Below, piece by piece: positions 1-56,230 of a DNA stretch of 56,230 bases. The translations under genes and the position numbers were made by a program. The notes under the pieces are model-generated. The model was given only the letters and a program-made list of their open reading frames with translations. It was not told the origin of the DNA and ran no database searches. Position 1 is the stretch's first letter; each line of letters opens with the position of its first letter. Source of the DNA: a virus (lineage: Duplodnaviria; Caudoviricetes); the IMG/VR virus record IMGVR_UViG_3300023443_000297, positions 1-56,230 of that record; one strand, written 5' to 3'.

Positions 1-144
1 TTCCATTAGGCGGTACCCCCCTTGCTGGTTAAGGTTGTCCATAATGTCCATTGTGCCTTAGTCCTCTATACTGGTATCGTACTGGGTGTAGGGAGTGCTA
101 GAGGTGGCAAAGGCGATGATCTCCGGGTCTACACCGCGCTCTAG
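1..144. repeat. Terminal direct repeat, copy 1 (circular assembly overlap)
   Basis: Bases 1-144 are identical to 56087-56230, and ORF 58..432 continues across the junction. Confidence 0.95.
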
Positions 145-432
145 TAGCTTATCCGGGTTGGTACGTGGTTGGCCGGGGCGATTGCTGGGTCTGACTTGAG
201 CACCGTTGAAATCGAACCAGGTACTAGCATCGCCTTCCTGATGGTACTCATCTTGGTATTTGATTGCCATATTAGTTAGGGCTTCTTTAAGCACCTGTTC
301 TTCCTTTTCAAGGGATCTTCGGGCTGCTTTGATAGCGTGGTACTTGCGGATTACCTGTTCTATTTCAGGATCTATAAGTTGGATTGTGGATTTGGTATTA
401 GCTTTCTTGGTTTTGGACTTAGGTGTTGACAT
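58..432 (-). CDS. Hypothetical phage protein with a coiled-coil segment
   Basis: 124-aa ORF with AAGGGGG RBS, tightly packed in the operon. Confidence 0.7.
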   Translation of the reverse strand: MSTPKSKTKKANTKSTIQLIDPEIEQVIRKYHAIKAARRSLEKEEQVLKEALTNMAIKYQDEYHQEGDASTWFDFNGAQVRPSNRPGQPRTNPDKLLERGVDPEIIAFATSSTPYTQYDTSIED

Positions 433-673
433 TATATCCCCCTTTATTAAACCCTAGCCTAATCTGAGCAGCACCACATAAGCACACTGGACATGGAACA
501 ACCGACTGAGAATTGGCTTTAACTTCTAAAACGGTCTCATCATGGACCTGGAATGCCAATGTGCTACTCTCCACAACAAAATCTCGTGACAACAACTCCC
601 CACAATTGCACCGAAATTTTACAGTAATAACATCGCCTTTTGTTGGATTAGATGGTGGATTCTGTTTCTGCAT
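419..673 (-). CDS. Small Cys-rich (zinc-ribbon-like) protein
   Basis: CNCG and CPVC motifs; GGAGG RBS before the ATG at 673. Confidence 0.6.
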   Translation of the reverse strand: MQKQNPPSNPTKGDVITVKFRCNCGELLSRDFVVESSTLAFQVHDETVLEVKANSQSVVPCPVCLCGAAQIRLGFNKGGYNVNT

Positions 674-718
674 AGTATCGCCTCCATATGGCCTTGTGAT
701 GATCCCAGTTCCTGTCAA

Positions 719-1039
719 TCATATGGTGTGGGTTAGCCAGTCCCAGATTCTTCTAAGGCCCTTCTGTTGTTTTTCTTGTTCCTTTTGTAGTTTCATCCTC
801 CAGAACAGGACATCGCGCATCAGTTCGAATTGCCGCAGTAAGTGGGTATTGCTTGGAGTCAGCCCTCTGTAATACTCTCCATCTTGGATAAATACCTCAC
901 CTCCACTGCTGCTGCAGTCCAGGATAGTGCGACCGGTGAAGTCGAACCCAGGCCTAGATCTCAGCCTGGCTATATAAACGTCTATTGATTCCTTTTCCTT
1001 TGCGAACCCTACTAGTGGCTCTTTCTCATACAATGTCAT
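719..1039 (-). CDS. Hypothetical protein
   Basis: Coupled to the polymerase stop by a TAATG overlap. Confidence 0.6.
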   Translation of the reverse strand: MTLYEKEPLVGFAKEKESIDVYIARLRSRPGFDFTGRTILDCSSSGGEVFIQDGEYYRGLTPSNTHLLRQFELMRDVLFWRMKLQKEQEKQQKGLRRIWDWLTHTI

Positions 1040-4000
1040 TAGGTTAGGCTACCCCATCTCTCACCGGATTTCAGTTCCACCTTCAGCGGCACCGATAACT
1101 GCATTACGCTTTCCATTACTGGCTTTATCATCTGACCTAGAACCTCTATGTAATCACACTCTACCTCTAGAATAAGCTCATCGTGAACCTGAAGCAGGAA
1201 TCTAAACCACGGTAATTGCCCTGTGTCTCTGAGTTGGAATAGCCTATTGGTGGCGAGTTTAATAATGGCCTGTGCTCCAGATTGGATCGGCATGTTACCC
1301 GCTGCTCTCTCCCCATCACTCCTAATGCGGCGGATAGGGCAGAATAGCTCAGGCATGTACCGGCGGCGACCTACCATGTCTTGAACATACCCCGTGCGTT
1401 TGGCAAAATTGATATGGTGCTGAAGGAATTGCTTGATTTCTGGAAAGCGTTGGTCATATTCTACCAGAAGCCTAGCGCAATCATCAAGGGACCAGCCGTC
1501 AATGCCCTCCTCTATCAGGCCCTCATACAGACCAAGAGGGGTTATGCCGTAGATTATACTGAAGTTCATCCTCTTGGTGGGGTACCGGTATCTAGTCTGT
1601 TTAGCCTCTTCATATGGTATTCCAAACAGGATAGATGCGGTATAGGTGTGAATGTCCAGGTCTTCCCAGAATAACTGAATCAGGCGTTGGGATGCGGATG
1701 CGTGGGCCATTAGACGCATCTCTATTTGCGAGTTATGAGTATAGACACCACAAGTTAGGGCAAACAATGAGCTAGCATTGTCAATTTCTATATCCCATAC
1801 CGGCAGCGATCCTATAGCCTCAACAGAGACAACCTTATGGTTTAACCCGTTCTTACGCGCCTGGTCACTACACCCTATGGAGCAGAACTTCGCCTTCTTA
1901 GAGGGTGAGGCATAGAAGTCAGCTTCACAACAGAAGCAGACTAACATGGGGCCTTTTCGTTTGCCAAAGTTGGGATTATTCTCACCAACATAACTTCTGC
2001 GTTTGGATAGGGCTATCCTTAACCTTTCTAGTCGCAGGGTATGATCCTGACGCGCATAGGACTCTCGACCATCAATAGACATGTGCTCAAAATTGGGAAG
2101 GTACTCTAAGTTGTCTGGGGAGTTATTATGCTTATCTCCATCTTTGTGTTGAGTAGAGTACCCCACTGGTAAAGGACCATAAGCCCACCTAGCTACTTCG
2201 CGATGTTCATAGGTGTAATTGAAATACGATCCGGTATACAGAGTAGTATAGCCATTACCGGCATAGCTGCGCCGCAATGGCATTAGTCTATTACCAGGGG
2301 ATAACTCTGAGGCGTGTTTCAATACTCCTGTATTGAGAGGTACCCTATGGTTAGGAGTACAGGTGAACTGCTCACCGTTGCTTAATTGAACCCGAATACA
2401 CGCCCGCTCGCCAGAATAAACCTTAGCTTTAACCTCAGAGATCATCGGCCTATTGTCACGATCAACGCTGTAGATAGGATCTCCCGGCTCCAACAATTCA
2501 ATCGGCACTTCACCTAAGGGAGTATCCACCCCTGTTCCCTCAGCCAAACAGTAGTCAGGAGCAAGGAACAGATACCCAGGTGGGGCACAGAAGCCATCAC
2601 GGATGCGTCTGCCATCCTCTGACCTGACTGGCATAGCTTGTAGGTTAACCGGGTCAGATGTGGTGAGGCGACCTGTAGCTCCCCGGGTGGCGCGGATTTG
2701 ACACCGGACCCTAGGAATACCTGCTGAGTCCATAACAGCTACACGGGGGAGGACATCAGCGTAGGAGGTCTTGGCCTTGAGTATCTGCCGGTAGTTTAGG
2801 ATCTCCTGAACTAGAGGAATAACCTCATTGGTAGTGGAGTTGCGGATCTTCTTCAACTCTCTATCGTCAGTGGAGGGCAAACCCGATTCTGAGCGTTTGG
2901 TAATTGGGTGGTTTAGCTTACTGCTCCCGTACACCAGATCAGCTACCTGAACCGGGGAGTTGGGATTGAATGAGCCGTAGCCTCCAAGAATAGCACAGTC
3001 AGCAGCGGAAGTATTAAGGCGATCAGTAAACTCTGCGGATAGTTGATTAAGGTGAGGGGGATCTATAGGCATACCGACATCCATCATCTCATTGATAATA
3101 GGCAGCGTGGGAAGATCTATAGCATTGAGTACAAACCCAAGACCAGCCTCATCTATCATATGGAGTAGTTCATCACGGACCCTGATAGTGGCGTCAGCAT
3201 CTCTGCTTGAATAGTAAATAGTATCGGAGTAGGGTACTTGCTCTAGGCTGGCGTCCAGCATCAGGCCTATAACTGATTCTACTTCGGTTCGTTCTGCTGA
3301 GTTAATATCATGCCATCTGCGGTAAGCATCTGTTTCTGGTTTAGTTTCCACATCATCAAGTATCTTCCAGATTTTTCTACTGATATGATTAGGCTTCCTA
3401 TCGTGTGTGAGGATACTACCTGATTTGTTGTCCCATTTGGTCTCAGTTATGGGATCAGGCTCGGCCCAGAGTTCGCATTCCGCTGCCTGAAGATAGTCTA
3501 GAGCCTTACCCTGGCGGTACTGATGAACATAATCATCATAGGAATACATCTCCATCCCACACAGACGGAATGCCAGCTCCTTTAACCCCTGAGGTAACCC
3601 AAGCAGATAGGCTGCTACCATCGTGTCTATGAATCTGGGAATGCGAATGAATTGAGCATCGTAGAGGTAGTTGTGGACGGTTACTAAACTGGTATCAGGT
3701 ATGGCGGTTTGTGGATCTGGAATTAGATGGGCTGGGATAAACCAGGCTGTACCTGGTTCCATACTCACCTGAACTGACCAGAGCTTAGATCCGCCATCTG
3801 GCCCTGGAACAGTCTCAGTGTCCAGGGAGAACTCTGGCTGAGATAGCAAGGCAAGAGCGTGTTCGGTGCTGGTAACCTCTATGTAGTCAGGGTTGGGGTA
3901 GAGATCTGTCGGTACGAATGATAGGGGATCAGCGCCGTTGAGGATCTCCTTTAAGACTCGGAAATCATCGAAGACCATTCTCAGTTGCGGTGTAGTGTAA

Positions 4001-4536
4001 AGCCCTGCAGCAGGGTGATAGGTTGGAAATATTAGCGTGGGTGGAGCACCGTATTCCTCCTCAGCTGAATTACCGACGTACCGCCACTGTGGTATAGAAT
4101 GTGTGTGCTCTACGGTGAGGGTATCATCACCAAGGAGATAACGTATGGCTGGCTGACCCATTGCTACGATGATTTGAGGGCGAATTATATCTATTTCGAG
4201 TTGCAGCCATTTGTCAGCACAGTAGCGGGTGTCGGCTAGGGATGGTGTAGCATTGTTTCTGGGGCGGCATCGGACGCAATTGGTGATGTAGACTTCAGAT
4301 CGCAGGAGATTGAGATAGCTGAGAAGGTCATCCAGCATAATACCAGCAGCGCCGGTGAAGGGTATGCCATCCTCGTCTTCGTGCTCGCCGGGAGCCTCAC
4401 CAACGAAGAGAATGCGGGAGTTGATGGAGCCGATACCGGGTACAGGGCCAAGGCATGATTGGCGCAGATAGCAGTCAGTGCAGGATCGGACTGCTTGGTA
4501 GATGGGGAAGGTTGATGTTGAGGTTTGGGTTACCAT
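1039..4536 (-). CDS. polA: Family A DNA polymerase with N-terminal family-4 uracil-DNA glycosylase domain, 3'-5' exonuclease and an intein
   Basis: UDG motifs CxxC, GEAPG, TNCVRCRP, YHPAA; exonuclease LDTET; TGRL; motif A DY/SQIEMR split by the intein; motif B KRMNFSIIYG; motif C LQVHDEL. Confidence 0.95.
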   Translation of the reverse strand: MVTQTSTSTFPIYQAVRSCTDCYLRQSCLGPVPGIGSINSRILFVGEAPGEHEDEDGIPFTGAAGIMLDDLLSYLNLLRSEVYITNCVRCRPRNNATPSLADTRYCADKWLQLEIDIIRPQIIVAMGQPAIRYLLGDDTLTVEHTHSIPQWRYVGNSAEEEYGAPPTLIFPTYHPAAGLYTTPQLRMVFDDFRVLKEILNGADPLSFVPTDLYPNPDYIEVTSTEHALALLSQPEFSLDTETVPGPDGGSKLWSVQVSMEPGTAWFIPAHLIPDPQTAIPDTSLVTVHNYLYDAQFIRIPRFIDTMVAAYLLGLPQGLKELAFRLCGMEMYSYDDYVHQYRQGKALDYLQAAECELWAEPDPITETKWDNKSGSILTHDRKPNHISRKIWKILDDVETKPETDAYRRWHDINSAERTEVESVIGLMLDASLEQVPYSDTIYYSSRDADATIRVRDELLHMIDEAGLGFVLNAIDLPTLPIINEMMDVGMPIDPPHLNQLSAEFTDRLNTSAADCAILGGYGSFNPNSPVQVADLVYGSSKLNHPITKRSESGLPSTDDRELKKIRNSTTNEVIPLVQEILNYRQILKAKTSYADVLPRVAVMDSAGIPRVRCQIRATRGATGRLTTSDPVNLQAMPVRSEDGRRIRDGFCAPPGYLFLAPDYCLAEGTGVDTPLGEVPIELLEPGDPIYSVDRDNRPMISEVKAKVYSGERACIRVQLSNGEQFTCTPNHRVPLNTGVLKHASELSPGNRLMPLRRSYAGNGYTTLYTGSYFNYTYEHREVARWAYGPLPVGYSTQHKDGDKHNNSPDNLEYLPNFEHMSIDGRESYARQDHTLRLERLRIALSKRRSYVGENNPNFGKRKGPMLVCFCCEADFYASPSKKAKFCSIGCSDQARKNGLNHKVVSVEAIGSLPVWDIEIDNASSLFALTCGVYTHNSQIEMRLMAHASASQRLIQLFWEDLDIHTYTASILFGIPYEEAKQTRYRYPTKRMNFSIIYGITPLGLYEGLIEEGIDGWSLDDCARLLVEYDQRFPEIKQFLQHHINFAKRTGYVQDMVGRRRYMPELFCPIRRIRSDGERAAGNMPIQSGAQAIIKLATNRLFQLRDTGQLPWFRFLLQVHDELILEVECDYIEVLGQMIKPVMESVMQLSVPLKVELKSGERWGSLT
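1732..2550 (-). mobile_element. Intein (273 aa) with HNH homing endonuclease, inserted in PolA motif A
   Basis: Begins CLAEGT, block B CTPNHR, HNH motif HREVA...HKDGDKHNNSPDNL, ends THN followed by +1 Ser; excision restores DYSQIEMR. Confidence 0.93.
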
Positions 4537-4743
4537 TTAACTAAACTGGAACTGAAGTACTGCCCTGACTGAGGTTGCTTCTTTAAGGACCGGCGCGTTG
4601 GCTATGAAATCAACGAACATATTCTTCCGCGTCTCTTGATGATTCCATGCTACTGCTGACTGGTAAGCCTGATCCATAGTCTCGAATTCTACGTTTCCGA
4701 TTACTATTTGTTGGGTCTCTTGGTTAGTCATCCAGAACTTCAT
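4537..4743 (-). CDS. Small hypothetical protein
   Basis: 68-aa ORF with RBS, abutting polA. Confidence 0.55.
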   Translation of the reverse strand: MKFWMTNQETQQIVIGNVEFETMDQAYQSAVAWNHQETRKNMFVDFIANAPVLKEATSVRAVLQFQFS

Positions 4744-4747
4744 TTCC

Positions 4748-4873
4748 TTACCTATTTACCGTCACTATGATTTTTCCCTTGGGAGTGTAGGTGATTTCTA
4801 CGCTTCGTCCGAGTCCTTCATGGAAACTTATGTAGTTCCAAGACTCGCTCTCTGTTATAAATACCTTCCTCAT
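4748..4873 (-). CDS. Small hypothetical protein (41 aa, MRKVFITESE...)
   Basis: Read by eye; AAGGGGAG RBS, directly downstream of a promoter. Confidence 0.5.
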   Translation of the reverse strand: MRKVFITESESWNYISFHEGLGRSVEITYTPKGKIIVTVNR

Positions 4874-4908
4874 CTCTGCTCCCCTTGGTTGATTTCCTTG
4901 ACACCTTT

Positions 4909-4937
4909 ATAGTAGCATACCCTTGCCTGTATGTCAA
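4909..4937 (-). promoter_or_regulatory. Sigma70-type promoter
   Basis: TTGACA-N17-TACTAT with extended -10 TG. Confidence 0.8.
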
Positions 4938-5713
4938 GCCTTTTCAGAACCATTAACAGATTCATCTATAATCCTGTCTGCTAGAGTTTTGCCGATACCA
5001 TCCACCTGCATTAAGGCCTTGGTATCCCCCTCCAATATAGCCAGGCACAAATCAGCCAGAGAACTGAACCGTTGTTCAAATGCCCTAGACCGGACCCACC
5101 CTATATCAGGGAACTGAGATGCTACCCTCCTGAGCAGGCTAGGACGCTCAAGAAACCCAGCATAGGCATCGGGTGGTGTATAGAACTGGCGCAATGAGGT
5201 ATGGTCTTCCGGTGGCCGCTGGAATAAGTAGTACAGGTCCATAGCTATCTTGGCAGTCTCGCTAGGCGAGGATGATCGCCTGGATCTGACACTGAGATAG
5301 AGGTCAAGCTCATTAAGGTAATCATCCAAGCGCTTGTACTCCAAATCGGGTAGCTGTCCTCTACGGATTCTGACCTGACTCATAGGAACCCACTTAGACC
5401 CAGAACGGACCTCAATTAGACCGGACGTAGGACCAGGACGGAATATGCCCTCTACTATAATGAATATGAAGTCAAACCCCGCTGTACTGGCATCTTGGAC
5501 CTGCTGCATATGACGGCCTGAGGCAAGGATGCATTGGACTATATCATAGAGCTTCTTACGCTCAATGCAGACGCGGATGGGCTGGTGGTTTCCCCAGACT
5601 CCGAAGAATACTATATCTCCGTATGGTAAAGGTGTTGGTACCGCTAAGCCGCCAATCAAGGGAATCAGATCGTTATTAAACGGATCGTTGGGGGCACTGG
5701 CTACCAGGATCAT
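4934..5713 (-). CDS. ERCC4/XPF-type nuclease (possible resolvase)
   Basis: GDIVF...CIERKKLYDI...IIVEG motif; C-terminal helix-hairpin-helix VDGIGKTLA. Confidence 0.85.
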   Translation of the reverse strand: MILVASAPNDPFNNDLIPLIGGLAVPTPLPYGDIVFFGVWGNHQPIRVCIERKKLYDIVQCILASGRHMQQVQDASTAGFDFIFIIVEGIFRPGPTSGLIEVRSGSKWVPMSQVRIRRGQLPDLEYKRLDDYLNELDLYLSVRSRRSSSPSETAKIAMDLYYLFQRPPEDHTSLRQFYTPPDAYAGFLERPSLLRRVASQFPDIGWVRSRAFEQRFSSLADLCLAILEGDTKALMQVDGIGKTLADRIIDESVNGSEKA

Positions 5714-5898
5714 TTCCCGGCCCCCTGATTACGGGGTTCTACTCCTTTAGCTCGGCGTCTTACTCTGTCATGCTCACGCCTGCATGTAAGGCAATCTCTT
5801 CTATTCCCTTCAGGATAAGTATAAGTATTGCCAATCGTAAGCTCGTGCCTATTGATACAATAAGTAACTGACCAGGTATGGGATTGTTGAGTTGCCAT
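5710..5898 (-). CDS. Small zinc-finger protein resembling the module found C-terminal to phage HNH nucleases
   Basis: CINRHEL..GNTY...RDCLTCRR. Confidence 0.6.
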   Translation of the reverse strand: MATQQSHTWSVTYCINRHELTIGNTYTYPEGNRRDCLTCRREHDRVRRRAKGVEPRNQGAGK

Positions 5899-6038
5899 CT
5901 AATTAGCTCCCCTATACGGCAAGTATCATTGAGTTATTCCAGCAGTTATTACCCGGAGTTTAGGTTGGTTCTACCCCGTACAGATCAGGTTCCATAATCA
6001 AAAATCCATGCCTCTGAGAATATTCGTAGTCTGCCTTA

Positions 6039-6836
6039 TCAGACTCCGTTAGGAGACCACTGATGTACAAACCACTCTAGGTATTGAATCGAGAACTGAT
6101 CCCCACCTAGACTATAGCCGTTGCAGAATGGATTCTGCCGACAGTCCTTGACCCATGCACTGAAGTTAGGCAAGGTACCGGGTTGCTCTGGATCCTGTCG
6201 AGAATTCTGGATGTTGAGTTGGACCAGGAAATCCATATCCGAGAATCCCTTTACCTCAAGCTGCTCTGATTGGTACTTCTTGGCCATCTTGTGGATGAAG
6301 ATAGTTGTAGCGGTGGGGTGATCATAGGCCCAGCGCACCACCCCGCGCAGATCAGCATACACTACCGGATATTGGTTGGGCATAGCGCCGATCTTACCGA
6401 AGTGTGCCAGCCTGCTGAGTTCGTAGGCTTCAGTCCAGGTGTCCAAGATGACTGTGCCAGGGTTCATGCTATATGCGGTCCATAAGGCTTGCTTTAGACC
6501 CTCCCACTGTCGTAACCAGATCTGTTGTTGCTGCTGCTCCGTTCCAGTTGCGGCGCTCCTTTCAAAACGTACCTCATACAGGAATACATCTATGCCTGCT
6601 CTAGCGAATTTCTCGACTACGCCCTCGGTACCGATGTCCAGACTGAATACGTATACAGGGGAGCGACCAGTTAAGGCTAGGTGAGTCTTGCCAGTTTTCT
6701 CAGGGCCAGCTAGGTTGATTATAAGGCGCTGCGGAGTTTGGCTGGATGCGCGAACGAAACCCTGGTCTTGAATGTACTGAAGCTGTTCAGCGTTGTATGG
6801 TACTACTAATTGGGAATTCAGGGGTACAAGTGTCAT
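6039..6836 (-). CDS. P-loop AAA ATPase (Sak4/AAA_24-like recombination protein)
   Basis: Walker A GPEKTGKT, Walker B VILDT; adjacent to an exonuclease. Confidence 0.75.
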   Translation of the reverse strand: MTLVPLNSQLVVPYNAEQLQYIQDQGFVRASSQTPQRLIINLAGPEKTGKTHLALTGRSPVYVFSLDIGTEGVVEKFARAGIDVFLYEVRFERSAATGTEQQQQQIWLRQWEGLKQALWTAYSMNPGTVILDTWTEAYELSRLAHFGKIGAMPNQYPVVYADLRGVVRWAYDHPTATTIFIHKMAKKYQSEQLEVKGFSDMDFLVQLNIQNSRQDPEQPGTLPNFSAWVKDCRQNPFCNGYSLGGDQFSIQYLEWFVHQWSPNGV

Positions 6837-7017
6837 AGGTCAAAGGTCCTTCCTTTTCGGAGTTTTCCCAAGATGGCGGCTGAATCCGCGATAGGGACGT
6901 TTGGGTTCGCTGTTACTGTCATAGCATCTCGAACACAGACCGTCACCTAGCTCGGATTCAACACCGCACTTGGAACAGTTGCCAGTAGTGGAATCAGGGC
7001 ATCTCGGGTTTGCGGGG

Positions 7018-7368
7018 TTATTCAGAGTCGTCATCTTCTGAGCTGTCGTCTTGCCCAAGGTACTCTTCCATCGTAGTGGCTAGTATCTTCCTACCCCAGG
7101 TGGCTTTGGTGGGAATTAGTTCTGTAAGCATGAGCCAAGCTGCCTTATAGTTCCCTGCTCCATCTATAGCAGCCTCTATTCGGTTGATGCCGCTTAGAAC
7201 AGCAGTCTCGAAATTATCAGTGACCGCAAAGGGTGTAACTTCGGGATACTTAGCTAAAGGGTTGACAGGGGTCCACATGGTACCACAGGATACACAGACT
7301 AGATTATGCCCTACCCCTTCTGGGTCTGGGATCCATTGTATTGTGACAGTATTGCAACAGTTTTCCAT
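7018..7368 (-). CDS. Hypothetical protein
   Basis: AAGGAG RBS, CxxC motif. Confidence 0.55.
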   Translation of the reverse strand: MENCCNTVTIQWIPDPEGVGHNLVCVSCGTMWTPVNPLAKYPEVTPFAVTDNFETAVLSGINRIEAAIDGAGNYKAAWLMLTELIPTKATWGRKILATTMEEYLGQDDSSEDDDSE

Positions 7369-7394
7369 GACAGTTCTCCTTTTGGCTACTTTAC

Positions 7395-7991
7395 TTATGG
7401 CTTGTGGCTTTCTAGGTAGTCTTTGGTCTTGAGTATCATTTGCCAGTTTTCCTGAATCTCCTGCTCAGAGAAGTCCAGCATATAGATCCGGGAAGAGGCC
7501 GATGGGGGCCTAGTAGTGATATTGGCTACCGGCATCCACACCGACCTCACTCCGAATGCGTAGCAGTAACCCTTGCACTGGGCCATCCAGTCCAGGTTAT
7601 CGCGGGGATCAGACCTGGGAGTAAAGCGGAACTTGGACTCGTGTACTGCTATGATGGATTTAGCACTAGCCTCACTGAATACCAGACCGTCCACATTACA
7701 GATTACCCCATCACATTCTCGCTGCTCGGGTAGACTGGTGTTAAACCCGAGTTTACGAACCCTACCATTAAAGGAAGAGCGTGAGGCCTCCTCCCAGAAC
7801 CGCCCCATGTCCATCAACCCTTGTACCATATCATCCGGCTCCTCTCTTGGTGTGATAGGTTTGTTCCTTGCTATGAGCTTAGACGCTCGGATAAGATCGG
7901 TTAAGTGGTATCCGGGTGCCCTAGTCGGTGCCATGCTGAGATAATCAGCTATGAAACCTAGACTGAAGTCCATTTCAGCGAGACCAACCAT
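7395..7991 (-). CDS. PD-(D/E)xK (Cas4/RecB-like) exonuclease
   Basis: G..WEE, NVDG...VHESK, QCKGY motifs. Confidence 0.75.
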   Translation of the reverse strand: MVGLAEMDFSLGFIADYLSMAPTRAPGYHLTDLIRASKLIARNKPITPREEPDDMVQGLMDMGRFWEEASRSSFNGRVRKLGFNTSLPEQRECDGVICNVDGLVFSEASAKSIIAVHESKFRFTPRSDPRDNLDWMAQCKGYCYAFGVRSVWMPVANITTRPPSASSRIYMLDFSEQEIQENWQMILKTKDYLESHKP

Positions 7992-8109
7992 TGAGGGTCC
8001 TCATTGAATAAGGGATAGGGAACCGGTAACTACCCATGCCTCGTTTATTGCTCTTAGGCTGTCAGGCGTTGCGAATCGCCCTTTCATCACCGGCCCCCTA
8101 AGCCCCCTC

Positions 8110-9114
8110 TTATCGGGAAACGTTATGGCCCTGTACTTGATATCCTACAGACTGCAACGCTGCCGTGAACTCAGGAGAGAACACATGGGTTGCTAGTTGG
8201 TCCCGGAACGGGTATTGATTCTGATCGGCATAGGTTGAATACACCGATGCCATCACCTGCTGTAGAGTGAACTGAGGACCGAGCGCGGGTAGCAATCCCA
8301 TAGCGGTGCCACCTAGGTCTACTCCGTTAACTGGAGGAACGGGGGCGATAGGAGCAACTGGTGCTACTGGTACGGGTGCAGCTGGTACAGGGGGTGCAAC
8401 TGGCGCTACCGGTGCTACAGGAACAGCAGCAACAGCAGCAACGGCGGCAACTGGGACAGCAGGGGCAATAGGAGCACCGGGCATCGTGGGGGCAGCGGGG
8501 GCAGCAGCAGTAGGAGCAGCAACTGGGGCACCAACAGCTTGAGCTTGCCAAGGGAACCGGTGGATCTGTGTTGGCACCAATATCATATTCTGGCGATTCT
8601 GCTGTTGCTGTGTTCTACTTAGTCCAGGCCTAGGAGGCTCTACCTGGCCATCCCAGTACGCATACAGACCCTCCATGACTGAGATATCACCATCCTTCAG
8701 CCTGTCCACTGGGAATTGGCAATTGGCAAGCGCCGTCATTAGGATACCATGGTTGGAGTTCTTGCTGATACCCGTTGCACCTGTTAAGAGCATGACCTTT
8801 TTCTTGTCTACGCTGGGCATGAACCTGGTAGGGTCACCAATGCTGTAGTGTTGGGGGCTGAGGGTTTGACCATTGTCATCCACAAAGACCAGCTTAAGGG
8901 CTACAGTCTGGGGGGCCTTGCCATTGTAGTCGTAGTAGTCAATGGTGGCCTCCTTGACGGTGAGGTTCTGCTGAACCGGGGGACCACCACCCTCAACCAT
9001 GTCATCCGGGGCCATTGACGCTGCTACTCCCTGTTGAGTCGCTTGAGGCTGTCCCGGTACACCTGGGGGAGCACCTGGCATAGGGGTAGGTGGTACGAAC
9101 GGTTGCTGTGTCAT
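8110..9114 (-). CDS. Pro/Ala/Val-rich protein, possibly an ssDNA-binding or recombination accessory protein
   Basis: AAGGAGG RBS before 9114; low-complexity PVA linker; sits in the recombination module (function inferred). Confidence 0.5.
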
Positions 9115-9164
9115 CTGGGTATCCTCCTTTATTTGGGTCACGATTTTGGTACGTTTGGGGTGTT

Positions 9165-9194
9165 ATGGTAGCATACGGTTTGAGTGCCTGTCAA
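9165..9194 (-). promoter_or_regulatory. Sigma70-type promoter
   Basis: TTGACA-N18-TACCAT with extended -10 TG. Confidence 0.75.
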
Positions 9195-9227
9195 GGGCTC
9201 AACCGTAGATAGCGAAGAGCTGCTCCA

Positions 9228-9431
9228 TTATTCAAAGTCCTGGGGAACAGGCGCTAAATGGTGTACATGCGCCAGTTGCGCCATTATCAATCTAGCCACT
9301 CCATAGGTATCTCCGGCAATTAAGCTGTAGGCGCTATTTCTAATTAATACTTGGACTTCATTGGTTAGGTTCATAAAAGTTTCAGAGGAGTTAACTCGGT
9401 TAGTTTCTAGGTCTAATGTCCAATCTTCCAT
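9228..9431 (-). CDS. Small hypothetical protein
   Basis: 67-aa ORF with GGGAG RBS. Confidence 0.55.
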   Translation of the reverse strand: MEDWTLDLETNRVNSSETFMNLTNEVQVLIRNSAYSLIAGDTYGVARLIMAQLAHVHHLAPVPQDFE

Positions 9432-9483
9432 CAGGTAATATTCTCCCTGTGTATGATCTCAGCTAAGTCTGGGAATGGGGGCA

Positions 9484-11145
9484 CTATCTAGGTGGGAGGT
9501 CAATAGGTACCACTATCACTCCTTTATTGGTATCGGGTGGGAGTTGATTTATTGGTGGGTATTCTGAGCGTTGAGGGGGATCAGGCACCACGTCAGTCCT
9601 CCTTAGTAATCTATCGCGGAACCACTGAGGGGCAAATTGGCTGTTCCTATTCCAGAACCAGCCCCAATGATCATCAACGATCAACACCTCACAGTGATCA
9701 GATGCCGACCTAGTACCCCTACCAGCCTCTTGGACTAAGGTCTGCATTGCATCGAAGCCGCCGAATTCTGGATCATCCTCTGTTCTCGCCTTAGTTACCG
9801 GACTGCGACCGTCAGCGAAAGGGATCTTGCCTACGATTATATATTCGCATTCGGCACCGGGAAAATCCCAGCCTGACGTAACTGCTGGGGACACCAACAG
9901 AGCAGGAGCAGGAGCATGGCGGAACTTGTTAACCATCTCTACTACGTTATCCTGATCATGCGAATGCAGGTATCCTTGGTGTCTGCTATAGGCCATGAAG
10001 AAGTTCCGGCGCTCATAGCTTACTGGAAATAGGATGCCCTTGCGATCCATGCGCCGGTCCATTATCTGATCTATCCTGGCTACCCATTGACGCCGGTCTG
10101 CGTCTGTAGCGCGATGGTCTAGCCTGACTGTCTTGATATGCTGGACCGGTGTATTTCGTGGAGGGTAATAGCTCGGTACTTCTAACCATTGACGCTCTGA
10201 TTCTGGTACACCGAGTAGATCAGCAGTCTTGGGGGTGATTATGGCAGACATCAAGAGTATCTTGCCTGAGTCCTGGTATAGCAATGGCGCATAGACACCC
10301 GGCCATACTGGAGTGAAGGCAAATCCAGTATACTTAGGTTCCCAGGTCCATCTACCTATAGCACCATGAATTGACCTGAGCTTCCTAACTGTTGAGGTTA
10401 TCCTTTTGAGTGCTCGTAGCTCACCAGAAGGAGGAGGGTTGCCGGTGTCATTTGCTGATTTGATATTCGCCTTTAATTCGGTCTCCACATTGGCTACTAC
10501 CTCAGCTGCATTGAAGGCCCATTGCTTCCAGCTAGTCCAATCATCATAGCCTCTCCTAGACAGACGGACGCCGGTTGATTCCACCTCATCTCGGCCTATA
10601 TATACCGACAGGTGCGATTCGATAGCCTTGAAAGCTAGGTGGGCCTCATCCATCACCAGTAGCGGGGCCTTGCCTAAGCCCTCAGGTTGCTGGCTTTGAG
10701 CTAGATAGTAGCTGTAGTTGGTGACGACTAGCTGAGATGATTTGGCTATGCTAAGCTGGTCGTAATAATGACAGCCGTTATTCCTATGCTCACACCATAC
10801 ACCAGCATGACAAGGGCCATCATCTACATTGACCTCTGGGTTTAGGTTACAGACATAGGAGTTCTGGCCTCTAATATCGTTCATGCCGATTTGTGCGAAG
10901 TCTTGAAGCAGTTGGGATTGGAGGCCCTTGGTAGCGGTGAGGATTACAGTGCGATTGCCAGAGACTGAGGATGCTAGAGCTGCTAGAAGGGATTTGCCTG
11001 AGCCAGTGGGAATGGACGCACAGAGGAATCGCTTGTCAGATGCAAGCCAGTCCATGATGGATGAGAACACGCGGTCTTGGCCCTCATACCAAGATGGGAA
11101 TCGGGGGTGGTTGAGGATCAAGGATGGTGCTGGTAAGATAGTCAT
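9484..11145 (-). CDS. DinG/XPD-family SF2 helicase
   Basis: PTGSGKS, RGQNSYVC (Fe-S cysteines), VVTNYSY, DEAH, MSA, QEAGRGTR. Confidence 0.9.
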   Translation of the reverse strand: MTILPAPSLILNHPRFPSWYEGQDRVFSSIMDWLASDKRFLCASIPTGSGKSLLAALASSVSGNRTVILTATKGLQSQLLQDFAQIGMNDIRGQNSYVCNLNPEVNVDDGPCHAGVWCEHRNNGCHYYDQLSIAKSSQLVVTNYSYYLAQSQQPEGLGKAPLLVMDEAHLAFKAIESHLSVYIGRDEVESTGVRLSRRGYDDWTSWKQWAFNAAEVVANVETELKANIKSANDTGNPPPSGELRALKRITSTVRKLRSIHGAIGRWTWEPKYTGFAFTPVWPGVYAPLLYQDSGKILLMSAIITPKTADLLGVPESERQWLEVPSYYPPRNTPVQHIKTVRLDHRATDADRRQWVARIDQIMDRRMDRKGILFPVSYERRNFFMAYSRHQGYLHSHDQDNVVEMVNKFRHAPAPALLVSPAVTSGWDFPGAECEYIIVGKIPFADGRSPVTKARTEDDPEFGGFDAMQTLVQEAGRGTRSASDHCEVLIVDDHWGWFWNRNSQFAPQWFRDRLLRRTDVVPDPPQRSEYPPINQLPPDTNKGVIVVPIDLPPR

Positions 11146-11378
11146 AGGTGAAGATGCTCCCCTACACCTTCATCCGGGGAGCATCGCCAACAGGTGCCCA
11201 AGCGTATCCCCGCTTGGGGTTGGAGTTCTGGCTGTTCTGCCGTTTGCAGAACTCTATAGCTTCCTCCTTGGTGAGGTGGGTAGCAGCCTTGGTGTAGAAC
11301 GGGGTCCCCTGGGTCTGACGCCACTCAAAACTTACGAACATTTGATTTCTCCTTAGCTTCCCTTTCCTTGACACCTTT

Positions 11379-11407
11379 ATTATGTCATACCTCTGTCTGG
11401 TTGTCAA
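11379..11407 (-). promoter_or_regulatory. Sigma70-type promoter
   Basis: TTGACA-N17-CATAAT with extended -10 TG. Confidence 0.7.
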
Positions 11408-11410
11408 GGG

Positions 11411-12664
11411 TTATAGTCGAACAATCTCATCCCCAGTCTGCATCAGCCTATCCCTGGCGATGCTACAGTAATCCTCTTCAGTATCGATGCCAATGGAATC
11501 GAATCCCTCATTCCTAGCTGCTATCAGAGTGCTGCCTGAGCCTGAGAAGGGATCAAGGATTAGGCCGCTTGGGGGAGTTATAAGGCGGCAGAGGTAGCGC
11601 ATGAGTTGGAGGGGTTTTACAGTTGGATGATTGTTACTTTCACTCCTGTCTTTCTTAGAAGCTTTGGCACAGTAGAAGAATCGAGCAGCAGAACCGCCCA
11701 TGTCTCCTGGAATTTTCATGGCAGTGTTGTATGAATCGTTGGTACCTTTACCAAAATAAGATTTTTCTGTGATTACTGAGTCTTTAATGTTTCCCGCCTT
11801 GCCTGTATATGGAAACAACTCCACCACTTCATCACTACCATCATGGATCAGATTAGCAGGCCAGCGTCCTTGGGGTTGATTATATTCCTTCCCAGTTGTT
11901 TTCTTGGGAGCCATCATACCAGCAGCAGCATCACTTCTTTGCCCGCCAGGGAGGTCTTGCCTATTTCCTTTATCAGCATACGCCCCACCACCTAAATTTT
12001 CATAGGTCTCTATCCTGCACCCATTAACATTCAGCCCACCAGTGCCGTATTCCAACACATTAGCAGCGACAGTCATCCCCTTACCTAGAGGCTTCCTGGC
12101 TAGGATGATTGGCTCCCACGCTGGCTTGAGTGCGGTACCCCAGCCTTCCCATTGTTTAGCTGCGTCAGTAGTACTAATTTCTACACCAGGTTGAAATATG
12201 CGTCCATTATCTTTAATCCATGAACCAGTATGGTCCTGATCAGCGCCAGGAATCATTCTCTTTACAGGACTCCCTACCGGGACTTTCTTTCTATCAGCAC
12301 CTGCAGCTTTATCTATTGCCTTGCTGACATCCAAACTCTTAGGAAACCCACTCCCATAAACCCACATCAGGCAATCCCTGATCTCGAACCCAGCATCCTC
12401 AATAGCCACCGTGAGCCGGTGATGAGTCCTGGTACCACCAAACGCTAACAGATGCGCTCCAGGCTTCATCACCCCCATTATAGCTTCCCAGAACACCACC
12501 CCGGGCACGCCATGATCCCAGTCCTTCCCCATGAATTCCAGACCATAAGGAGGATCAGTCACCACAGCATCCACCACATAGGGCAGTTGGGGTAGGATAT
12601 CCAGGCAATCACCGTGATAAATACTGGTGAGGGTATCCTGACCTGATATTAGGTAACCGGACAC
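11411..12664 (-). CDS. DNA methyltransferase (N6-A/N4-C, beta class)
   Basis: TDPPY, HPTVKP, LDPFSGSGST. Confidence 0.92.
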   Translation of the reverse strand: MSGYLISGQDTLTSIYHGDCLDILPQLPYVVDAVVTDPPYGLEFMGKDWDHGVPGVVFWEAIMGVMKPGAHLLAFGGTRTHHRLTVAIEDAGFEIRDCLMWVYGSGFPKSLDVSKAIDKAAGADRKKVPVGSPVKRMIPGADQDHTGSWIKDNGRIFQPGVEISTTDAAKQWEGWGTALKPAWEPIILARKPLGKGMTVAANVLEYGTGGLNVNGCRIETYENLGGGAYADKGNRQDLPGGQRSDAAAGMMAPKKTTGKEYNQPQGRWPANLIHDGSDEVVELFPYTGKAGNIKDSVITEKSYFGKGTNDSYNTAMKIPGDMGGSAARFFYCAKASKKDRSESNNHPTVKPLQLMRYLCRLITPPSGLILDPFSGSGSTLIAARNEGFDSIGIDTEEDYCSIARDRLMQTGDEIVRL

Positions 12665-12668
12665 CTAA

Positions 12669-13187
12669 CTATTCACCACCAATCAGATCAGCTACATTAT
12701 CCAGACTCATCAGATACCCGAACCGGGAATTCAACTCAGACATGTACTGATCCCGCCACCCACCGTCTGGCATAGACTCAATCTGGTTCATCACCCTGCT
12801 CACCAGGGACTTGGCACGGTCCACTTGACCCACGCCAACGTAACTGCCTATTCTCTCACTGAGACGGTCGAACACTTGGCGGAAGTCCTCATTGAATTCC
12901 TCCTCTCGGACTATCTCTATAATGGCATCCACCTGTGCCGTGACAGACGGTACCGGTGCCAAGGTCTCAAGCCAGTCTAGATGCCTCCTTACAGCATGAC
13001 GGATGATGTCGCCCTTAGAGCGGTAAGGGAAGGCCGATGAACCTGCTATGGTATCTAGTTGGCGATCATGTCCGGGCTGTATACGGAACCATGCTCGCTC
13101 TGAGTGGCCATTGGTATCGTTAGCCGGGACCCTGAACTCCTCTGGTGCTATTGGAGATATGAATTGTTCTTGCTGATCCTGTGCCAT
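12669..13187 (-). CDS. Putative ribbon-helix-helix regulator
   Basis: AWFRI...YRSKGDIIRHAVRRHL; has its own promoter. Confidence 0.55.
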   Translation of the reverse strand: MAQDQQEQFISPIAPEEFRVPANDTNGHSERAWFRIQPGHDRQLDTIAGSSAFPYRSKGDIIRHAVRRHLDWLETLAPVPSVTAQVDAIIEIVREEEFNEDFRQVFDRLSERIGSYVGVGQVDRAKSLVSRVMNQIESMPDGGWRDQYMSELNSRFGYLMSLDNVADLIGGE

Positions 13188-13212
13188 CTATCCTCTCAAA
13201 TACAATTGGTGT

Positions 13213-13241
13213 ACGTTAGCATACCATTGCCTCTGTGTCAA
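13213..13241 (-). promoter_or_regulatory. Sigma70-type promoter
   Basis: TTGACA-N17-TAACGT with extended -10 TG. Confidence 0.65.
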
Positions 13242-13474
13242 GCCCTAGCTATACCCAGGACTAAGAGTTGGTCTCGTAGTACTCTGTCTAGCCATACTCC
13301 TCCCCCGATAGGGTGCTCTTCCTCCAACCACTTTTGTACCCCCCAGAGCACCTTCCCTAGTTGAGCATCAGCCACAATCTGCGGCGAGAAGTAAGAAAAT
13401 CCCCCAGGTAGCTCTCGCTGCAAAGTTTGTCGGTACTCCTCAGGTGTTAGTTTCAGGTCCTCAATGTTTAGCAT
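13238..13474 (-). CDS. Hypothetical protein
   Basis: GAGGAG RBS. Confidence 0.55.
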   Translation of the reverse strand: MLNIEDLKLTPEEYRQTLQRELPGGFSYFSPQIVADAQLGKVLWGVQKWLEEEHPIGGGVWLDRVLRDQLLVLGIARA

Positions 13475-13766
13475 CTGATCTCTCCTCAGCTTCAGCAGAC
13501 CTAGGCCATACCGATCTGTAATCCAATATGGCTAAGATCTGGCTTACGCAATCATTAACAGTCGGAGTTCTGCGCAAGTACCGCTGGCGCTTACTCCGAC
13601 ACTCCCTGCATATCCTCTCTTTGGAGACCTTGTGTGGTAGGCTGGTGGTGTACCCTCCATCGAAGGGTTCATCTTGACCAGTAACCCATTTCCACCTGAA
13701 CTCGGAATCCTCTTTGGACTTCAGGCATTTGGAACACCTATTCATTTGCTGCCCTCGATACTCCAT
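13461..13766 (-). CDS. Zinc-finger protein
   Basis: CSKC...CREC. Confidence 0.55.
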   Translation of the reverse strand: MEYRGQQMNRCSKCLKSKEDSEFRWKWVTGQDEPFDGGYTTSLPHKVSKERICRECRSKRQRYLRRTPTVNDCVSQILAILDYRSVWPRSAEAEERSDAKH

Positions 13767-13978
13767 CCATATTGTTGCGATATGCTTCTCATTAGAGGAG
13801 TTTGGTTAATTAGTACAGCAATTGGAAATGTATAGCTTCCTTTTATATTGTTACACTTACTACAGCAGGGTTCTATATTATTTGGGTCGTTAGTGCCGCC
13901 CTTGTGTTTCGGAATAACATGATCCCAAGTATCTGCGAATTGTCCGCAAATATAACACTCCATATTTTCCGGTTTCAT
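13742..13978 (-). CDS. HNH endonuclease
   Basis: CYICG...DHVIPKHKGG...N...CCSKCNNIKG. Confidence 0.9.
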   Translation of the reverse strand: MKPENMECYICGQFADTWDHVIPKHKGGTNDPNNIEPCCSKCNNIKGSYTFPIAVLINQTPLMRSISQQYGWSIEGSK

Positions 13979-14004
13979 ACCGCCTGCTTATATTATACCA
14001 CACA

Positions 14005-14153
14005 GCAGTAGGGGATAGTGTGACCCTGTGCTATCAGCACTCGCGTAGGGGATAGTGTGTCTACGGTGATCGCCTGCGCTATATATAATAATACGGTCAA
14101 CGTATCCCCTACTGCGGTGACAGATAATGCCACTAGGTCAACGTATCCCCTAC
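14005..14153. repeat. Four ~18-bp iteron-like repeats (two direct, two inverted) around an AT-rich spacer; candidate replication origin
   Basis: GTAGGGGATA at 14008 and 14045; TATCCCCTAC at 14103 and 14144; TATATATAATAATA at 14080-14093. Confidence 0.7.
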
Positions 14154-14665
14154 AACTGTGCTGACATAGATTTGAGCTGATATTGAGCTAGATCTGGTAA
14201 GGATTCAATAACTAGAATGCTACGGGCTTGGTTCTCCATGTCAAGATCCCCTCTAAGCTTCGCGGCGCATTCAGTATGCGTGTGGATCCTGGTGACTCCT
14301 GAGAAGGGGATTCCGTCACCTATATCAATTGGGCCAAAGGTCTGTATAAGAATGTGGCTCACTGAAGACCTGGTATTGGTTTTCTTCTTGCTATTGTACT
14401 GAGCTATAGAATCTATCACCTTACCACATACGCAAGACCTGGTAGGAACATCTCTAGTTTTAGATATGTGCCAGTCCCGCTTGTACTGCCACACTGATGT
14501 GCGATCCCGGATCAGTTCTCGATCTACTTGAGCTTGGCACTCATCACAGGGGCAGTCCTCCGGGTCGCCAGGCATCCAAGTGAAATCGTGATAGGCAGCT
14601 ATATAGTCTAGGTCTGAGTCCGGTTCCAGCTCAGATTTCTTTGGCTTCCTTGGCATCCTTGGCAC
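14150..14665 (-). CDS. Hypothetical Cys-containing protein
   Basis: 171-aa ORF whose stop overlaps the last repeat. Confidence 0.55.
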   Translation of the reverse strand: MPRMPRKPKKSELEPDSDLDYIAAYHDFTWMPGDPEDCPCDECQAQVDRELIRDRTSVWQYKRDWHISKTRDVPTRSCVCGKVIDSIAQYNSKKKTNTRSSVSHILIQTFGPIDIGDGIPFSGVTRIHTHTECAAKLRGDLDMENQARSILVIESLPDLAQYQLKSMSAQL

Positions 14666-14666
14666 C

Positions 14667-15083
14667 TTAGTCCTCAGTAGTATCTTTTGGCTCGTCCCAG
14701 CATGGGTTCGGGATAGGGATTAGCCCCTCAGCCTTAATTGTCAATGCTTGAGTGCGATATTCTGAATCTTGGTCACCTTTGATAAATACCCTCACACATT
14801 CTGGGGCCTCCCATATGCACTGCTTGATATGATCCATAAAACTATCAAGGTCCAAATAGTTAAATGCACCAATGAACACCGGCATCATTATCTTATCCCC
14901 ACCCCATCTCACCCCGGTGACCTCAGTGCTTACTAATCCAGTCCTATATCCTCCGCGATCTGGATCGGTTAAATATGAATTTACTTCATCAATCACAGGA
15001 AATGAATCGGGTCCATCATTCTTGTTATGCTCGATATAGTTCTCTGGCCCTATGGTAAGAATAACATCTGTTATGCTACTCAT
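14667..15083 (-). CDS. Hypothetical protein
   Basis: 138-aa ORF with ATGA overlap and GAGGTG RBS. Confidence 0.65.
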   Translation of the reverse strand: MSSITDVILTIGPENYIEHNKNDGPDSFPVIDEVNSYLTDPDRGGYRTGLVSTEVTGVRWGGDKIMMPVFIGAFNYLDLDSFMDHIKQCIWEAPECVRVFIKGDQDSEYRTQALTIKAEGLIPIPNPCWDEPKDTTED

Positions 15084-17015
15084 TCCTGGCTCACCTCTTC
15101 GATATTGACGGTTATGGGGCCAGTGAGCTTTGGCTTCCCTATTAAAACGCTGTCGTCGAAAGGGTGGACCACTAATTCGACAGATTGGGGAGAGACATAC
15201 TTTTGACCCCTTAGGCCGCCAGATCCTCCCCAGTTAATTCCCCAACTATAGGTTTCTTCTTCTAGGTCAAGGAACTTGGCCATTTGGAGCGCCATCGGGC
15301 AGCACTCAGCCCCTCTGTGTCCGAGTGCCCACAGTTCGTAGGCGCGGTCGATAGTTTCCTGGGTGACAATTAGTTCAGGCATCAGTGGACCTCCATTTCT
15401 TGATCAGTCTTAACTCCACAAACGGGACAGAAAGGTAAGGGGTGCCAATCAGATGTGACGGTCAATCTACCGGAGGGGGTTTCTTTTAATCCTCTAAGAA
15501 TGGGCTGAAATTCCCCTTTGCCTGATTTCGTATCAACGATGTATCCATAATCAAGGAATTTCACCTGGTGCTTGGCTCCTGGGATGGACTGGGGTTTTGC
15601 TAAGAACTCGATATGTTTGCAGGCCATACCTTTAGTGGACCTCCGCAGTTGGTTTATTGTCGTAATACTCTTGAATAGACCACCTACGAGTATGGCGAGT
15701 ATCCTCACGGCCTGTTGATACAACGAGAGCATCATGATTGTTCATTGCTGGTGTTGGTTGATGCCCACATGGGCACTCACAGCGACCGTGACACGAGTTG
15801 CTGAGGAATGGCTCCTCAAAGTGAATCCATCCACGATGTGTACACTCATCGTGTCTCTTAAGATTACACGTCACTGACCTGTTCATATCAGTGTACCTCC
15901 GCAGTTAGATTGGGCTGTTTCCCAGAGTGGCGAGTGCCGAAGCAACAGATTTTCGCCAGCTTTGCAGCTGTCATCCAAGGGACTGATTTGTAGTAGAGGT
16001 TGACACAAGTCCGGTGTCCACATTGCACATAGACACCATTCCTAACATATGCCCTGTTTGTAAAGTCGAATTTCAGAACGTCCTTGACTTCTATAGCGGT
16101 TTCCATATCTGTTCTCCCTCCTTTTATAATACCACCTGGTATTCATTTAGTTCGGTCTCCTTGATGCCAGAGATAATTGGGTGAATAACCGCGATATCCC
16201 CAGTGCAGAACTTGATCGCGGTTGACACTAGGCGAAGGTTCTTACCTGATATGGTGCGCTCTGAGGGTAGCTTAGCAAGTAGCTGGTGGTACTCAGACCT
16301 TAGCCTATCGGTAAGGTTACCGGATCCATCACAGAGGTCACAGCCGTTGTAGAGGCTACCTACGCCTACACATTCCCAGCACAGCGGAGAGTGTACTGAT
16401 TCTGCCCAGTGTAGAGCTTCCTTTTTAGTTTTGGTTGTGCGGATTAGGTCGGGCATTTGTATTTTCCAAGCCCTGCCCTCTTTCCAGATATCCCCTAGTT
16501 TGTGTCCCATGCCTCTCCTTCCACAACCGTGAACCCTCTTCGCTCAGCATCCAGCTTCAGTTCCTGAAACACTCTCTTAGCGGATCTCCTGGGGCAGGTG
16601 TAGTAGTTGAAATGCCCGAAAGTAGCATCACTATCACTTATGTGGAATCCCCAAGATTTCCGGCTGGGATCACGGTACCCGGGTATTCTACCGTAGGCGA
16701 TAGTAACCTCCCTCTTAGTCTCTGTCATCGTTCTCCTGCCAGGACAACAGTAAACCTTTTCTGTTAATTTCCAATTATTATCTGTTATCATTACCTACTC
16801 AGGACCTCATTCCCTAGCCTGTAAACCCTGCTGAGCTGATCTGAGTCAGCCGTGAGGTAGCAGGTATAGTGAAAAGCCGTATGAGTAGAGGTTCTGCTAC
16901 CGCAGCCGAACACGCATAGGTTGGACTTAGCTCCGTTAATGAAACGCTTGGTCATCTCGGTTTTGATTTCGGTGTCTGTCATTCCTATCACTCTCTCCTT
17001 TCGTGGGTCATCCAA
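15080..17015 (-). other. Array of small early hypothetical genes (15080-15382, 15382-~15627, 15632-15886, 15888-16106, 16124-16510, 16495-16791, 16791-~16983)
   Basis: Coupled short ORFs with GGAGG RBSs downstream of the promoter at 17205-17234. Confidence 0.65.
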
Positions 17016-17204
17016 GGTTTCCCACAGCCATTGTAGCTACGCCCCTCCATCTTGTTTTTCACACACCACCAACACCACCCTGTATGCACTTTGTTGCTGG
17101 CTTCCCCTACTCCCTTGCGATGACAGACTATACAATCCATGGTGTCCTCCCGATATGTTATTTCTGGTCTGGTAAGGGTTCCTACTCTCTTCTTTGACAT
17201 CAGG

Positions 17205-17234
17205 AGTATAGCACAAGCCTTGCCTGGTTGTCAA
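17205..17234 (-). promoter_or_regulatory. Sigma70-type promoter for the early gene array
   Basis: TTGACA-N18-TATACT with extended -10 TG. Confidence 0.8.
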
Positions 17235-17244
17235 GCCTAATTAG

Positions 17245-17280
17245 GTAAAAAATTAGGGTACTGATTCAGAATCAGTACCC
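17245..17280 (-). terminator. Intrinsic terminator
   Basis: Hairpin GGGTACTGATT-N3-AATCAGTACCC followed by TAATTTTT on the minus strand. Confidence 0.75.
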
Positions 17281-17315
17281 CAATCTCCTTACCACGGACA
17301 GCTATTCGGAGGGAG

Positions 17316-18026
17316 TTACTTCGCTTTGGCCTTAGCCTTAGGTTTAACTCCATTAGTGACGATTGCATCCGAAGCCAATTTCAGTATAGTCTTGGCTGTG
17401 AATCCCACCAGGTTCAGCAGAGGATCCTTCTCAGCAGCCCTAATCACCAGGCGCGGTATCTTATCCCCTTTCCTAGCGGTGCCAGCCTCAATGCGTCTTA
17501 GGACACCCTTGACTCTGGGATCGTGACCTTGGTTGAACCGGGAGCCTTCCCTGTTATCATTCCCACACCCGCACAGGCACTTGGGGAAGATGGTTTTAAT
17601 CATACGGCTGCTTCTTGTCTGAGTCTGCGCCAAGGTAGTCTTAGTAGCTTTAGTAGCTTTAGTAGCTTTAGTAGCGGTCTGAGACTGAGCCTTGGGCTTG
17701 GGCTTAGTCTTAGGCCTAGGTGGTGCAGTAACAGACTTCGGTTTAGCTTTGGTCTCGGCCTTGGTTTTGGTAGCTGCTGTCGCCTTAGCTACCGGCTTAG
17801 GGGTAGCCTTGGTCGCCTTGGTCGCCTTGACAGCAGCCAGATTGGTAGCCTCATCCCGCTCTTGGTCATCAGACTCAGACTCCGACGCAAGTTTCTTTAT
17901 ACGACCCTCCCACATACGGATGACCTTGTAATCGGCATCCTTATCCCTGAGTTTCTTAAGAGTCTCCCTATACCTGGCTAGCTTCTGTTCTGGATCCTGG
18001 GTTGCAGTTGCAGTTGCAGTTGTCAT
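17316..18026 (-). CDS. Lys/Ala/Thr-rich (histone H1-like) protein with a CxCGCG...GHD metal-binding domain
   Basis: TKA repeats; CLCGCG...SRFNQGHD. Confidence 0.6.
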   Translation of the reverse strand: MTTATATATQDPEQKLARYRETLKKLRDKDADYKVIRMWEGRIKKLASESESDDQERDEATNLAAVKATKATKATPKPVAKATAATKTKAETKAKPKSVTAPPRPKTKPKPKAQSQTATKATKATKATKTTLAQTQTRSSRMIKTIFPKCLCGCGNDNREGSRFNQGHDPRVKGVLRRIEAGTARKGDKIPRLVIRAAEKDPLLNLVGFTAKTILKLASDAIVTNGVKPKAKAKAK

Positions 18027-18322
18027 CTCGATTTGCCCTCCTTTTTCTTATTAACCTTGGCGCTGGATAGCTGGCTCTGATCGATTGTACTAACTGTATC
18101 ATCCAGGTCAATCCTGAGAGCTACACATAAATCATCAACGGTTATATGGAGAGCTAATGCTATCCGACATGCCAGAAATAGGGAAGGCATAGATCTAAGG
18201 TTAAAAATACGGCTGATATGGGCGATGTCAGTACCGGTATCACGAGCCAATTGGGACCGGTTGACCTTGGCTATATCTATTTTGGGCTTGGGATCAGTCT
18301 CGGTTGCTGCTACAGTTACCAT
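18023..18322 (-). CDS. XRE/Cro-like helix-turn-helix regulator
   Basis: NRSQLARDTGTDIAHISRIF...PSL..ACRIALAL; GAGGTG RBS before the ATG at 18322. Confidence 0.8.
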   Translation of the reverse strand: MVTVAATETDPKPKIDIAKVNRSQLARDTGTDIAHISRIFNLRSMPSLFLACRIALALHITVDDLCVALRIDLDDTVSTIDQSQLSSAKVNKKKEGKSR

Positions 18323-18343
18323 TCTGGCACCTCTTGGAACGCA

Positions 18344-18373
18344 ATTATACACCCAACTCCAAGACCGGGTCAA
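18344..18373 (-). promoter_or_regulatory. Sigma70-type promoter for the HTH gene
   Basis: TTGACC-N18-TATAAT. Confidence 0.65.
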
Positions 18374-18752
18374 CCTTTGTCTAGGAGTCAAATGGCAAGG
18401 GGACAAACCACATAGCTATGATTCCTCGTATATCCAGCAGCAGACCTCGCCCAGGTCATCCACCTCCACCTGCACCGTAGAGAGCTTCACCGACACATTT
18501 TCGGCCACCCACACCCCTCCAGAATTCTGGGAGTAAATAAGGCGGGGGGCAGCCCGGGAGACGAGCTGATTAATGTCCCTCTCCCAGGCTTGGTCTCGAA
18601 TCCGCCCCACAGCCGTTCCGGCGGGTAGCACCTTTTCCTGTAGGAGGAGTTCATGGAAGCCGTCACACAACAAGACGAGGTCTGCGGGGGTCGCTGTGGC
18701 CATATCGGCGGGTATAGCCGAAGCCAAAGAGGCCATTGGCCACAAGGTGGAC

Positions 18753-19064
18753 TTAGACATTGGTCTGCACCCCCAATACGGCAATCGTGTCTGTCGTACC
18801 TTCCTTTCTCAAGTATAAGGAGTTGGTAATCATCAAGGCGGTATTGTAGTCGCTAAAGCCCCTCTGACTGGTATTGGCAGGATCATCCCGGGTAGTTACC
18901 GTTCCGACAAGGATAGCTTGAACCAACGTCCCATTATAAAGACTAATAGCATCAGTCAAACCGTTCTTGATGATGGCGGTAATCTGCTCCTCCACACCAG
19001 CGGCTGGTTGTCGATTGACCGTACCCGTTCCAAGGTAAACTGCCACAGCATCCCCAATTGCCAT
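18753..19064 (-). CDS. Putative minor tail protein
   Basis: AGGAGG RBS; end of the tail module. Confidence 0.55.
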   Translation of the reverse strand: MAIGDAVAVYLGTGTVNRQPAAGVEEQITAIIKNGLTDAISLYNGTLVQAILVGTVTTRDDPANTSQRGFSDYNTALMITNSLYLRKEGTTDTIAVLGVQTNV

Positions 19065-19073
19065 ACTTGCCTC

Positions 19074-19505
19074 CTAATGCCCAAAAAGTCTTATTTTTGC
19101 AAAGCTGTCTGCCGTCTTGGGTATCGCTCCTAAACTGTTAATAGCTTGTTTAATTCTCTCTGCTGTTACTCCTCTGACTTGGGTATCCGTGCCCCCCTCA
19201 GCCTGGCCCTGTGTCATAGGAGTTTCCAACCCCATTACACCAGCACTCTGCCCGACAATTATATCCCCTGTAGTAATAGCTGATAAGTCTGCCTCAGTAC
19301 CACCACTCTCATGTTTGAGGAGGTTTGACGCATCCATAACCGCTGCCCTTTCCATAGCGTTAAGTCCAGTAGCTACTAGCATGTCACCGTCTGTAGTAAC
19401 CTTTGCTGGACCAGTTTCATTAAGATTGTCGCGCACGTCAGTATTGAGAATAGCTGCCGTTACTACCTCTCCTGTAACATAAGTTCTTGGTGCAGTCCAG
19501 GCCAT
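19074..19505 (-). CDS. Tail fibre/tip-like protein, paralog 2
   Basis: MAWTAPRTYVTGEVVTAA N-terminus; paralog of 19511..19936. Confidence 0.65.
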   Translation of the reverse strand: MAWTAPRTYVTGEVVTAAILNTDVRDNLNETGPAKVTTDGDMLVATGLNAMERAAVMDASNLLKHESGGTEADLSAITTGDIIVGQSAGVMGLETPMTQGQAEGGTDTQVRGVTAERIKQAINSLGAIPKTADSFAKIRLFGH

Positions 19506-19510
19506 TAGTG

Positions 19511-19936
19511 TTAAAACAACCTTATACGGCTAAACGCAACAGCACTTAGTAATCCTGCGTCTAAGGCATCGATAGCTTGTTTAATTCTCTCTGCTGTTAC
19601 TCCTCTGACTTGGGTATCGGTTCCTGCTTCAGCTTCAGCTTGAGACATTGCTGTTTCCAATCCGACAACACCAGCGCTCTGCCCTGCCAGAATATCACCA
19701 GTGGTAACAGTTGATAGGTCCGCCTCTAATCCTCCGCGCTCCTGCAGCCATCTATTTGATGCGTCCATAACTGCAACTCTTTCTAATGCATTAGCACCTG
19801 TTGCAACTAGCATGTCACCGTCTGTGGTTACATGAAATGGTGCCGTCTGTACCAAGTTATCCCGAAGATGTGGGTTTAATAGGATGGCAGTTACCACCTC
19901 TCCTGTTACCCATGTTCTTGGTGTAGTCCAAGCCAT
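19511..19936 (-). CDS. Tail fibre/tip-like protein, paralog 1
   Basis: MAWTTPRTWVTGEVVTA N-terminus. Confidence 0.65.
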   Translation of the reverse strand: MAWTTPRTWVTGEVVTAILLNPHLRDNLVQTAPFHVTTDGDMLVATGANALERVAVMDASNRWLQERGGLEADLSTVTTGDILAGQSAGVVGLETAMSQAEAEAGTDTQVRGVTAERIKQAIDALDAGLLSAVAFSRIRLF

Positions 19937-20358
19937 TAACTAATACCGTTCTCCCTATTTTGATCGTTTAACTGCCCCACAGTCTCACCTGGTAACCAGT
20001 TACGAGATTTCGGTATGAGGCCAGATAATGGCCTTTTCAGTAGAGCCTTCTCTATTAGTCTACGCCTAGAAACGCTTGGGAATACAACGGTATGCCATCC
20101 ACTCCCACACTCCATACAGAGGAACACAGGATCACTAGGTGTCACTATAATCGCTCCACCACACCCCATCGGGCAATCAGCAACCCATCTACCCTCGCTA
20201 ATGTAGGCTACCGCTAATTCAGATTTCGTGAACGTAGCATCCGGTAGCGGCTGTTTCAACCAGAACTTAAGGAATTGGCGATAGCCAAAACCCCGATCAG
20301 TCCATTCAGACCAATCTTCGTAGCTTACTATTCGGTCAGTGCGAAATGAATAAGGCAT
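19936..20358 (-). CDS. Cys-containing tail-module protein
   Basis: GRWVADCPMGCGGA...CMECG; coupled to its neighbours. Confidence 0.6.
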   Translation of the reverse strand: MPYSFRTDRIVSYEDWSEWTDRGFGYRQFLKFWLKQPLPDATFTKSELAVAYISEGRWVADCPMGCGGAIIVTPSDPVFLCMECGSGWHTVVFPSVSRRRLIEKALLKRPLSGLIPKSRNWLPGETVGQLNDQNRENGIS

Positions 20359-21893
20359 TAATAAGCTAAACGTGTTTGGGTGTCAAGTTCAGATGTACCC
20401 AGTACCCAAAAGTCTGAAAAACTCTCTGCTTCAGATAACGAATAGGTAACCATGTGGAGCTTGCCTGAGTTAGTAATCTTGTGCTTGATCTGTTCTATAA
20501 AGAAGTCCTGATTAATCCCAAGCCCTGCATCGTTATTGGCAGTGACTGTAACTCTATCCCCTATCTCTCTAAGCAGCATCTCATCAAGCATATTCTCATC
20601 ACGATTAGCCCAATAAGACATAGATAGGTGCGGTATCGGATCCTTATAAATGCCAAGATGGAATTTAGCCCAATCAAAAGCCTCCTGTGTGTTTGGAATG
20701 AATCGGGATCTCAGGGGCCAAGTGCGGTCCCCGTATTTGGTTCGGCTGGAGGCGTCCTCCTCTCGGATAAAGATAGGGTCATCAGCAGTAATACCAGTAC
20801 CCCTAGCTTTTAAGTCCTGAACAAAAGCTGTGGAGGTAGCATGGTTGTTAGTAAATACTAGTTTCATTGTGTTAGCAAACTTGGTGGCTACTAGGGCTAT
20901 ATCAGAAGTGATATCAGAACCCCCACCGCCTGCCTGGCTATTGAAATTGAAATCAGTAGCCGTTACAGGGGTGGTCCAAGCATCCACTCCTAAGGTATCA
21001 GTAGCACTATCAGGGTTAGGATACCGAGCCCACCAAGTGAAGCTATCTCCGGGTGATATGCTAACGGATGCAGATCCAACTTGGGCCAGAGTCCAGAGGG
21101 TAGCTATTGCCTCTATTGTGTAGAGTTGGACTGTGGCCTCAAATGAGTTGAATATGTTTTCTAGCGGGTCTACCTGTCTGAGTACTGAGTAAGGCCTTGC
21201 AGCGCCACCAGCATCAGAATAGGTGGCTTGAGAGGTTAAGGCATCACCAGCTAGCCTAGCATGACGGTTATTAAAGGCAATCTTACCGTCATTGGTTTCG
21301 AATAGGAACCCTGCTTCTACCTCCTCTATCTGTTGCATTGGGGTCAAAGGGAACACTCTATCAGCCCAGAAGCGGACTATAGTGGTCTTGCCAACATCCA
21401 GAGATCGATCACCGGCAGCCCATTGAGTCTCATCCAGAATAGCACCCAGGGTGACATCAGTGGTCTCAGAGGTACGCATTGCCAAGGATATCTTCTCTTC
21501 GTTAATCTGGCCTAAAGGTCCCACGCCTTCCAAGATAGCTACGTTATCGCCCCCGCCCGTACTAGGAACCGGTATCAGACGAGTGAGGAATCCTCTCCAG
21601 ACTGGCTTATCGGTTTGGGCAGCTGAGGTGCCACGGAGACGGATAACTCTATTAGGGAGGACGTTACCAGAAATAGGGGAGGAGGTATTGTAACTAGAAT
21701 AATCACCAGAGCGGTTATCAAGTACCGCCTTGAATCGACTCGCCGACGACTTACCAACTAGCTGGGAGGCCCTATCTCGGCCCCTGGTGATCTCTATAGA
21801 TCGGACTCTGGTCATGTCTAGGTTCTCACCAGTACCGGTAAAGTCGGTGTTGCCGGACCAGTCCACGTCAAGATCGTATACTGCCTCCGCCAT
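20358..21893 (-). CDS. Minor tail (distal tail/tail tip) protein
   Basis: Follows the tape measure gene; ITRGRD, LDNRSGDY, EVEAGFLF motifs. Confidence 0.75.
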   Translation of the reverse strand: MAEAVYDLDVDWSGNTDFTGTGENLDMTRVRSIEITRGRDRASQLVGKSSASRFKAVLDNRSGDYSSYNTSSPISGNVLPNRVIRLRGTSAAQTDKPVWRGFLTRLIPVPSTGGGDNVAILEGVGPLGQINEEKISLAMRTSETTDVTLGAILDETQWAAGDRSLDVGKTTIVRFWADRVFPLTPMQQIEEVEAGFLFETNDGKIAFNNRHARLAGDALTSQATYSDAGGAARPYSVLRQVDPLENIFNSFEATVQLYTIEAIATLWTLAQVGSASVSISPGDSFTWWARYPNPDSATDTLGVDAWTTPVTATDFNFNSQAGGGGSDITSDIALVATKFANTMKLVFTNNHATSTAFVQDLKARGTGITADDPIFIREEDASSRTKYGDRTWPLRSRFIPNTQEAFDWAKFHLGIYKDPIPHLSMSYWANRDENMLDEMLLREIGDRVTVTANNDAGLGINQDFFIEQIKHKITNSGKLHMVTYSLSEAESFSDFWVLGTSELDTQTRLAY

Positions 21894-21896
21894 TAG

Positions 21897-24473
21897 TTAA
21901 GGAGACCTCTCTATTACACCAGCGAACCCGCCAGTGGAGATGGATTCACGTATCCACCTGATTACCAGTTCTCGTAGGTCATCTACTCCGTTTATATCGC
22001 CGTTGACTGTGAGACTAAAGGCAACACCGCCTTTTCCCGTACCTGCTAATGCAGTACTCTGGCGATTGCTAAGCACATCAGCCCCACGGGGAAGGTTGAC
22101 TAGTTCAGGACCCCTCTCCCCGACTAGAGCCACGCCACCACGGAAATTTTTAACACCATGAGCCAAACCCAGGCGTTCCCTCTCCGCTGCTAGACGCTCA
22201 GGGTATGAGGCTCTAGAACTGTCCAAGGCAGCCTGTCTTGCATCTATCTCACGTTGAATTGATTGATATGCTTGACTTCCTGAGGCGTGAGGACCCTGTC
22301 TATCGCGAAGCCGGGAAATTGCATTCTGTTCATGAGTGAAATGCCCTTGCTGAGCAGTAATAAAGGCATTGAGTCTACCTTGGTTACCTAGCTCACTACC
22401 CCGCTCACCTTTAGGAGTGAGTAGACCCTCCGGCACTGCCACACCCAACCTGGTAAGTTCTGCTGCTAAGGCGTTGGCATCGCCGAGGAATTTCTTGGTT
22501 GCTGCGCCTGCTTTACTTAATGAACTAACCCAAACAGAGCCAAAGGTTCTGATAACTCCACTTACATCCCCTATTTTTTCCCCTGCTTGGGAGAGTACCT
22601 TTCTAATCTCACTAAAGGTAAGGTCTGTAGTGGCCCTGATAGCGTTCATCACCTCAGTCCATGTAGGCTTGAACTGCTCTAGTTTTTTACCGACTGATGT
22701 CTGCTGGAACTCCCATCTATCCCACGCTGCTGTATTGCTGGCTATTGCTGCTAGGTTATCCGTTAGTATTCCCGATTGAACACCCAGCGTCATAGAAGCC
22801 AGATCTATAGCAGCCGCTATACTAATCTGGCCAGCCTTATACTGCTGCCATATTTCTTCCCCGTTACCTACTATACCGACCAGGGACTTTAACTGGTCTT
22901 CCTGCCCACGTAATTCATTAGCAGTCTTTATAGTTGCAATTCTGCGCTCGCCCTCGTTTCGGATGATGTCGGCCACTATCTCAGCGTACGCCTGAGTGCT
23001 TTCGTTGTATGAATCTATCCCCACCTGAGCCTCAGCTATAGAGTCTTTCAGACCATCAAGTGAGGCAGTAGCCGTGACCGTTGCTCCCCCCATACCAGAG
23101 ATCGCACCTGAGGCGGTGCTAGCTGAGGTTGCTAAACCAGACGCTGCCTCAGAAGTGGTTTTCACACTAGTACCCATCTCCTCAATAGATACAGTGGCCA
23201 GCTTGACATCGGGTATGCCCCCAGATATGGCATCTATAGCCTTTTGTATACCGTTGGCCAGGTCATCACTGAATACACCGGCTACCTTCTTAACTGCTAT
23301 CAGTAGGACTTCCAGCTGCTTGCGGAAACCGAGAGTGAATAGGTTAATCATCTCGATTATGAAGTTGATCCCCTTCTGGAAAACCGGTACTAGGAAATTC
23401 CAGAGTTGAGCGGCCTTTTGCTTAACAGTATCCCAGTTCTTCCACAGCAGTACCCCAACAGCGATCAATCCAACTATTGCTAGAACTATTAGCACGAAGG
23501 GGTTCAATGCCATAATCACATTAAGGGCAGCCCAAGCTATCTGTGCAAGTTTAACTATTTTGACTAGCCCCCCAAAGACGGCTATTATCCCAGTGAATCC
23601 AGATATCAGAAAAGGAAGGATCAGACCTATAGCCGCTAAGGCAGCAGCGATACCGCCTACCACTATGATTGCTGTCTTAACAGGGCCTGGGAGATCAGCA
23701 AAGGCCTTAATAATTGAGGCAAGTATACCTACCACCTTAGTAACTACTGGTATCAAGACTAAGCCAAGCTGACCAGAGACATCTACAAGTTGCTCCTTAG
23801 TAATACGGAGTTTGTTGGCCAAGTCCTCACTAGTTCTGGCGAAGTCCCCAGCCTTATCAGAAGTCTGCTCCATGATGACCCGAACCCTGAGCAGGCGCTT
23901 TTCTTGTTGGGTCATCTCAGATACTGACTTCTGTATACCATTAGCTAGAGCGAACTGTTTAATGGTGTTATCAGTTACATCACCGCTATAACGCCTGATG
24001 GCCTCTGTCTCACCTCTGATAGCTTGGTTGATTGCGCTCATGGCATCAGAGACATCGGTATTGAATACTGAAGCCAGATCAGCAGCCCTAGTGGTTAGGT
24101 CGGTAGTGGTAGTACCCAACTGCTGTACATTGAGGCTGGTACCCTTGAGCAGGGCACCGGTCTGGGTAGCCATCTGGTTAAAGGCGGCTGTGCTGAGGCC
24201 TACACTGGTTGCGGAGGTTTTGCCGAAGTCATGGATTATCTTGGCCGATTCACCGAAGACTACATTTACAGCATTCATGGACTCTTGTAAGTCAGAGGCA
24301 GCCTTTACTGATACCACTGCCATAGCTGTAAGTCCGCCAGCTACACCTAGTAGAGGGCCGCGCATGGAACGTAGCTTAGTGCTTACACCCTGGAGCTTAC
24401 CAGAGAAGCCTTGGAGCTTTGCACTGGCCTGGTCTTTTAGTGTAAGTACACCTTCTAGCTTTGGAGATGTCAC
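21897..24473 (-). CDS. Tape measure protein
   Basis: 858 aa, Ala/helix-rich, TM segment NPFVLIVLAI, C-terminal VGERGPELV. Confidence 0.92.
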   Translation of the reverse strand: MTSPKLEGVLTLKDQASAKLQGFSGKLQGVSTKLRSMRGPLLGVAGGLTAMAVVSVKAASDLQESMNAVNVVFGESAKIIHDFGKTSATSVGLSTAAFNQMATQTGALLKGTSLNVQQLGTTTTDLTTRAADLASVFNTDVSDAMSAINQAIRGETEAIRRYSGDVTDNTIKQFALANGIQKSVSEMTQQEKRLLRVRVIMEQTSDKAGDFARTSEDLANKLRITKEQLVDVSGQLGLVLIPVVTKVVGILASIIKAFADLPGPVKTAIIVVGGIAAALAAIGLILPFLISGFTGIIAVFGGLVKIVKLAQIAWAALNVIMALNPFVLIVLAIVGLIAVGVLLWKNWDTVKQKAAQLWNFLVPVFQKGINFIIEMINLFTLGFRKQLEVLLIAVKKVAGVFSDDLANGIQKAIDAISGGIPDVKLATVSIEEMGTSVKTTSEAASGLATSASTASGAISGMGGATVTATASLDGLKDSIAEAQVGIDSYNESTQAYAEIVADIIRNEGERRIATIKTANELRGQEDQLKSLVGIVGNGEEIWQQYKAGQISIAAAIDLASMTLGVQSGILTDNLAAIASNTAAWDRWEFQQTSVGKKLEQFKPTWTEVMNAIRATTDLTFSEIRKVLSQAGEKIGDVSGVIRTFGSVWVSSLSKAGAATKKFLGDANALAAELTRLGVAVPEGLLTPKGERGSELGNQGRLNAFITAQQGHFTHEQNAISRLRDRQGPHASGSQAYQSIQREIDARQAALDSSRASYPERLAAERERLGLAHGVKNFRGGVALVGERGPELVNLPRGADVLSNRQSTALAGTGKGGVAFSLTVNGDINGVDDLRELVIRWIRESISTGGFAGVIERSP

Positions 24474-24497
24474 CCTATTGCCCTTGCTTCATTATAG

Positions 24498-25060
24498 TTA
24501 GTTTGGTGGAGATTGGACTTTACGGGCTATTTCCTCAGTGTTGGTGAAGAGGAATATATCTTGGAACCATTGGTAATCCATTTCCTCTATCTCCTCAGGG
24601 AGCTTATGAAGCATCTTGGCAACAGTGAAGATGTTGTACCGCTCAATCCGTTCTCTATCCAGTTCCGTCCTAGGTTCCCATCCTGGGTTGAGTAAAGAAG
24701 CCCAGATTACTCTATCTTCTCTTCCACCGCTATCTGTTGGAACTGCACTCTGAGGGCTAAAGGGAGGAATTCTTGTATTATCTCCCAGATAGCCCAAGCG
24801 ATACCTAGGTCAAGGTCAGCTATGTTCTCCTCACTGATCCCCGCTACTTCATCAGTATCATCATCGTTAAGGAATGACCAGCCCTTGATTGCCCTGAACA
24901 GAACACCGGCGATTGGTGCGTCACTGTCACCTATATCCATCACCATCTTGACAGTGACCCCAGTGGATATTTCCACCCATTCCTCGCGATCCAGTACCGG
25001 GTAATCATCGGGGGATAAGATGACTTTGGTTATACTCCGCTTACTTACAAACGCGCTCAT
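24498..25060 (-). CDS. Tail assembly chaperones G (24707..25060) and GT (via -1 frameshift)
   Basis: Slippery C CCT TTA at 24764-24758 leads into the -1 frame PFSPQSA...; directly upstream of the tape measure gene. Confidence 0.85.
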
Positions 25061-25103
25061 GGTAGCTATCAGCTCCTTTTGCGTTCTTGTGCTTAGTGAT
25101 GAC

Positions 25104-25583
25104 CTAGTGGGTGCCTATAGTAACATCGCCATCCACCTGAAGATTAGCATCCATTAGCACCATCTCACCTAGTCTTGCTCTTTCTGTTAGTGCAGTTATA
25201 AAGCACTCTCCAGTGAATTTGCGTTTGCCTGATCCAGTGGAGTCAGGTGAGAATTCGAAGGATCTGGTTTTGGTTGAGGTAGCAGCAGTTGATAGGTCCC
25301 CGAACCACTCCTCTAGGGCAAAGGGGAATCCTTCACCACTGGATGACTTATCCGAATTCCACATCAGATTTATGGCCACCTGAGCATTCTTCATAGTGTC
25401 GTTAAAGAACTTACGCCCTGTGTCCGCTAATGAAGTGATCTCAGCTTGCTCTATCTCACCTGGAAGGCCTTCTATACCAGTCACGTAAGCCGATATATCC
25501 TGTAATGACAGTAAGTGATTACTGGAGCCAGACGGTATATCAAATTTGATTACCGAAGCCTTGGAGTGCTGAAAACCAGCCAT
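25104..25583 (-). CDS. Major tail (tube) protein, paralog 2
   Basis: MAGFQHSK start; EFSPD..G...FTGECFIT...LQVDG. Confidence 0.8.
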   Translation of the reverse strand: MAGFQHSKASVIKFDIPSGSSNHLLSLQDISAYVTGIEGLPGEIEQAEITSLADTGRKFFNDTMKNAQVAINLMWNSDKSSSGEGFPFALEEWFGDLSTAATSTKTRSFEFSPDSTGSGKRKFTGECFITALTERARLGEMVLMDANLQVDGDVTIGTH

Positions 25584-25729
25584 TAGTGGGACCTCCTGTT
25601 TATGGTAGGTTTAACCAGAGTCTGTATACAAACTCAAGGGTAAAGGTAGAACAGCAGGGGAGTCGAATACCAAGCTCTGAAATGAAATCTACAAAGTCAG
25701 CCGAATCCTCACTGTCCATGTCGTGTCTT

Positions 25730-26164
25730 TTAAGTAATAGTTGGAGCGCCATCTACTTGGAACTCAGCCCTACCTGCTACTGCCTCGCCTACTCTAGACG
25801 TAATTGGCATAGAGGTTAGCCAGCACTCACCGCTGATGGACCGTATACCACCTACAGAGGATTGGCCGTCTGGATAGAACTCGAAGGACTTGGTAGCGGT
25901 GGAGCCGAATATACCTAGGGCAAGATCAGTGAATCCTCCGCTTGAGGACGCATCTGAGTTGTACATGAAATCCAGGGTGAATGTAGCATTCTTCAAGCCG
26001 GGTATGAACTTGTGCCCGGCATCCCCAAACGCAGAGATATCAGATAGTTCCTGCTCGCCGGGTAGGCCCTCAACTCCAGTCACGTATGCTGTGACCTTTC
26101 GTATAGTACCGGCACTATCATCTATGTTGAACCTAGAATTTTTGGAGTGCTGAAAACCAGCCAT
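25730..26164 (-). CDS. Major tail (tube) protein, paralog 1
   Basis: MAGFQHSK start; FIPGLKNATF, EFYPDG, GECWLT...FQVDG. Confidence 0.8.
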   Translation of the reverse strand: MAGFQHSKNSRFNIDDSAGTIRKVTAYVTGVEGLPGEQELSDISAFGDAGHKFIPGLKNATFTLDFMYNSDASSSGGFTDLALGIFGSTATKSFEFYPDGQSSVGGIRSISGECWLTSMPITSRVGEAVAGRAEFQVDGAPTIT

Positions 26165-26176
26165 TGGTCTATCCTC

Positions 26177-26602
26177 CTAAATGGATTTGATTATGCCAAA
26201 GGTAAACTGACAGGAGTATTCCCAAGGTCCCATGCCATCCCTATCACGCTCCACCTGGCCAGAGCTTATTAGGGTAGTCACGTCTACTTTGGATCCCAAG
26301 GTGTCATCTGTTCTGAGACCCCTTTTGATACTCTCAGTGCCTGTCGGTGAGCGGTACTTATCCATCTCATTCCATACCTCTCTGGAATTAGCGCCAAAGA
26401 GATACAAGGTGGCATGGACGTTGAACCTGAGACTATTACCGCTAAGGTCGAGATTATGGTACTCAATCGGATCATGCTCAATCACTAAGGCTGGCTTGCT
26501 TTGCACTCCCTCATCTGGAGGGTAGGTATAGACTGTGATGCCCGGGTTTGCTGTTTCTAGGATCGATTTCAAACCGTCACGTATGTCGCTGAGATCAGAC
26601 AT
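26177..26602 (-). CDS. Tail terminator-like protein
   Basis: Size and position between the gp10-like gene and the tail tube genes. Confidence 0.65.
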   Translation of the reverse strand: MSDLSDIRDGLKSILETANPGITVYTYPPDEGVQSKPALVIEHDPIEYHNLDLSGNSLRFNVHATLYLFGANSREVWNEMDKYRSPTGTESIKRGLRTDDTLGSKVDVTTLISSGQVERDRDGMGPWEYSCQFTFGIIKSI

Positions 26603-26654
26603 TAGGGTAAGTCTCTCGCCTTACAAGAACTCATCTCCCTCTCCTTACTGTCGG

Positions 26655-27131
26655 TTACCTGCGTTTCCAAACGGATTCAATTTCTTTGGCAGCGGAGTTA
26701 AGTCGTGCTTGGAAGAACGGTCTAGTAGCCTGCATGCCATCCCTTAGCATGTGGTCGCCTTTGGTACCTCGTCTTGAGATTGCCCTAGCTATTAGGAAGG
26801 CTCCTCCTTTGCCGAAACCATGACGCCTAGCCCAGGGTTGCAGTGCCGATATCGGGGGGAAGTGAGGTGCAGAGCCGAATTCGAGAGGTAGGATATATTC
26901 CAGCCTACTGGATATCTTGGCCCACTTCGGTATCCTACCCCTATCCACACTGGTCTCCCAGCTTCCCCTAGCACGGCCTGTGTCTACACGGGTTCTCTCT
27001 TGTGTCTGTCCTTTGGCATACTCAATAGATTGACTTAAGGCCCTGCGTAATGGTCTGCCGAACAGATTGGGATCGCTGAGTTTGCGCCTCCATCGGTCTA
27101 GATTCTTAATTTCAAATCCGGTCTCAGCCAT
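26655..27131 (-). CDS. HK97 gp10-like tail completion protein
   Basis: RVDTGRARGSW...YILPLEFG..PHFPP. Confidence 0.8.
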   Translation of the reverse strand: MAETGFEIKNLDRWRRKLSDPNLFGRPLRRALSQSIEYAKGQTQERTRVDTGRARGSWETSVDRGRIPKWAKISSRLEYILPLEFGSAPHFPPISALQPWARRHGFGKGGAFLIARAISRRGTKGDHMLRDGMQATRPFFQARLNSAAKEIESVWKRR

Positions 27132-27334
27132 TACTATAGCCCTAGAGAACCGCAATCAAAACGCGGGGCTAAATACCAAGCTGCCCCAGCAGTGATCGCT
27201 AATAGTATAGTACCAGCCAATACCGTGCCAATCAAAGTCCAAATCCAGCCCTTCATACTACGTAAACTGCCACAATACACCCGACTACTATTAGGGCAAC
27301 AGCAACTGCCCCGACTCGGAACATAAACTCACTA

Positions 27335-27559
27335 TTAGGCATTGTCGGCTGCTTCCTCTTCCGCTATCATCTGGCCAAGTATATCTATCAGCATACGGTC
27401 AGCGTTGTATAGCTTTTTGAACAGGCTAACCAGCCTAACATAAGACAGGGAATCTACATCGCCACCCCACTCAACCTCGGACAACTGGTCCCTTAGTTGC
27501 ATTATGTCCTTAGCTTCTGAGTCCAAGTCCTCCATAGTAGTCATTTCAAGCACCTCCAT
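27335..27559 (-). CDS. Hypothetical protein
   Basis: GGAGGTG RBS. Confidence 0.5.
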   Translation of the reverse strand: MEVLEMTTMEDLDSEAKDIMQLRDQLSEVEWGGDVDSLSYVRLVSLFKKLYNADRMLIDILGQMIAEEEAADNA

Positions 27560-27574
27560 CCTACCCAGATCGTG

Positions 27575-28447
27575 CTAGGCTACCATCTTGATATAGGGCC
27601 TGATTAGGTCTCTGATATCACGATCCAATCCAGTCACTACCGGACCGACTTGGCCTGTCTCTTGAAATCCTATCTGGTTGGCGAATCCCTGTCCGCGCCT
27701 AGTCCACAGTCTGGAGGTTTGTTCTATAGTGGCCTCAACTATTGGGGATGGATAGATGTAGACCTGTATATCAGTGTCGTTAGTATGGGCAGCTGCTGTA
27801 GTGCCGTTAATTCCTCTGATGACCGTGATATCCCCATCTATAGCAGTAGAGCGATCAGTAACGTACATCTGCTCGGAACCCATCTTGATAGTAGCGCCAA
27901 CCTCAATCTTGGTGGATGGGGCTGCTGAGGTTGAGGTATTTATTCCGGTCTGGGTAGCAGACATCGATGAATTGAGATTTATCCCAACATCATTCAGCCA
28001 TTCCCAGTATCCGAACCTAGCCGCTATCTCATAACGCTTCTGGCCTTTGAGGAATATATCTTGTGATCCGTTTGAACGAAGGTTGACCTCTATAGCTTGG
28101 TAGGGACTAGATCGCTGTACTTCAGCAGTGGGATCAGCATCATAGGGCCAGAGTTCATAATCAGTGGAAGACCAGGTGATATTGTAGGTACCATCGCCAT
28201 TGTCATCCTCCTTTAGTGCAGTGATGGCGACTATATCCCAGTCCGGAAACAGGATGCGGGTCTTGTCGTTACCAGCAAAGTAGCGGGTAGCTGTGATAGA
28301 GTTGAAATGGCGGCGGGTATAGCCGTCAAATTCCACGCTAACTGCTTCAATCAGGCGGCGAAGGCGCAGATCATCTGTAGAGCCAGCGATATTCAAAGCT
28401 CCACGGCTCTTGAAGAAATCCAAGGTGGCATAGGAGAGATTAGGCAT
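27575..28447 (-). CDS. Head-tail connector (gp6-like) with an inserted beta domain
   Basis: YATLD...LIEAVS..FDGYTRR N-terminus; P..IVEAT...LIRPY C-terminus; insert containing VIRGINGTTAAAH. Confidence 0.75.
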   Translation of the reverse strand: MPNLSYATLDFFKSRGALNIAGSTDDLRLRRLIEAVSVEFDGYTRRHFNSITATRYFAGNDKTRILFPDWDIVAITALKEDDNGDGTYNITWSSTDYELWPYDADPTAEVQRSSPYQAIEVNLRSNGSQDIFLKGQKRYEIAARFGYWEWLNDVGINLNSSMSATQTGINTSTSAAPSTKIEVGATIKMGSEQMYVTDRSTAIDGDITVIRGINGTTAAAHTNDTDIQVYIYPSPIVEATIEQTSRLWTRRGQGFANQIGFQETGQVGPVVTGLDRDIRDLIRPYIKMVA

Positions 28448-28453
28448 TATAAC

Positions 28454-28948
28454 TCAGACTTCAACAGCTACACCATCAGGGCTAACTGGGGCAGCTGTAG
28501 ACTCTTTAGACTCTTTAGGCTCTTTAGGCTCTTTAGTTTGCACGTTGTTGCTTAGCCACTCCATCAGGTGTGCCCAATCCGCACTGGCCCACAACCGTAT
28601 TTGCTCAGTAAGTCGAGCTTTCATCCAGTCAAAGTCATTGCGGCTCATTTCCACCCAGTCAAACCCCTCATCATTTGCGTACTGTAACAAACGCACAATG
28701 TCCTTTGATCGGTGTGCTCCCTCCAGATCCTTCACTTCAAAGCGACGGACCGAATGTATCAGAACATCAAGAAGCGCAGAGTCATGCTCGCAGTCTATCT
28801 GAGGGCAAGAACCGGGTTTACAAATGTGAAGCCCTAGGGTTCCCTGATACGCCCACGCCTCACCAACAATATTCAGGAACTCATCAGGGACTGGAATATA
28901 GGATGCCTGCTTTGCAACTGCCGCCTTACTTCGCTTTCCTGTTGGCAC
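28454..28948 (-). CDS. Hypothetical protein
   Basis: GAGGAG RBS; KEP/KES repeats. Confidence 0.55.
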   Translation of the reverse strand: MPTGKRSKAAVAKQASYIPVPDEFLNIVGEAWAYQGTLGLHICKPGSCPQIDCEHDSALLDVLIHSVRRFEVKDLEGAHRSKDIVRLLQYANDEGFDWVEMSRNDFDWMKARLTEQIRLWASADWAHLMEWLSNNVQTKEPKEPKESKESTAAPVSPDGVAVEV

Positions 28949-28951
28949 GGT

Positions 28952-29203
28952 TTACTCCTCCTTTGCAAATTTCAAGTTGATTTTATCAGAGGAAGCACTG
29001 AACGACATATTCCCAACTTTAATAGGTATCGGCTCAGCCACCATTGTAAGACTGAAACGCTCCCCCACAAGTGTTTCAAGGATAATTTTCTTATCCCCTA
29101 CTTCAATAACTTTAGCCCCGACTAGGGCATCCCGTGCATCCTCCAAGGTCTTTATGGCGTCAAAGTTGCGTAGCATGTTACCCCTCTTATCTACTGTCAT
29201 CAA
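28952..29203 (-). CDS. Hypothetical protein
   Basis: ORF within the operon. Confidence 0.5.
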   Translation of the reverse strand: MMTVDKRGNMLRNFDAIKTLEDARDALVGAKVIEVGDKKIILETLVGERFSLTMVAEPIPIKVGNMSFSASSDKINLKFAKEE

Positions 29204-29459
29204 CAGTTGGGGGGACTCTTACATCCTCTAGACCTGACACTGGTCCAGTTTCTATCAGGTATCCCAGGGTATTATTCACAAGCAGCTTATGCTGCCAGGC
29301 GATAATATCGTCGTTGGTGGCTGCTCGTGGCTCGTCTTGGGCATCTAATAGGGATGTGCCCGCCGTAAGAGCATCCCTGTGGTTGGTTAGCTCACGTTCG
29401 GTTACGGTAATCCCAGCGCGTCCGAAAGTGGTTATCATTTGTGCATCCGTGGTTGGCAT
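29187..29459 (-). CDS. Hypothetical protein
   Basis: TAATG-coupled ORF. Confidence 0.55.
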   Translation of the reverse strand: MPTTDAQMITTFGRAGITVTERELTNHRDALTAGTSLLDAQDEPRAATNDDIIAWQHKLLVNNTLGYLIETGPVSGLEDVRVPPTVDDSR

Positions 29460-29628
29460 TATCTACCCTCTAAAAGGTTATTTTTCCTGATACGTATACA
29501 TACCCGACCAAACCAGTTCGGTAGCCTGCATACCTTATGCCCACACCACCAAAAATGTGTTTTATTACCTAGATCCCCTGCTTCGAAAGTATATCCAGTG
29601 TCCCCTTTCCCGAAAGTAAGATCCACCA

Positions 29629-31188
29629 TTATCTTCCCTCCAATACAGCTACCCGCTCCCGCAGGTCAGCGTTTTCTTGTTTTAGTTCCTCTAGTTCATT
29701 ATCCACAGCCTTGAATCCAAGAACCATATAACCCAGGGTGTTTACCGGACTCACCATGCTTCCCTCGTGGTGCATGGCCCAGGGAGCTTCATCAGCCATC
29801 ACCCCAACGTATTCTGTTAGGAAGTCACCCGTTCCTCGCATCCCTTCTGCGTAGTTAAACCGGTACACCGGAGTATCAAGAATCTGGTCTAGCGCATCAT
29901 GTGGAATACCCCACTCACCGTGGATAATTTTGTTTTCACGCCGAGATGCTGCAGAGGCCCAAATTACTACGGCACCGGCTCCAGCAGACTCTAGTTGTTC
30001 TCCAGCAGCCCCTTCAGTTGGGGTGGCCTCAGCAAAAATAGAGCTGGTAAGCAAAAGAGGTCCATCAATCTCTGCCGCGAGATTTCTGGTGGCGGTTACT
30101 TCCGCGTCTGAAACATCAGCGGCTGCAACATAAAAAGTACTTAGTTGGGTAATGATTACGGCAGAGTCGCTGGCTACTACTGGAGCAAGGATTCTAAGTC
30201 CTAATCCGTCAATCGGGGTGGTAATGTTAACCCCACCATTAAAGTTGTGAGTCCGAGCCTGGACCCCAATCATATGAGCTGATGTGGTGGCGTCTGACGT
30301 GACTGTCATGTCTGGGGCATCGAATAGGGCTACGGTTAGATTATCTGTAGTGGTAGCCCCATCCATTCGCAATATCGCAAAGTTGCCAGCAAATAACCCC
30401 AGAATATTGGTGTTTACACGCCCCATTCCGGTGTCAGGGTCGCCCCTAAATGTGTACGCTACCGTCCCACCTATTTGAGCTAGCTGAGGCCCTTGAGATG
30501 AAAGTGATCTAAATGAGGTAGTTGTAAATTCCCAGTCATTATCTCCTGCTATAGCAATAGATAACACGTTGCCCGCACTCGAATAAATCCCATCAGTTCC
30601 AGTCCCAAATGCAAATGTCGGCGTAGCAGAATCGTTCTCCTGGGGCAGGGTCAGCTTGCTGCCAGTGACAGGAGCGATGCCGATCCCCACCTCCTGAGCG
30701 TTGTTGATGGTCATGGCAGTGGTAAGGTCATCAGCAGAAGCACCAGCAGCAGTAGAGAACACCATGTCGCCACCAATACTACTCCCAGTGGGGGAACTAT
30801 CATCTACTGTTACTTGAATCCGCGCAACAACAGTCCCAAAATTGTCCCCATCAGCCCCTACCCACTGGATATTTCCAAGAACATCGTTGTCCTCCACAAT
30901 CGCAAAATCGCCAATTGTAGTCCCTCTACTCTTACCGAAGATAAAATTGGGACCATCGGCACTGTCGCCCCATCTAGCAAAAAGCTGAGAAGAATCATTA
31001 CCTCCTGTTCCATGAATCTGAAACTCACCTGTTGTGGCACCTATAGCTGCTATCTGCGCCGTATGCCCGATGACCACCCCAAAACCATCGCCAATAAAGA
31101 CATCAGCATTGAAGGTCTGATCAGCGGTCCAGGTATTTGCACTCCCTAAGGAAACACCACCCGATATTAGTCTAATGCTGTTTTCCAT
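29629..31188 (-). CDS. Fibre/spike protein with a C-terminal S74-like intramolecular chaperone
   Basis: Gly/Thr/Asp-rich beta body; SRRENK...PVYRFNY...GVMADE...coiled coil. Confidence 0.75.
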   Translation of the reverse strand: MENSIRLISGGVSLGSANTWTADQTFNADVFIGDGFGVVIGHTAQIAAIGATTGEFQIHGTGGNDSSQLFARWGDSADGPNFIFGKSRGTTIGDFAIVEDNDVLGNIQWVGADGDNFGTVVARIQVTVDDSSPTGSSIGGDMVFSTAAGASADDLTTAMTINNAQEVGIGIAPVTGSKLTLPQENDSATPTFAFGTGTDGIYSSAGNVLSIAIAGDNDWEFTTTSFRSLSSQGPQLAQIGGTVAYTFRGDPDTGMGRVNTNILGLFAGNFAILRMDGATTTDNLTVALFDAPDMTVTSDATTSAHMIGVQARTHNFNGGVNITTPIDGLGLRILAPVVASDSAVIITQLSTFYVAAADVSDAEVTATRNLAAEIDGPLLLTSSIFAEATPTEGAAGEQLESAGAGAVVIWASAASRRENKIIHGEWGIPHDALDQILDTPVYRFNYAEGMRGTGDFLTEYVGVMADEAPWAMHHEGSMVSPVNTLGYMVLGFKAVDNELEELKQENADLRERVAVLEGR

Positions 31189-31201
31189 ACTAGCTACTAA
31201 C

Positions 31202-31528
31202 CTAAGCCTTTATTGCGTAGAAATCCACCCCATCACTGGACGCACCACCGTTGATAAAGAAACTGCTAAGTCTGACTGGAACTATACTACCGGGGCCGTA
31301 TTCTAACCCCTTTCCTGCATCAAACCCTCGTACCTGTGACGACGCAACAATTTCGCTGCTGCCTATTAGAATCTGGCTGCTATTGTCATCCATAGCCACA
31401 ATAGCTATAGACTTAATTCTCACAGAACTGCTGCTGGGTCCCGTATCTAAGGAGATAACGGTACCAGAGGTGCCAATCAGTTGATAACCGTGGATAAGCC
31501 CTGGATGTTTAGTATTGAAGGCTCCCAT
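31202..31528 (-). CDS. Small Ser-rich virion protein
   Basis: Position in the head module; repeated SS motifs. Confidence 0.6.
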   Translation of the reverse strand: MGAFNTKHPGLIHGYQLIGTSGTVISLDTGPSSSSVRIKSIAIVAMDDNSSQILIGSSEIVASSQVRGFDAGKGLEYGPGSIVPVRLSSFFINGGASSDGVDFYAIKA

Positions 31529-31822
31529 ACTAGCTAGCTCCTTCTGTTACGCCTGGGCCGGGGTTGAGCCACTCCAGTCTGATAATCTTCCTCTCCAGAC
31601 TCCCCAGACTCCCCAGACTGCATATCAGATGTCAGGTGCTCTCCTGAGTCCGATACCCCCTCCTCTAGGTCAGAGAGATTGGGGTCAGTGAATTTGCTAG
31701 GGTGCAGCCTGCGAACCAACCTAGCTACTCCATCGGGAACATCTAGAGTCTCACCAGGGTCCCATAAATATCGGCTACCGCCTGACCCGGGTTCTTGATA
31801 CCGATGGGGTGCATTACTGTAA

Positions 31823-32710
31823 TTAGTTACTAGCATCGGTTTCCTCCAAGTCCTGGTATTCCTGCCCTGTTTGGCCATTGAGGTTAAGCCCTGGTGGGTG
31901 ATACTCATCCGGATTACCGCTATTCTCTAGCGATATCTTAGGCTCTTCTAATAGGGATAATAGCAGTTCAAGAGCTTGTATCGCACCGTGAACCGCGTTT
32001 AGGCTGTTTTCGGTTTGTCTGCGTTGTGTGTAAATTCGGCTAAGACGAGTTTTGATGATTTCCTTGGTAAGGTAGGGACGCCGTGCTGCTCCATACAGTG
32101 GAGTCTCCAACATCGGGCAGCTATCAGGGAGATAGAGCTTGGTACCAGAACCCCGGATCATCCCTAACCAGAAGTTACAGGACGGTAGTTGGTGAGTGTA
32201 TTCGGTGGGGGATGACATATTGATTCCGAGAACCCTAATCTCCCCGAATCCCTCGCACAATGCCAACGCTAGCATGTAATCTATGGTGCTGCCCAACATC
32301 AGATTCTTTAGACTGTCCGGGCTGTTGAGGTCAACACTGGGGAAGAACTTGTCTCTGATAATATGGTATGGGTATTGTACCGAGCCGGGAATATCATCCC
32401 AGTGCTGAAGCATGTAGATCGTACTGGGGAATGACTTCAGGAACTTTACGTGCTCCTCACCATCAGCCTCCCAAACAGAACGCTCGTGAATCTCAAACCA
32501 GCGGTTGGCGTTCTCTACAAAAGTATAGCAGTCGTTAAGCGCCCATATCTCGGTATCCGGGTCTTGTTCGTTAGCCTCCATACGGGAAGAAGGTGCAGTA
32601 CCACAGATGGCTACACGCCGGTACTGCACCTCTACCCCTGAGTCTGAATGTGATTGGTCTTGTTGTTGTTTGTCCTGTTGATCTGTGATTGGCTTAGGGA
32701 CACTAATCAT
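31823..32710 (-). CDS. CstII(GT42)/Maf-like CMP-sugar (sialyl)transferase-fold protein
   Basis: VAICGTAPS...IWALN...STIDYMLALALCEGFGEIRVLGINM resembles CstII IIAGNGPS...SGVYMCAVAIALGYKEIYLSGIDF (comparison from memory). Confidence 0.65.
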   Translation of the reverse strand: MISVPKPITDQQDKQQQDQSHSDSGVEVQYRRVAICGTAPSSRMEANEQDPDTEIWALNDCYTFVENANRWFEIHERSVWEADGEEHVKFLKSFPSTIYMLQHWDDIPGSVQYPYHIIRDKFFPSVDLNSPDSLKNLMLGSTIDYMLALALCEGFGEIRVLGINMSSPTEYTHQLPSCNFWLGMIRGSGTKLYLPDSCPMLETPLYGAARRPYLTKEIIKTRLSRIYTQRRQTENSLNAVHGAIQALELLLSLLEEPKISLENSGNPDEYHPPGLNLNGQTGQEYQDLEETDASN

Positions 32711-32752
32711 GGTGTCTTTTCTCCTTTGCTTTGGTTAGTTTGGTTCGTTAGG

Positions 32753-33292
32753 CTAAGAACTATGGAAGGGAACCACCTCAATCAGAGCGTACCCTGCAAG
32801 GGATGATCCAGTACCTAATATCAGCTTTCCAGTAAGCCAGGCATCGGAAGAGTTACCGTTCTTTTCCCAGACAGACACACCGCCAGCACTGAGGTGAAGA
32901 CCGGATGATCCTGATCCACCTACCGGAGTGTATCCAACAGGCAGATGGAATGCCCCAATAGTCCCGGGAGGACCGGCAGCGGCACCGTTGAAGATATCGG
33001 ATGCAGACTTGGACGAGGAAGCCACTATCCCTATATCTATGGAGCATGATGTTTGACCCGGCGTTTGGACTACCAAGCTAACCTGTCTAATGATTAGTGG
33101 GTAGCTCTCCGGGTTTTGCACAGCTAGGACTATTCCGCTTGATGTTCCCGTAGCAAGGGGAGCCATAATAGTCCTCGGGGTAATATAGTTAGCCCCGCCG
33201 GATGAGGACTTAGAGGCATCACTCAGGGTCTTCCCTGCCAGGCCTTGAGCTAGCTCTGCTATTGGTACACTCTGGTTCTTGATTCTAGGCAT
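32753..33292 (-). CDS. Capsid decoration/cement-like protein, very Ser/Gly-rich
   Basis: Immediately downstream of the major capsid gene. Confidence 0.6.
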   Translation of the reverse strand: MPRIKNQSVPIAELAQGLAGKTLSDASKSSSGGANYITPRTIMAPLATGTSSGIVLAVQNPESYPLIIRQVSLVVQTPGQTSCSIDIGIVASSSKSASDIFNGAAAGPPGTIGAFHLPVGYTPVGGSGSSGLHLSAGGVSVWEKNGNSSDAWLTGKLILGTGSSLAGYALIEVVPFHSS

Positions 33293-33361
33293 TTTCCTTA
33301 ACTCCCTCCTTTAGTATTTTGGTTCATTAGGAGCGTTTGGCTCAGTGTTATCAGTGTTAGC

Positions 33362-34738
33362 TTAATTGACTCCGGTGATGTTGGACCGCTGAGCTACAGC
33401 ATTATCAGAGGTGTTGTCATTACGTCCCTCAAAGGCCATCCGGAAGCTCACCACCATGATGGTCTGGCGTTTCTCAATGGACCGGTCAACCTCTATCAGC
33501 AACTCGCGGCGGGTGCCGACCCAGTATTGGGTGCGGTTGACTATGATGAATCTGCCAGTATCGGTGCCGTTGCCCCCGCTGGAAACCTTGCCATCAGTGT
33601 CAGCTAGGAGCATTTGCTCGGACACGATCACGGGGATACCTTCAACCGCCCCTAGCTGACCTGTCATGATGGTGGCTTGTGGACCGAACTTGTCTAGAGT
33701 CCGGAACTCAGATAGGGATTGAGCCCGAATGTAGGTATTCAAGTCCATCACAATAGCCATTTCAGACGGACGAACACCATACTTGTCCAGCTTAGACCGC
33801 ACCTCATTGTACATGTCATTGGTTACGGCAGAGCTGGTAGTAACATGTTGGCTGGTGTTACTTACCACTGGTATTTTAATGAGACCATCAAAGGACAGGA
33901 AGTGATCTAGACCAGCAGCGCCTGATAGAGCACCGGATGCAGCGCCGTCCGCATTGATGTTTATACCAGCATCAGAGGTGTCACCATTGAGGATCATATC
34001 GTCCATGACCTCAGCAGCGTTCCTGACTAGGGTAGCCCTGATCTCGGGAAGCATGGCTATTACGGCATCCTCATCTAGGTCATAAGCCCAGGCTACCACT
34101 GACACCAATTCCTGAGCACTCAGGGTGCGCCTATTGGTCGCGGGATCAGACGAGGTAGCTGCTACATTGGCCACCCCACGGTACCAGTTCACATTTCCTA
34201 ATTGAAGAGGAATATTGAACGGATTAGTGGGCATACTGACTGACCGGAACATGCTCTTAACTGAAGTAGCCAAGTGGATATCATTCCACATTTCTGGAAG
34301 ATCAGCGGTGGGTACCAGTTCATCACCGCTGCCAACGGTTGTGGAATCCAGAGCACGTTTCACTGTCTTGATGTTCTCTTCCCACTCCGGTAGAGCACTG
34401 ATCTGCTCCTGAGTTAGGCGTCCGGTACCAACGTCCTTCCTCATAGACCAATAGAAGGCGTTGATTATCTTCACGTCCACTTCATCAACGTATCTGGTCT
34501 CACCACCGCTGGCCCTATACGTGACCATCGGAGTAGTTGCGTCATAGACTCTGAGCAAGGCCAGCCGGTCAATCTCGGCTTTGGTCTTGAGTAGCTCACT
34601 GACGGAATCTACTAGCCGCGCAGTCTCCTCTGTTATCAGGCCAACAGCTTGAGCTAGGGGGTCATATTTCTCCTTGATGAATTGGTTGATCTCGGATATA
34701 TCCTGGGTAAATTGGTCGATAGTAGTCGGTTCTGGCAT
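33362..34738 (-). CDS. Major capsid protein (HK97 fold)
   Basis: GDELVP, LDEDA, ILNGD, GQLGAVEGIPVIVSE; position after the protease. Confidence 0.9.
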   Translation of the reverse strand: MPEPTTIDQFTQDISEINQFIKEKYDPLAQAVGLITEETARLVDSVSELLKTKAEIDRLALLRVYDATTPMVTYRASGGETRYVDEVDVKIINAFYWSMRKDVGTGRLTQEQISALPEWEENIKTVKRALDSTTVGSGDELVPTADLPEMWNDIHLATSVKSMFRSVSMPTNPFNIPLQLGNVNWYRGVANVAATSSDPATNRRTLSAQELVSVVAWAYDLDEDAVIAMLPEIRATLVRNAAEVMDDMILNGDTSDAGININADGAASGALSGAAGLDHFLSFDGLIKIPVVSNTSQHVTTSSAVTNDMYNEVRSKLDKYGVRPSEMAIVMDLNTYIRAQSLSEFRTLDKFGPQATIMTGQLGAVEGIPVIVSEQMLLADTDGKVSSGGNGTDTGRFIIVNRTQYWVGTRRELLIEVDRSIEKRQTIMVVSFRMAFEGRNDNTSDNAVAQRSNITGVN

Positions 34739-34743
34739 CGTCG

Positions 34744-35559
34744 TTAACCCTCCTTTACTCTAGCCATAATTTCGCTTATTTGGTTGATTGCGTCAGCAGA
34801 CATACCGGGTTCAGGATCTGATCTGGTTTGTCTGGTTGATGTAGCAGTCCTGAGTTTTGTTATGCCCTCGTCAAGCGAATCTAGTCTGCTGAGTACAACC
34901 GCTATTTGGCCTCTGACTTCCTTTAGCTCCTCTCGGGACTTATCGGAATCAGCAGAGAATAGGAGGGCGTGGTCTTCTTCTGTGCCAAATGCCTTCCTTA
35001 ATGCCTTGGGATGAGCAGGTACCGGGACCGCCGATATTTCCAGTAGTTCTTGCTGAGTGAATACGATGCCGCCGTCATTTTTGTCATTGGCCTTGTATTC
35101 CAGAGGCCGGAATCCCACTGATACTGCCCTCATGAACCGCTTAGCGTACTTGTTCTGGATCATGGCAGCGAAGGGGTCGTCCATATCCCACTTCACAGAC
35201 CCTAGGAGTTGCTTTGAGTCCTCACTGGGGCCTATACCAATCTGGGTAACGCGGCCTACCGCAGGCTGTCGGCTATTGTGAGCGAAGAGGAATACAGGGT
35301 TGCGTTTGAAGTTGGTTAGCCTCCACCCCTTGGCCTCTATTATGTCTCCGAATCGGTCTTCGGATTCCTCAGAGGCAACGAAATCCATTACCTCATCCCC
35401 CTCAGCCCTCATTTGGTAATCACCAAACCCAGCAGCCTTGTAAATGACAGGGGCATCCTCAGTTCCGCTGCGGAAGGATTCCAGGTCCTCTAGCTCTTGA
35501 TACCGGGCTGCTTCCTCTTCGTTTGCCAGCACCAGCATTGGATGTAAGGGTTGGCTCAT
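34744..35559 (-). CDS. HK97-family prohead protease
   Basis: DRFGDII, NPVFLFAHN, AVSVGF, LLEISAVPVPAHP; AGGAG RBS before 35559. Confidence 0.9.
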   Translation of the reverse strand: MSQPLHPMLVLANEEEAARYQELEDLESFRSGTEDAPVIYKAAGFGDYQMRAEGDEVMDFVASEESEDRFGDIIEAKGWRLTNFKRNPVFLFAHNSRQPAVGRVTQIGIGPSEDSKQLLGSVKWDMDDPFAAMIQNKYAKRFMRAVSVGFRPLEYKANDKNDGGIVFTQQELLEISAVPVPAHPKALRKAFGTEEDHALLFSADSDKSREELKEVRGQIAVVLSRLDSLDEGITKLRTATSTRQTRSDPEPGMSADAINQISEIMARVKEG

Positions 35560-35761
35560 AGTCACTCCTAGCTTAGGCTGCTTATGGTAGGTGGTGTCGG
35601 TGGTGTCCAGAACAGCAAAAGCCCCCACTAAAGCAGAGTGGAGGCTTACTGAGTGGAGGTTGTGGTTCCGGCCTCTTGGCAACAGACAGTATTTAGTGTT
35701 CATTGTACTGCATATACGGCTAATAAGGTCAAGCATTGATTAGGGGACAAACCTGTGAGCC

Positions 35762-35953
35762 CTAATTGCTACTCCCCTTCATTCGGTCCTCCATAGCCTT
35801 AACGTATTCTGGGTCCTTACTACTGATGAGCTTGTGTATGGTGAGGTTGTGAGTTCTGCCATGCACCCGGGCCTTGATTTCTATCCTGTTACCCAGGTCC
35901 ATAGCCATGATCTGACCACACCCACAATCACAGTAGAGGGCCTTACCTTCCAT
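35762..35953 (-). CDS. Mu Com-like zinc-ribbon protein
   Basis: YCDCGCGQIMA...IEIK; position between portal/gpF and protease. Confidence 0.5.
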   Translation of the reverse strand: MEGKALYCDCGCGQIMAMDLGNRIEIKARVHGRTHNLTIHKLISSKDPEYVKAMEDRMKGSSN

Positions 35954-38154
35954 TATTCCTCTTCTATACTAAATACTGGGGTAGTGGTGCAGCGGCAGTT
36001 GACCACCTCACTAGCAGGGCCATCGCCTGGCATTATCATCTCATGACCCCCCACCAAGAACGATTGGTCTCGCTCCACAGTTTGGCCATGAGCATCGGAA
36101 TGGGTACCCCGCGTCCTGTCATCAATGGAGGCCAGCCAACGCTTGCGAGGTATATCAGCTTGGCGATACGCCTCCAAGTTACCGTGATTAGAGGATGCAG
36201 AGGCCTCAGTTCTGGCTACCCTCTCAGAACGGAATTCCTCACTGAAATTGAATACCTTGTTGACGCGATCTTGGAGTTTCTTTATACTCTCCCCCTCTGA
36301 TATGCCAACCTGAATTTCTTCGGTGATGAGTTTAGCAGTTTCGGCATTGACACGCTCAGTCCAGAACTTGGCCCGTTCATCAATCCAGGCCTGAGCCTCC
36401 GCACTGAGGTGGAAATCACGGGTATCCAGGTTAGCTTTAGGGGTGAGGCCAAACTCCTCTATCTGGGCCTCAGCAGACCTTTCTAGTGATGCAGTGATAA
36501 GTGGGGTACCAGCTTCTATGAATCGCTCCCACCATTCGATAGGCTCGAATATTCCCCCCGGACCGTCACGAGATGGTGTCAGATTAAGGAGAGTATCCTC
36601 ACGCTGTTCTTGGAATAGAGAGTTCATTAGTTCATGAAAGTCCTCAGTACTTTTGTCAAATCGCTTGATGAAGGATCCCCACACCTCTCTATCTAGGTCA
36701 GTTATGTCTGTGCTTGAGGACTTACCTTTGCCAAGCACCCTGATGATCTGGCCAGAAATAGTTGGAACAGCAGGAACAAAGGAGGCTGTAGGGATAGGGG
36801 TTGGGGGTACTAGTTCATTACCAGTCAGGGTAACCACCTGGACACCTACCGGTATGTAAAGGACATTACCTTGGGGTATCGGAGCCATACCAGTTGACTC
36901 ACGGTACTCATTTAACGTCCTAGTACCGGAAGCAACCTCTTTTAGGTGACGCTCACTGCGACGGTCAATGTTCTCCTGTAGTGCTGGTACCTCATCCCGA
37001 TCAAAGGCCAACAGCACATTCCGAAGCCTGCCAGGGAGTTGAGGGACGAACTTCTCCTGTTGTCCGGATTCGAGTAACACCCATTCCTGCTCTACGGTGG
37101 ACTCATAGAACTCTTTACGGGCTTCCTCTCGGTTGCTGAATGTCGCATGCCTGGCACCGGGTATTAGCTCTTCTGGTACTCCATAGGTCGCCAGGATATA
37201 TTCTTTGGACAGTTGCAGGCCCTCAAGAAACTCCATTTCTTTGTTGCTAAAGCCCATGTTCTTAACATCACCCTGTCCCATATCCGAGACTATAGGCTTG
37301 TTGGAGTTGCCCGGACCAGCATGCCTTTCAGCCAGTCTCTCATAGAAAGTCTCAACTTGTATCGGAGATAGTGGCCCCTTCATCAAAAAGGCTAGGTTGC
37401 TAGTGAGGAGTCCGTTGCGAAATAGGTCACGGTTGGTGCTAAGCATGGAGGCTTGCATATCGATTACCAATCTAGTAGGAGCTATCGGACTGAGACCTGA
37501 GAACTCATCCAATGGGTTGAAGTACCTATCCCAGACCACATCCTCACGCAACATGGGGAACTTAGCACCGCCAGGATCGTAAATGAAACCCTTTATGTAT
37601 TGGTTCTGTGGACCAGGGGAAGATTTATCCACTACAATAGCTACACGATCAGGCCTGAGCACCCAGATTTCCCACGAACTTGGGTCAGATGTAGGCTTGT
37701 TAATCCACCTAAAGCAGCTGCCCCAGAGTGATAGATAAGTTTCAACCGCCCTCCACATATCGACTCGGGACCAGAACGGGTTAACGTGGTCGAGTAGCTT
37801 CTGGACCACGTGGTTCTCGCCGACCCACACCCTCTCACCCCTGTTATTGAGAACCCACGCCTTTAGTCTAGCACTGGCTACTGCATCTGCCCTGAGCTTG
37901 ACAGCACGGTAAACATGGGTAGTGGTAGCATAGTACTCACCAAACTTAGTGTTAGCCCAACTGATACCCTGCTGATCGGATCCCCCAGACCTTTTCAGGT
38001 AAGCGGCTAGGGGTTCATTTGCCTTTTCAAGGTAGGTGATAAGACTACGGAAATCCTGGTCCATTGCTGTACGGACTAGGGCGTCGGATTCAGGAGATCT
38101 CCATAGGCCGGGTATTCGCTTAGTTAGGGGATATAGAATATCTTTTATAGCCAC
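35953..38154 (-). CDS. Portal protein fused to a Mu gpF-like head morphogenesis domain
   Basis: Portal motifs LRPDRV, GLSPI, YGVP, TLNEYR; C-terminal RVARTE, KRWLASIDDRTR..H, NCRC. Confidence 0.9.
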   Translation of the reverse strand: MAIKDILYPLTKRIPGLWRSPESDALVRTAMDQDFRSLITYLEKANEPLAAYLKRSGGSDQQGISWANTKFGEYYATTTHVYRAVKLRADAVASARLKAWVLNNRGERVWVGENHVVQKLLDHVNPFWSRVDMWRAVETYLSLWGSCFRWINKPTSDPSSWEIWVLRPDRVAIVVDKSSPGPQNQYIKGFIYDPGGAKFPMLREDVVWDRYFNPLDEFSGLSPIAPTRLVIDMQASMLSTNRDLFRNGLLTSNLAFLMKGPLSPIQVETFYERLAERHAGPGNSNKPIVSDMGQGDVKNMGFSNKEMEFLEGLQLSKEYILATYGVPEELIPGARHATFSNREEARKEFYESTVEQEWVLLESGQQEKFVPQLPGRLRNVLLAFDRDEVPALQENIDRRSERHLKEVASGTRTLNEYRESTGMAPIPQGNVLYIPVGVQVVTLTGNELVPPTPIPTASFVPAVPTISGQIIRVLGKGKSSSTDITDLDREVWGSFIKRFDKSTEDFHELMNSLFQEQREDTLLNLTPSRDGPGGIFEPIEWWERFIEAGTPLITASLERSAEAQIEEFGLTPKANLDTRDFHLSAEAQAWIDERAKFWTERVNAETAKLITEEIQVGISEGESIKKLQDRVNKVFNFSEEFRSERVARTEASASSNHGNLEAYRQADIPRKRWLASIDDRTRGTHSDAHGQTVERDQSFLVGGHEMIMPGDGPASEVVNCRCTTTPVFSIEEE

Positions 38155-38208
38155 GGCGCTTACTTCCTGCTTACTTTATTGATTAGTTAATTCACCCCAG
38201 GGTGTAGG

Positions 38209-38685
38209 TTAAAGGTCCTTCCTACAAACCTTATATTGTACATCCACATTACTAAAGAAGTTACCAAAGAACGGTAGACTAATAAATCCCATCCCTCTAA
38301 ATAAAGCTACGGATGGCGCATTATCTATGTGAACCTTGGCATAACAGCTCTCTTGGCCTCTGTCTTTCATTACGCTAAGCAAGAGTTGACAGGCTATGGT
38401 TGCAATTCCTTTGCTCCTTAGTTCAGGCTCAGCGATGTGAATTGATATCCACCAACGACTGATATCGTGTCTGATACCGACAGTGCCTACTCTGTGGTTG
38501 CCATACCAGATCATGTATTCTTTGTGGTTAGGACTATTGAACCACTTCACATGTGTTTCCCAGGAAGACGGCTTGACACCTTCAGTCTCAGATAGCAGAT
38601 GCCGCCATGAGAATAGTAATTCCAGATCATCCCCGGTTGCAGGAGTGATGGCTACCTGGTCTACTTGAACTCTAGTAGTTACCAT
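38209..38685 (-). CDS. GNAT N-acetyltransferase (PseH-like)
   Basis: LFSWR..ETHVKWF; RSKGIAT; DNAPSVALFRGMGF. Confidence 0.8.
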   Translation of the reverse strand: MVTTRVQVDQVAITPATGDDLELLFSWRHLLSETEGVKPSSWETHVKWFNSPNHKEYMIWYGNHRVGTVGIRHDISRWWISIHIAEPELRSKGIATIACQLLLSVMKDRGQESCYAKVHIDNAPSVALFRGMGFISLPFFGNFFSNVDVQYKVCRKDL

Positions 38686-38697
38686 TTCTACCCTGTG

Positions 38698-38862
38698 CTA
38701 GCAACATAGTAAACCGTGTGTTGGGGTGTGACCGTGTATAAGCTTATGCCACCAACCTTCAACATAGAACCTGGTGCAAATGTCGCAATAATGCCCCCCA
38801 AGTAAACGAGACTGAGCGGGGGGTGGCATACCTAGTCTTGGTATTTTCTGGCTATGCTTCAC
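38698..38862 (-). CDS. Small Cys/His protein (54 aa), paralog of 42744..42980
   Basis: Read by eye: CDICTRFYVEGWWHKLIHGHTPTHG; GTGA overlap with the upstream stop. Confidence 0.55.
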   Translation of the reverse strand: MKHSQKIPRLGMPPPAQSRLLGGHYCDICTRFYVEGWWHKLIHGHTPTHGLLCC

Positions 38863-39536
38863 GGTAACACTCTCCTACAACCCGCTAGACCTACTCTCAG
38901 ACTGCTGGCTAGTCTTCTTACCAGGTGCAGGTCTTCAGGGTAATCTACATCTACCCCGCGATATCTGGGAACAACATAAGGCCTGAGGTTGTTTACATAT
39001 ACTGTTGATAACCCCGCGAACTGGTTGGGTGGAAAGGTATACAAGGCCCCAGCGTCAATATAGAACCCTGGTTTATCGTCGGCACCATCATAGTATTGGA
39101 ACGGACGCTGTAGTACCTCACCATCCTTGAATTTAACTATTTCACTAACACGGTAGGGAAGCTCAGTCACTATCATCACCGGGTCTTGTTCAACTGTGGA
39201 TAGGCGTAGTGCTCCAATGATATCACTGGGCTGAATTAGAGCAGCAGTAGCCAGTATGATAGTGATACGATCTGTGTAGATGCCACCTAATATATCGTGC
39301 GTGGTTTGAACCACAGTGGAGGGGGATTGAGGTGCTATCTGGACTGGGTATACAGAAACAGTATCCCTGACATCCTGGCTGTCGGTACTGATCGCTATAG
39401 AGTCAAATTTGTTGCTGGCTATAGCGGCTTCAATAACCCAGCACACAGACGGCCTGCCGTTAATCAAGGCCATGTTCTTACCAGGGCATCTGGTAGATTC
39501 GGCTTTACAGGGTATATGTAGGATGCTATGGACCAT
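38859..39536 (-). CDS. Acylneuraminate cytidylyltransferase (NeuA/PseF-like)
   Basis: IPCKAESTRCPGKN, ISTDS, DAGALY, VDVDYPEDL. Confidence 0.88.
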   Translation of the reverse strand: MVHSILHIPCKAESTRCPGKNMALINGRPSVCWVIEAAIASNKFDSIAISTDSQDVRDTVSVYPVQIAPQSPSTVVQTTHDILGGIYTDRITIILATAALIQPSDIIGALRLSTVEQDPVMIVTELPYRVSEIVKFKDGEVLQRPFQYYDGADDKPGFYIDAGALYTFPPNQFAGLSTVYVNNLRPYVVPRYRGVDVDYPEDLHLVRRLASSLRVGLAGCRRVLP

Positions 39537-39712
39537 CTTCTTACTCTAACTATCTGACAAGAGTCTCTTTTTTAGTTCGCCTCTTATACTCTGGCCCACG
39601 GTCGTGATGGAGTCGGTACTTACGTTGGTACCCGGCTAATCTAGTACGGTGTTCGCCCTCAGTCTCTATCAGCCTATCTACCCGATGCCAACTCCTGCCT
39701 ATAGTACCCACT

Positions 39713-39949
39713 TCAGCCTTGCCCCATTACTAGCTTTATTATTTGCCTCTCCATTCGGCTTATTTCGCCATCTTTGTCTAACACCCTCTGATGGCAAGCA
39801 GCAAGCTCTCGTTCTAGTCTATCAATCCTCCGGTCTTGGGTCTCAGCGTGGTTATTCCCCACCTTTCCACGTAGGCTAATGACAGAGAATACAAGAGTAG
39901 CAACAGATATTACCAGCGCACCTAATGGGATCGCCCAAACCGCTTCCAA
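39713..39949 (-). CDS. Single-TM coiled-coil membrane protein (lysis-related?)
   Basis: AGGAG RBS with TTG start; hydrophobic N-terminus followed by a coiled coil. Confidence 0.55.
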   Translation of the reverse strand: MEAVWAIPLGALVISVATLVFSVISLRGKVGNNHAETQDRRIDRLERELAACHQRVLDKDGEISRMERQIIKLVMGQG

Positions 39950-40341
39950 GGCACTCCTATGTGATCCAGAATTGCTATGGTATGGAATACGGCTGCTGCT
40001 ATAGAGGTAACCATCGCGCCCGCTATTTGAATGCGTGGAGCGGATGTTCCTACAGCAAACTCGCCAGCTAAGACAAAGGCAACAGCACCGGCAGCAGCGA
40101 CCATCAACGCTAATTGCTGGGGGAGAACCAATAGTATCCACCACTTCTGTTTTTTCACTAAGCCTACTGTGGATGATACCGCCACAGCTATTAATACGCT
40201 ACCCAATAGGTAGTGATTATCGAAAATGCCTCTTAGATGGAAGAGAGAAAACCCCTTCCCGGCAGCATCGCTGACTATGGTTGTGATTCCCCAATACAAA
40301 TGCAGGGTAATAGCGTACCAGATAATCCAAGGTTGTTGCAT
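39922..40341 (-). CDS. Multi-TM membrane protein (holin-like?)
   Basis: About four hydrophobic helices. Confidence 0.55.
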   Translation of the reverse strand: MQQPWIIWYAITLHLYWGITTIVSDAAGKGFSLFHLRGIFDNHYLLGSVLIAVAVSSTVGLVKKQKWWILLVLPQQLALMVAAAGAVAFVLAGEFAVGTSAPRIQIAGAMVTSIAAAVFHTIAILDHIGVPWKRFGRSH

Positions 40342-40401
40342 AGTTATCGCTCACGCCTGGAGTCCCTGGCTTCCTCTTAAAATCTTCATGCCATCTACCG
40401 C

Positions 40402-41610
40402 CTATTGCATCCTATAAGGGATCTGGCTTGGGGTGCCTTCTAATGCAGCCTCAAGATCAGGAGTGTTAAGAGCTAGATTGCTTACCTCAGCATAAACACC
40501 AGCGACCTGATTGACGTGCTTTTCAGTGTGGGATAGGGATAGGTTGTGAGCACCGCCCATGAAGAGTATGCCTCTCTTAGCACATTCCTGCTGGAAGAAA
40601 TCAAGCTCTGTACTAGTCCAGGGATGGCTGAGAATTACCCTGGCACCATTAGCACCGGACCATACTCCATGCTCTGCCATCCACCATACTCCATTACCGG
40701 CTGCCCTATTGATCTTGGTCTGAAGTAGGGCAGCGATATAGACCAGGTACTTGGGGTCCATGTGGGTTAAAGTAGCTTCACACGCAGCCAGTCCAGTAGT
40801 CTCACCAAAGAAGGTACCGGAGAAGAACACCCCGCCTATGTCCAGTACAGACATGATATCCCTTTTACCTACCAGGGCCGATATACTGAAGCCGTTACCT
40901 ATGGACTTACCAAAGCAGGCTAAGTCTGGTATGATCTCAGGTACTGCCGATCCCATTTTAGACCGGAACCCGGAGAGGACTTCATCGAATATCAATACAG
41001 TACCAGACTTGGTGCACTCCTTACGCAGATCAGTTAGCCAACTGAGTTCATTTAGGGTGACTTCGCCTTTGGGAGCTATCTCCACTATGACAGCAGCATC
41101 CCAGCTAACTGGTATCAGGTCCCCTAGCCATTCGAGTTTCACTGTGTTATAAGAAGTGGGTATTCCCAGAGCCGGAGGGGTTACTGCTACAGACCAGTCA
41201 GCCCAGCCGTGATAACCATGTGAGAGGATACGGTCTCGGTTGGTATAGGCTCTAGCCACTCTCACGGCAGCAGTAGTGACATCGGTTCCTGTCTTACCGA
41301 AGCGTACTTGCTCAGCCCAAGGTATGTGACTGAGTAGAGCCTCAGCAGTTCTAGTTTCACGATAGGAGGACAAGGTGAATAGGGGTCCTTCCCCTATAGC
41401 CTCTATTACTGCCTTATTCACCTCTGTATGATTATACCCTAGTACGCAAGCACCCAGGGCCATACTGAAATCCAGATAGGTCTGCCCTCTGATATCAGTC
41501 AAGTAACATCCAGACGCTAATTCAGCAATGGTCGGCACATCCGGGGACCCAACAAATCTGGATGGGGATTTCGATGCAGTCATAGCACCGCCTGGTATTA
41601 GGTCATTCAC
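40402..41610 (-). CDS. Class III PLP aminotransferase (GSA-aminomutase-like) of sugar pathways
   Basis: YLDF..LGACVLGY, GYHGW, LIFDEVLSGFR, FGKSIGNG. Confidence 0.88.
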   Translation of the reverse strand: MNDLIPGGAMTASKSPSRFVGSPDVPTIAELASGCYLTDIRGQTYLDFSMALGACVLGYNHTEVNKAVIEAIGEGPLFTLSSYRETRTAEALLSHIPWAEQVRFGKTGTDVTTAAVRVARAYTNRDRILSHGYHGWADWSVAVTPPALGIPTSYNTVKLEWLGDLIPVSWDAAVIVEIAPKGEVTLNELSWLTDLRKECTKSGTVLIFDEVLSGFRSKMGSAVPEIIPDLACFGKSIGNGFSISALVGKRDIMSVLDIGGVFFSGTFFGETTGLAACEATLTHMDPKYLVYIAALLQTKINRAAGNGVWWMAEHGVWSGANGARVILSHPWTSTELDFFQQECAKRGILFMGGAHNLSLSHTEKHVNQVAGVYAEVSNLALNTPDLEAALEGTPSQIPYRMQ

Positions 41611-41791
41611 AATTACCCCTTGCCGCAGTAATCACACTGAACCGGTGTTCCATCTGATCTCGTAGCGTCTTCACAAATCTTACATACGGGAGGACACTGC
41701 TGCTTGACTGTATAAGGGTGGTCATCTTCTGGCTGATCACACTGGACGCACCTGCCTGTTGTTTCAACCATTAGACCTGTCTGTCTGAATC

Positions 41792-42742
41792 TCACAGTGC
41801 ATAAATTTGCCTAACGAACTCCAGAGCACGAAACGGATCCGGAACCATCTCAGGCCTATTACCTGTTTCAACCCAGCGGATAAAGGCCTCTGTCTCGGAG
41901 ATGTAGCTCTGGTCTAGGTTCGGGTCCTGATGACCGTGTTCTGTCCAGGTAGCCTCTTCACCGTTGAGTCCCATAGCGGAGTGTTGTCTGAGTCTGGGTA
42001 TGCGAAGATAATCGAATTCTAGAACAGCGTGGGTTGAGGACCCAGGCTGTATTGCAGTAGTGAGGGAGACGTATTCACTGTCTGCCGTGATATCGCTACC
42101 TTCAGTTAACTGGCGATGGCTGACTGGCTCTAGCCCGCCCGTGATTTCCAGAGCAAGGTCTATATCTTGAAGGCAGTCCAGCAGCACTCCACCACCTTGA
42201 GCACGGTACCTGCTATAGGGATCGGTGTTGGCTCTTACCCAGTTGGTGAGGAGATTACCGTACCTGGCATGATAGCTGATGATCTGGCCTAGAGATTTAC
42301 AGTTGGATTGGAATTGGTGGAAGCCTTTGTGCCAGAGCAGGTTATAGCCGACCATTACAGGGGCCTTAGGCTGGTGGTCGTATAAGGAACGGATTACGCC
42401 TACCCCAGCCGGTTCGCAAATAGGTTTTTCAACGAACACAGGTACCTGACTGGCAAGCAGCCCATATACCCAACTAATGTGATCGCTTGGCGGTGTGCAG
42501 ATAAATACCAGATCGTACTTGATAGCACCATCAAGGCTGATCTTCAGCAAGTCACCGTTGACAGGATCAACAGTGGTGCGTTTCCAATTAGGCCTGAGAT
42601 CATGAATGATCTTGGACCGGCGCTGACCCATAGAGCCATTGCCTATGATGAGTACCGACTTAGGGTGTGGACTGACTCCAGCAGTAACAATCGCAGGTCC
42701 TGGTATAGGTTTTGGCGGTCCTGGTCTAGGTTTTGGCATCAC
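41792..42742 (-). CDS. Gfo/Idh/MocA oxidoreductase
   Basis: IIGNGSMG, ICTPP..H, VFVEKP, VGYNL, GGGVLLD. Confidence 0.88.
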   Translation of the reverse strand: MMPKPRPGPPKPIPGPAIVTAGVSPHPKSVLIIGNGSMGQRRSKIIHDLRPNWKRTTVDPVNGDLLKISLDGAIKYDLVFICTPPSDHISWVYGLLASQVPVFVEKPICEPAGVGVIRSLYDHQPKAPVMVGYNLLWHKGFHQFQSNCKSLGQIISYHARYGNLLTNWVRANTDPYSRYRAQGGGVLLDCLQDIDLALEITGGLEPVSHRQLTEGSDITADSEYVSLTTAIQPGSSTHAVLEFDYLRIPRLRQHSAMGLNGEEATWTEHGHQDPNLDQSYISETEAFIRWVETGNRPEMVPDPFRALEFVRQIYAL

Positions 42743-42743
42743 G

Positions 42744-42980
42744 TCACCTCAGCATAGAAAGCGGTTTAGGTTTTTCGTAGGGTTTGCGAGTATCCGGTGC
42801 GATAGCTAACACACCGCAGAGAGTACACAGAACTGTTATCCCTTTGGTAGCTGTATGACCTCTGGTTAGCCGATGCCAAAAGGTGCAAATGTAATACCTT
42901 CCACAGACAGCGCAGTCCTGCCCCTCAGTGTACTCAACAGAAGACCGCAACCACTTGTGTTGGCAATCACTAGAGGTCAT
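42744..42980 (-). CDS. Small Cys/His protein
   Basis: CAVC...WHRLTRGHT...CTLC. Confidence 0.55.
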   Translation of the reverse strand: MTSSDCQHKWLRSSVEYTEGQDCAVCGRYYICTFWHRLTRGHTATKGITVLCTLCGVLAIAPDTRKPYEKPKPLSMLR

Positions 42981-43840
42981 TATACTTCCACTCCTCCACT
43001 AGCCTCAGTTATTGTATCGACGAATTCCTGTATTTCCTGGGGTTCTAAGCACATCAGGTGTTCAATGCCAGGCTGCTTGCGGTCTAAGGTGATCCCCTTC
43101 TCTATATATCTGGCACCCGCTAAGACAGCCTTTACACAGTCAGTTATGCCGGGAGAATGGGAGGTGAATCCGATGACGTACTCGGGGTAGTCCGCTTTGA
43201 GTTCAGTGATACGGTTTAGGTTTGGGTCTGTAGTAGGGTATCCGGTGGGGGTGTGGACTATGATCGGCAACTCGTCATAATACTCCCTATCAATCGGATC
43301 AAATATATCCAGCGCCATTTTAACAATCTCTAGGGCAGCGTCTAGTTCGTCCTTGCCGCCCCTGGTATCCAGCAGCACCCTGAGACCGGTATTAGCGGCT
43401 GCTGCTATTAGGTCAGTGCGGCCCATATCAGCACCGGCTACCTTAATGCCGCAGCAGTGGAATTGGTGTGAGGGGCTAGGGCCTTGACAGTTGCCTAGGG
43501 TCTTGGCTGTTGCAGGGGTGTCAGGTGTGGAGAACCAAGGTAACCCAACCTCAGAACAGTATTGGTCAATCATAACCCAGTCATGCCAGGCTAACTCCCT
43601 CTCTCTTAGCATGTCCAATATAGGGCGGCGATGCTCTCCATTGAAGTCCCTGTACGTTAGTGATCCAGTGCGGTGGTTGGCTAGGTTGCCAGCCCAGACA
43701 GTTTGGAATTTGATAGCACTCACTCTAAAATCACGGCAACATGCAGCGTCTATCATCTCCATTACCTGTTTGATATTGCCGTTATGAGTAGCACCTGCCT
43801 CTAGAACTATTATCGGGTTATTGTCTGGTAACTGCTGCAT
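42980..43840 (-). CDS. NeuB/PseI/SpsE-family nonulosonate synthase, divergent copy 2
   Basis: LEAGATHNG, AIKFQT, GFTSHS, YIEKGITLD; no SAF domain. Confidence 0.85.
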   Translation of the reverse strand: MQQLPDNNPIIVLEAGATHNGNIKQVMEMIDAACCRDFRVSAIKFQTVWAGNLANHRTGSLTYRDFNGEHRRPILDMLRERELAWHDWVMIDQYCSEVGLPWFSTPDTPATAKTLGNCQGPSPSHQFHCCGIKVAGADMGRTDLIAAAANTGLRVLLDTRGGKDELDAALEIVKMALDIFDPIDREYYDELPIIVHTPTGYPTTDPNLNRITELKADYPEYVIGFTSHSPGITDCVKAVLAGARYIEKGITLDRKQPGIEHLMCLEPQEIQEFVDTITEASGGVEV

Positions 43841-43842
43841 TA

Positions 43843-44229
43843 TTAACCTCCCGTATTCTCTGGCAGTCTTTCAGTCCAGCTGCCATCCCTCCATAGTGTA
43901 ATTGGTGCTCCGTTTATATCGAAGCCGTTTCTAGACAAAAGCCTGTCATCCCACCAAGGCTCCAACCGCTTTGCTAATCCGCCGGAAATCACTTCCCCTT
44001 TGTTGTACCCATACCTAAGCCAGTCGTTGATTGAGTCAAACTCCTCTTCCTCACAGCTGGTACGCACCAGAAATGGAGCTAGATTGATACCGAGAGGAAA
44101 GTAAACTCCACCAGCATCCACAAACCTGTACCATATATACATTACCCCAGTAATCGGAACGCCAGTGTAGGCAGCACGGGCTTGTCTGGACTGTTCTCCC
44201 CAAGTTAGTGAGGGATTTATCTCACACAT
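43843..44229 (-). CDS. Hypothetical protein
   Basis: TAATG-coupled 128-aa ORF. Confidence 0.55.
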   Translation of the reverse strand: MCEINPSLTWGEQSRQARAAYTGVPITGVMYIWYRFVDAGGVYFPLGINLAPFLVRTSCEEEEFDSINDWLRYGYNKGEVISGGLAKRLEPWWDDRLLSRNGFDINGAPITLWRDGSWTERLPENTGG

Positions 44230-45113
44230 TAGTGATAATGTCCCCCCGCTAAACGTCCAATGGGAAACTCTACTTCAATAGTATTAGTAATAGGCCAAGA
44301 ACCGGGCTCATCTACAGCCTCTGAGATCTTAACCGTATACTGCTGCATCTCTGCCTCGCTAGGTTGGACTTGCTTAACACCAGTACCCAGGGCTTGCTCT
44401 ACCTCTCGGATCATGGTAACCATCTGTTTGAATTGGCTGGGCTCTATGGCTACTCGATGGTCCGGGCCTAATCTCATCCGATCATCGGTGAAGTGCTTCT
44501 CTATAATCCTAGCACCCAAAGCAACAGCGGCTACAGGACAGGTGATCCCGGGGGTATGATCCGACAGCCCGTACATCCCGTTGTGCTGGTAATTCAGTCT
44601 AGGCATGGCCCTAAGATTGGCTTCTGATATAGGAGCAGGATAAGCTGAGGTACAATGAAGCACAGCCCAGAGCGAGTCCCCCAGTACGTCGATTGACTTA
44701 ACCACCTGATCCTGATTCATCATACCGGTACTAAGTATGGTGGGTTTAGCGGTCTGCCTGACTTGGGATAGGTACTGAAGGTCCTGGGCCTCGAAGCTGG
44801 CTATCTTGTGCGTGCTCACATAAGGATCCACAGTCATAAGTCCCCAGGCATCGTAAGCAGTACACAGGAAATCAATACCCAGGGCGTTAGCATAATCCCT
44901 AAGCACCGGTAGCCAGGAATCGGGCATTTCGTTTGCTTTGTACATGGCCCAGTATTCAGAGGCGTTTCGGCGCTCAACTAGGGAATCAGCCCTGAAGAAT
45001 TGGAATTTGACTGCACTTGCCCCTGCTTCTTTTGCTAGGTAGATCAGGTCCTTAGCTCGGTATAGGATGGAGTCGTGGTTGCTGGCTATTTCGGCGATTA
45101 TGTAGGTTTTCAT
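44229..45113 (-). CDS. NeuB/PseI/SpsE-family nonulosonate synthase, copy 1
   Basis: IIAEIASNHD, VKFQ, KIASFE, LSTGM, LHCTSAYPA, GLSDHT, IEKHFT, GPDH. Confidence 0.92.
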   Translation of the reverse strand: MKTYIIAEIASNHDSILYRAKDLIYLAKEAGASAVKFQFFRADSLVERRNASEYWAMYKANEMPDSWLPVLRDYANALGIDFLCTAYDAWGLMTVDPYVSTHKIASFEAQDLQYLSQVRQTAKPTILSTGMMNQDQVVKSIDVLGDSLWAVLHCTSAYPAPISEANLRAMPRLNYQHNGMYGLSDHTPGITCPVAAVALGARIIEKHFTDDRMRLGPDHRVAIEPSQFKQMVTMIREVEQALGTGVKQVQPSEAEMQQYTVKISEAVDEPGSWPITNTIEVEFPIGRLAGGHYH

Positions 45114-45550
45114 ATCAGGTATCGCTATCCTTATCACCGCCAAAGGTTGCTGCAATCCAAGCCAGTGTCAGTTGTAGAGTGTGCTCAGAGTTTATGTCAC
45201 CTTGGTCCATAATAGTCTGGTACATGATAGCAATAGCCTTTCCTATAAGACGGGAAGACTCTTCCATCTGCTCCAATGCTGGTAAATCTAAATTAGGCAT
45301 CATTAGTTCTGACTCCCTCTTAATCTGGGGTTAGGCATCTCAGGCATTGGGTTTCCCTCTCAATCTTGGGTTGTGCTGGCTACAGTATTTGTTGGCAAAC
45401 TCCCTAGCCTGGGATATGACTCGAAGGAATATAAACCGTTGGAATCCGCAATCAGGGTAAGGGCAGGTGGATAAGATGTACCTACCACCACCAACGCGAC
45501 CTACTTCGCTAGCCTTCTTGATTGTATACTGAGATTCTATAGCCTCAATA

Positions 45551-46333
45551 TCATATATCAATTCTCACCTCGCCCGGGCCGAATTGGACATCCATCACAC
45601 CCTGAATCCTAGCACGTTCTGCCTTCATTACCCGAGACAGAGACAGTGATAAGGATCCCGCTATGCTTATGGGTGTTGGAATATCATCAAGGTCAGCTTC
45701 AGTAAGATAGGCCATAAGGTGCCTGGCTGCTTCAGGTGTAGTCATGCCAGAGGATTCCGGTCTCAACATCCGCACTGTATCAGGATGGGAACCTGGTCTG
45801 TGAAGCTGAGCATTACGGATATCATCTACAGAGTAAGGATCTATTGTAACCCAGGCCCCGAATCCATCCACTACTATCATCTTACACCATTGCAGAGATA
45901 GCGATCCTTTTCGTATGTTAATAGCCTTGGGACCAAGATTAGATATGCAAAGGTCTACTCTTGGCCATTTATCTAGGTCATCCGGGTCTAGCCACTGCAC
46001 TTCAATTTCATTTACTCTGAATACCTCAGCGGCAAAGTCCGCTGCCCTAGAGTCTATTTCAGTAGCGAATATTCTAACAGCGCCGAGTAGGGACGCCGCA
46101 ACCGATACTATTCCGGTACCGGCACCTAGGTCGATAATGGACCTCATTTCTGAACCTGATTCGTGTTCCAGATGCAGGGCTTGCAGGGTAGACTTGGTGC
46201 TTTGATGCCATCCACCGCCATGAATACCGGGTGGGATTGGGGGCATGATTATGGGCAGTCTAGACTGGAGATGGTCTGGTATGAGGTGGATTTGATGTAG
46301 ACTGACTATAAGGAACGGGTCGAGATCTATCAT
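45551..46333 (-). CDS. PrmA-like class I SAM-dependent methyltransferase
   Basis: GWHQST...IIDLGAGTGIVSVAA.LLGA...ATEID. Confidence 0.75.
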   Translation of the reverse strand: MIDLDPFLIVSLHQIHLIPDHLQSRLPIIMPPIPPGIHGGGWHQSTKSTLQALHLEHESGSEMRSIIDLGAGTGIVSVAASLLGAVRIFATEIDSRAADFAAEVFRVNEIEVQWLDPDDLDKWPRVDLCISNLGPKAINIRKGSLSLQWCKMIVVDGFGAWVTIDPYSVDDIRNAQLHRPGSHPDTVRMLRPESSGMTTPEAARHLMAYLTEADLDDIPTPISIAGSLSLSLSRVMKAERARIQGVMDVQFGPGEVRIDI

Positions 46334-46545
46334 GACGGCCTCTTAATCCCACACTTAATTGATGAGCACTGGCACCTAATTCCCATTACACTCGTTATAC
46401 CACCGGATTCGTTTATAAACTCAGCCCAAGTAGGGAATCTCGGAGACCCACAAACAGAGCACCGACCGTACGAGCATTCACAATCGATATCGGTCAGGTC
46501 CACTATAGGAACGGAGTTGAGACTTTGAGTGCTGTACTGCATACA

Positions 46546-47343
46546 TTAACCCCTAAGGTCTCCTGCCGCTACCCACTGTTGACGCCATTCACTTGACTTA
46601 GCTTCTGGGTTCTCCTCAACGGTTTGTAGCCATTCGTGCATCTTCTCACCTAGCCTCGTGCCCGCTATTTCAATAGGGTGTCCTGGTGCTCTCTCATCGA
46701 TTATCTCTAGTACAGAGCGGCCTTGAAGATTAGGTACATGGAGACCCGGGTTGAATAGGTGTTCAAGAACGAAGTCAGCTGCCTCCTCTACAGTCCACCA
46801 GAATCTTGTCATGTTAGGGTGGGTAACGGGTATTGGGATGTCTTCAAGCACACATTTATCTATTATATCAAGTAGGCTACCCCTGCTACCTAGGACGTTG
46901 CCGTAGCGGACCACACTAAGACCGGCACTTAGGAACAGACGCTCAGCTAGTGCTTTTGTCAGGCCGTAGACGTTGATCGGGTATACTGCCTTATCCGAAC
47001 TGGTGAGCACCGCCGGAGCTGAACAATCGTAGGCAGCATCGGAGACGTTCCGTGATCCTGTTACGTTAGTTTCAATGAATTCGCTGGGGTTCTGCTCACC
47101 GGTATCTACTTGCTTTAGGGCTGCTGCATGGATAACGGCATCCACACTACTAACAGCGGCTAGGACTCTTACAGAGTCTCGGACATCCCCCAACATGAAC
47201 TCAGCATCGGGGAATGCCTGGCGCTGCTGGGATTGCTTGTACTCATCACGGCTGAAGATGACTGGTGTATTACTACCGAGGAGCAGCTTGCTAGTAAGAG
47301 CATGGCCTAGAGTACCGGTGCCGCCTGTTATTAGAACTCTCAT
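46546..47343 (-). CDS. UDP-GlcNAc 4,6-dehydratase (PseB/FlaA1-like SDR)
   Basis: ITGGTGTLG, FSRDEYKQ, HAAALKQV, SSDKAVYP.N.YG.TK, RYGNVLGSRGS, MTRF, GEKMHE. Confidence 0.9.
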   Translation of the reverse strand: MRVLITGGTGTLGHALTSKLLLGSNTPVIFSRDEYKQSQQRQAFPDAEFMLGDVRDSVRVLAAVSSVDAVIHAAALKQVDTGEQNPSEFIETNVTGSRNVSDAAYDCSAPAVLTSSDKAVYPINVYGLTKALAERLFLSAGLSVVRYGNVLGSRGSLLDIIDKCVLEDIPIPVTHPNMTRFWWTVEEAADFVLEHLFNPGLHVPNLQGRSVLEIIDERAPGHPIEIAGTRLGEKMHEWLQTVEENPEAKSSEWRQQWVAAGDLRG

Positions 47344-47348
47344 TCGAC

Positions 47349-47678
47349 CTACCCTAGTTCTAGTTCTGGGTCTGGGTCTGGGGCAGTACCACCAAGCATC
47401 AAAGCCTCCAGCCTATCGAATAACTGAGGAGCATCACAGTCATCGCAGTGTAGAGCACTTCCGAAACCAATATAGTGACCTTCAACAATCACTCTGCCAC
47501 CCTCTTGGTCCTCTACGTAATCGACGTATTGATCCAACTTCGTACGGAACCAGACCACGAATCGGTTACCAAGATGAGCGCACTTGATAATCGAGGTACC
47601 AGGACCAAAATAGTCAGATCGCGGGTGTCTCTCACATTCTGTTTCGTAAGGTTCGTAAGGTTCGTAAGGCATTACCAC
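47349..47678 (-). CDS. Hypothetical protein
   Basis: PYE repeats; ORF within the operon. Confidence 0.5.
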   Translation of the reverse strand: MVMPYEPYEPYETECERHPRSDYFGPGTSIIKCAHLGNRFVVWFRTKLDQYVDYVEDQEGGRVIVEGHYIGFGSALHCDDCDAPQLFDRLEALMLGGTAPDPDPELELG

Positions 47679-47814
47679 CTTAGACTAAGCAAAGGCTCAA
47701 AGGACATGACCCAGCAATACAGTGCATTTAGCGGAGTAAACAGGGCCAACCCGATCCCTACACCGATTACTAGAACTACTTTTTGCTTAGTTACGATCCT
47801 TGTTGTTTTAGCAT

Positions 47815-48135
47815 TCAGCATTTTATCTCGTCCATCCTCTTTATGGTGTACTCAGCATATGAGAGGGATTTGCTACGAGAGCCGCTGCCGGGGGGAAACC
47901 TTTCAGCGTGATCCATAGCTGTATTGAATTCCTGCTGAAGTACAGAGCAGTCGGTTAGGGTGTCAATGCGGACATAGACAGCTGGATGGCCCACCTGCTC
48001 ATTAGCACTACCAGCACAGGCTACTGCTAAAAAAACGAATGCCAATGCAATCACACTTATACAGAGGGTAACCCATTCGGCGTAACACCTGTCACTGGTA
48101 GCTGTAATTTTAGGGTTTATGTTGTTCGATTTCAT
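47815..48135 (-). CDS. Putative lipoprotein or membrane protein
   Basis: Hydrophobic stretch ending in AVAC (lipobox-like). Confidence 0.5.
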   Translation of the reverse strand: MKSNNINPKITATSDRCYAEWVTLCISVIALAFVFLAVACAGSANEQVGHPAVYVRIDTLTDCSVLQQEFNTAMDHAERFPPGSGSRSKSLSYAEYTIKRMDEIKC

Positions 48136-49337
48136 AGATAAATACCTATTCCTGTCCTTCCTAATTGCAGTCCACTAACAGCTAAGGCTAAGGCGTCAAC
48201 ACAGTCATCATGGAACCCTGGTGGCGCGGTGTACCTGACCCCAGTCCTGGTGTACTCATACTCGAACTCCTCAAGCTCAGCTATAATGATGCTGCTTTCT
48301 GGGATGCCGATATCATGGGATTGGATAGCCACTGCTAGACCCTCCATTATCTGTTGCTTCGAGGATGGTGAGAACTTAAAGGCCTCAATATAACCGCTGC
48401 TAGCTCTTTGCAGCCTTTCGACCACAGGATCACCAACTCCAGTAGCATCAGCCTTAGCTGGAATGCGTCCCACCAGCCTAGTGATGATGCTAAAGGTCTC
48501 TTCCCATGATTTCTGGAATCGTTCAAAACGGCAGACATGACCTCGGTAATCCAATCCAATACACACCGTCCAGTCTATGGATTTAGCAAGGTCTATACCC
48601 CAAATTACGGGGTCATCTTCGCTAAGACCGGCGATTGCACACTCAGCAATGGAGGTTATGCCAAATGGGTTACCTTGGTCATCGGAAGCCTCAGCCCAGT
48701 AAAGCTCCCGGTATACAGCCCCGGGTAGTATATATTCCGCATCACTGATCTCATCTGCGCTAAGAACACCAGCGTCTACCGCATCTTGGGCGGTGATCTT
48801 ATGGTAGGCCATTGTAGCACTGGGATCGGACTCAGCACGACGAGCCAAACGGTATGCCCAATTGCGACGGCCCTTGACATTGCCAATGATGCGAATAGGA
48901 CCCCGGGTGGCGGTAAGAGTGGATCGTACCGCAAACCATGATTCTTCTTTGCAGCGTGTGGCCTCATCGATGACAGCGGCATAGACATCCTCCCCGTAGA
49001 GAGAATCCGGGTCATTAGCACCCTTGAACCACATAACAGCGCCATTGAATAAGGTGATAGTCAGCTCGCTCTCATTAGCCTTATATAGTTGAGATGGGAG
49101 AGCACGCTTGGCACGGCGGAACACTACCTTGGCTTGAGCGTAGATCGGGGATACCCACCAGAAGTTCTGGCCATCTGAGGCCTGTAGGGCTAGTTCTATC
49201 AGCCAGCACATACAGCCTATGGTCTTGCCGGACTTGGTAGAGGCTTCGATTATGCTGTAGCGAGCAGGGTCAAATACAGCACCCTGCTGTTTGGGGTAAA
49301 GACTGGGGCGGGTATAGTGGAGGTTTAGAGTTGTCAT
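48132..49337 (-). CDS. terL: Terminase large subunit
   Basis: ASTKSGKT, VIDEA, GIDLAKSIDWT, HDDCVDALAL. Confidence 0.92.
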   Translation of the reverse strand: MTTLNLHYTRPSLYPKQQGAVFDPARYSIIEASTKSGKTIGCMCWLIELALQASDGQNFWWVSPIYAQAKVVFRRAKRALPSQLYKANESELTITLFNGAVMWFKGANDPDSLYGEDVYAAVIDEATRCKEESWFAVRSTLTATRGPIRIIGNVKGRRNWAYRLARRAESDPSATMAYHKITAQDAVDAGVLSADEISDAEYILPGAVYRELYWAEASDDQGNPFGITSIAECAIAGLSEDDPVIWGIDLAKSIDWTVCIGLDYRGHVCRFERFQKSWEETFSIITRLVGRIPAKADATGVGDPVVERLQRASSGYIEAFKFSPSSKQQIMEGLAVAIQSHDIGIPESSIIIAELEEFEYEYTRTGVRYTAPPGFHDDCVDALALAVSGLQLGRTGIGIYL

Positions 49338-50184
49338 GTAGCTGCTTTTGGTGGAGCAAGTTGTCCATTCTCATCAAGAAGCCTTATAGTCCCATCAACT
49401 ATACCTCTCTCTAAGTCCCAAGCCTCTTGATAGATATTCATTACCTCAGCATCCAAGGTTCGACCAGCATAGAAGGCGAGAATTTTAGCGATTGCCTCTG
49501 CTGTTGTTATGTTCACCTCAATGCCCATTATTCCCCTTCTATATCCTGGTGTCCGTTCTGACTCCACTGAGACGAGTATAGTGGAGGTTTAGAGTTGTCA
49601 TGGGTACTAACTTTGTTTGTCCTTGGCGATCACCTGCCGGACTTCAACATTTCCAAACACTAAAACCCAGGGATCCCAAGGATTCGGGGCTGCGAAGACC
49701 GTCTGATTTATCGCCACAACTACACCGGGAAGTCCGGGCACTGCCTCATTTACACTATGAGTAATATCCTCCCCATCCAATAGGATCATAATGCCATCTT
49801 GTTGACAGTCCCCAAATCGAACGGCTACATGTCCTTCATTTATCCGGTCACCCCCGATAGGTGAAAGTTTATGATATATGCTCAGGCTATCCACCATTTT
49901 CACTGCCCACGCGTGGGTGTCCGTTCTGACTCCACTCTAGCTTTTTCTGGCTTCACCTGAAGTAGTACTGGTAATGCTTGCTCAAGGTTCAGAGGGTGCA
50001 TGGAGATTAGTGGTTTCTGTTCCTGCTGGTCATGTTGGATTGCTGAGGTTTGTAGAGTTTCTTCTTCTATCAGGGCTTGAATGTTGTTTATCAAGCTATC
50101 TAGATCGGATAACCGTAATCTCAGCCTGCTAGCCTCGGCTGTATATTGGGAGAGGCGGCCTTCCAACCCTTGTACGAAATTCAT
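49334..50184 (-). other. Three small hypothetical genes between terS and terL
   Basis: ORFs 49900-50184, 49607-49903 and 49334-~49528. Confidence 0.55.
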
Positions 50185-50726
50185 AACGCTCCAGATTCCT
50201 GATGACCATTCTGATTCTGGTCCGTGTCATGGTCCAGATGCCATTGAGGAGATTCAATTACCCCCATATCTGAATCATCGCTACCACCGTCATCCTCATT
50301 GGCACTGCCCGGCGTATCAAAGCTAATGGTGAAATTGAGATTGCGCTGGTCTATCTTGACAGGCGCATCCAGACCCAGCAGCTTGCATCGGCGGTCGATG
50401 CACTTAAGAACACCATCCAGGAGACTGATAAAAGGCTCAAGCTCGTACGCCTCCCAGTAGGTAGCTTCAAGATCATTCAGCTTAGCTAGCTCATTAGCCT
50501 TCCGGAGATCCAACCGGAGATTGGTTTGCTGCTCCCACTGCTTCTGAACCATTTTGAGATCATAGCTGATCTGTGCTGGTGTGACATTGAGTTCCGCAGC
50601 TATTTTGTAATTGGGTATGCCGCGAAGATTCATACGGATTGCTTTAGAACGGTCAAGGTCACGTTGGAGATTAGAGCGCTTCCGTTGTGCTGGGTTTTGT
50701 GGATTAGATGAATTAGCTAAAGTCAT
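50181..50726 (-). CDS. terS: Terminase small subunit (HTH)
   Basis: IAAELNVTPAQISYDLK; RRCKLLGLDAP; upstream of terL. Confidence 0.8.
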   Translation of the reverse strand: MTLANSSNPQNPAQRKRSNLQRDLDRSKAIRMNLRGIPNYKIAAELNVTPAQISYDLKMVQKQWEQQTNLRLDLRKANELAKLNDLEATYWEAYELEPFISLLDGVLKCIDRRCKLLGLDAPVKIDQRNLNFTISFDTPGSANEDDGGSDDSDMGVIESPQWHLDHDTDQNQNGHQESGAL

Positions 50727-50809
50727 AGTGGTTATCTTATTAAAGATCGGACTCCGTTGGTGGTATAGGAGCAGATGTTGTAGCTGTTGTAGGCGTAGGT
50801 ACTTATGCA

Positions 50810-50838
50810 CTATAGGCGTGGGGCGGGATTGGCTGCAA
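50810..50838 (-). promoter_or_regulatory. Possible late promoter upstream of terS
   Basis: TTGCAG-N18-TATAGT. Confidence 0.4.
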
Positions 50839-51280
50839 GGGCTTGACAACTAGACAAGGGGTGTGGTATCATAATGGGCCTGAATCAGTTAGCTTTGCCC
50901 GTATACCCTGCAATGTCTGAATCCCAACCTCTGAGATAAAAACACCCCTTTTATGTGCGGGGTGTTTTCCGTTGGCAATATAACTAGAACCCTTATTTTC
51001 GACCTGAGCAAGAACTCCAAGTGTTAACCAAAGCTGGCAAGCCTCCTTTTGGGTCAGAGTAACTGTTATCATGCCTTCTCACTCCTCTCATTAAGCTGTC
51101 TAGGCTGGCCATTATAACCGGCTGAAGCTACTGGGTACTGGCGGGGTCTGGTTATCAAACGCTCGGACCTTACCACACTTTTTACATACACCGGGGCTCA
51201 TGCGTCTACTGTTGGACACCTCAATCAGCCAGTGATGGACGCACCTAGTAGGATCCCGGGCAGTGCCCCTGGCGGTGCTA

Positions 51281-53776
51281 CTACTCGCAACTGGTGAATC
51301 CACACGCAAGGCAGACATCGCAACCCCCTCTCTTGGTCATTACTTTTTGCGAGCACTTGGGGCATATTGCGCCAAGATTACTAGTTCCATCAAAATAGGA
51401 ATCCAAAATAGTCTTAGCCGCTTTGGGTGTTATTTCTTCCTCGTCCACGTCTACACTACCCTCCTCATTACCAAGCTCACCAGCTATAGCATAGCTCAGA
51501 GCATCATAAACCGAGGTCACTAACCGACCATCTACCCAGGCTGAATGACCACAATCGATACCCCTAAGTTGTTCAATTATGACACTGGAATCCACATCAG
51601 ATCGCAAAGCCATAGATATCAGACGGCCTACTGCTGTCGCTCCTGCTCTGACACAGGGGTTATTCTCTGCTGGAGTTAGGAATACCTCTACTGGCTGACC
51701 ATCATTTAGGCTGGTGTTAACAGTGAAGAACCAGGAGCCATGACCGGTATTGGAATGGATGGTATGGCCGGGGAGGGATCGCGGTCTGGGTTGGGGCTTG
51801 CTATGGGTATGGGTGTGGGTTTGTTGGGACTGCGACTTACTGATGTGGTCTGCAGGTTCATAGTTAGGATTCCATTGGTCCCAAGTCCGGACTGGCATAA
51901 CTGGTATAACTGGCATAACTGGCGCTGTCCAAGACTTAAACACTGGGAGATCAGATAACTCAATGGGTACATCGCCGGTGTTATGGATCTCAAAAGTCTT
52001 AAGCTCGGGCTTAGGGTTAGGTCGCCTACCGACCTCCTCAACTGAGCTAAGAGAGCTAAGGATCTGGGTCCCCTTGCTGTTGTCCCTATACACAGTGACG
52101 GCCTTACAGCCTAGATTATGTGCGAGCTTGAAAGCGTCACTGATGTCCTTTACAGTAGCAGATTCGGGTAGGTTTATGGTTTTGCTAATGCTGTTCGTAA
52201 TTCCAGATTGCCAAGCTGCCTGCATTCGGACGTGGTTCTCTGGGGATATCTGGTGAGCAGTGCGGAATAGGTTCAGTTTCTCCTTTCCGATTTGTGACTC
52301 TATCTCTCCAGGACTCATTAGATAATAGGGGCCTTCAGGCAGCATTTCCCATAGAGGTGCTGGGCATTCTATGAAGGTAGACCTATTTTCGCCATCGGAG
52401 TGCCAGATAGCCTTGCGTTCCCACATGAGAGCGTAATGGGGCTCAATACCGCTGGAGCAGCCTGCGATTATGGAGATGCTACCGGTAGGAGCGATGCAGG
52501 TGACTGAGGAATTGCGATAACCGTATTCCGCTATTACATCGGAGTTTCTTCTGAGACTGGACTCAGGCCAGTTGGGGAATGCACCCTTTTCCTTAGCCAG
52601 TGCAGCAGAGGCATCCCAGGCGGTAATGGTTATGAACTGGCTGAGAGTCTTGGCTAGGTCTAGAGCGGTATTGGAGTCATACTTGATGCCCATACGCACT
52701 AGGAGATCAGCCCAGCCCATCACACCAAGACCTATGCGACGGGTAAGTTGATTCATCTCGGAGAACCGGGCAACTGGGAATTGGTTGACATCTATCACGT
52801 TGTCTAAGAACCGGACTGCTGTATAGATATCGTCCTCTAATAGAGCATAATTAATTACAGTGTCCCCAGTAGGGACAAGGCGGTCCAAAGTAGCATAGAG
52901 GCTGAGGTTGAGGGAGCCTAGGTTACAGCTAGAGCCATCCTCTAGGAATTCCTCACCGCAGGGGTTGGAGGACTGGATAGGGCCTAGATTGGCATTGGGG
53001 GCATCTTCGTGCACCCGGTCCATGAACACCACACCAGGATCACCGGTAGCCCAGGCTGATTGACAGATGGCATCCCATATCTCTTTGGCATCTACAGTTC
53101 TCACCACATCGCCGTTCCTAGGGTTAATAAGAGATACGAATTCTCCCATTGCCCCCTTAGACAGAGTATCCATGAACTCATCGGTGATCTGCACACTGAT
53201 GTTGAAATTAGACAGGGTATCAGTTGGCTTCAGGCACTTATCCTTGCAGTGGATGAACTCCATTATGTCAGGGTGAGTGCAGTGAAGTTGAGCCATATGC
53301 GCCCCCTGTCTGATCGCACCTTGAGTAAAGGTGCTGCCTCCGACTGAGTACCAATTGAGAGTGCGTACCGGTCCACAAGCACCATCCTCATGAGGACCTA
53401 CTTTATCACCAGCTGGGCGAAGGCGAGATAGACCAAATCCTACACCACCGCCAGAAGCCTCAATTAGGGCCATCTGTGCACCTACTTTGATGATGGACTC
53501 CAGGGTATCGGTGGGTGAGTCCACGAAGCAGGCAGATAGACAGTGGGTTGAGTTGGGAACGCCAGCATGTGCTAGGGTAGGGGTATTGGGGAGGAACCGG
53601 AGGGAGGACATGAGGTTGTAGAACTTGTCCTCCCACTTATCCACCCTATTTGGAACCGTCTCAGCGCCAGCTACATGCCTAGCTACACGGCGGAACATAT
53701 CATCCGGAGTCTCACCGTGCTGTATGTAGGGGCGCTGGTAGATAACCTCAAGAGCATTACGAGTTAGCTGGACCAT
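51281..53776 (-). CDS. nrdJ: Class II (B12-dependent) ribonucleotide reductase with C-terminal TSCPD/Zn domain
   Basis: PNTPTL, SACFV, SNPCGE, CNLGSLNL, IAPTGSIS..GCSSGIEP; no beta subunit in the genome. Confidence 0.92.
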   Translation of the reverse strand: MVQLTRNALEVIYQRPYIQHGETPDDMFRRVARHVAGAETVPNRVDKWEDKFYNLMSSLRFLPNTPTLAHAGVPNSTHCLSACFVDSPTDTLESIIKVGAQMALIEASGGGVGFGLSRLRPAGDKVGPHEDGACGPVRTLNWYSVGGSTFTQGAIRQGAHMAQLHCTHPDIMEFIHCKDKCLKPTDTLSNFNISVQITDEFMDTLSKGAMGEFVSLINPRNGDVVRTVDAKEIWDAICQSAWATGDPGVVFMDRVHEDAPNANLGPIQSSNPCGEEFLEDGSSCNLGSLNLSLYATLDRLVPTGDTVINYALLEDDIYTAVRFLDNVIDVNQFPVARFSEMNQLTRRIGLGVMGWADLLVRMGIKYDSNTALDLAKTLSQFITITAWDASAALAKEKGAFPNWPESSLRRNSDVIAEYGYRNSSVTCIAPTGSISIIAGCSSGIEPHYALMWERKAIWHSDGENRSTFIECPAPLWEMLPEGPYYLMSPGEIESQIGKEKLNLFRTAHQISPENHVRMQAAWQSGITNSISKTINLPESATVKDISDAFKLAHNLGCKAVTVYRDNSKGTQILSSLSSVEEVGRRPNPKPELKTFEIHNTGDVPIELSDLPVFKSWTAPVMPVIPVMPVRTWDQWNPNYEPADHISKSQSQQTHTHTHSKPQPRPRSLPGHTIHSNTGHGSWFFTVNTSLNDGQPVEVFLTPAENNPCVRAGATAVGRLISMALRSDVDSSVIIEQLRGIDCGHSAWVDGRLVTSVYDALSYAIAGELGNEEGSVDVDEEEITPKAAKTILDSYFDGTSNLGAICPKCSQKVMTKRGGCDVCLACGFTSCE

Positions 53777-53981
53777 TAGGGTATTTTCCTCCTAGTGCGT
53801 TTAGCTTTCTTAGTATTGGTCTGGTGCTGCCCCCGATAGGCTGGTCATAGAAACTGCTGCCGCAATGGGGGCATTTATCTGGGATCTCAACTCTGCTATC
53901 CCAACAGTGACCACACCGAACACAGTGGTGATAATCGTGACAACCTGAATCAGAGTCCAGTTGAGCCATAACCCTTGTCAC
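53757..53981 (-). CDS. Small zinc-ribbon protein
   Basis: CVRCGHCW...CPHCGS. Confidence 0.55.
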   Translation of the reverse strand: MTRVMAQLDSDSGCHDYHHCVRCGHCWDSRVEIPDKCPHCGSSFYDQPIGGSTRPILRKLNALGGKYPNGPANS

Positions 53982-54381
53982 CTCTATCGGATTGGGATAA
54001 TTTGTCCACTAGCAGAACATTGGGGGTTACCAGGGGAATAAGTACCAACTGAGCTATGCGATCCCCCACTTTGATATGAACATCCTCACCGTTTAGGTTA
54101 AGGACTGTGGCATTGACAGGTCCCCGATAACCATTATCCAAGACGCCAGTCATTACGTGCAGACCGCGAACCTGTAGAGATGAGGATCTGCCTGCTATAA
54201 GTCCCCACGTTCCAACGGGAGGCTCAATGTTAAGATTGTGCCCTATATTGACAACTATGTTAGGGGGGATAATGTAGTCCTCTGCAACATAGAGATCATA
54301 GCCACAGTCGCCTAGGTGGGACTTGGTTGGTAAGTGGAAATAGATGCCATGGTTAATCACACTGACTTTGATAGTTAACAT
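53950..54381 (-). CDS. dut: Trimeric dUTPase
   Basis: GYDL, GRSS, GVLDNGYRG, RIAQL, RGDKGYGSTG. Confidence 0.93.
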   Translation of the reverse strand: MLTIKVSVINHGIYFHLPTKSHLGDCGYDLYVAEDYIIPPNIVVNIGHNLNIEPPVGTWGLIAGRSSSLQVRGLHVMTGVLDNGYRGPVNATVLNLNGEDVHIKVGDRIAQLVLIPLVTPNVLLVDKLSQSDRGDKGYGSTGL

Positions 54382-55439
54382 TATAAAGCTGCTCCCACTC
54401 TGCACCGTGTAGCCAATTGCGGAGTTATTATACCAGGCCCAGTGCTAACCCATTTGATATCAATATCGCAGACCTCCTCAAGAGAATCCAATGTCTTACC
54501 GGCGAACTCTCTAATATCATCCTCGTTAGTGGAGTTCTTTAGAAATGGGTGTAGATAGTCTAAGAAGGTCAGGCAAACAAAATCAGGCCTGCATACCTTA
54601 ACCATACGGCGGATCTGGTCAGGGTCGAACTCACCGACACGCCTGACTCTGCCAGTGACTGTAGTGTATTCTTCAGGCTGGCCTATGCTACCCCAGGTGG
54701 TCTCATGTGCCATTGGACCTGAGGTACCTGCAACACGTATAGGGAAGGTTCGGACCACTGCAATTACCTGGTGATCAAGTCGGGAGGATAATCCGGCGTC
54801 ATTTAGGATCTGACCTGGGGTGACATCACGGCTGGTAGTGTACGGGTAATGTCCGGAATGAGTCAGGCTGAGATCGAAGCCTTGGGTAGACTCAATGATG
54901 ATGTCCTTACCCGAGTCGTATATGGAGTTGAGTTCATCCGAAACTGAGCCTACTTTGAAGTTGGGATTGGTAAGGTGCTGGGCTAGTTGGGCTGACCTTC
55001 TTGTGTGGTTGGCTCGGGCACTACCGATGCCCTCCTTAGTTGAGGATATAGAGGACATCATGGTTGATTTCTGTTCTTCGATTTTGTCACTGTCTTGGAT
55101 GATGATTGCAGACCGGTCAATAACTAACCTGGGAACTAACCTGGGAGGACGATCTTCTAACAAAATACTGGTCTGGGCAAGCTCATTGGTAAGAACCTTG
55201 TAATCTATCAGGGAACCAGGCCCGATGAACAGTGGGACATCAGGCAAGTGCCAAGCGCAGGGGATTTGCCGCATCTTATAGGGGATCTGGTTATAGGTCA
55301 TGGTATGTCCAGCGTTGGGTCCTCCTGTGCGAACCACTGCACCAAGAGTGCCAGAGGAATAGAGCTTGGTAGCGAGATAGGCTACGAATTCACCCTTGCC
55401 CTCAGAACCAGCTTGGCCTCCCATTACTAAGTAGATCAC
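54381..55439 (-). CDS. purZ: PurZ0-like adenylosuccinate-synthase homologue (putative N6-succino-2-amino-dAMP synthase)
   Basis: GQAGSEGKG (Ser in place of PurA Asp13), NAGHT, STKEGIG, RTFPIRVAGTSGP, TTVTGRVRRV, LTFLD. Confidence 0.75.
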   Translation of the reverse strand: MIYLVMGGQAGSEGKGEFVAYLATKLYSSGTLGAVVRTGGPNAGHTMTYNQIPYKMRQIPCAWHLPDVPLFIGPGSLIDYKVLTNELAQTSILLEDRPPRLVPRLVIDRSAIIIQDSDKIEEQKSTMMSSISSTKEGIGSARANHTRRSAQLAQHLTNPNFKVGSVSDELNSIYDSGKDIIIESTQGFDLSLTHSGHYPYTTSRDVTPGQILNDAGLSSRLDHQVIAVVRTFPIRVAGTSGPMAHETTWGSIGQPEEYTTVTGRVRRVGEFDPDQIRRMVKVCRPDFVCLTFLDYLHPFLKNSTNEDDIREFAGKTLDSLEEVCDIDIKWVSTGPGIITPQLATRCRVGAAL

Positions 55440-55508
55440 CGTGTCACCTCCTGTAGTATTTAGTTTATCTCAAGCTCATGCTGATCAACACCGGGCCGTT
55501 TGATTATC

Positions 55509-55820
55509 CTAGCTTCCATTTCGCACCTTTTGTGCCTCTTGTGCCTCTTGCCTCAAGAGCCGGTAGTTAACGGCATCAGCGTAGTCATCATCTTCAAAGC
55601 CAAGCCATTCCTCAACACTACGGTCATCATGTATGTACTTGATAGTACCTTTCACCATGTTCTGTGCCAGCCTCAGTGCGAATTGCTCTATCAACCTAAG
55701 CTTAGGTTGGAGCCGGTCGTATTCATCATCTGTTAGGCCGAGACCGGATGCAGTTATGAGGACACGGAAGTTCTCGCTATCGCAAGCCTCGCTTAATCTG
55801 GATTCCCAATCCTTGGTCAT
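55509..55820 (-). CDS. MazG-like all-alpha dNTP pyrophosphatase candidate
   Basis: KGTIKY...EEWL..EDDDYADAVNY; adjacent to purZ. Confidence 0.5.
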   Translation of the reverse strand: MTKDWESRLSEACDSENFRVLITASGLGLTDDEYDRLQPKLRLIEQFALRLAQNMVKGTIKYIHDDRSVEEWLGFEDDDYADAVNYRLLRQEAQEAQKVRNGS

Positions 55821-55831
55821 GCCTTCCCCCT

Positions 55832-56137
55832 TTAGGTTATCTTCTCACCGTCCATGATCTCCTGAAGGTCCTTAAGAACATCGAATTCATAGATGAATTG
55901 AAGAGTAGACGCTATGCCAGATATCATACCAAAAACGGCATCAGGACACCTATCGTACTCTTCGGCCTCTACTAACAATTTAGGTATGTAAACCCTAAGA
56001 GCCTCATACAAATGCTCATTGGGCGTATACCCATGCTGCTGGCCCCCTTCAGTTGCGTGTTTCATTAGATCGGCTACTGTTCTAGTTTCCATTAGGCGGT
56101 ACCCCCCTTGCTGGTTAAGGTTGTCCATAATGTCCAT
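55832..56137 (-). CDS. Hypothetical all-alpha protein
   Basis: 101-aa ORF upstream of the MazG-like gene. Confidence 0.5.
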   Translation of the reverse strand: MDIMDNLNQQGGYRLMETRTVADLMKHATEGGQQHGYTPNEHLYEALRVYIPKLLVEAEEYDRCPDAVFGMISGIASTLQFIYEFDVLKDLQEIMDGEKIT

Positions 56138-56230
56138 TGTGCCTTAGTCCTCTATACTGGTATCGTACTGGGTGTAGGGAGTGCTAGAGGTGGCAAAGGC
56201 GATGATCTCCGGGTCTACACCGCGCTCTAG
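56087..56230. repeat. Terminal direct repeat, copy 2
   Basis: Identical to 1-144; implies a unit genome of 56,086 bp. Confidence 0.95.

What the first reader, a model, noticed from the sequence alone, without database searches (positions are those of the whole stretch)
53950..56137. PurZ0-like gene with MazG-like neighbour, dUTPase and RNR: possible 2-aminoadenine (Z) genome
Seen: the PurA-fold protein has GSEGKG instead of GDEGKG, RTFPIRVAGTSGP, and a TFLD motif retaining Asp. It lies between a MazG-like ORF and dut/nrdJ. Known: Asp13-to-Ser marks PurZ (dGMP substrate), and the GTP-using PurZ0 clade keeps the guanine-specifying Asp. Z phages usually encode dATP-removing DatZ and MazZ. No HD-domain DatZ is visible, so 55509..55820 and/or 55832..56137 may be non-canonical dATP/dGTP hydrolases. 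Z-DNA together with a sialylated capsid would be a remarkable double armour.
Basis: partly seen in the sequence, partly recalled or inferred. Interest (0 to 1): 0.82.

Follow-up and report, generated by a model that had tools for sequence, protein, structure and literature searches.

The report
PurZ0-type aminoadenine module with DutZ
This complete 56-kb uncultured phage carries a gene pair of the kind that known phages use to replace adenine with 2-aminoadenine in their DNA, so it is probably one more such phage, although nobody has measured its DNA chemistry.

Summary
ORF 54381-55439 (-) is a PurA-fold protein with GSEGKG, RTFPIRVAGTSGP and TFLD. No HD/DatZ, MazG, DUF550, DUF5664 or NDT gene exists anywhere in this complete DTR genome.

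The PurZ0-like reading is supported. The protein sits in an all-phage clade that also holds the classical PurZ and actinophage PurZ0 references. It forms its own metagenomic subclade there and keeps the Asp that only classical PurZ has lost.

The "MazG-like neighbour" is not supported. Both small ORFs (55509-55820, 55832-56137) failed every family, profile and fold test. A relative of the first occurs in a complete phage with no PurA-like gene.

The missing dATP/dGTP-clearing function is better assigned to the "dut" gene (53950-54405), which overlaps purZ (TAATG). It falls in the clade holding all 35 PurZ-linked Duts sampled, including Ghobes DutZ, which has been assayed. Of the 20 IMG/VR Duts most like it, 19 lie beside a PurZ.

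This is therefore a PurZ0 + DutZ Z-cluster next to a UDG-PolA and a class II RNR. That kind was described in 2026 and this scan has met it repeatedly on other DNA.

Caveat: cellular paralogues carry the same Ser, and no chemistry exists.

The parts
54381..55439 (-). PurZ0-like succino-amino-deoxyadenylate synthase candidate (352 aa; P-loop GSEGKG; NTP-site motif T-F-L-D-Y)
   Evidence: PF00709 at 1.8e-42 and phrog_1211 at 9e-66. The best NCBIfam model is NF038379 PurZ at 236.9 bits, below its cut-off of 300. The best PDB match is 7VF6, a PurZ0, at 1e-43. Trees; residues.
53950..54405 (-). DutZ-like dUTPase-fold dNTP pyrophosphatase candidate. The ORF runs from GTG at 54405 (151 aa). The more likely start is ATG at 54381, which overlaps the purZ stop as TAATG and gives 143 aa.
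   Evidence: PF00692 at 2.2e-31. It lies inside the 37-row clade that holds all 35 PurZ-linked Duts, including Ghobes DutZ. Of the 20 most similar IMG/VR Duts, 19 are PurZ-linked. TIGR00576 scores 99.5 bits, just below its cut-off of 102.55.
55509..55820 (-). 103-aa ORF directly upstream of purZ. It belongs to an unnamed family with the motif MxKGTxKY...W...DD..D..NY and has no known function. It is not MazG-like by any test.
   Evidence: 180 homologues at E<=1e-3. No shared Pfam family among 70 members. hhalign against DUF5664 gave 1.2% probability. The AF2 model has pLDDT 53. A relative occurs in a PurZ-less complete phage.
55832..56137 (-). 101-aa ORF that starts inside the terminal repeat. 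It is a near-orphan of unknown function.
   Evidence: Two weak 76-aa hits only. No family hit. The AF2 model has pLDDT 56 and is helical. The Atlas search gave nothing usable.
53757..53981 (-). 74-aa zinc-ribbon ORF between dut and nrdJ
   Evidence: Weak zinc-ribbon Pfam hits, the best at 2.6e-4 and below the cut-off. No relative in any of the 166 loci held at that point.
51281..53776 (-). Class II (adenosylcobalamin-dependent) ribonucleotide reductase with a C-terminal TSCPD domain
   Evidence: PF02867 at 1.5e-111 plus PF00317 and PF12637. TIGR02504 NrdJ_Z scores 550.8 bits, above its cut-off of 399.95.
1039..4536 (-). UDG - 3'-5' exonuclease - family A DNA polymerase fusion, interrupted by an intein with an HNH domain. 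On the circular map it lies five small ORFs upstream of purZ.
   Evidence: PF00476 at 5.5e-87, PF03167 at 5.7e-29, plus PF01612, HNH_3 and Intein_splicing. The closest PurZ loci have PolA just upstream of purZ, and the one checked, L087, is also a UDG-exo-PolA fusion.
58..1039 (-). Three small ORFs (58-432, 419-718, 719-1039) between PolA and the cluster on the circular map. Function unknown.
   Evidence: No Pfam or NCBIfam hits. No relatives in the fetched loci.
56087..56230 (.). 144-nt direct terminal repeat, identical to positions 1-144
   Evidence: Exact match found. The record is classed as DTR with 100% completeness.

Best explanation
The phage carries a minimal PurZ0-type Z-cluster and most likely replaces some or all adenine in its DNA with 2-aminoadenine.

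Proposed route (all steps inferred from sequence, none measured):
1. The Dut-like enzyme (DutZ type) hydrolyses dATP to dAMP, which removes the competitor. It also hydrolyses dGTP to dGMP, which supplies the substrate, and still clears dUTP.
2. The PurZ0-like synthetase condenses dGMP with aspartate. GTP is probably the phosphate donor, because the guanine-specifying Asp is kept.
3. Host PurB and host kinases finish dZTP.
4. The class II RNR feeds the deoxynucleotide pool.
5. The neighbouring UDG-exo-PolA polymerase copies the genome.

The two small upstream ORFs are unexplained passengers of the replication module. They are not the hydrolases.

Shown here: the sequence features, the clade memberships, the conserved purZ-dut gene pair, and the absence of DatZ, MazZ, DUF550, DUF5664 and NDT. 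Inferred: every enzymatic activity and the presence of dZ in the DNA.
For: PurZ side:
- Ser replaces Asp13, and Pro, Trp and Thr occupy VpPurZ positions 233, 252 and 262. Every PurZ and PurZ0 reference in the alignment has these residues, and none of the four canonical PurA sequences does.
- In IQ-TREE trees of 82 rows, the protein lies in a 52-row clade made only of phage and metagenome sequences. That clade holds phiVC8, S-2L and SH-Ab PurZ and also Ghobes, Wawa and Goodman PurZ0. Support is SH-aLRT 98 in the quick tree and UFboot 86 / SH-aLRT 81 in the careful tree. All 20 sampled cellular paralogues fall outside it.
- phmmer scores are 172, 158 and 144 bits to the three PurZ0 references, against 120, 90 and 79 bits to the three PurZ references.
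- Asp at VpPurZ position 297 is kept in 26 of 26 of the window's subclade, 13 of 13 of the PurZ0 clade and 4 of 4 PurA. It is lost in 3 of 3 classical PurZ.

Dut side:
- purZ and dut overlap as TAATG.
- Of the 80 viral PurZ loci, 51 have a Dut downstream on the same strand. In 24 it is immediately adjacent, and 20 of those are stand-alone proteins of about 144 aa that abut or slightly overlap the purZ ORF.
- When IMG/VR Duts are ranked by likeness to this one, 19 of the top 20 and 31 of all 80 have a PurZ within 5 kb.
- In a 91-row Dut tree, one 37-row clade (SH-aLRT 93) holds all 35 PurZ-linked Duts. It includes Ghobes DutZ, a Wayne-type DmtZ-DutZ and this protein, plus one unlinked row. The linkage label changes only twice on the tree.
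- Ghobes DutZ and Wayne DmtZ-DutZ hydrolyse dATP and dGTP to the monophosphates, and all 98 PurZ0 genomes surveyed carry dutZ (PMC12884076, sections 20 and 24).

Context:
- The nearest relatives L087, L091 and L094 have the order PolA, small ORF(s), PurZ, NDT-Dut fusion. Pfam confirmed the UDG-exo-PolA architecture for L087.
- An enrichment study of restriction-resistant aquatic phage DNA found PF00709, PolA, dUTPase, NDT and UDG domains associated with dZ contigs (bioRxiv 10.1101/2025.10.22.683976, sections 9 and 11).
Against: - No chemistry exists for this phage or for any member of its 26-row PurZ subclade. That subclade is separate from both characterised clades, and the branching order among the subclades is not resolved.
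- The NCBIfam PurZ model scores below its curated cut-off (236.9 against 300). The archaeal-type PurA model scores almost the same, 231.4 bits.
- The same Ser, Thr and Asp residues occur in cellular paralogues of unknown function. 394 were found, and 5 of 5 genomes checked also have a normal PurA. These residues therefore do not prove Z synthesis.
- The Dut keeps all five canonical dUTPase motifs. It shares only 6 of the 14 columns that set the PurZ-linked clade apart, and it has a long end branch of 0.8.
- There is no DmtZ/NDT, DUF5664, DatZ or MazZ, so dATP exclusion would rest on one enzyme plus the polymerase.
- The PolA is only distantly like the known DpoZ enzymes (17-25 bits).
Confidence: 0.65

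Rival explanations
1. The pair manipulates the nucleotide pool without making a fully Z-substituted genome. It might give partial A-to-Z replacement. It might instead act as a dGMP/dGTP-consuming takeover or counter-defence function, like whatever the cellular PurZ-like operons do.
For: - Cellular paralogues with the same active-site residues sit in a different conserved operon, so this enzyme type has at least one role outside Z phages. The operon is an RNase_H_2 + AAA kinase-like protein, the PurZ-like gene, then a DCD-like protein. The first and last are present in 57 and 52 of 80 loci.
- The phage lacks DatZ, DmtZ and DUF5664.
- Its polymerase is not close to a known DpoZ.
- It encodes an N6/N4 DNA methylase.
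Against: - The protein is inside the phage clade and not among the cellular sequences.
- The cellular loci almost never have Dut or PolA nearby (1 of 80 each), whereas this gene has both.
- PurZ0 phages with DutZ but no DmtZ exist among the surveyed Z phages: 98 carry DutZ and 85 carry DmtZ.
Confidence: 0.2
2. It is an auxiliary purine-synthesis gene, a true adenylosuccinate synthetase that uses IMP, beside an ordinary dUTPase and RNR that simply boost dNTP supply.
For: - The archaeal short PurA structures (2D7U, 5K7X) match almost as well as the PurZ0 structure (7e-43 against 1e-43).
- The NCBIfam archaeal PurA model scores 231.4 bits.
- The Dut keeps all canonical motifs.
Against: - The catalytic Asp13 is Ser. 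According to PMC12884076 section 24, Asp13 is 99% conserved among 251 PurA-group sequences.
- All four canonical PurA rows fall outside the clade in the tree.
- The Dut groups with the PurZ-linked Duts and not with the 54 unlinked ones.
Confidence: 0.05
3. One reading: one or both small ORFs (55509-55820, 55832-56137) are non-canonical dATP/dGTP hydrolases that stand in for DatZ and MazZ.
For: - They sit directly upstream of purZ.
- They are about the size of S-2L MazZ (105 aa) and are predicted to be all-helical.
- The 55509-55820 family has conserved acidic residues (DD..D..NY).
- One of 70 family members touches PF18909 at E=0.0022.
- ORFs of 83 and 103 aa occupy the same slot in L094 and L087.
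Against: - No hit to MazG, DUF550 or DUF5664 by Pfam, PHROGs, NCBIfam or six-frame search.
- hhalign against DUF5664 gave 1.2% probability.
- No significant match to S-2L MazZ or any reference Z protein.
- No relative in any of the 166 loci held at that point, which included 80 viral and 80 cellular PurZ loci.
- The one IMG/VR relative found lies in a complete 45.8-kb phage with no PF00709 gene.
Confidence: 0.07

Closest known systems
PurZ0 + DutZ (+/- DmtZ, DUF5664-1) Z-cluster of actinophages: Gordonia phages Ghobes and Archimedes, Arthrobacter phage Wayne (PMC12884076; PDB 7VF6)
   Same: - A short PurA-fold enzyme with Ser at the Asp13 position and the NTP-site Asp kept.
- A Dut-clade gene downstream on the same strand.
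- A family A polymerase nearby.
- No DatZ or MazZ.
- The best PDB and phmmer matches are PurZ0, and the Dut lies in the same clade as Ghobes DutZ.
   Different: - The synthetase belongs to a separate 26-row subclade of aquatic or metagenomic sequences, not the actinophage PurZ0 clade.
- The P-loop is GSEGKG rather than GSEAKG, and the NTP motif is T-F-L-D-Y rather than [ST]-[FM]-[AL]-D-Q.
- There is no DmtZ and no DUF5664.
- The polymerase is a UDG fusion with an intein.
- Identity to the phage records is at most about 37%.
Classical PurZ + DatZ + MazZ/DUF550 + DpoZ cluster (cyanophage S-2L, Vibrio phage phiVC8, Acinetobacter phage SH-Ab 15497)
   Same: - Ser at the Asp13 position.
- Phe and Tyr at VpPurZ positions 295 and 298.
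- Position next to the replication genes.
- Membership of the same all-phage clade.
   Different: - Classical PurZ has GSTGKG and has replaced the NTP-site Asp with Asn or Gln. The window keeps both the Glu and the Asp.
- No DatZ, MazZ or DUF550 anywhere in this genome.
- None of the 80 viral loci fetched with this subfamily's patterns has a DatZ or MazZ either.
Cellular PurZ-like three- or four-gene operon (RNase_H_2 + AAA kinase-like, PurZ-like, DCD-like, sometimes dNK). It is unnamed in the literature I searched but has been noted before by this scan.
   Same: - The same short PurA fold with GSEGKG, Thr at position 262, and Asp and Tyr in the NTP motif.
- It is also followed by a dUTPase-superfamily gene.
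   Different: - The partners are different and no PolA is present.
- The sequences fall outside the phage clade.
- The genomes that carry it also have a normal PurA.
Archaeal short adenylosuccinate synthetase (Pyrococcus horikoshii PurA; PDB 2D7U, 5K7X)
   Same: About the same length and nearly the same match score, 7e-43.
   Different: The archaeal enzyme has GDEGKG with the catalytic Asp (alignment). The window has Ser.

Membership tests
PurZ/PurZ0 (succino-amino-deoxyadenylate synthase) | PurA fold | tested here: met
   PF00709 at 1.8e-42. Matches PDB PurZ0, PurZ and PurA chains.
PurZ/PurZ0 (succino-amino-deoxyadenylate synthase) | Catalytic Asp13 of PurA replaced by Ser | tested here: met
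   GSEGKG at residues 11-16. Cellular paralogues share it, so it is not sufficient on its own.
PurZ/PurZ0 (succino-amino-deoxyadenylate synthase) | [quoted passage not shown] | tested here: inconclusive
   The T262 equivalent is Thr. The F12 equivalent is Ala, not an aromatic residue.
PurZ/PurZ0 (succino-amino-deoxyadenylate synthase) | Phylogenetic placement with characterised phage enzymes and apart from PurA | tested here: met
   The 52-row all-phage clade includes the PurZ and PurZ0 references. Support is SH-aLRT 98 and UFboot 86 / SH-aLRT 81.
PurZ/PurZ0 (succino-amino-deoxyadenylate synthase) | Score above the curated cut-off of NCBIfam NF038379 | tested here: not met
   236.9 bits against a cut-off of 300. 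It is nevertheless the best-scoring model.
PurZ/PurZ0 (succino-amino-deoxyadenylate synthase) | Uses dGMP, not IMP | not testable with these tools
   Needs an enzyme assay.
PurZ0 subgroup | NTP-site Asp retained (GTP-type pocket). That PurZ0 uses GTP is recalled from Tong et al. 2023, which is not in the library. PMC12884076 section 24 words the preferences the other way round. | tested here: met
   T-F-L-D-Y. Asp is kept in 26 of 26 of the subclade and 13 of 13 of the PurZ0 clade, and lost in 3 of 3 PurZ.
PurZ0 subgroup | Member of the monophyletic actinophage PurZ0 clade | tested here: not met
   The Ghobes, Wawa and Goodman references lie in a separate 13-row clade (SH-aLRT 100 in the quick tree; size confirmed). 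The window is in a distinct 26-row clade.
DutZ | Trimeric dUTPase fold with its five motifs | tested here: met
   PF00692 at 2.2e-31. Full-length alignments to solved dUTPases. Motifs visible.
DutZ | Placement in the monophyletic Dut group of PurZ0 phages | tested here: met
   The 37-row clade (SH-aLRT 93) holds all 35 PurZ-linked Duts, including Ghobes DutZ. 19 of the top 20 nearest IMG/VR Duts are PurZ-linked.
DutZ | Clade-specific residues | tested here: inconclusive
   6 of 14 differential columns are shared exactly, and some others conservatively. No published specificity determinants were found in the sections read.
DutZ | Hydrolyses dATP and dGTP to dNMP | not testable with these tools
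   Needs an enzyme assay.
MazZ / MazG-like, DUF550, DUF5664 (for ORFs 55509-55820 and 55832-56137) | Match to the family profile | tested here: not met
   No hits by Pfam, PHROGs or NCBIfam. Six-frame searches for PF03819, PF04447 and PF18909 found nothing at E<=1. hhalign gave 1.2% probability.
DatZ (HD dATP triphosphohydrolase) | HD / HD_3 / YfbR-like domain anywhere in the genome | tested here: not met
   No matches at E<=1.
DpoZ (Z-selective family A polymerase) | Family A polymerase with a 3'-5' exonuclease encoded near purZ, and membership of a DpoZ clade | tested here: inconclusive
   PolA and the exonuclease are present near purZ, and 58 of 80 viral PurZ loci have a PolA. Similarity to known DpoZ is only 17-25 bits. 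No polymerase tree was made.
Class II ribonucleotide reductase (NrdJ) | Score above the curated cut-off of TIGR02504 | tested here: met
   550.8 bits against 399.95.

The most novel reading that the evidence does not exclude
The window's synthetase represents a third, mainly aquatic lineage of phage PurZ enzymes. Its NTP pocket combines the guanine-specifying Asp of PurA and PurZ0 with the Phe/Tyr pair that stacks on adenine in ATP-using PurZ. It may therefore accept both GTP and (d)ATP, which would make it a living intermediate on the path from PurZ0 to PurZ. In this lineage a single stand-alone DutZ, translationally coupled to purZ, plus a UDG-fused polymerase, would be enough to exclude adenine. 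This would be the smallest Z-genome kit known.
Probability: 0.2. Interest if true: 0.6.

Novelty: new member of a known kind. Interest (0 to 1): 0.4.

Why it matters
If the DNA does contain Z, three things follow.

- This phage extends the PurZ0 + DutZ route, so far characterised only in actinophages, to an uncultured lineage. The nearest Dut from a named phage comes from a lake-water Curtobacterium phage that also carries a PurA-like gene.
- It would show that two coupled genes beside a polymerase may suffice, without DatZ, MazZ, DmtZ or DUF5664.
- Its mixed NTP-pocket signature makes it a useful enzyme for working out how the phosphate-donor preference changed between PurZ0 and PurZ.

The practical lesson for annotation is twofold. 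A "dut" next to a short Ser-type PurA should be read as a DutZ candidate. And the Ser alone is not diagnostic, because cellular operons share it.

The finding itself is not rare. [quoted passage not shown] This scan already holds 22 notes on such modules in at least 20 genomes.

Tried and rejected
- MazG-like reading of the small ORFs. Tested with Pfam, PHROGs and NCBIfam and with six-frame family searches. Also tested by phmmer against S-2L MazZ, phiVC8 gp26, the SH-Ab DUF5664-DUF550 protein, Wawa gp50 and other neighbours of known Z clusters; nothing was significant.
- Further tests on the 55509-55820 family. A profile of the family against the PDB gave only an uncharacterised protein, 4HR1, at E=9e-4. 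hhalign against a 22-sequence DUF5664 alignment gave 1.2% probability. The two ESM Atlas look-ups scored under 0.9 with no named family. All negative.
- Structure prediction. pLDDT was 53 and 56, too low for a fold search, so none was run.
- Single-protein scan of viral contigs with the PurZ-like protein. It found nothing. The alignment-based scan worked.
- Megablast of 20 kb of the window against named phages. No match.
- A C-terminal MazG-looking extension that I thought I saw in one family member (P0139). Pfam did not confirm it.
- An NDT-looking ORF beside the 55509-55820 relative in L274. Pfam did not confirm it.
- tRNA scan. None found.
- Not done: a polymerase tree, restriction-site statistics, sequencing-run look-ups, read laying, and complex prediction.
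- Supplements were closed. The supplementary figures and tables of PMC12884076 (trees, Table S3) and of the bioRxiv preprint (residue table, DpoZ sequences) may bear on clade names and on the UDG-polymerase link.
- Tong et al. 2023, the original PurZ0 paper, is not in the library. What I say about GTP use is recalled. It is only indirectly supported by the preprint's introduction.

Full report
WHAT THE WINDOW IS. The window is a whole IMG/VR virus record of 56,230 nt, rated 100% complete, with direct terminal repeats. I confirmed an exact 144-nt repeat: positions 1-144 equal 56087-56230. Nearly all long ORFs, and every gene identified here, are on the minus strand. Because the map closes on itself, the genes upstream of the finding are those at the start of the window. 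In the direction of transcription the order is:
- UDG-exo-PolA with an intein and an HNH domain (1039-4536);
- three small ORFs (719-1039, 419-718, 58-432);
- a 101-aa ORF (55832-56137);
- a 103-aa ORF (55509-55820);
- the PurA-like gene (54381-55439);
- dut (53950-54405);
- a 74-aa zinc ribbon (53757-53981);
- a class II RNR (51281-53776).
The rest of the genome holds terminase, portal, protease and capsid genes, a nonulosonic-acid gene set, a helicase, an ERCC4 nuclease and a DNA methylase. There are no tRNAs. No named phage is close at the DNA level.

THE OBSERVATION. The 352-aa protein begins MIYLVMGGQAGSEGKG and contains RTFPIRVAGTSGP and LTFLDYL. It matches PF00709 (1.8e-42) and the PHROG annotated as the PurZ-type synthetase (9e-66). 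Its GTG start follows an AGGAGG. The RNR passes the NrdJ model's curated cut-off.

No HD, HD_3, YfbR-like, MazG, DUF550, DUF5664 or NDT domain is detectable in any of the six frames of the complete genome at E<=1. The absence of DatZ and MazZ is therefore real and not an edge effect.

WHAT THE SYNTHETASE IS.
- Solved structures. The best match is 7VF6 (1e-43), which PMC12884076 (Methods) names as the PurZ0 of Gordonia phage Archimedes. It is followed closely by archaeal short PurA (7e-43), then phiVC8 PurZ (9e-34), S-2L PurZ (4e-21) and E. coli PurA (2.5e-20).
- Named phages. 213 records match, all below 60% identity, with the best at about 36%.
- The 5.8-billion-protein collection. 4809 proteins match at E<=1e-10, and the best non-self match is 61% identical. 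Of the top 120, 116 carry GSE[GA]KG.
- NCBIfam. The PurZ model ranks first (236.9 bits) but below its cut-off of 300. The archaeal PurA model is almost level with it at 231.4 bits.

An alignment with references shows the following.
- PurA has GDEGKG, classical PurZ has GSTGKG, actinophage PurZ0 has GSEAKG, and the window has GSEGKG.
- At VpPurZ positions 14, 233, 252 and 262 the window has the Ser, Pro, Trp and Thr that every PurZ and PurZ0 reference shows there. None of the four canonical PurA sequences has any of them.
- At the F12 position the window has Ala. [quoted passage not shown]
- In the NTP-base motif, PurA reads T-K-[LA]-D-V, classical PurZ reads N-F-[CA]-[NQ]-Y, actinophage PurZ0 reads [ST]-[FM]-[AL]-D-Q, and the window reads T-F-L-D-Y.
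- The Asp in that motif is kept in 26 of 26 of the window's subclade, 13 of 13 of the PurZ0 clade, 20 of 20 cellular paralogues and 4 of 4 PurA. It is lost in 3 of 3 classical PurZ.
The Phe and Tyr flanking it are the residues that stabilise the adenine ring of ATP in VpPurZ. The pocket is therefore mixed.

TREES. A FastTree of 199 rows served as a first look. IQ-TREE runs on 82 rows followed, both with LG+G4: a quick search and a careful search with 1000 ultrafast bootstraps. The 82 rows were the window, 6 references, 4 canonical PurA, 15 nearest metagenome proteins, 36 viral-contig proteins and 20 cellular paralogues. They were a subset of the 200 rows I held.

The trees give a 52-row clade made only of phage and metagenome sequences (SH-aLRT 98; UFboot 86 / SH-aLRT 81). 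Inside it are four groups:
- classical PurZ (100);
- a 10-row viral group;
- a 13-row group containing Ghobes, Wawa and Goodman PurZ0 (SH-aLRT 100, quick tree);
- a 26-row group containing the window, of which the inner 25 rows have support 99/95.
The order of these groups is not resolved. All 20 sampled cellular paralogues and 6 'viral' contigs lie outside.

The protein is therefore in the phage PurZ/PurZ0 radiation but in its own lineage. It is PurZ0-like in character and is not a member of the named actinophage PurZ0 clade.

A scan of one genome per prokaryotic species found 394 relatives carrying Q[YF]GSEGKG. All 5 genomes I checked have a normal 420-450-aa PurA (512-621 bits) as well as this short paralogue. 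The paralogue sits in its own conserved operon:
- an RNase_H_2-superfamily protein, with an AAA-type kinase-like domain in two of the three checked, lies upstream in 57 of 80 loci;
- a DCD-like dUTPase-superfamily protein lies downstream in 52 of 80 loci;
- in one of the loci checked, a deoxynucleoside kinase follows.
Only 1 of 80 such loci has a Dut hit and 1 of 80 a PolA hit (flanks there were 4 kb, against 10 kb for the viral loci). So Ser at position 13 does not by itself mean a Z phage. The case rests on the clade and the partners.

THE PARTNER THAT MATTERS IS DUT. PMC12884076 (sections 19, 20, 24, 25 and passages of the Discussion) reports the following.
- PurZ0 phages lack DatZ and MazZ.
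- All 98 PurZ0 genomes carry a Dut-like gene, dutZ.
- Ghobes DutZ and the Wayne DmtZ-DutZ fusion hydrolyse dATP and dGTP to the monophosphates, with an apparent kcat about tenfold higher for dATP than for dGTP.
- 85 of the 98 also have the NDT-like DmtZ.
- DutZ forms a monophyletic group.

In the window, dut overlaps purZ. The ORF can start at GTG 54405, but an ATG at 54381 overlaps the purZ stop as TAATG and gives a 143-aa protein. That length matches the stand-alone Duts of about 144 aa that abut or slightly overlap purZ in related contigs.

Four tests place this Dut with the PurZ-linked Duts.
1. Forward linkage. Of the 80 viral contigs kept as the best of 245 PurZ relatives, 51 have a Dut downstream on the same strand. 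In 24 it is immediately adjacent (20 stand-alone, 4 fused to an N-terminal domain), in 25 it lies further downstream, and in 2 the ORF calls overlap oddly. The other 29 have none in the stretch held, and some of those contigs are truncated. With four Dut queries combined, the counts among the 80 are: Dut 52, PolA 58, DmtZ 16, DUF5664/DUF550 12, DatZ 0 and MazZ 0.
2. Reverse linkage. Of the top 20, 19 have a PurZ within 5 kb, and so do 31 of all 80. The linked ones crowd the top of the list.
3. Tree. In a 91-row Dut tree, a 37-row clade (SH-aLRT 93) holds all 35 PurZ-linked Duts. These include Ghobes DutZ, the Wawa DmtZ-DutZ, Goodman Dut and the Dut of lake-water Curtobacterium phage Parvaparticeps, which also has a PurA-like gene. 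The clade also holds the window and one unlinked row, L217, whose contig has only about 900 nt upstream of its Dut. The other 53 unlinked Duts are outside, including those of E. coli, two named phages and three cellular genomes. The linkage label changes twice on the tree.
4. Named phages. The highest bit scores all come from phages found by my PurZ search or shown to carry the gene: Parvaparticeps 108, Arthrobacter phages 100-106, Archimedes 100 and Keanu 95 (Streptomyces phages are among the PurZ hits, but I did not check Keanu itself). A Vibrio phage whose Dut sits by an RNR, with no PurA-like gene in the 3.4 kb viewed, scores 86. AP22 scores 61.

Against this, the window's Dut is a divergent member. 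Its end branch is 0.8. It shares 6 of the 14 clade-distinguishing columns exactly. It keeps all canonical motifs. It is just under the curated dut cut-offs (99.5 against 102.55).

SYNTENY WITH THE NEAREST RELATIVES. L087, L088 and L089 (48% identity) and L091 and L094 (42-45%) show the order PolA, one to several small ORFs, PurZ, and a 294-316-aa NDT-Dut fusion of the Wayne type. L088 ends before the fusion would appear and L089 holds only the end of its PolA. Pfam confirmed the UDG-exo-PolA architecture for L087. The window differs in having Dut without the NDT domain.

The preprint's enrichment of restriction-resistant aquatic phage DNA links PF00709, PolA and its exonuclease, dUTPase, NDT and UDG domains to dZ contigs (sections 9 and 11). 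That fits this gene set, although the window itself was not part of any experiment I can point to.

THE SMALL ORFS.
- ORF 55509-55820 looked like an orphan in the word-indexed search. The exhaustive HMMER search, however, found 180 relatives at E<=1e-3, 47 of them at E<=1e-10. They share the motif MxKGTxKY...W...DD..D..NY.
- No family or solved structure explains this ORF. Its profile hits nothing significant in any PurZ locus; the best is E=0.32, to the 103-aa ORF in the same slot of L087.
- Only one IMG/VR contig has a relative of it. That contig is a complete 45.8-kb DTR phage in which the gene lies among split PolA and exonuclease genes, and the phage has no PF00709 gene. The family therefore goes with replication modules and not specifically with Z synthesis.
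- ORF 55832-56137 has two weak 76-aa relatives and nothing else.
I treat both as unexplained.

VERDICT. The most likely reading (0.65) is a PurZ0-type Z-cluster reduced to two coupled genes, purZ0-like plus dutZ-like. The cluster lies beside a UDG-fused family A polymerase and a class II RNR, with host PurB and host kinases completing dZTP synthesis. It is a new member of a known kind. More than 2000 viruses have been predicted as Z phages from PurZ homology, most without proof (PMC13128860, Introduction).

This scan has already met PurZ0/DutZ modules and the cellular PurZ-like operon on other DNA: 22 notes in at least 20 genomes.

What is mildly new is the separate aquatic lineage of the synthetase with its mixed NTP pocket, and the very small accessory set.

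PAPERS, AND WHAT I SAW OF EACH.
- PMC12884076: passages found by term search, and sections 19, 20 and 24 in full.
- bioRxiv 10.1101/2025.10.22.683976: outline and abstract, sections 8 and 12 in full, and passages.
- PMC12783734 and PMC13128860: passages only.
- PMC8342488, PMC8065100 and PMC8599892: search listing and start of abstract only.
- Tong et al. 2023: nothing, recalled only.
One wording problem: PMC12884076 section 24 says PurZ0 and PurZ prefer 'ATP and GTP, respectively'. That is the reverse of what the preprint's introduction implies and of what I recall. I did not resolve this.

Noticed in passing
L007-L086 (genome contigs), e.g. L086:1950-6795, L069:1891-6152, L039:2361-6153: Cellular genomes of many phyla, bacterial and archaeal, carry a short Ser-type PurZ-like paralogue in a conserved operon. 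Upstream is an RNase_H_2-superfamily protein, usually with an AAA kinase-like domain. Downstream is a DCD-like dUTPase-superfamily protein, sometimes followed by a deoxynucleoside kinase. 394 relatives were found, and 5 of 5 genomes checked also have a normal PurA. Function unknown. This scan has noted it before as a possible defence or nucleotide-conversion cassette.
   Followed up: partly
window 1039-4536 (-): The family A DNA polymerase is fused to an N-terminal family-4-type UDG domain and a 3'-5' exonuclease. It is interrupted by an intein with an HNH endonuclease (Hint 663-706, HNH 777-819, splicing domain to 935). A UDG-PolA fusion also sits just upstream of PurZ in the nearest relative checked (L087). 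A preprint lists the UDG domain among those associated with dZ contigs.
   Followed up: partly
window 11411-12664 (-): A 417-aa N6/N4 DNA methylase (PF01555, 2e-26). If it is adenine-specific, its target in a Z-substituted genome would be worth asking about. Ghobes also has a DNA methyltransferase near its Z cluster.
   Followed up: no
window 38209-47343 (-): A nonulosonic (sialic-like) acid gene set lies between the terminase and the portal: two NeuB-family synthases, a CMP-sugar cytidylyltransferase, a class III aminotransferase, a Gfo/Idh/MocA oxidoreductase, a Polysacc_synt_2 dehydratase, a GNAT and a PrmA-like methyltransferase. I only saw the Pfam hits.
   Followed up: no
window 55509-55820 (-); P0125-P0273; L274:6001-6276: An unnamed family of small proteins of roughly 100-140 aa, with at least 180 members and the conserved motif MxKGTxKY...W...DD..D..NY. 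It has no Pfam family. One relative lies in the replication module of a PurZ-less 45.8-kb phage.
   Followed up: partly
window 54379-54383: The purZ stop and a dut start overlap as TAATG, which suggests translational coupling. Twenty related viral contigs have a stand-alone Dut of about 144 aa that abuts or slightly overlaps the purZ ORF.
   Followed up: yes
L003:7085-7648, L005:6217-6753 and 28 of 80 viral loci: An uncharacterised protein of about 180 aa (Ghobes gp51 / Goodman gp55 type) with no Pfam hit follows PurZ0 in many viral contigs. It is absent from the window.
   Followed up: no
PMC12884076, section 24: [quoted passage not shown] This appears to be the reverse of the usual description, in which PurZ uses ATP/dATP and PurZ0 uses GTP.
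   Followed up: no
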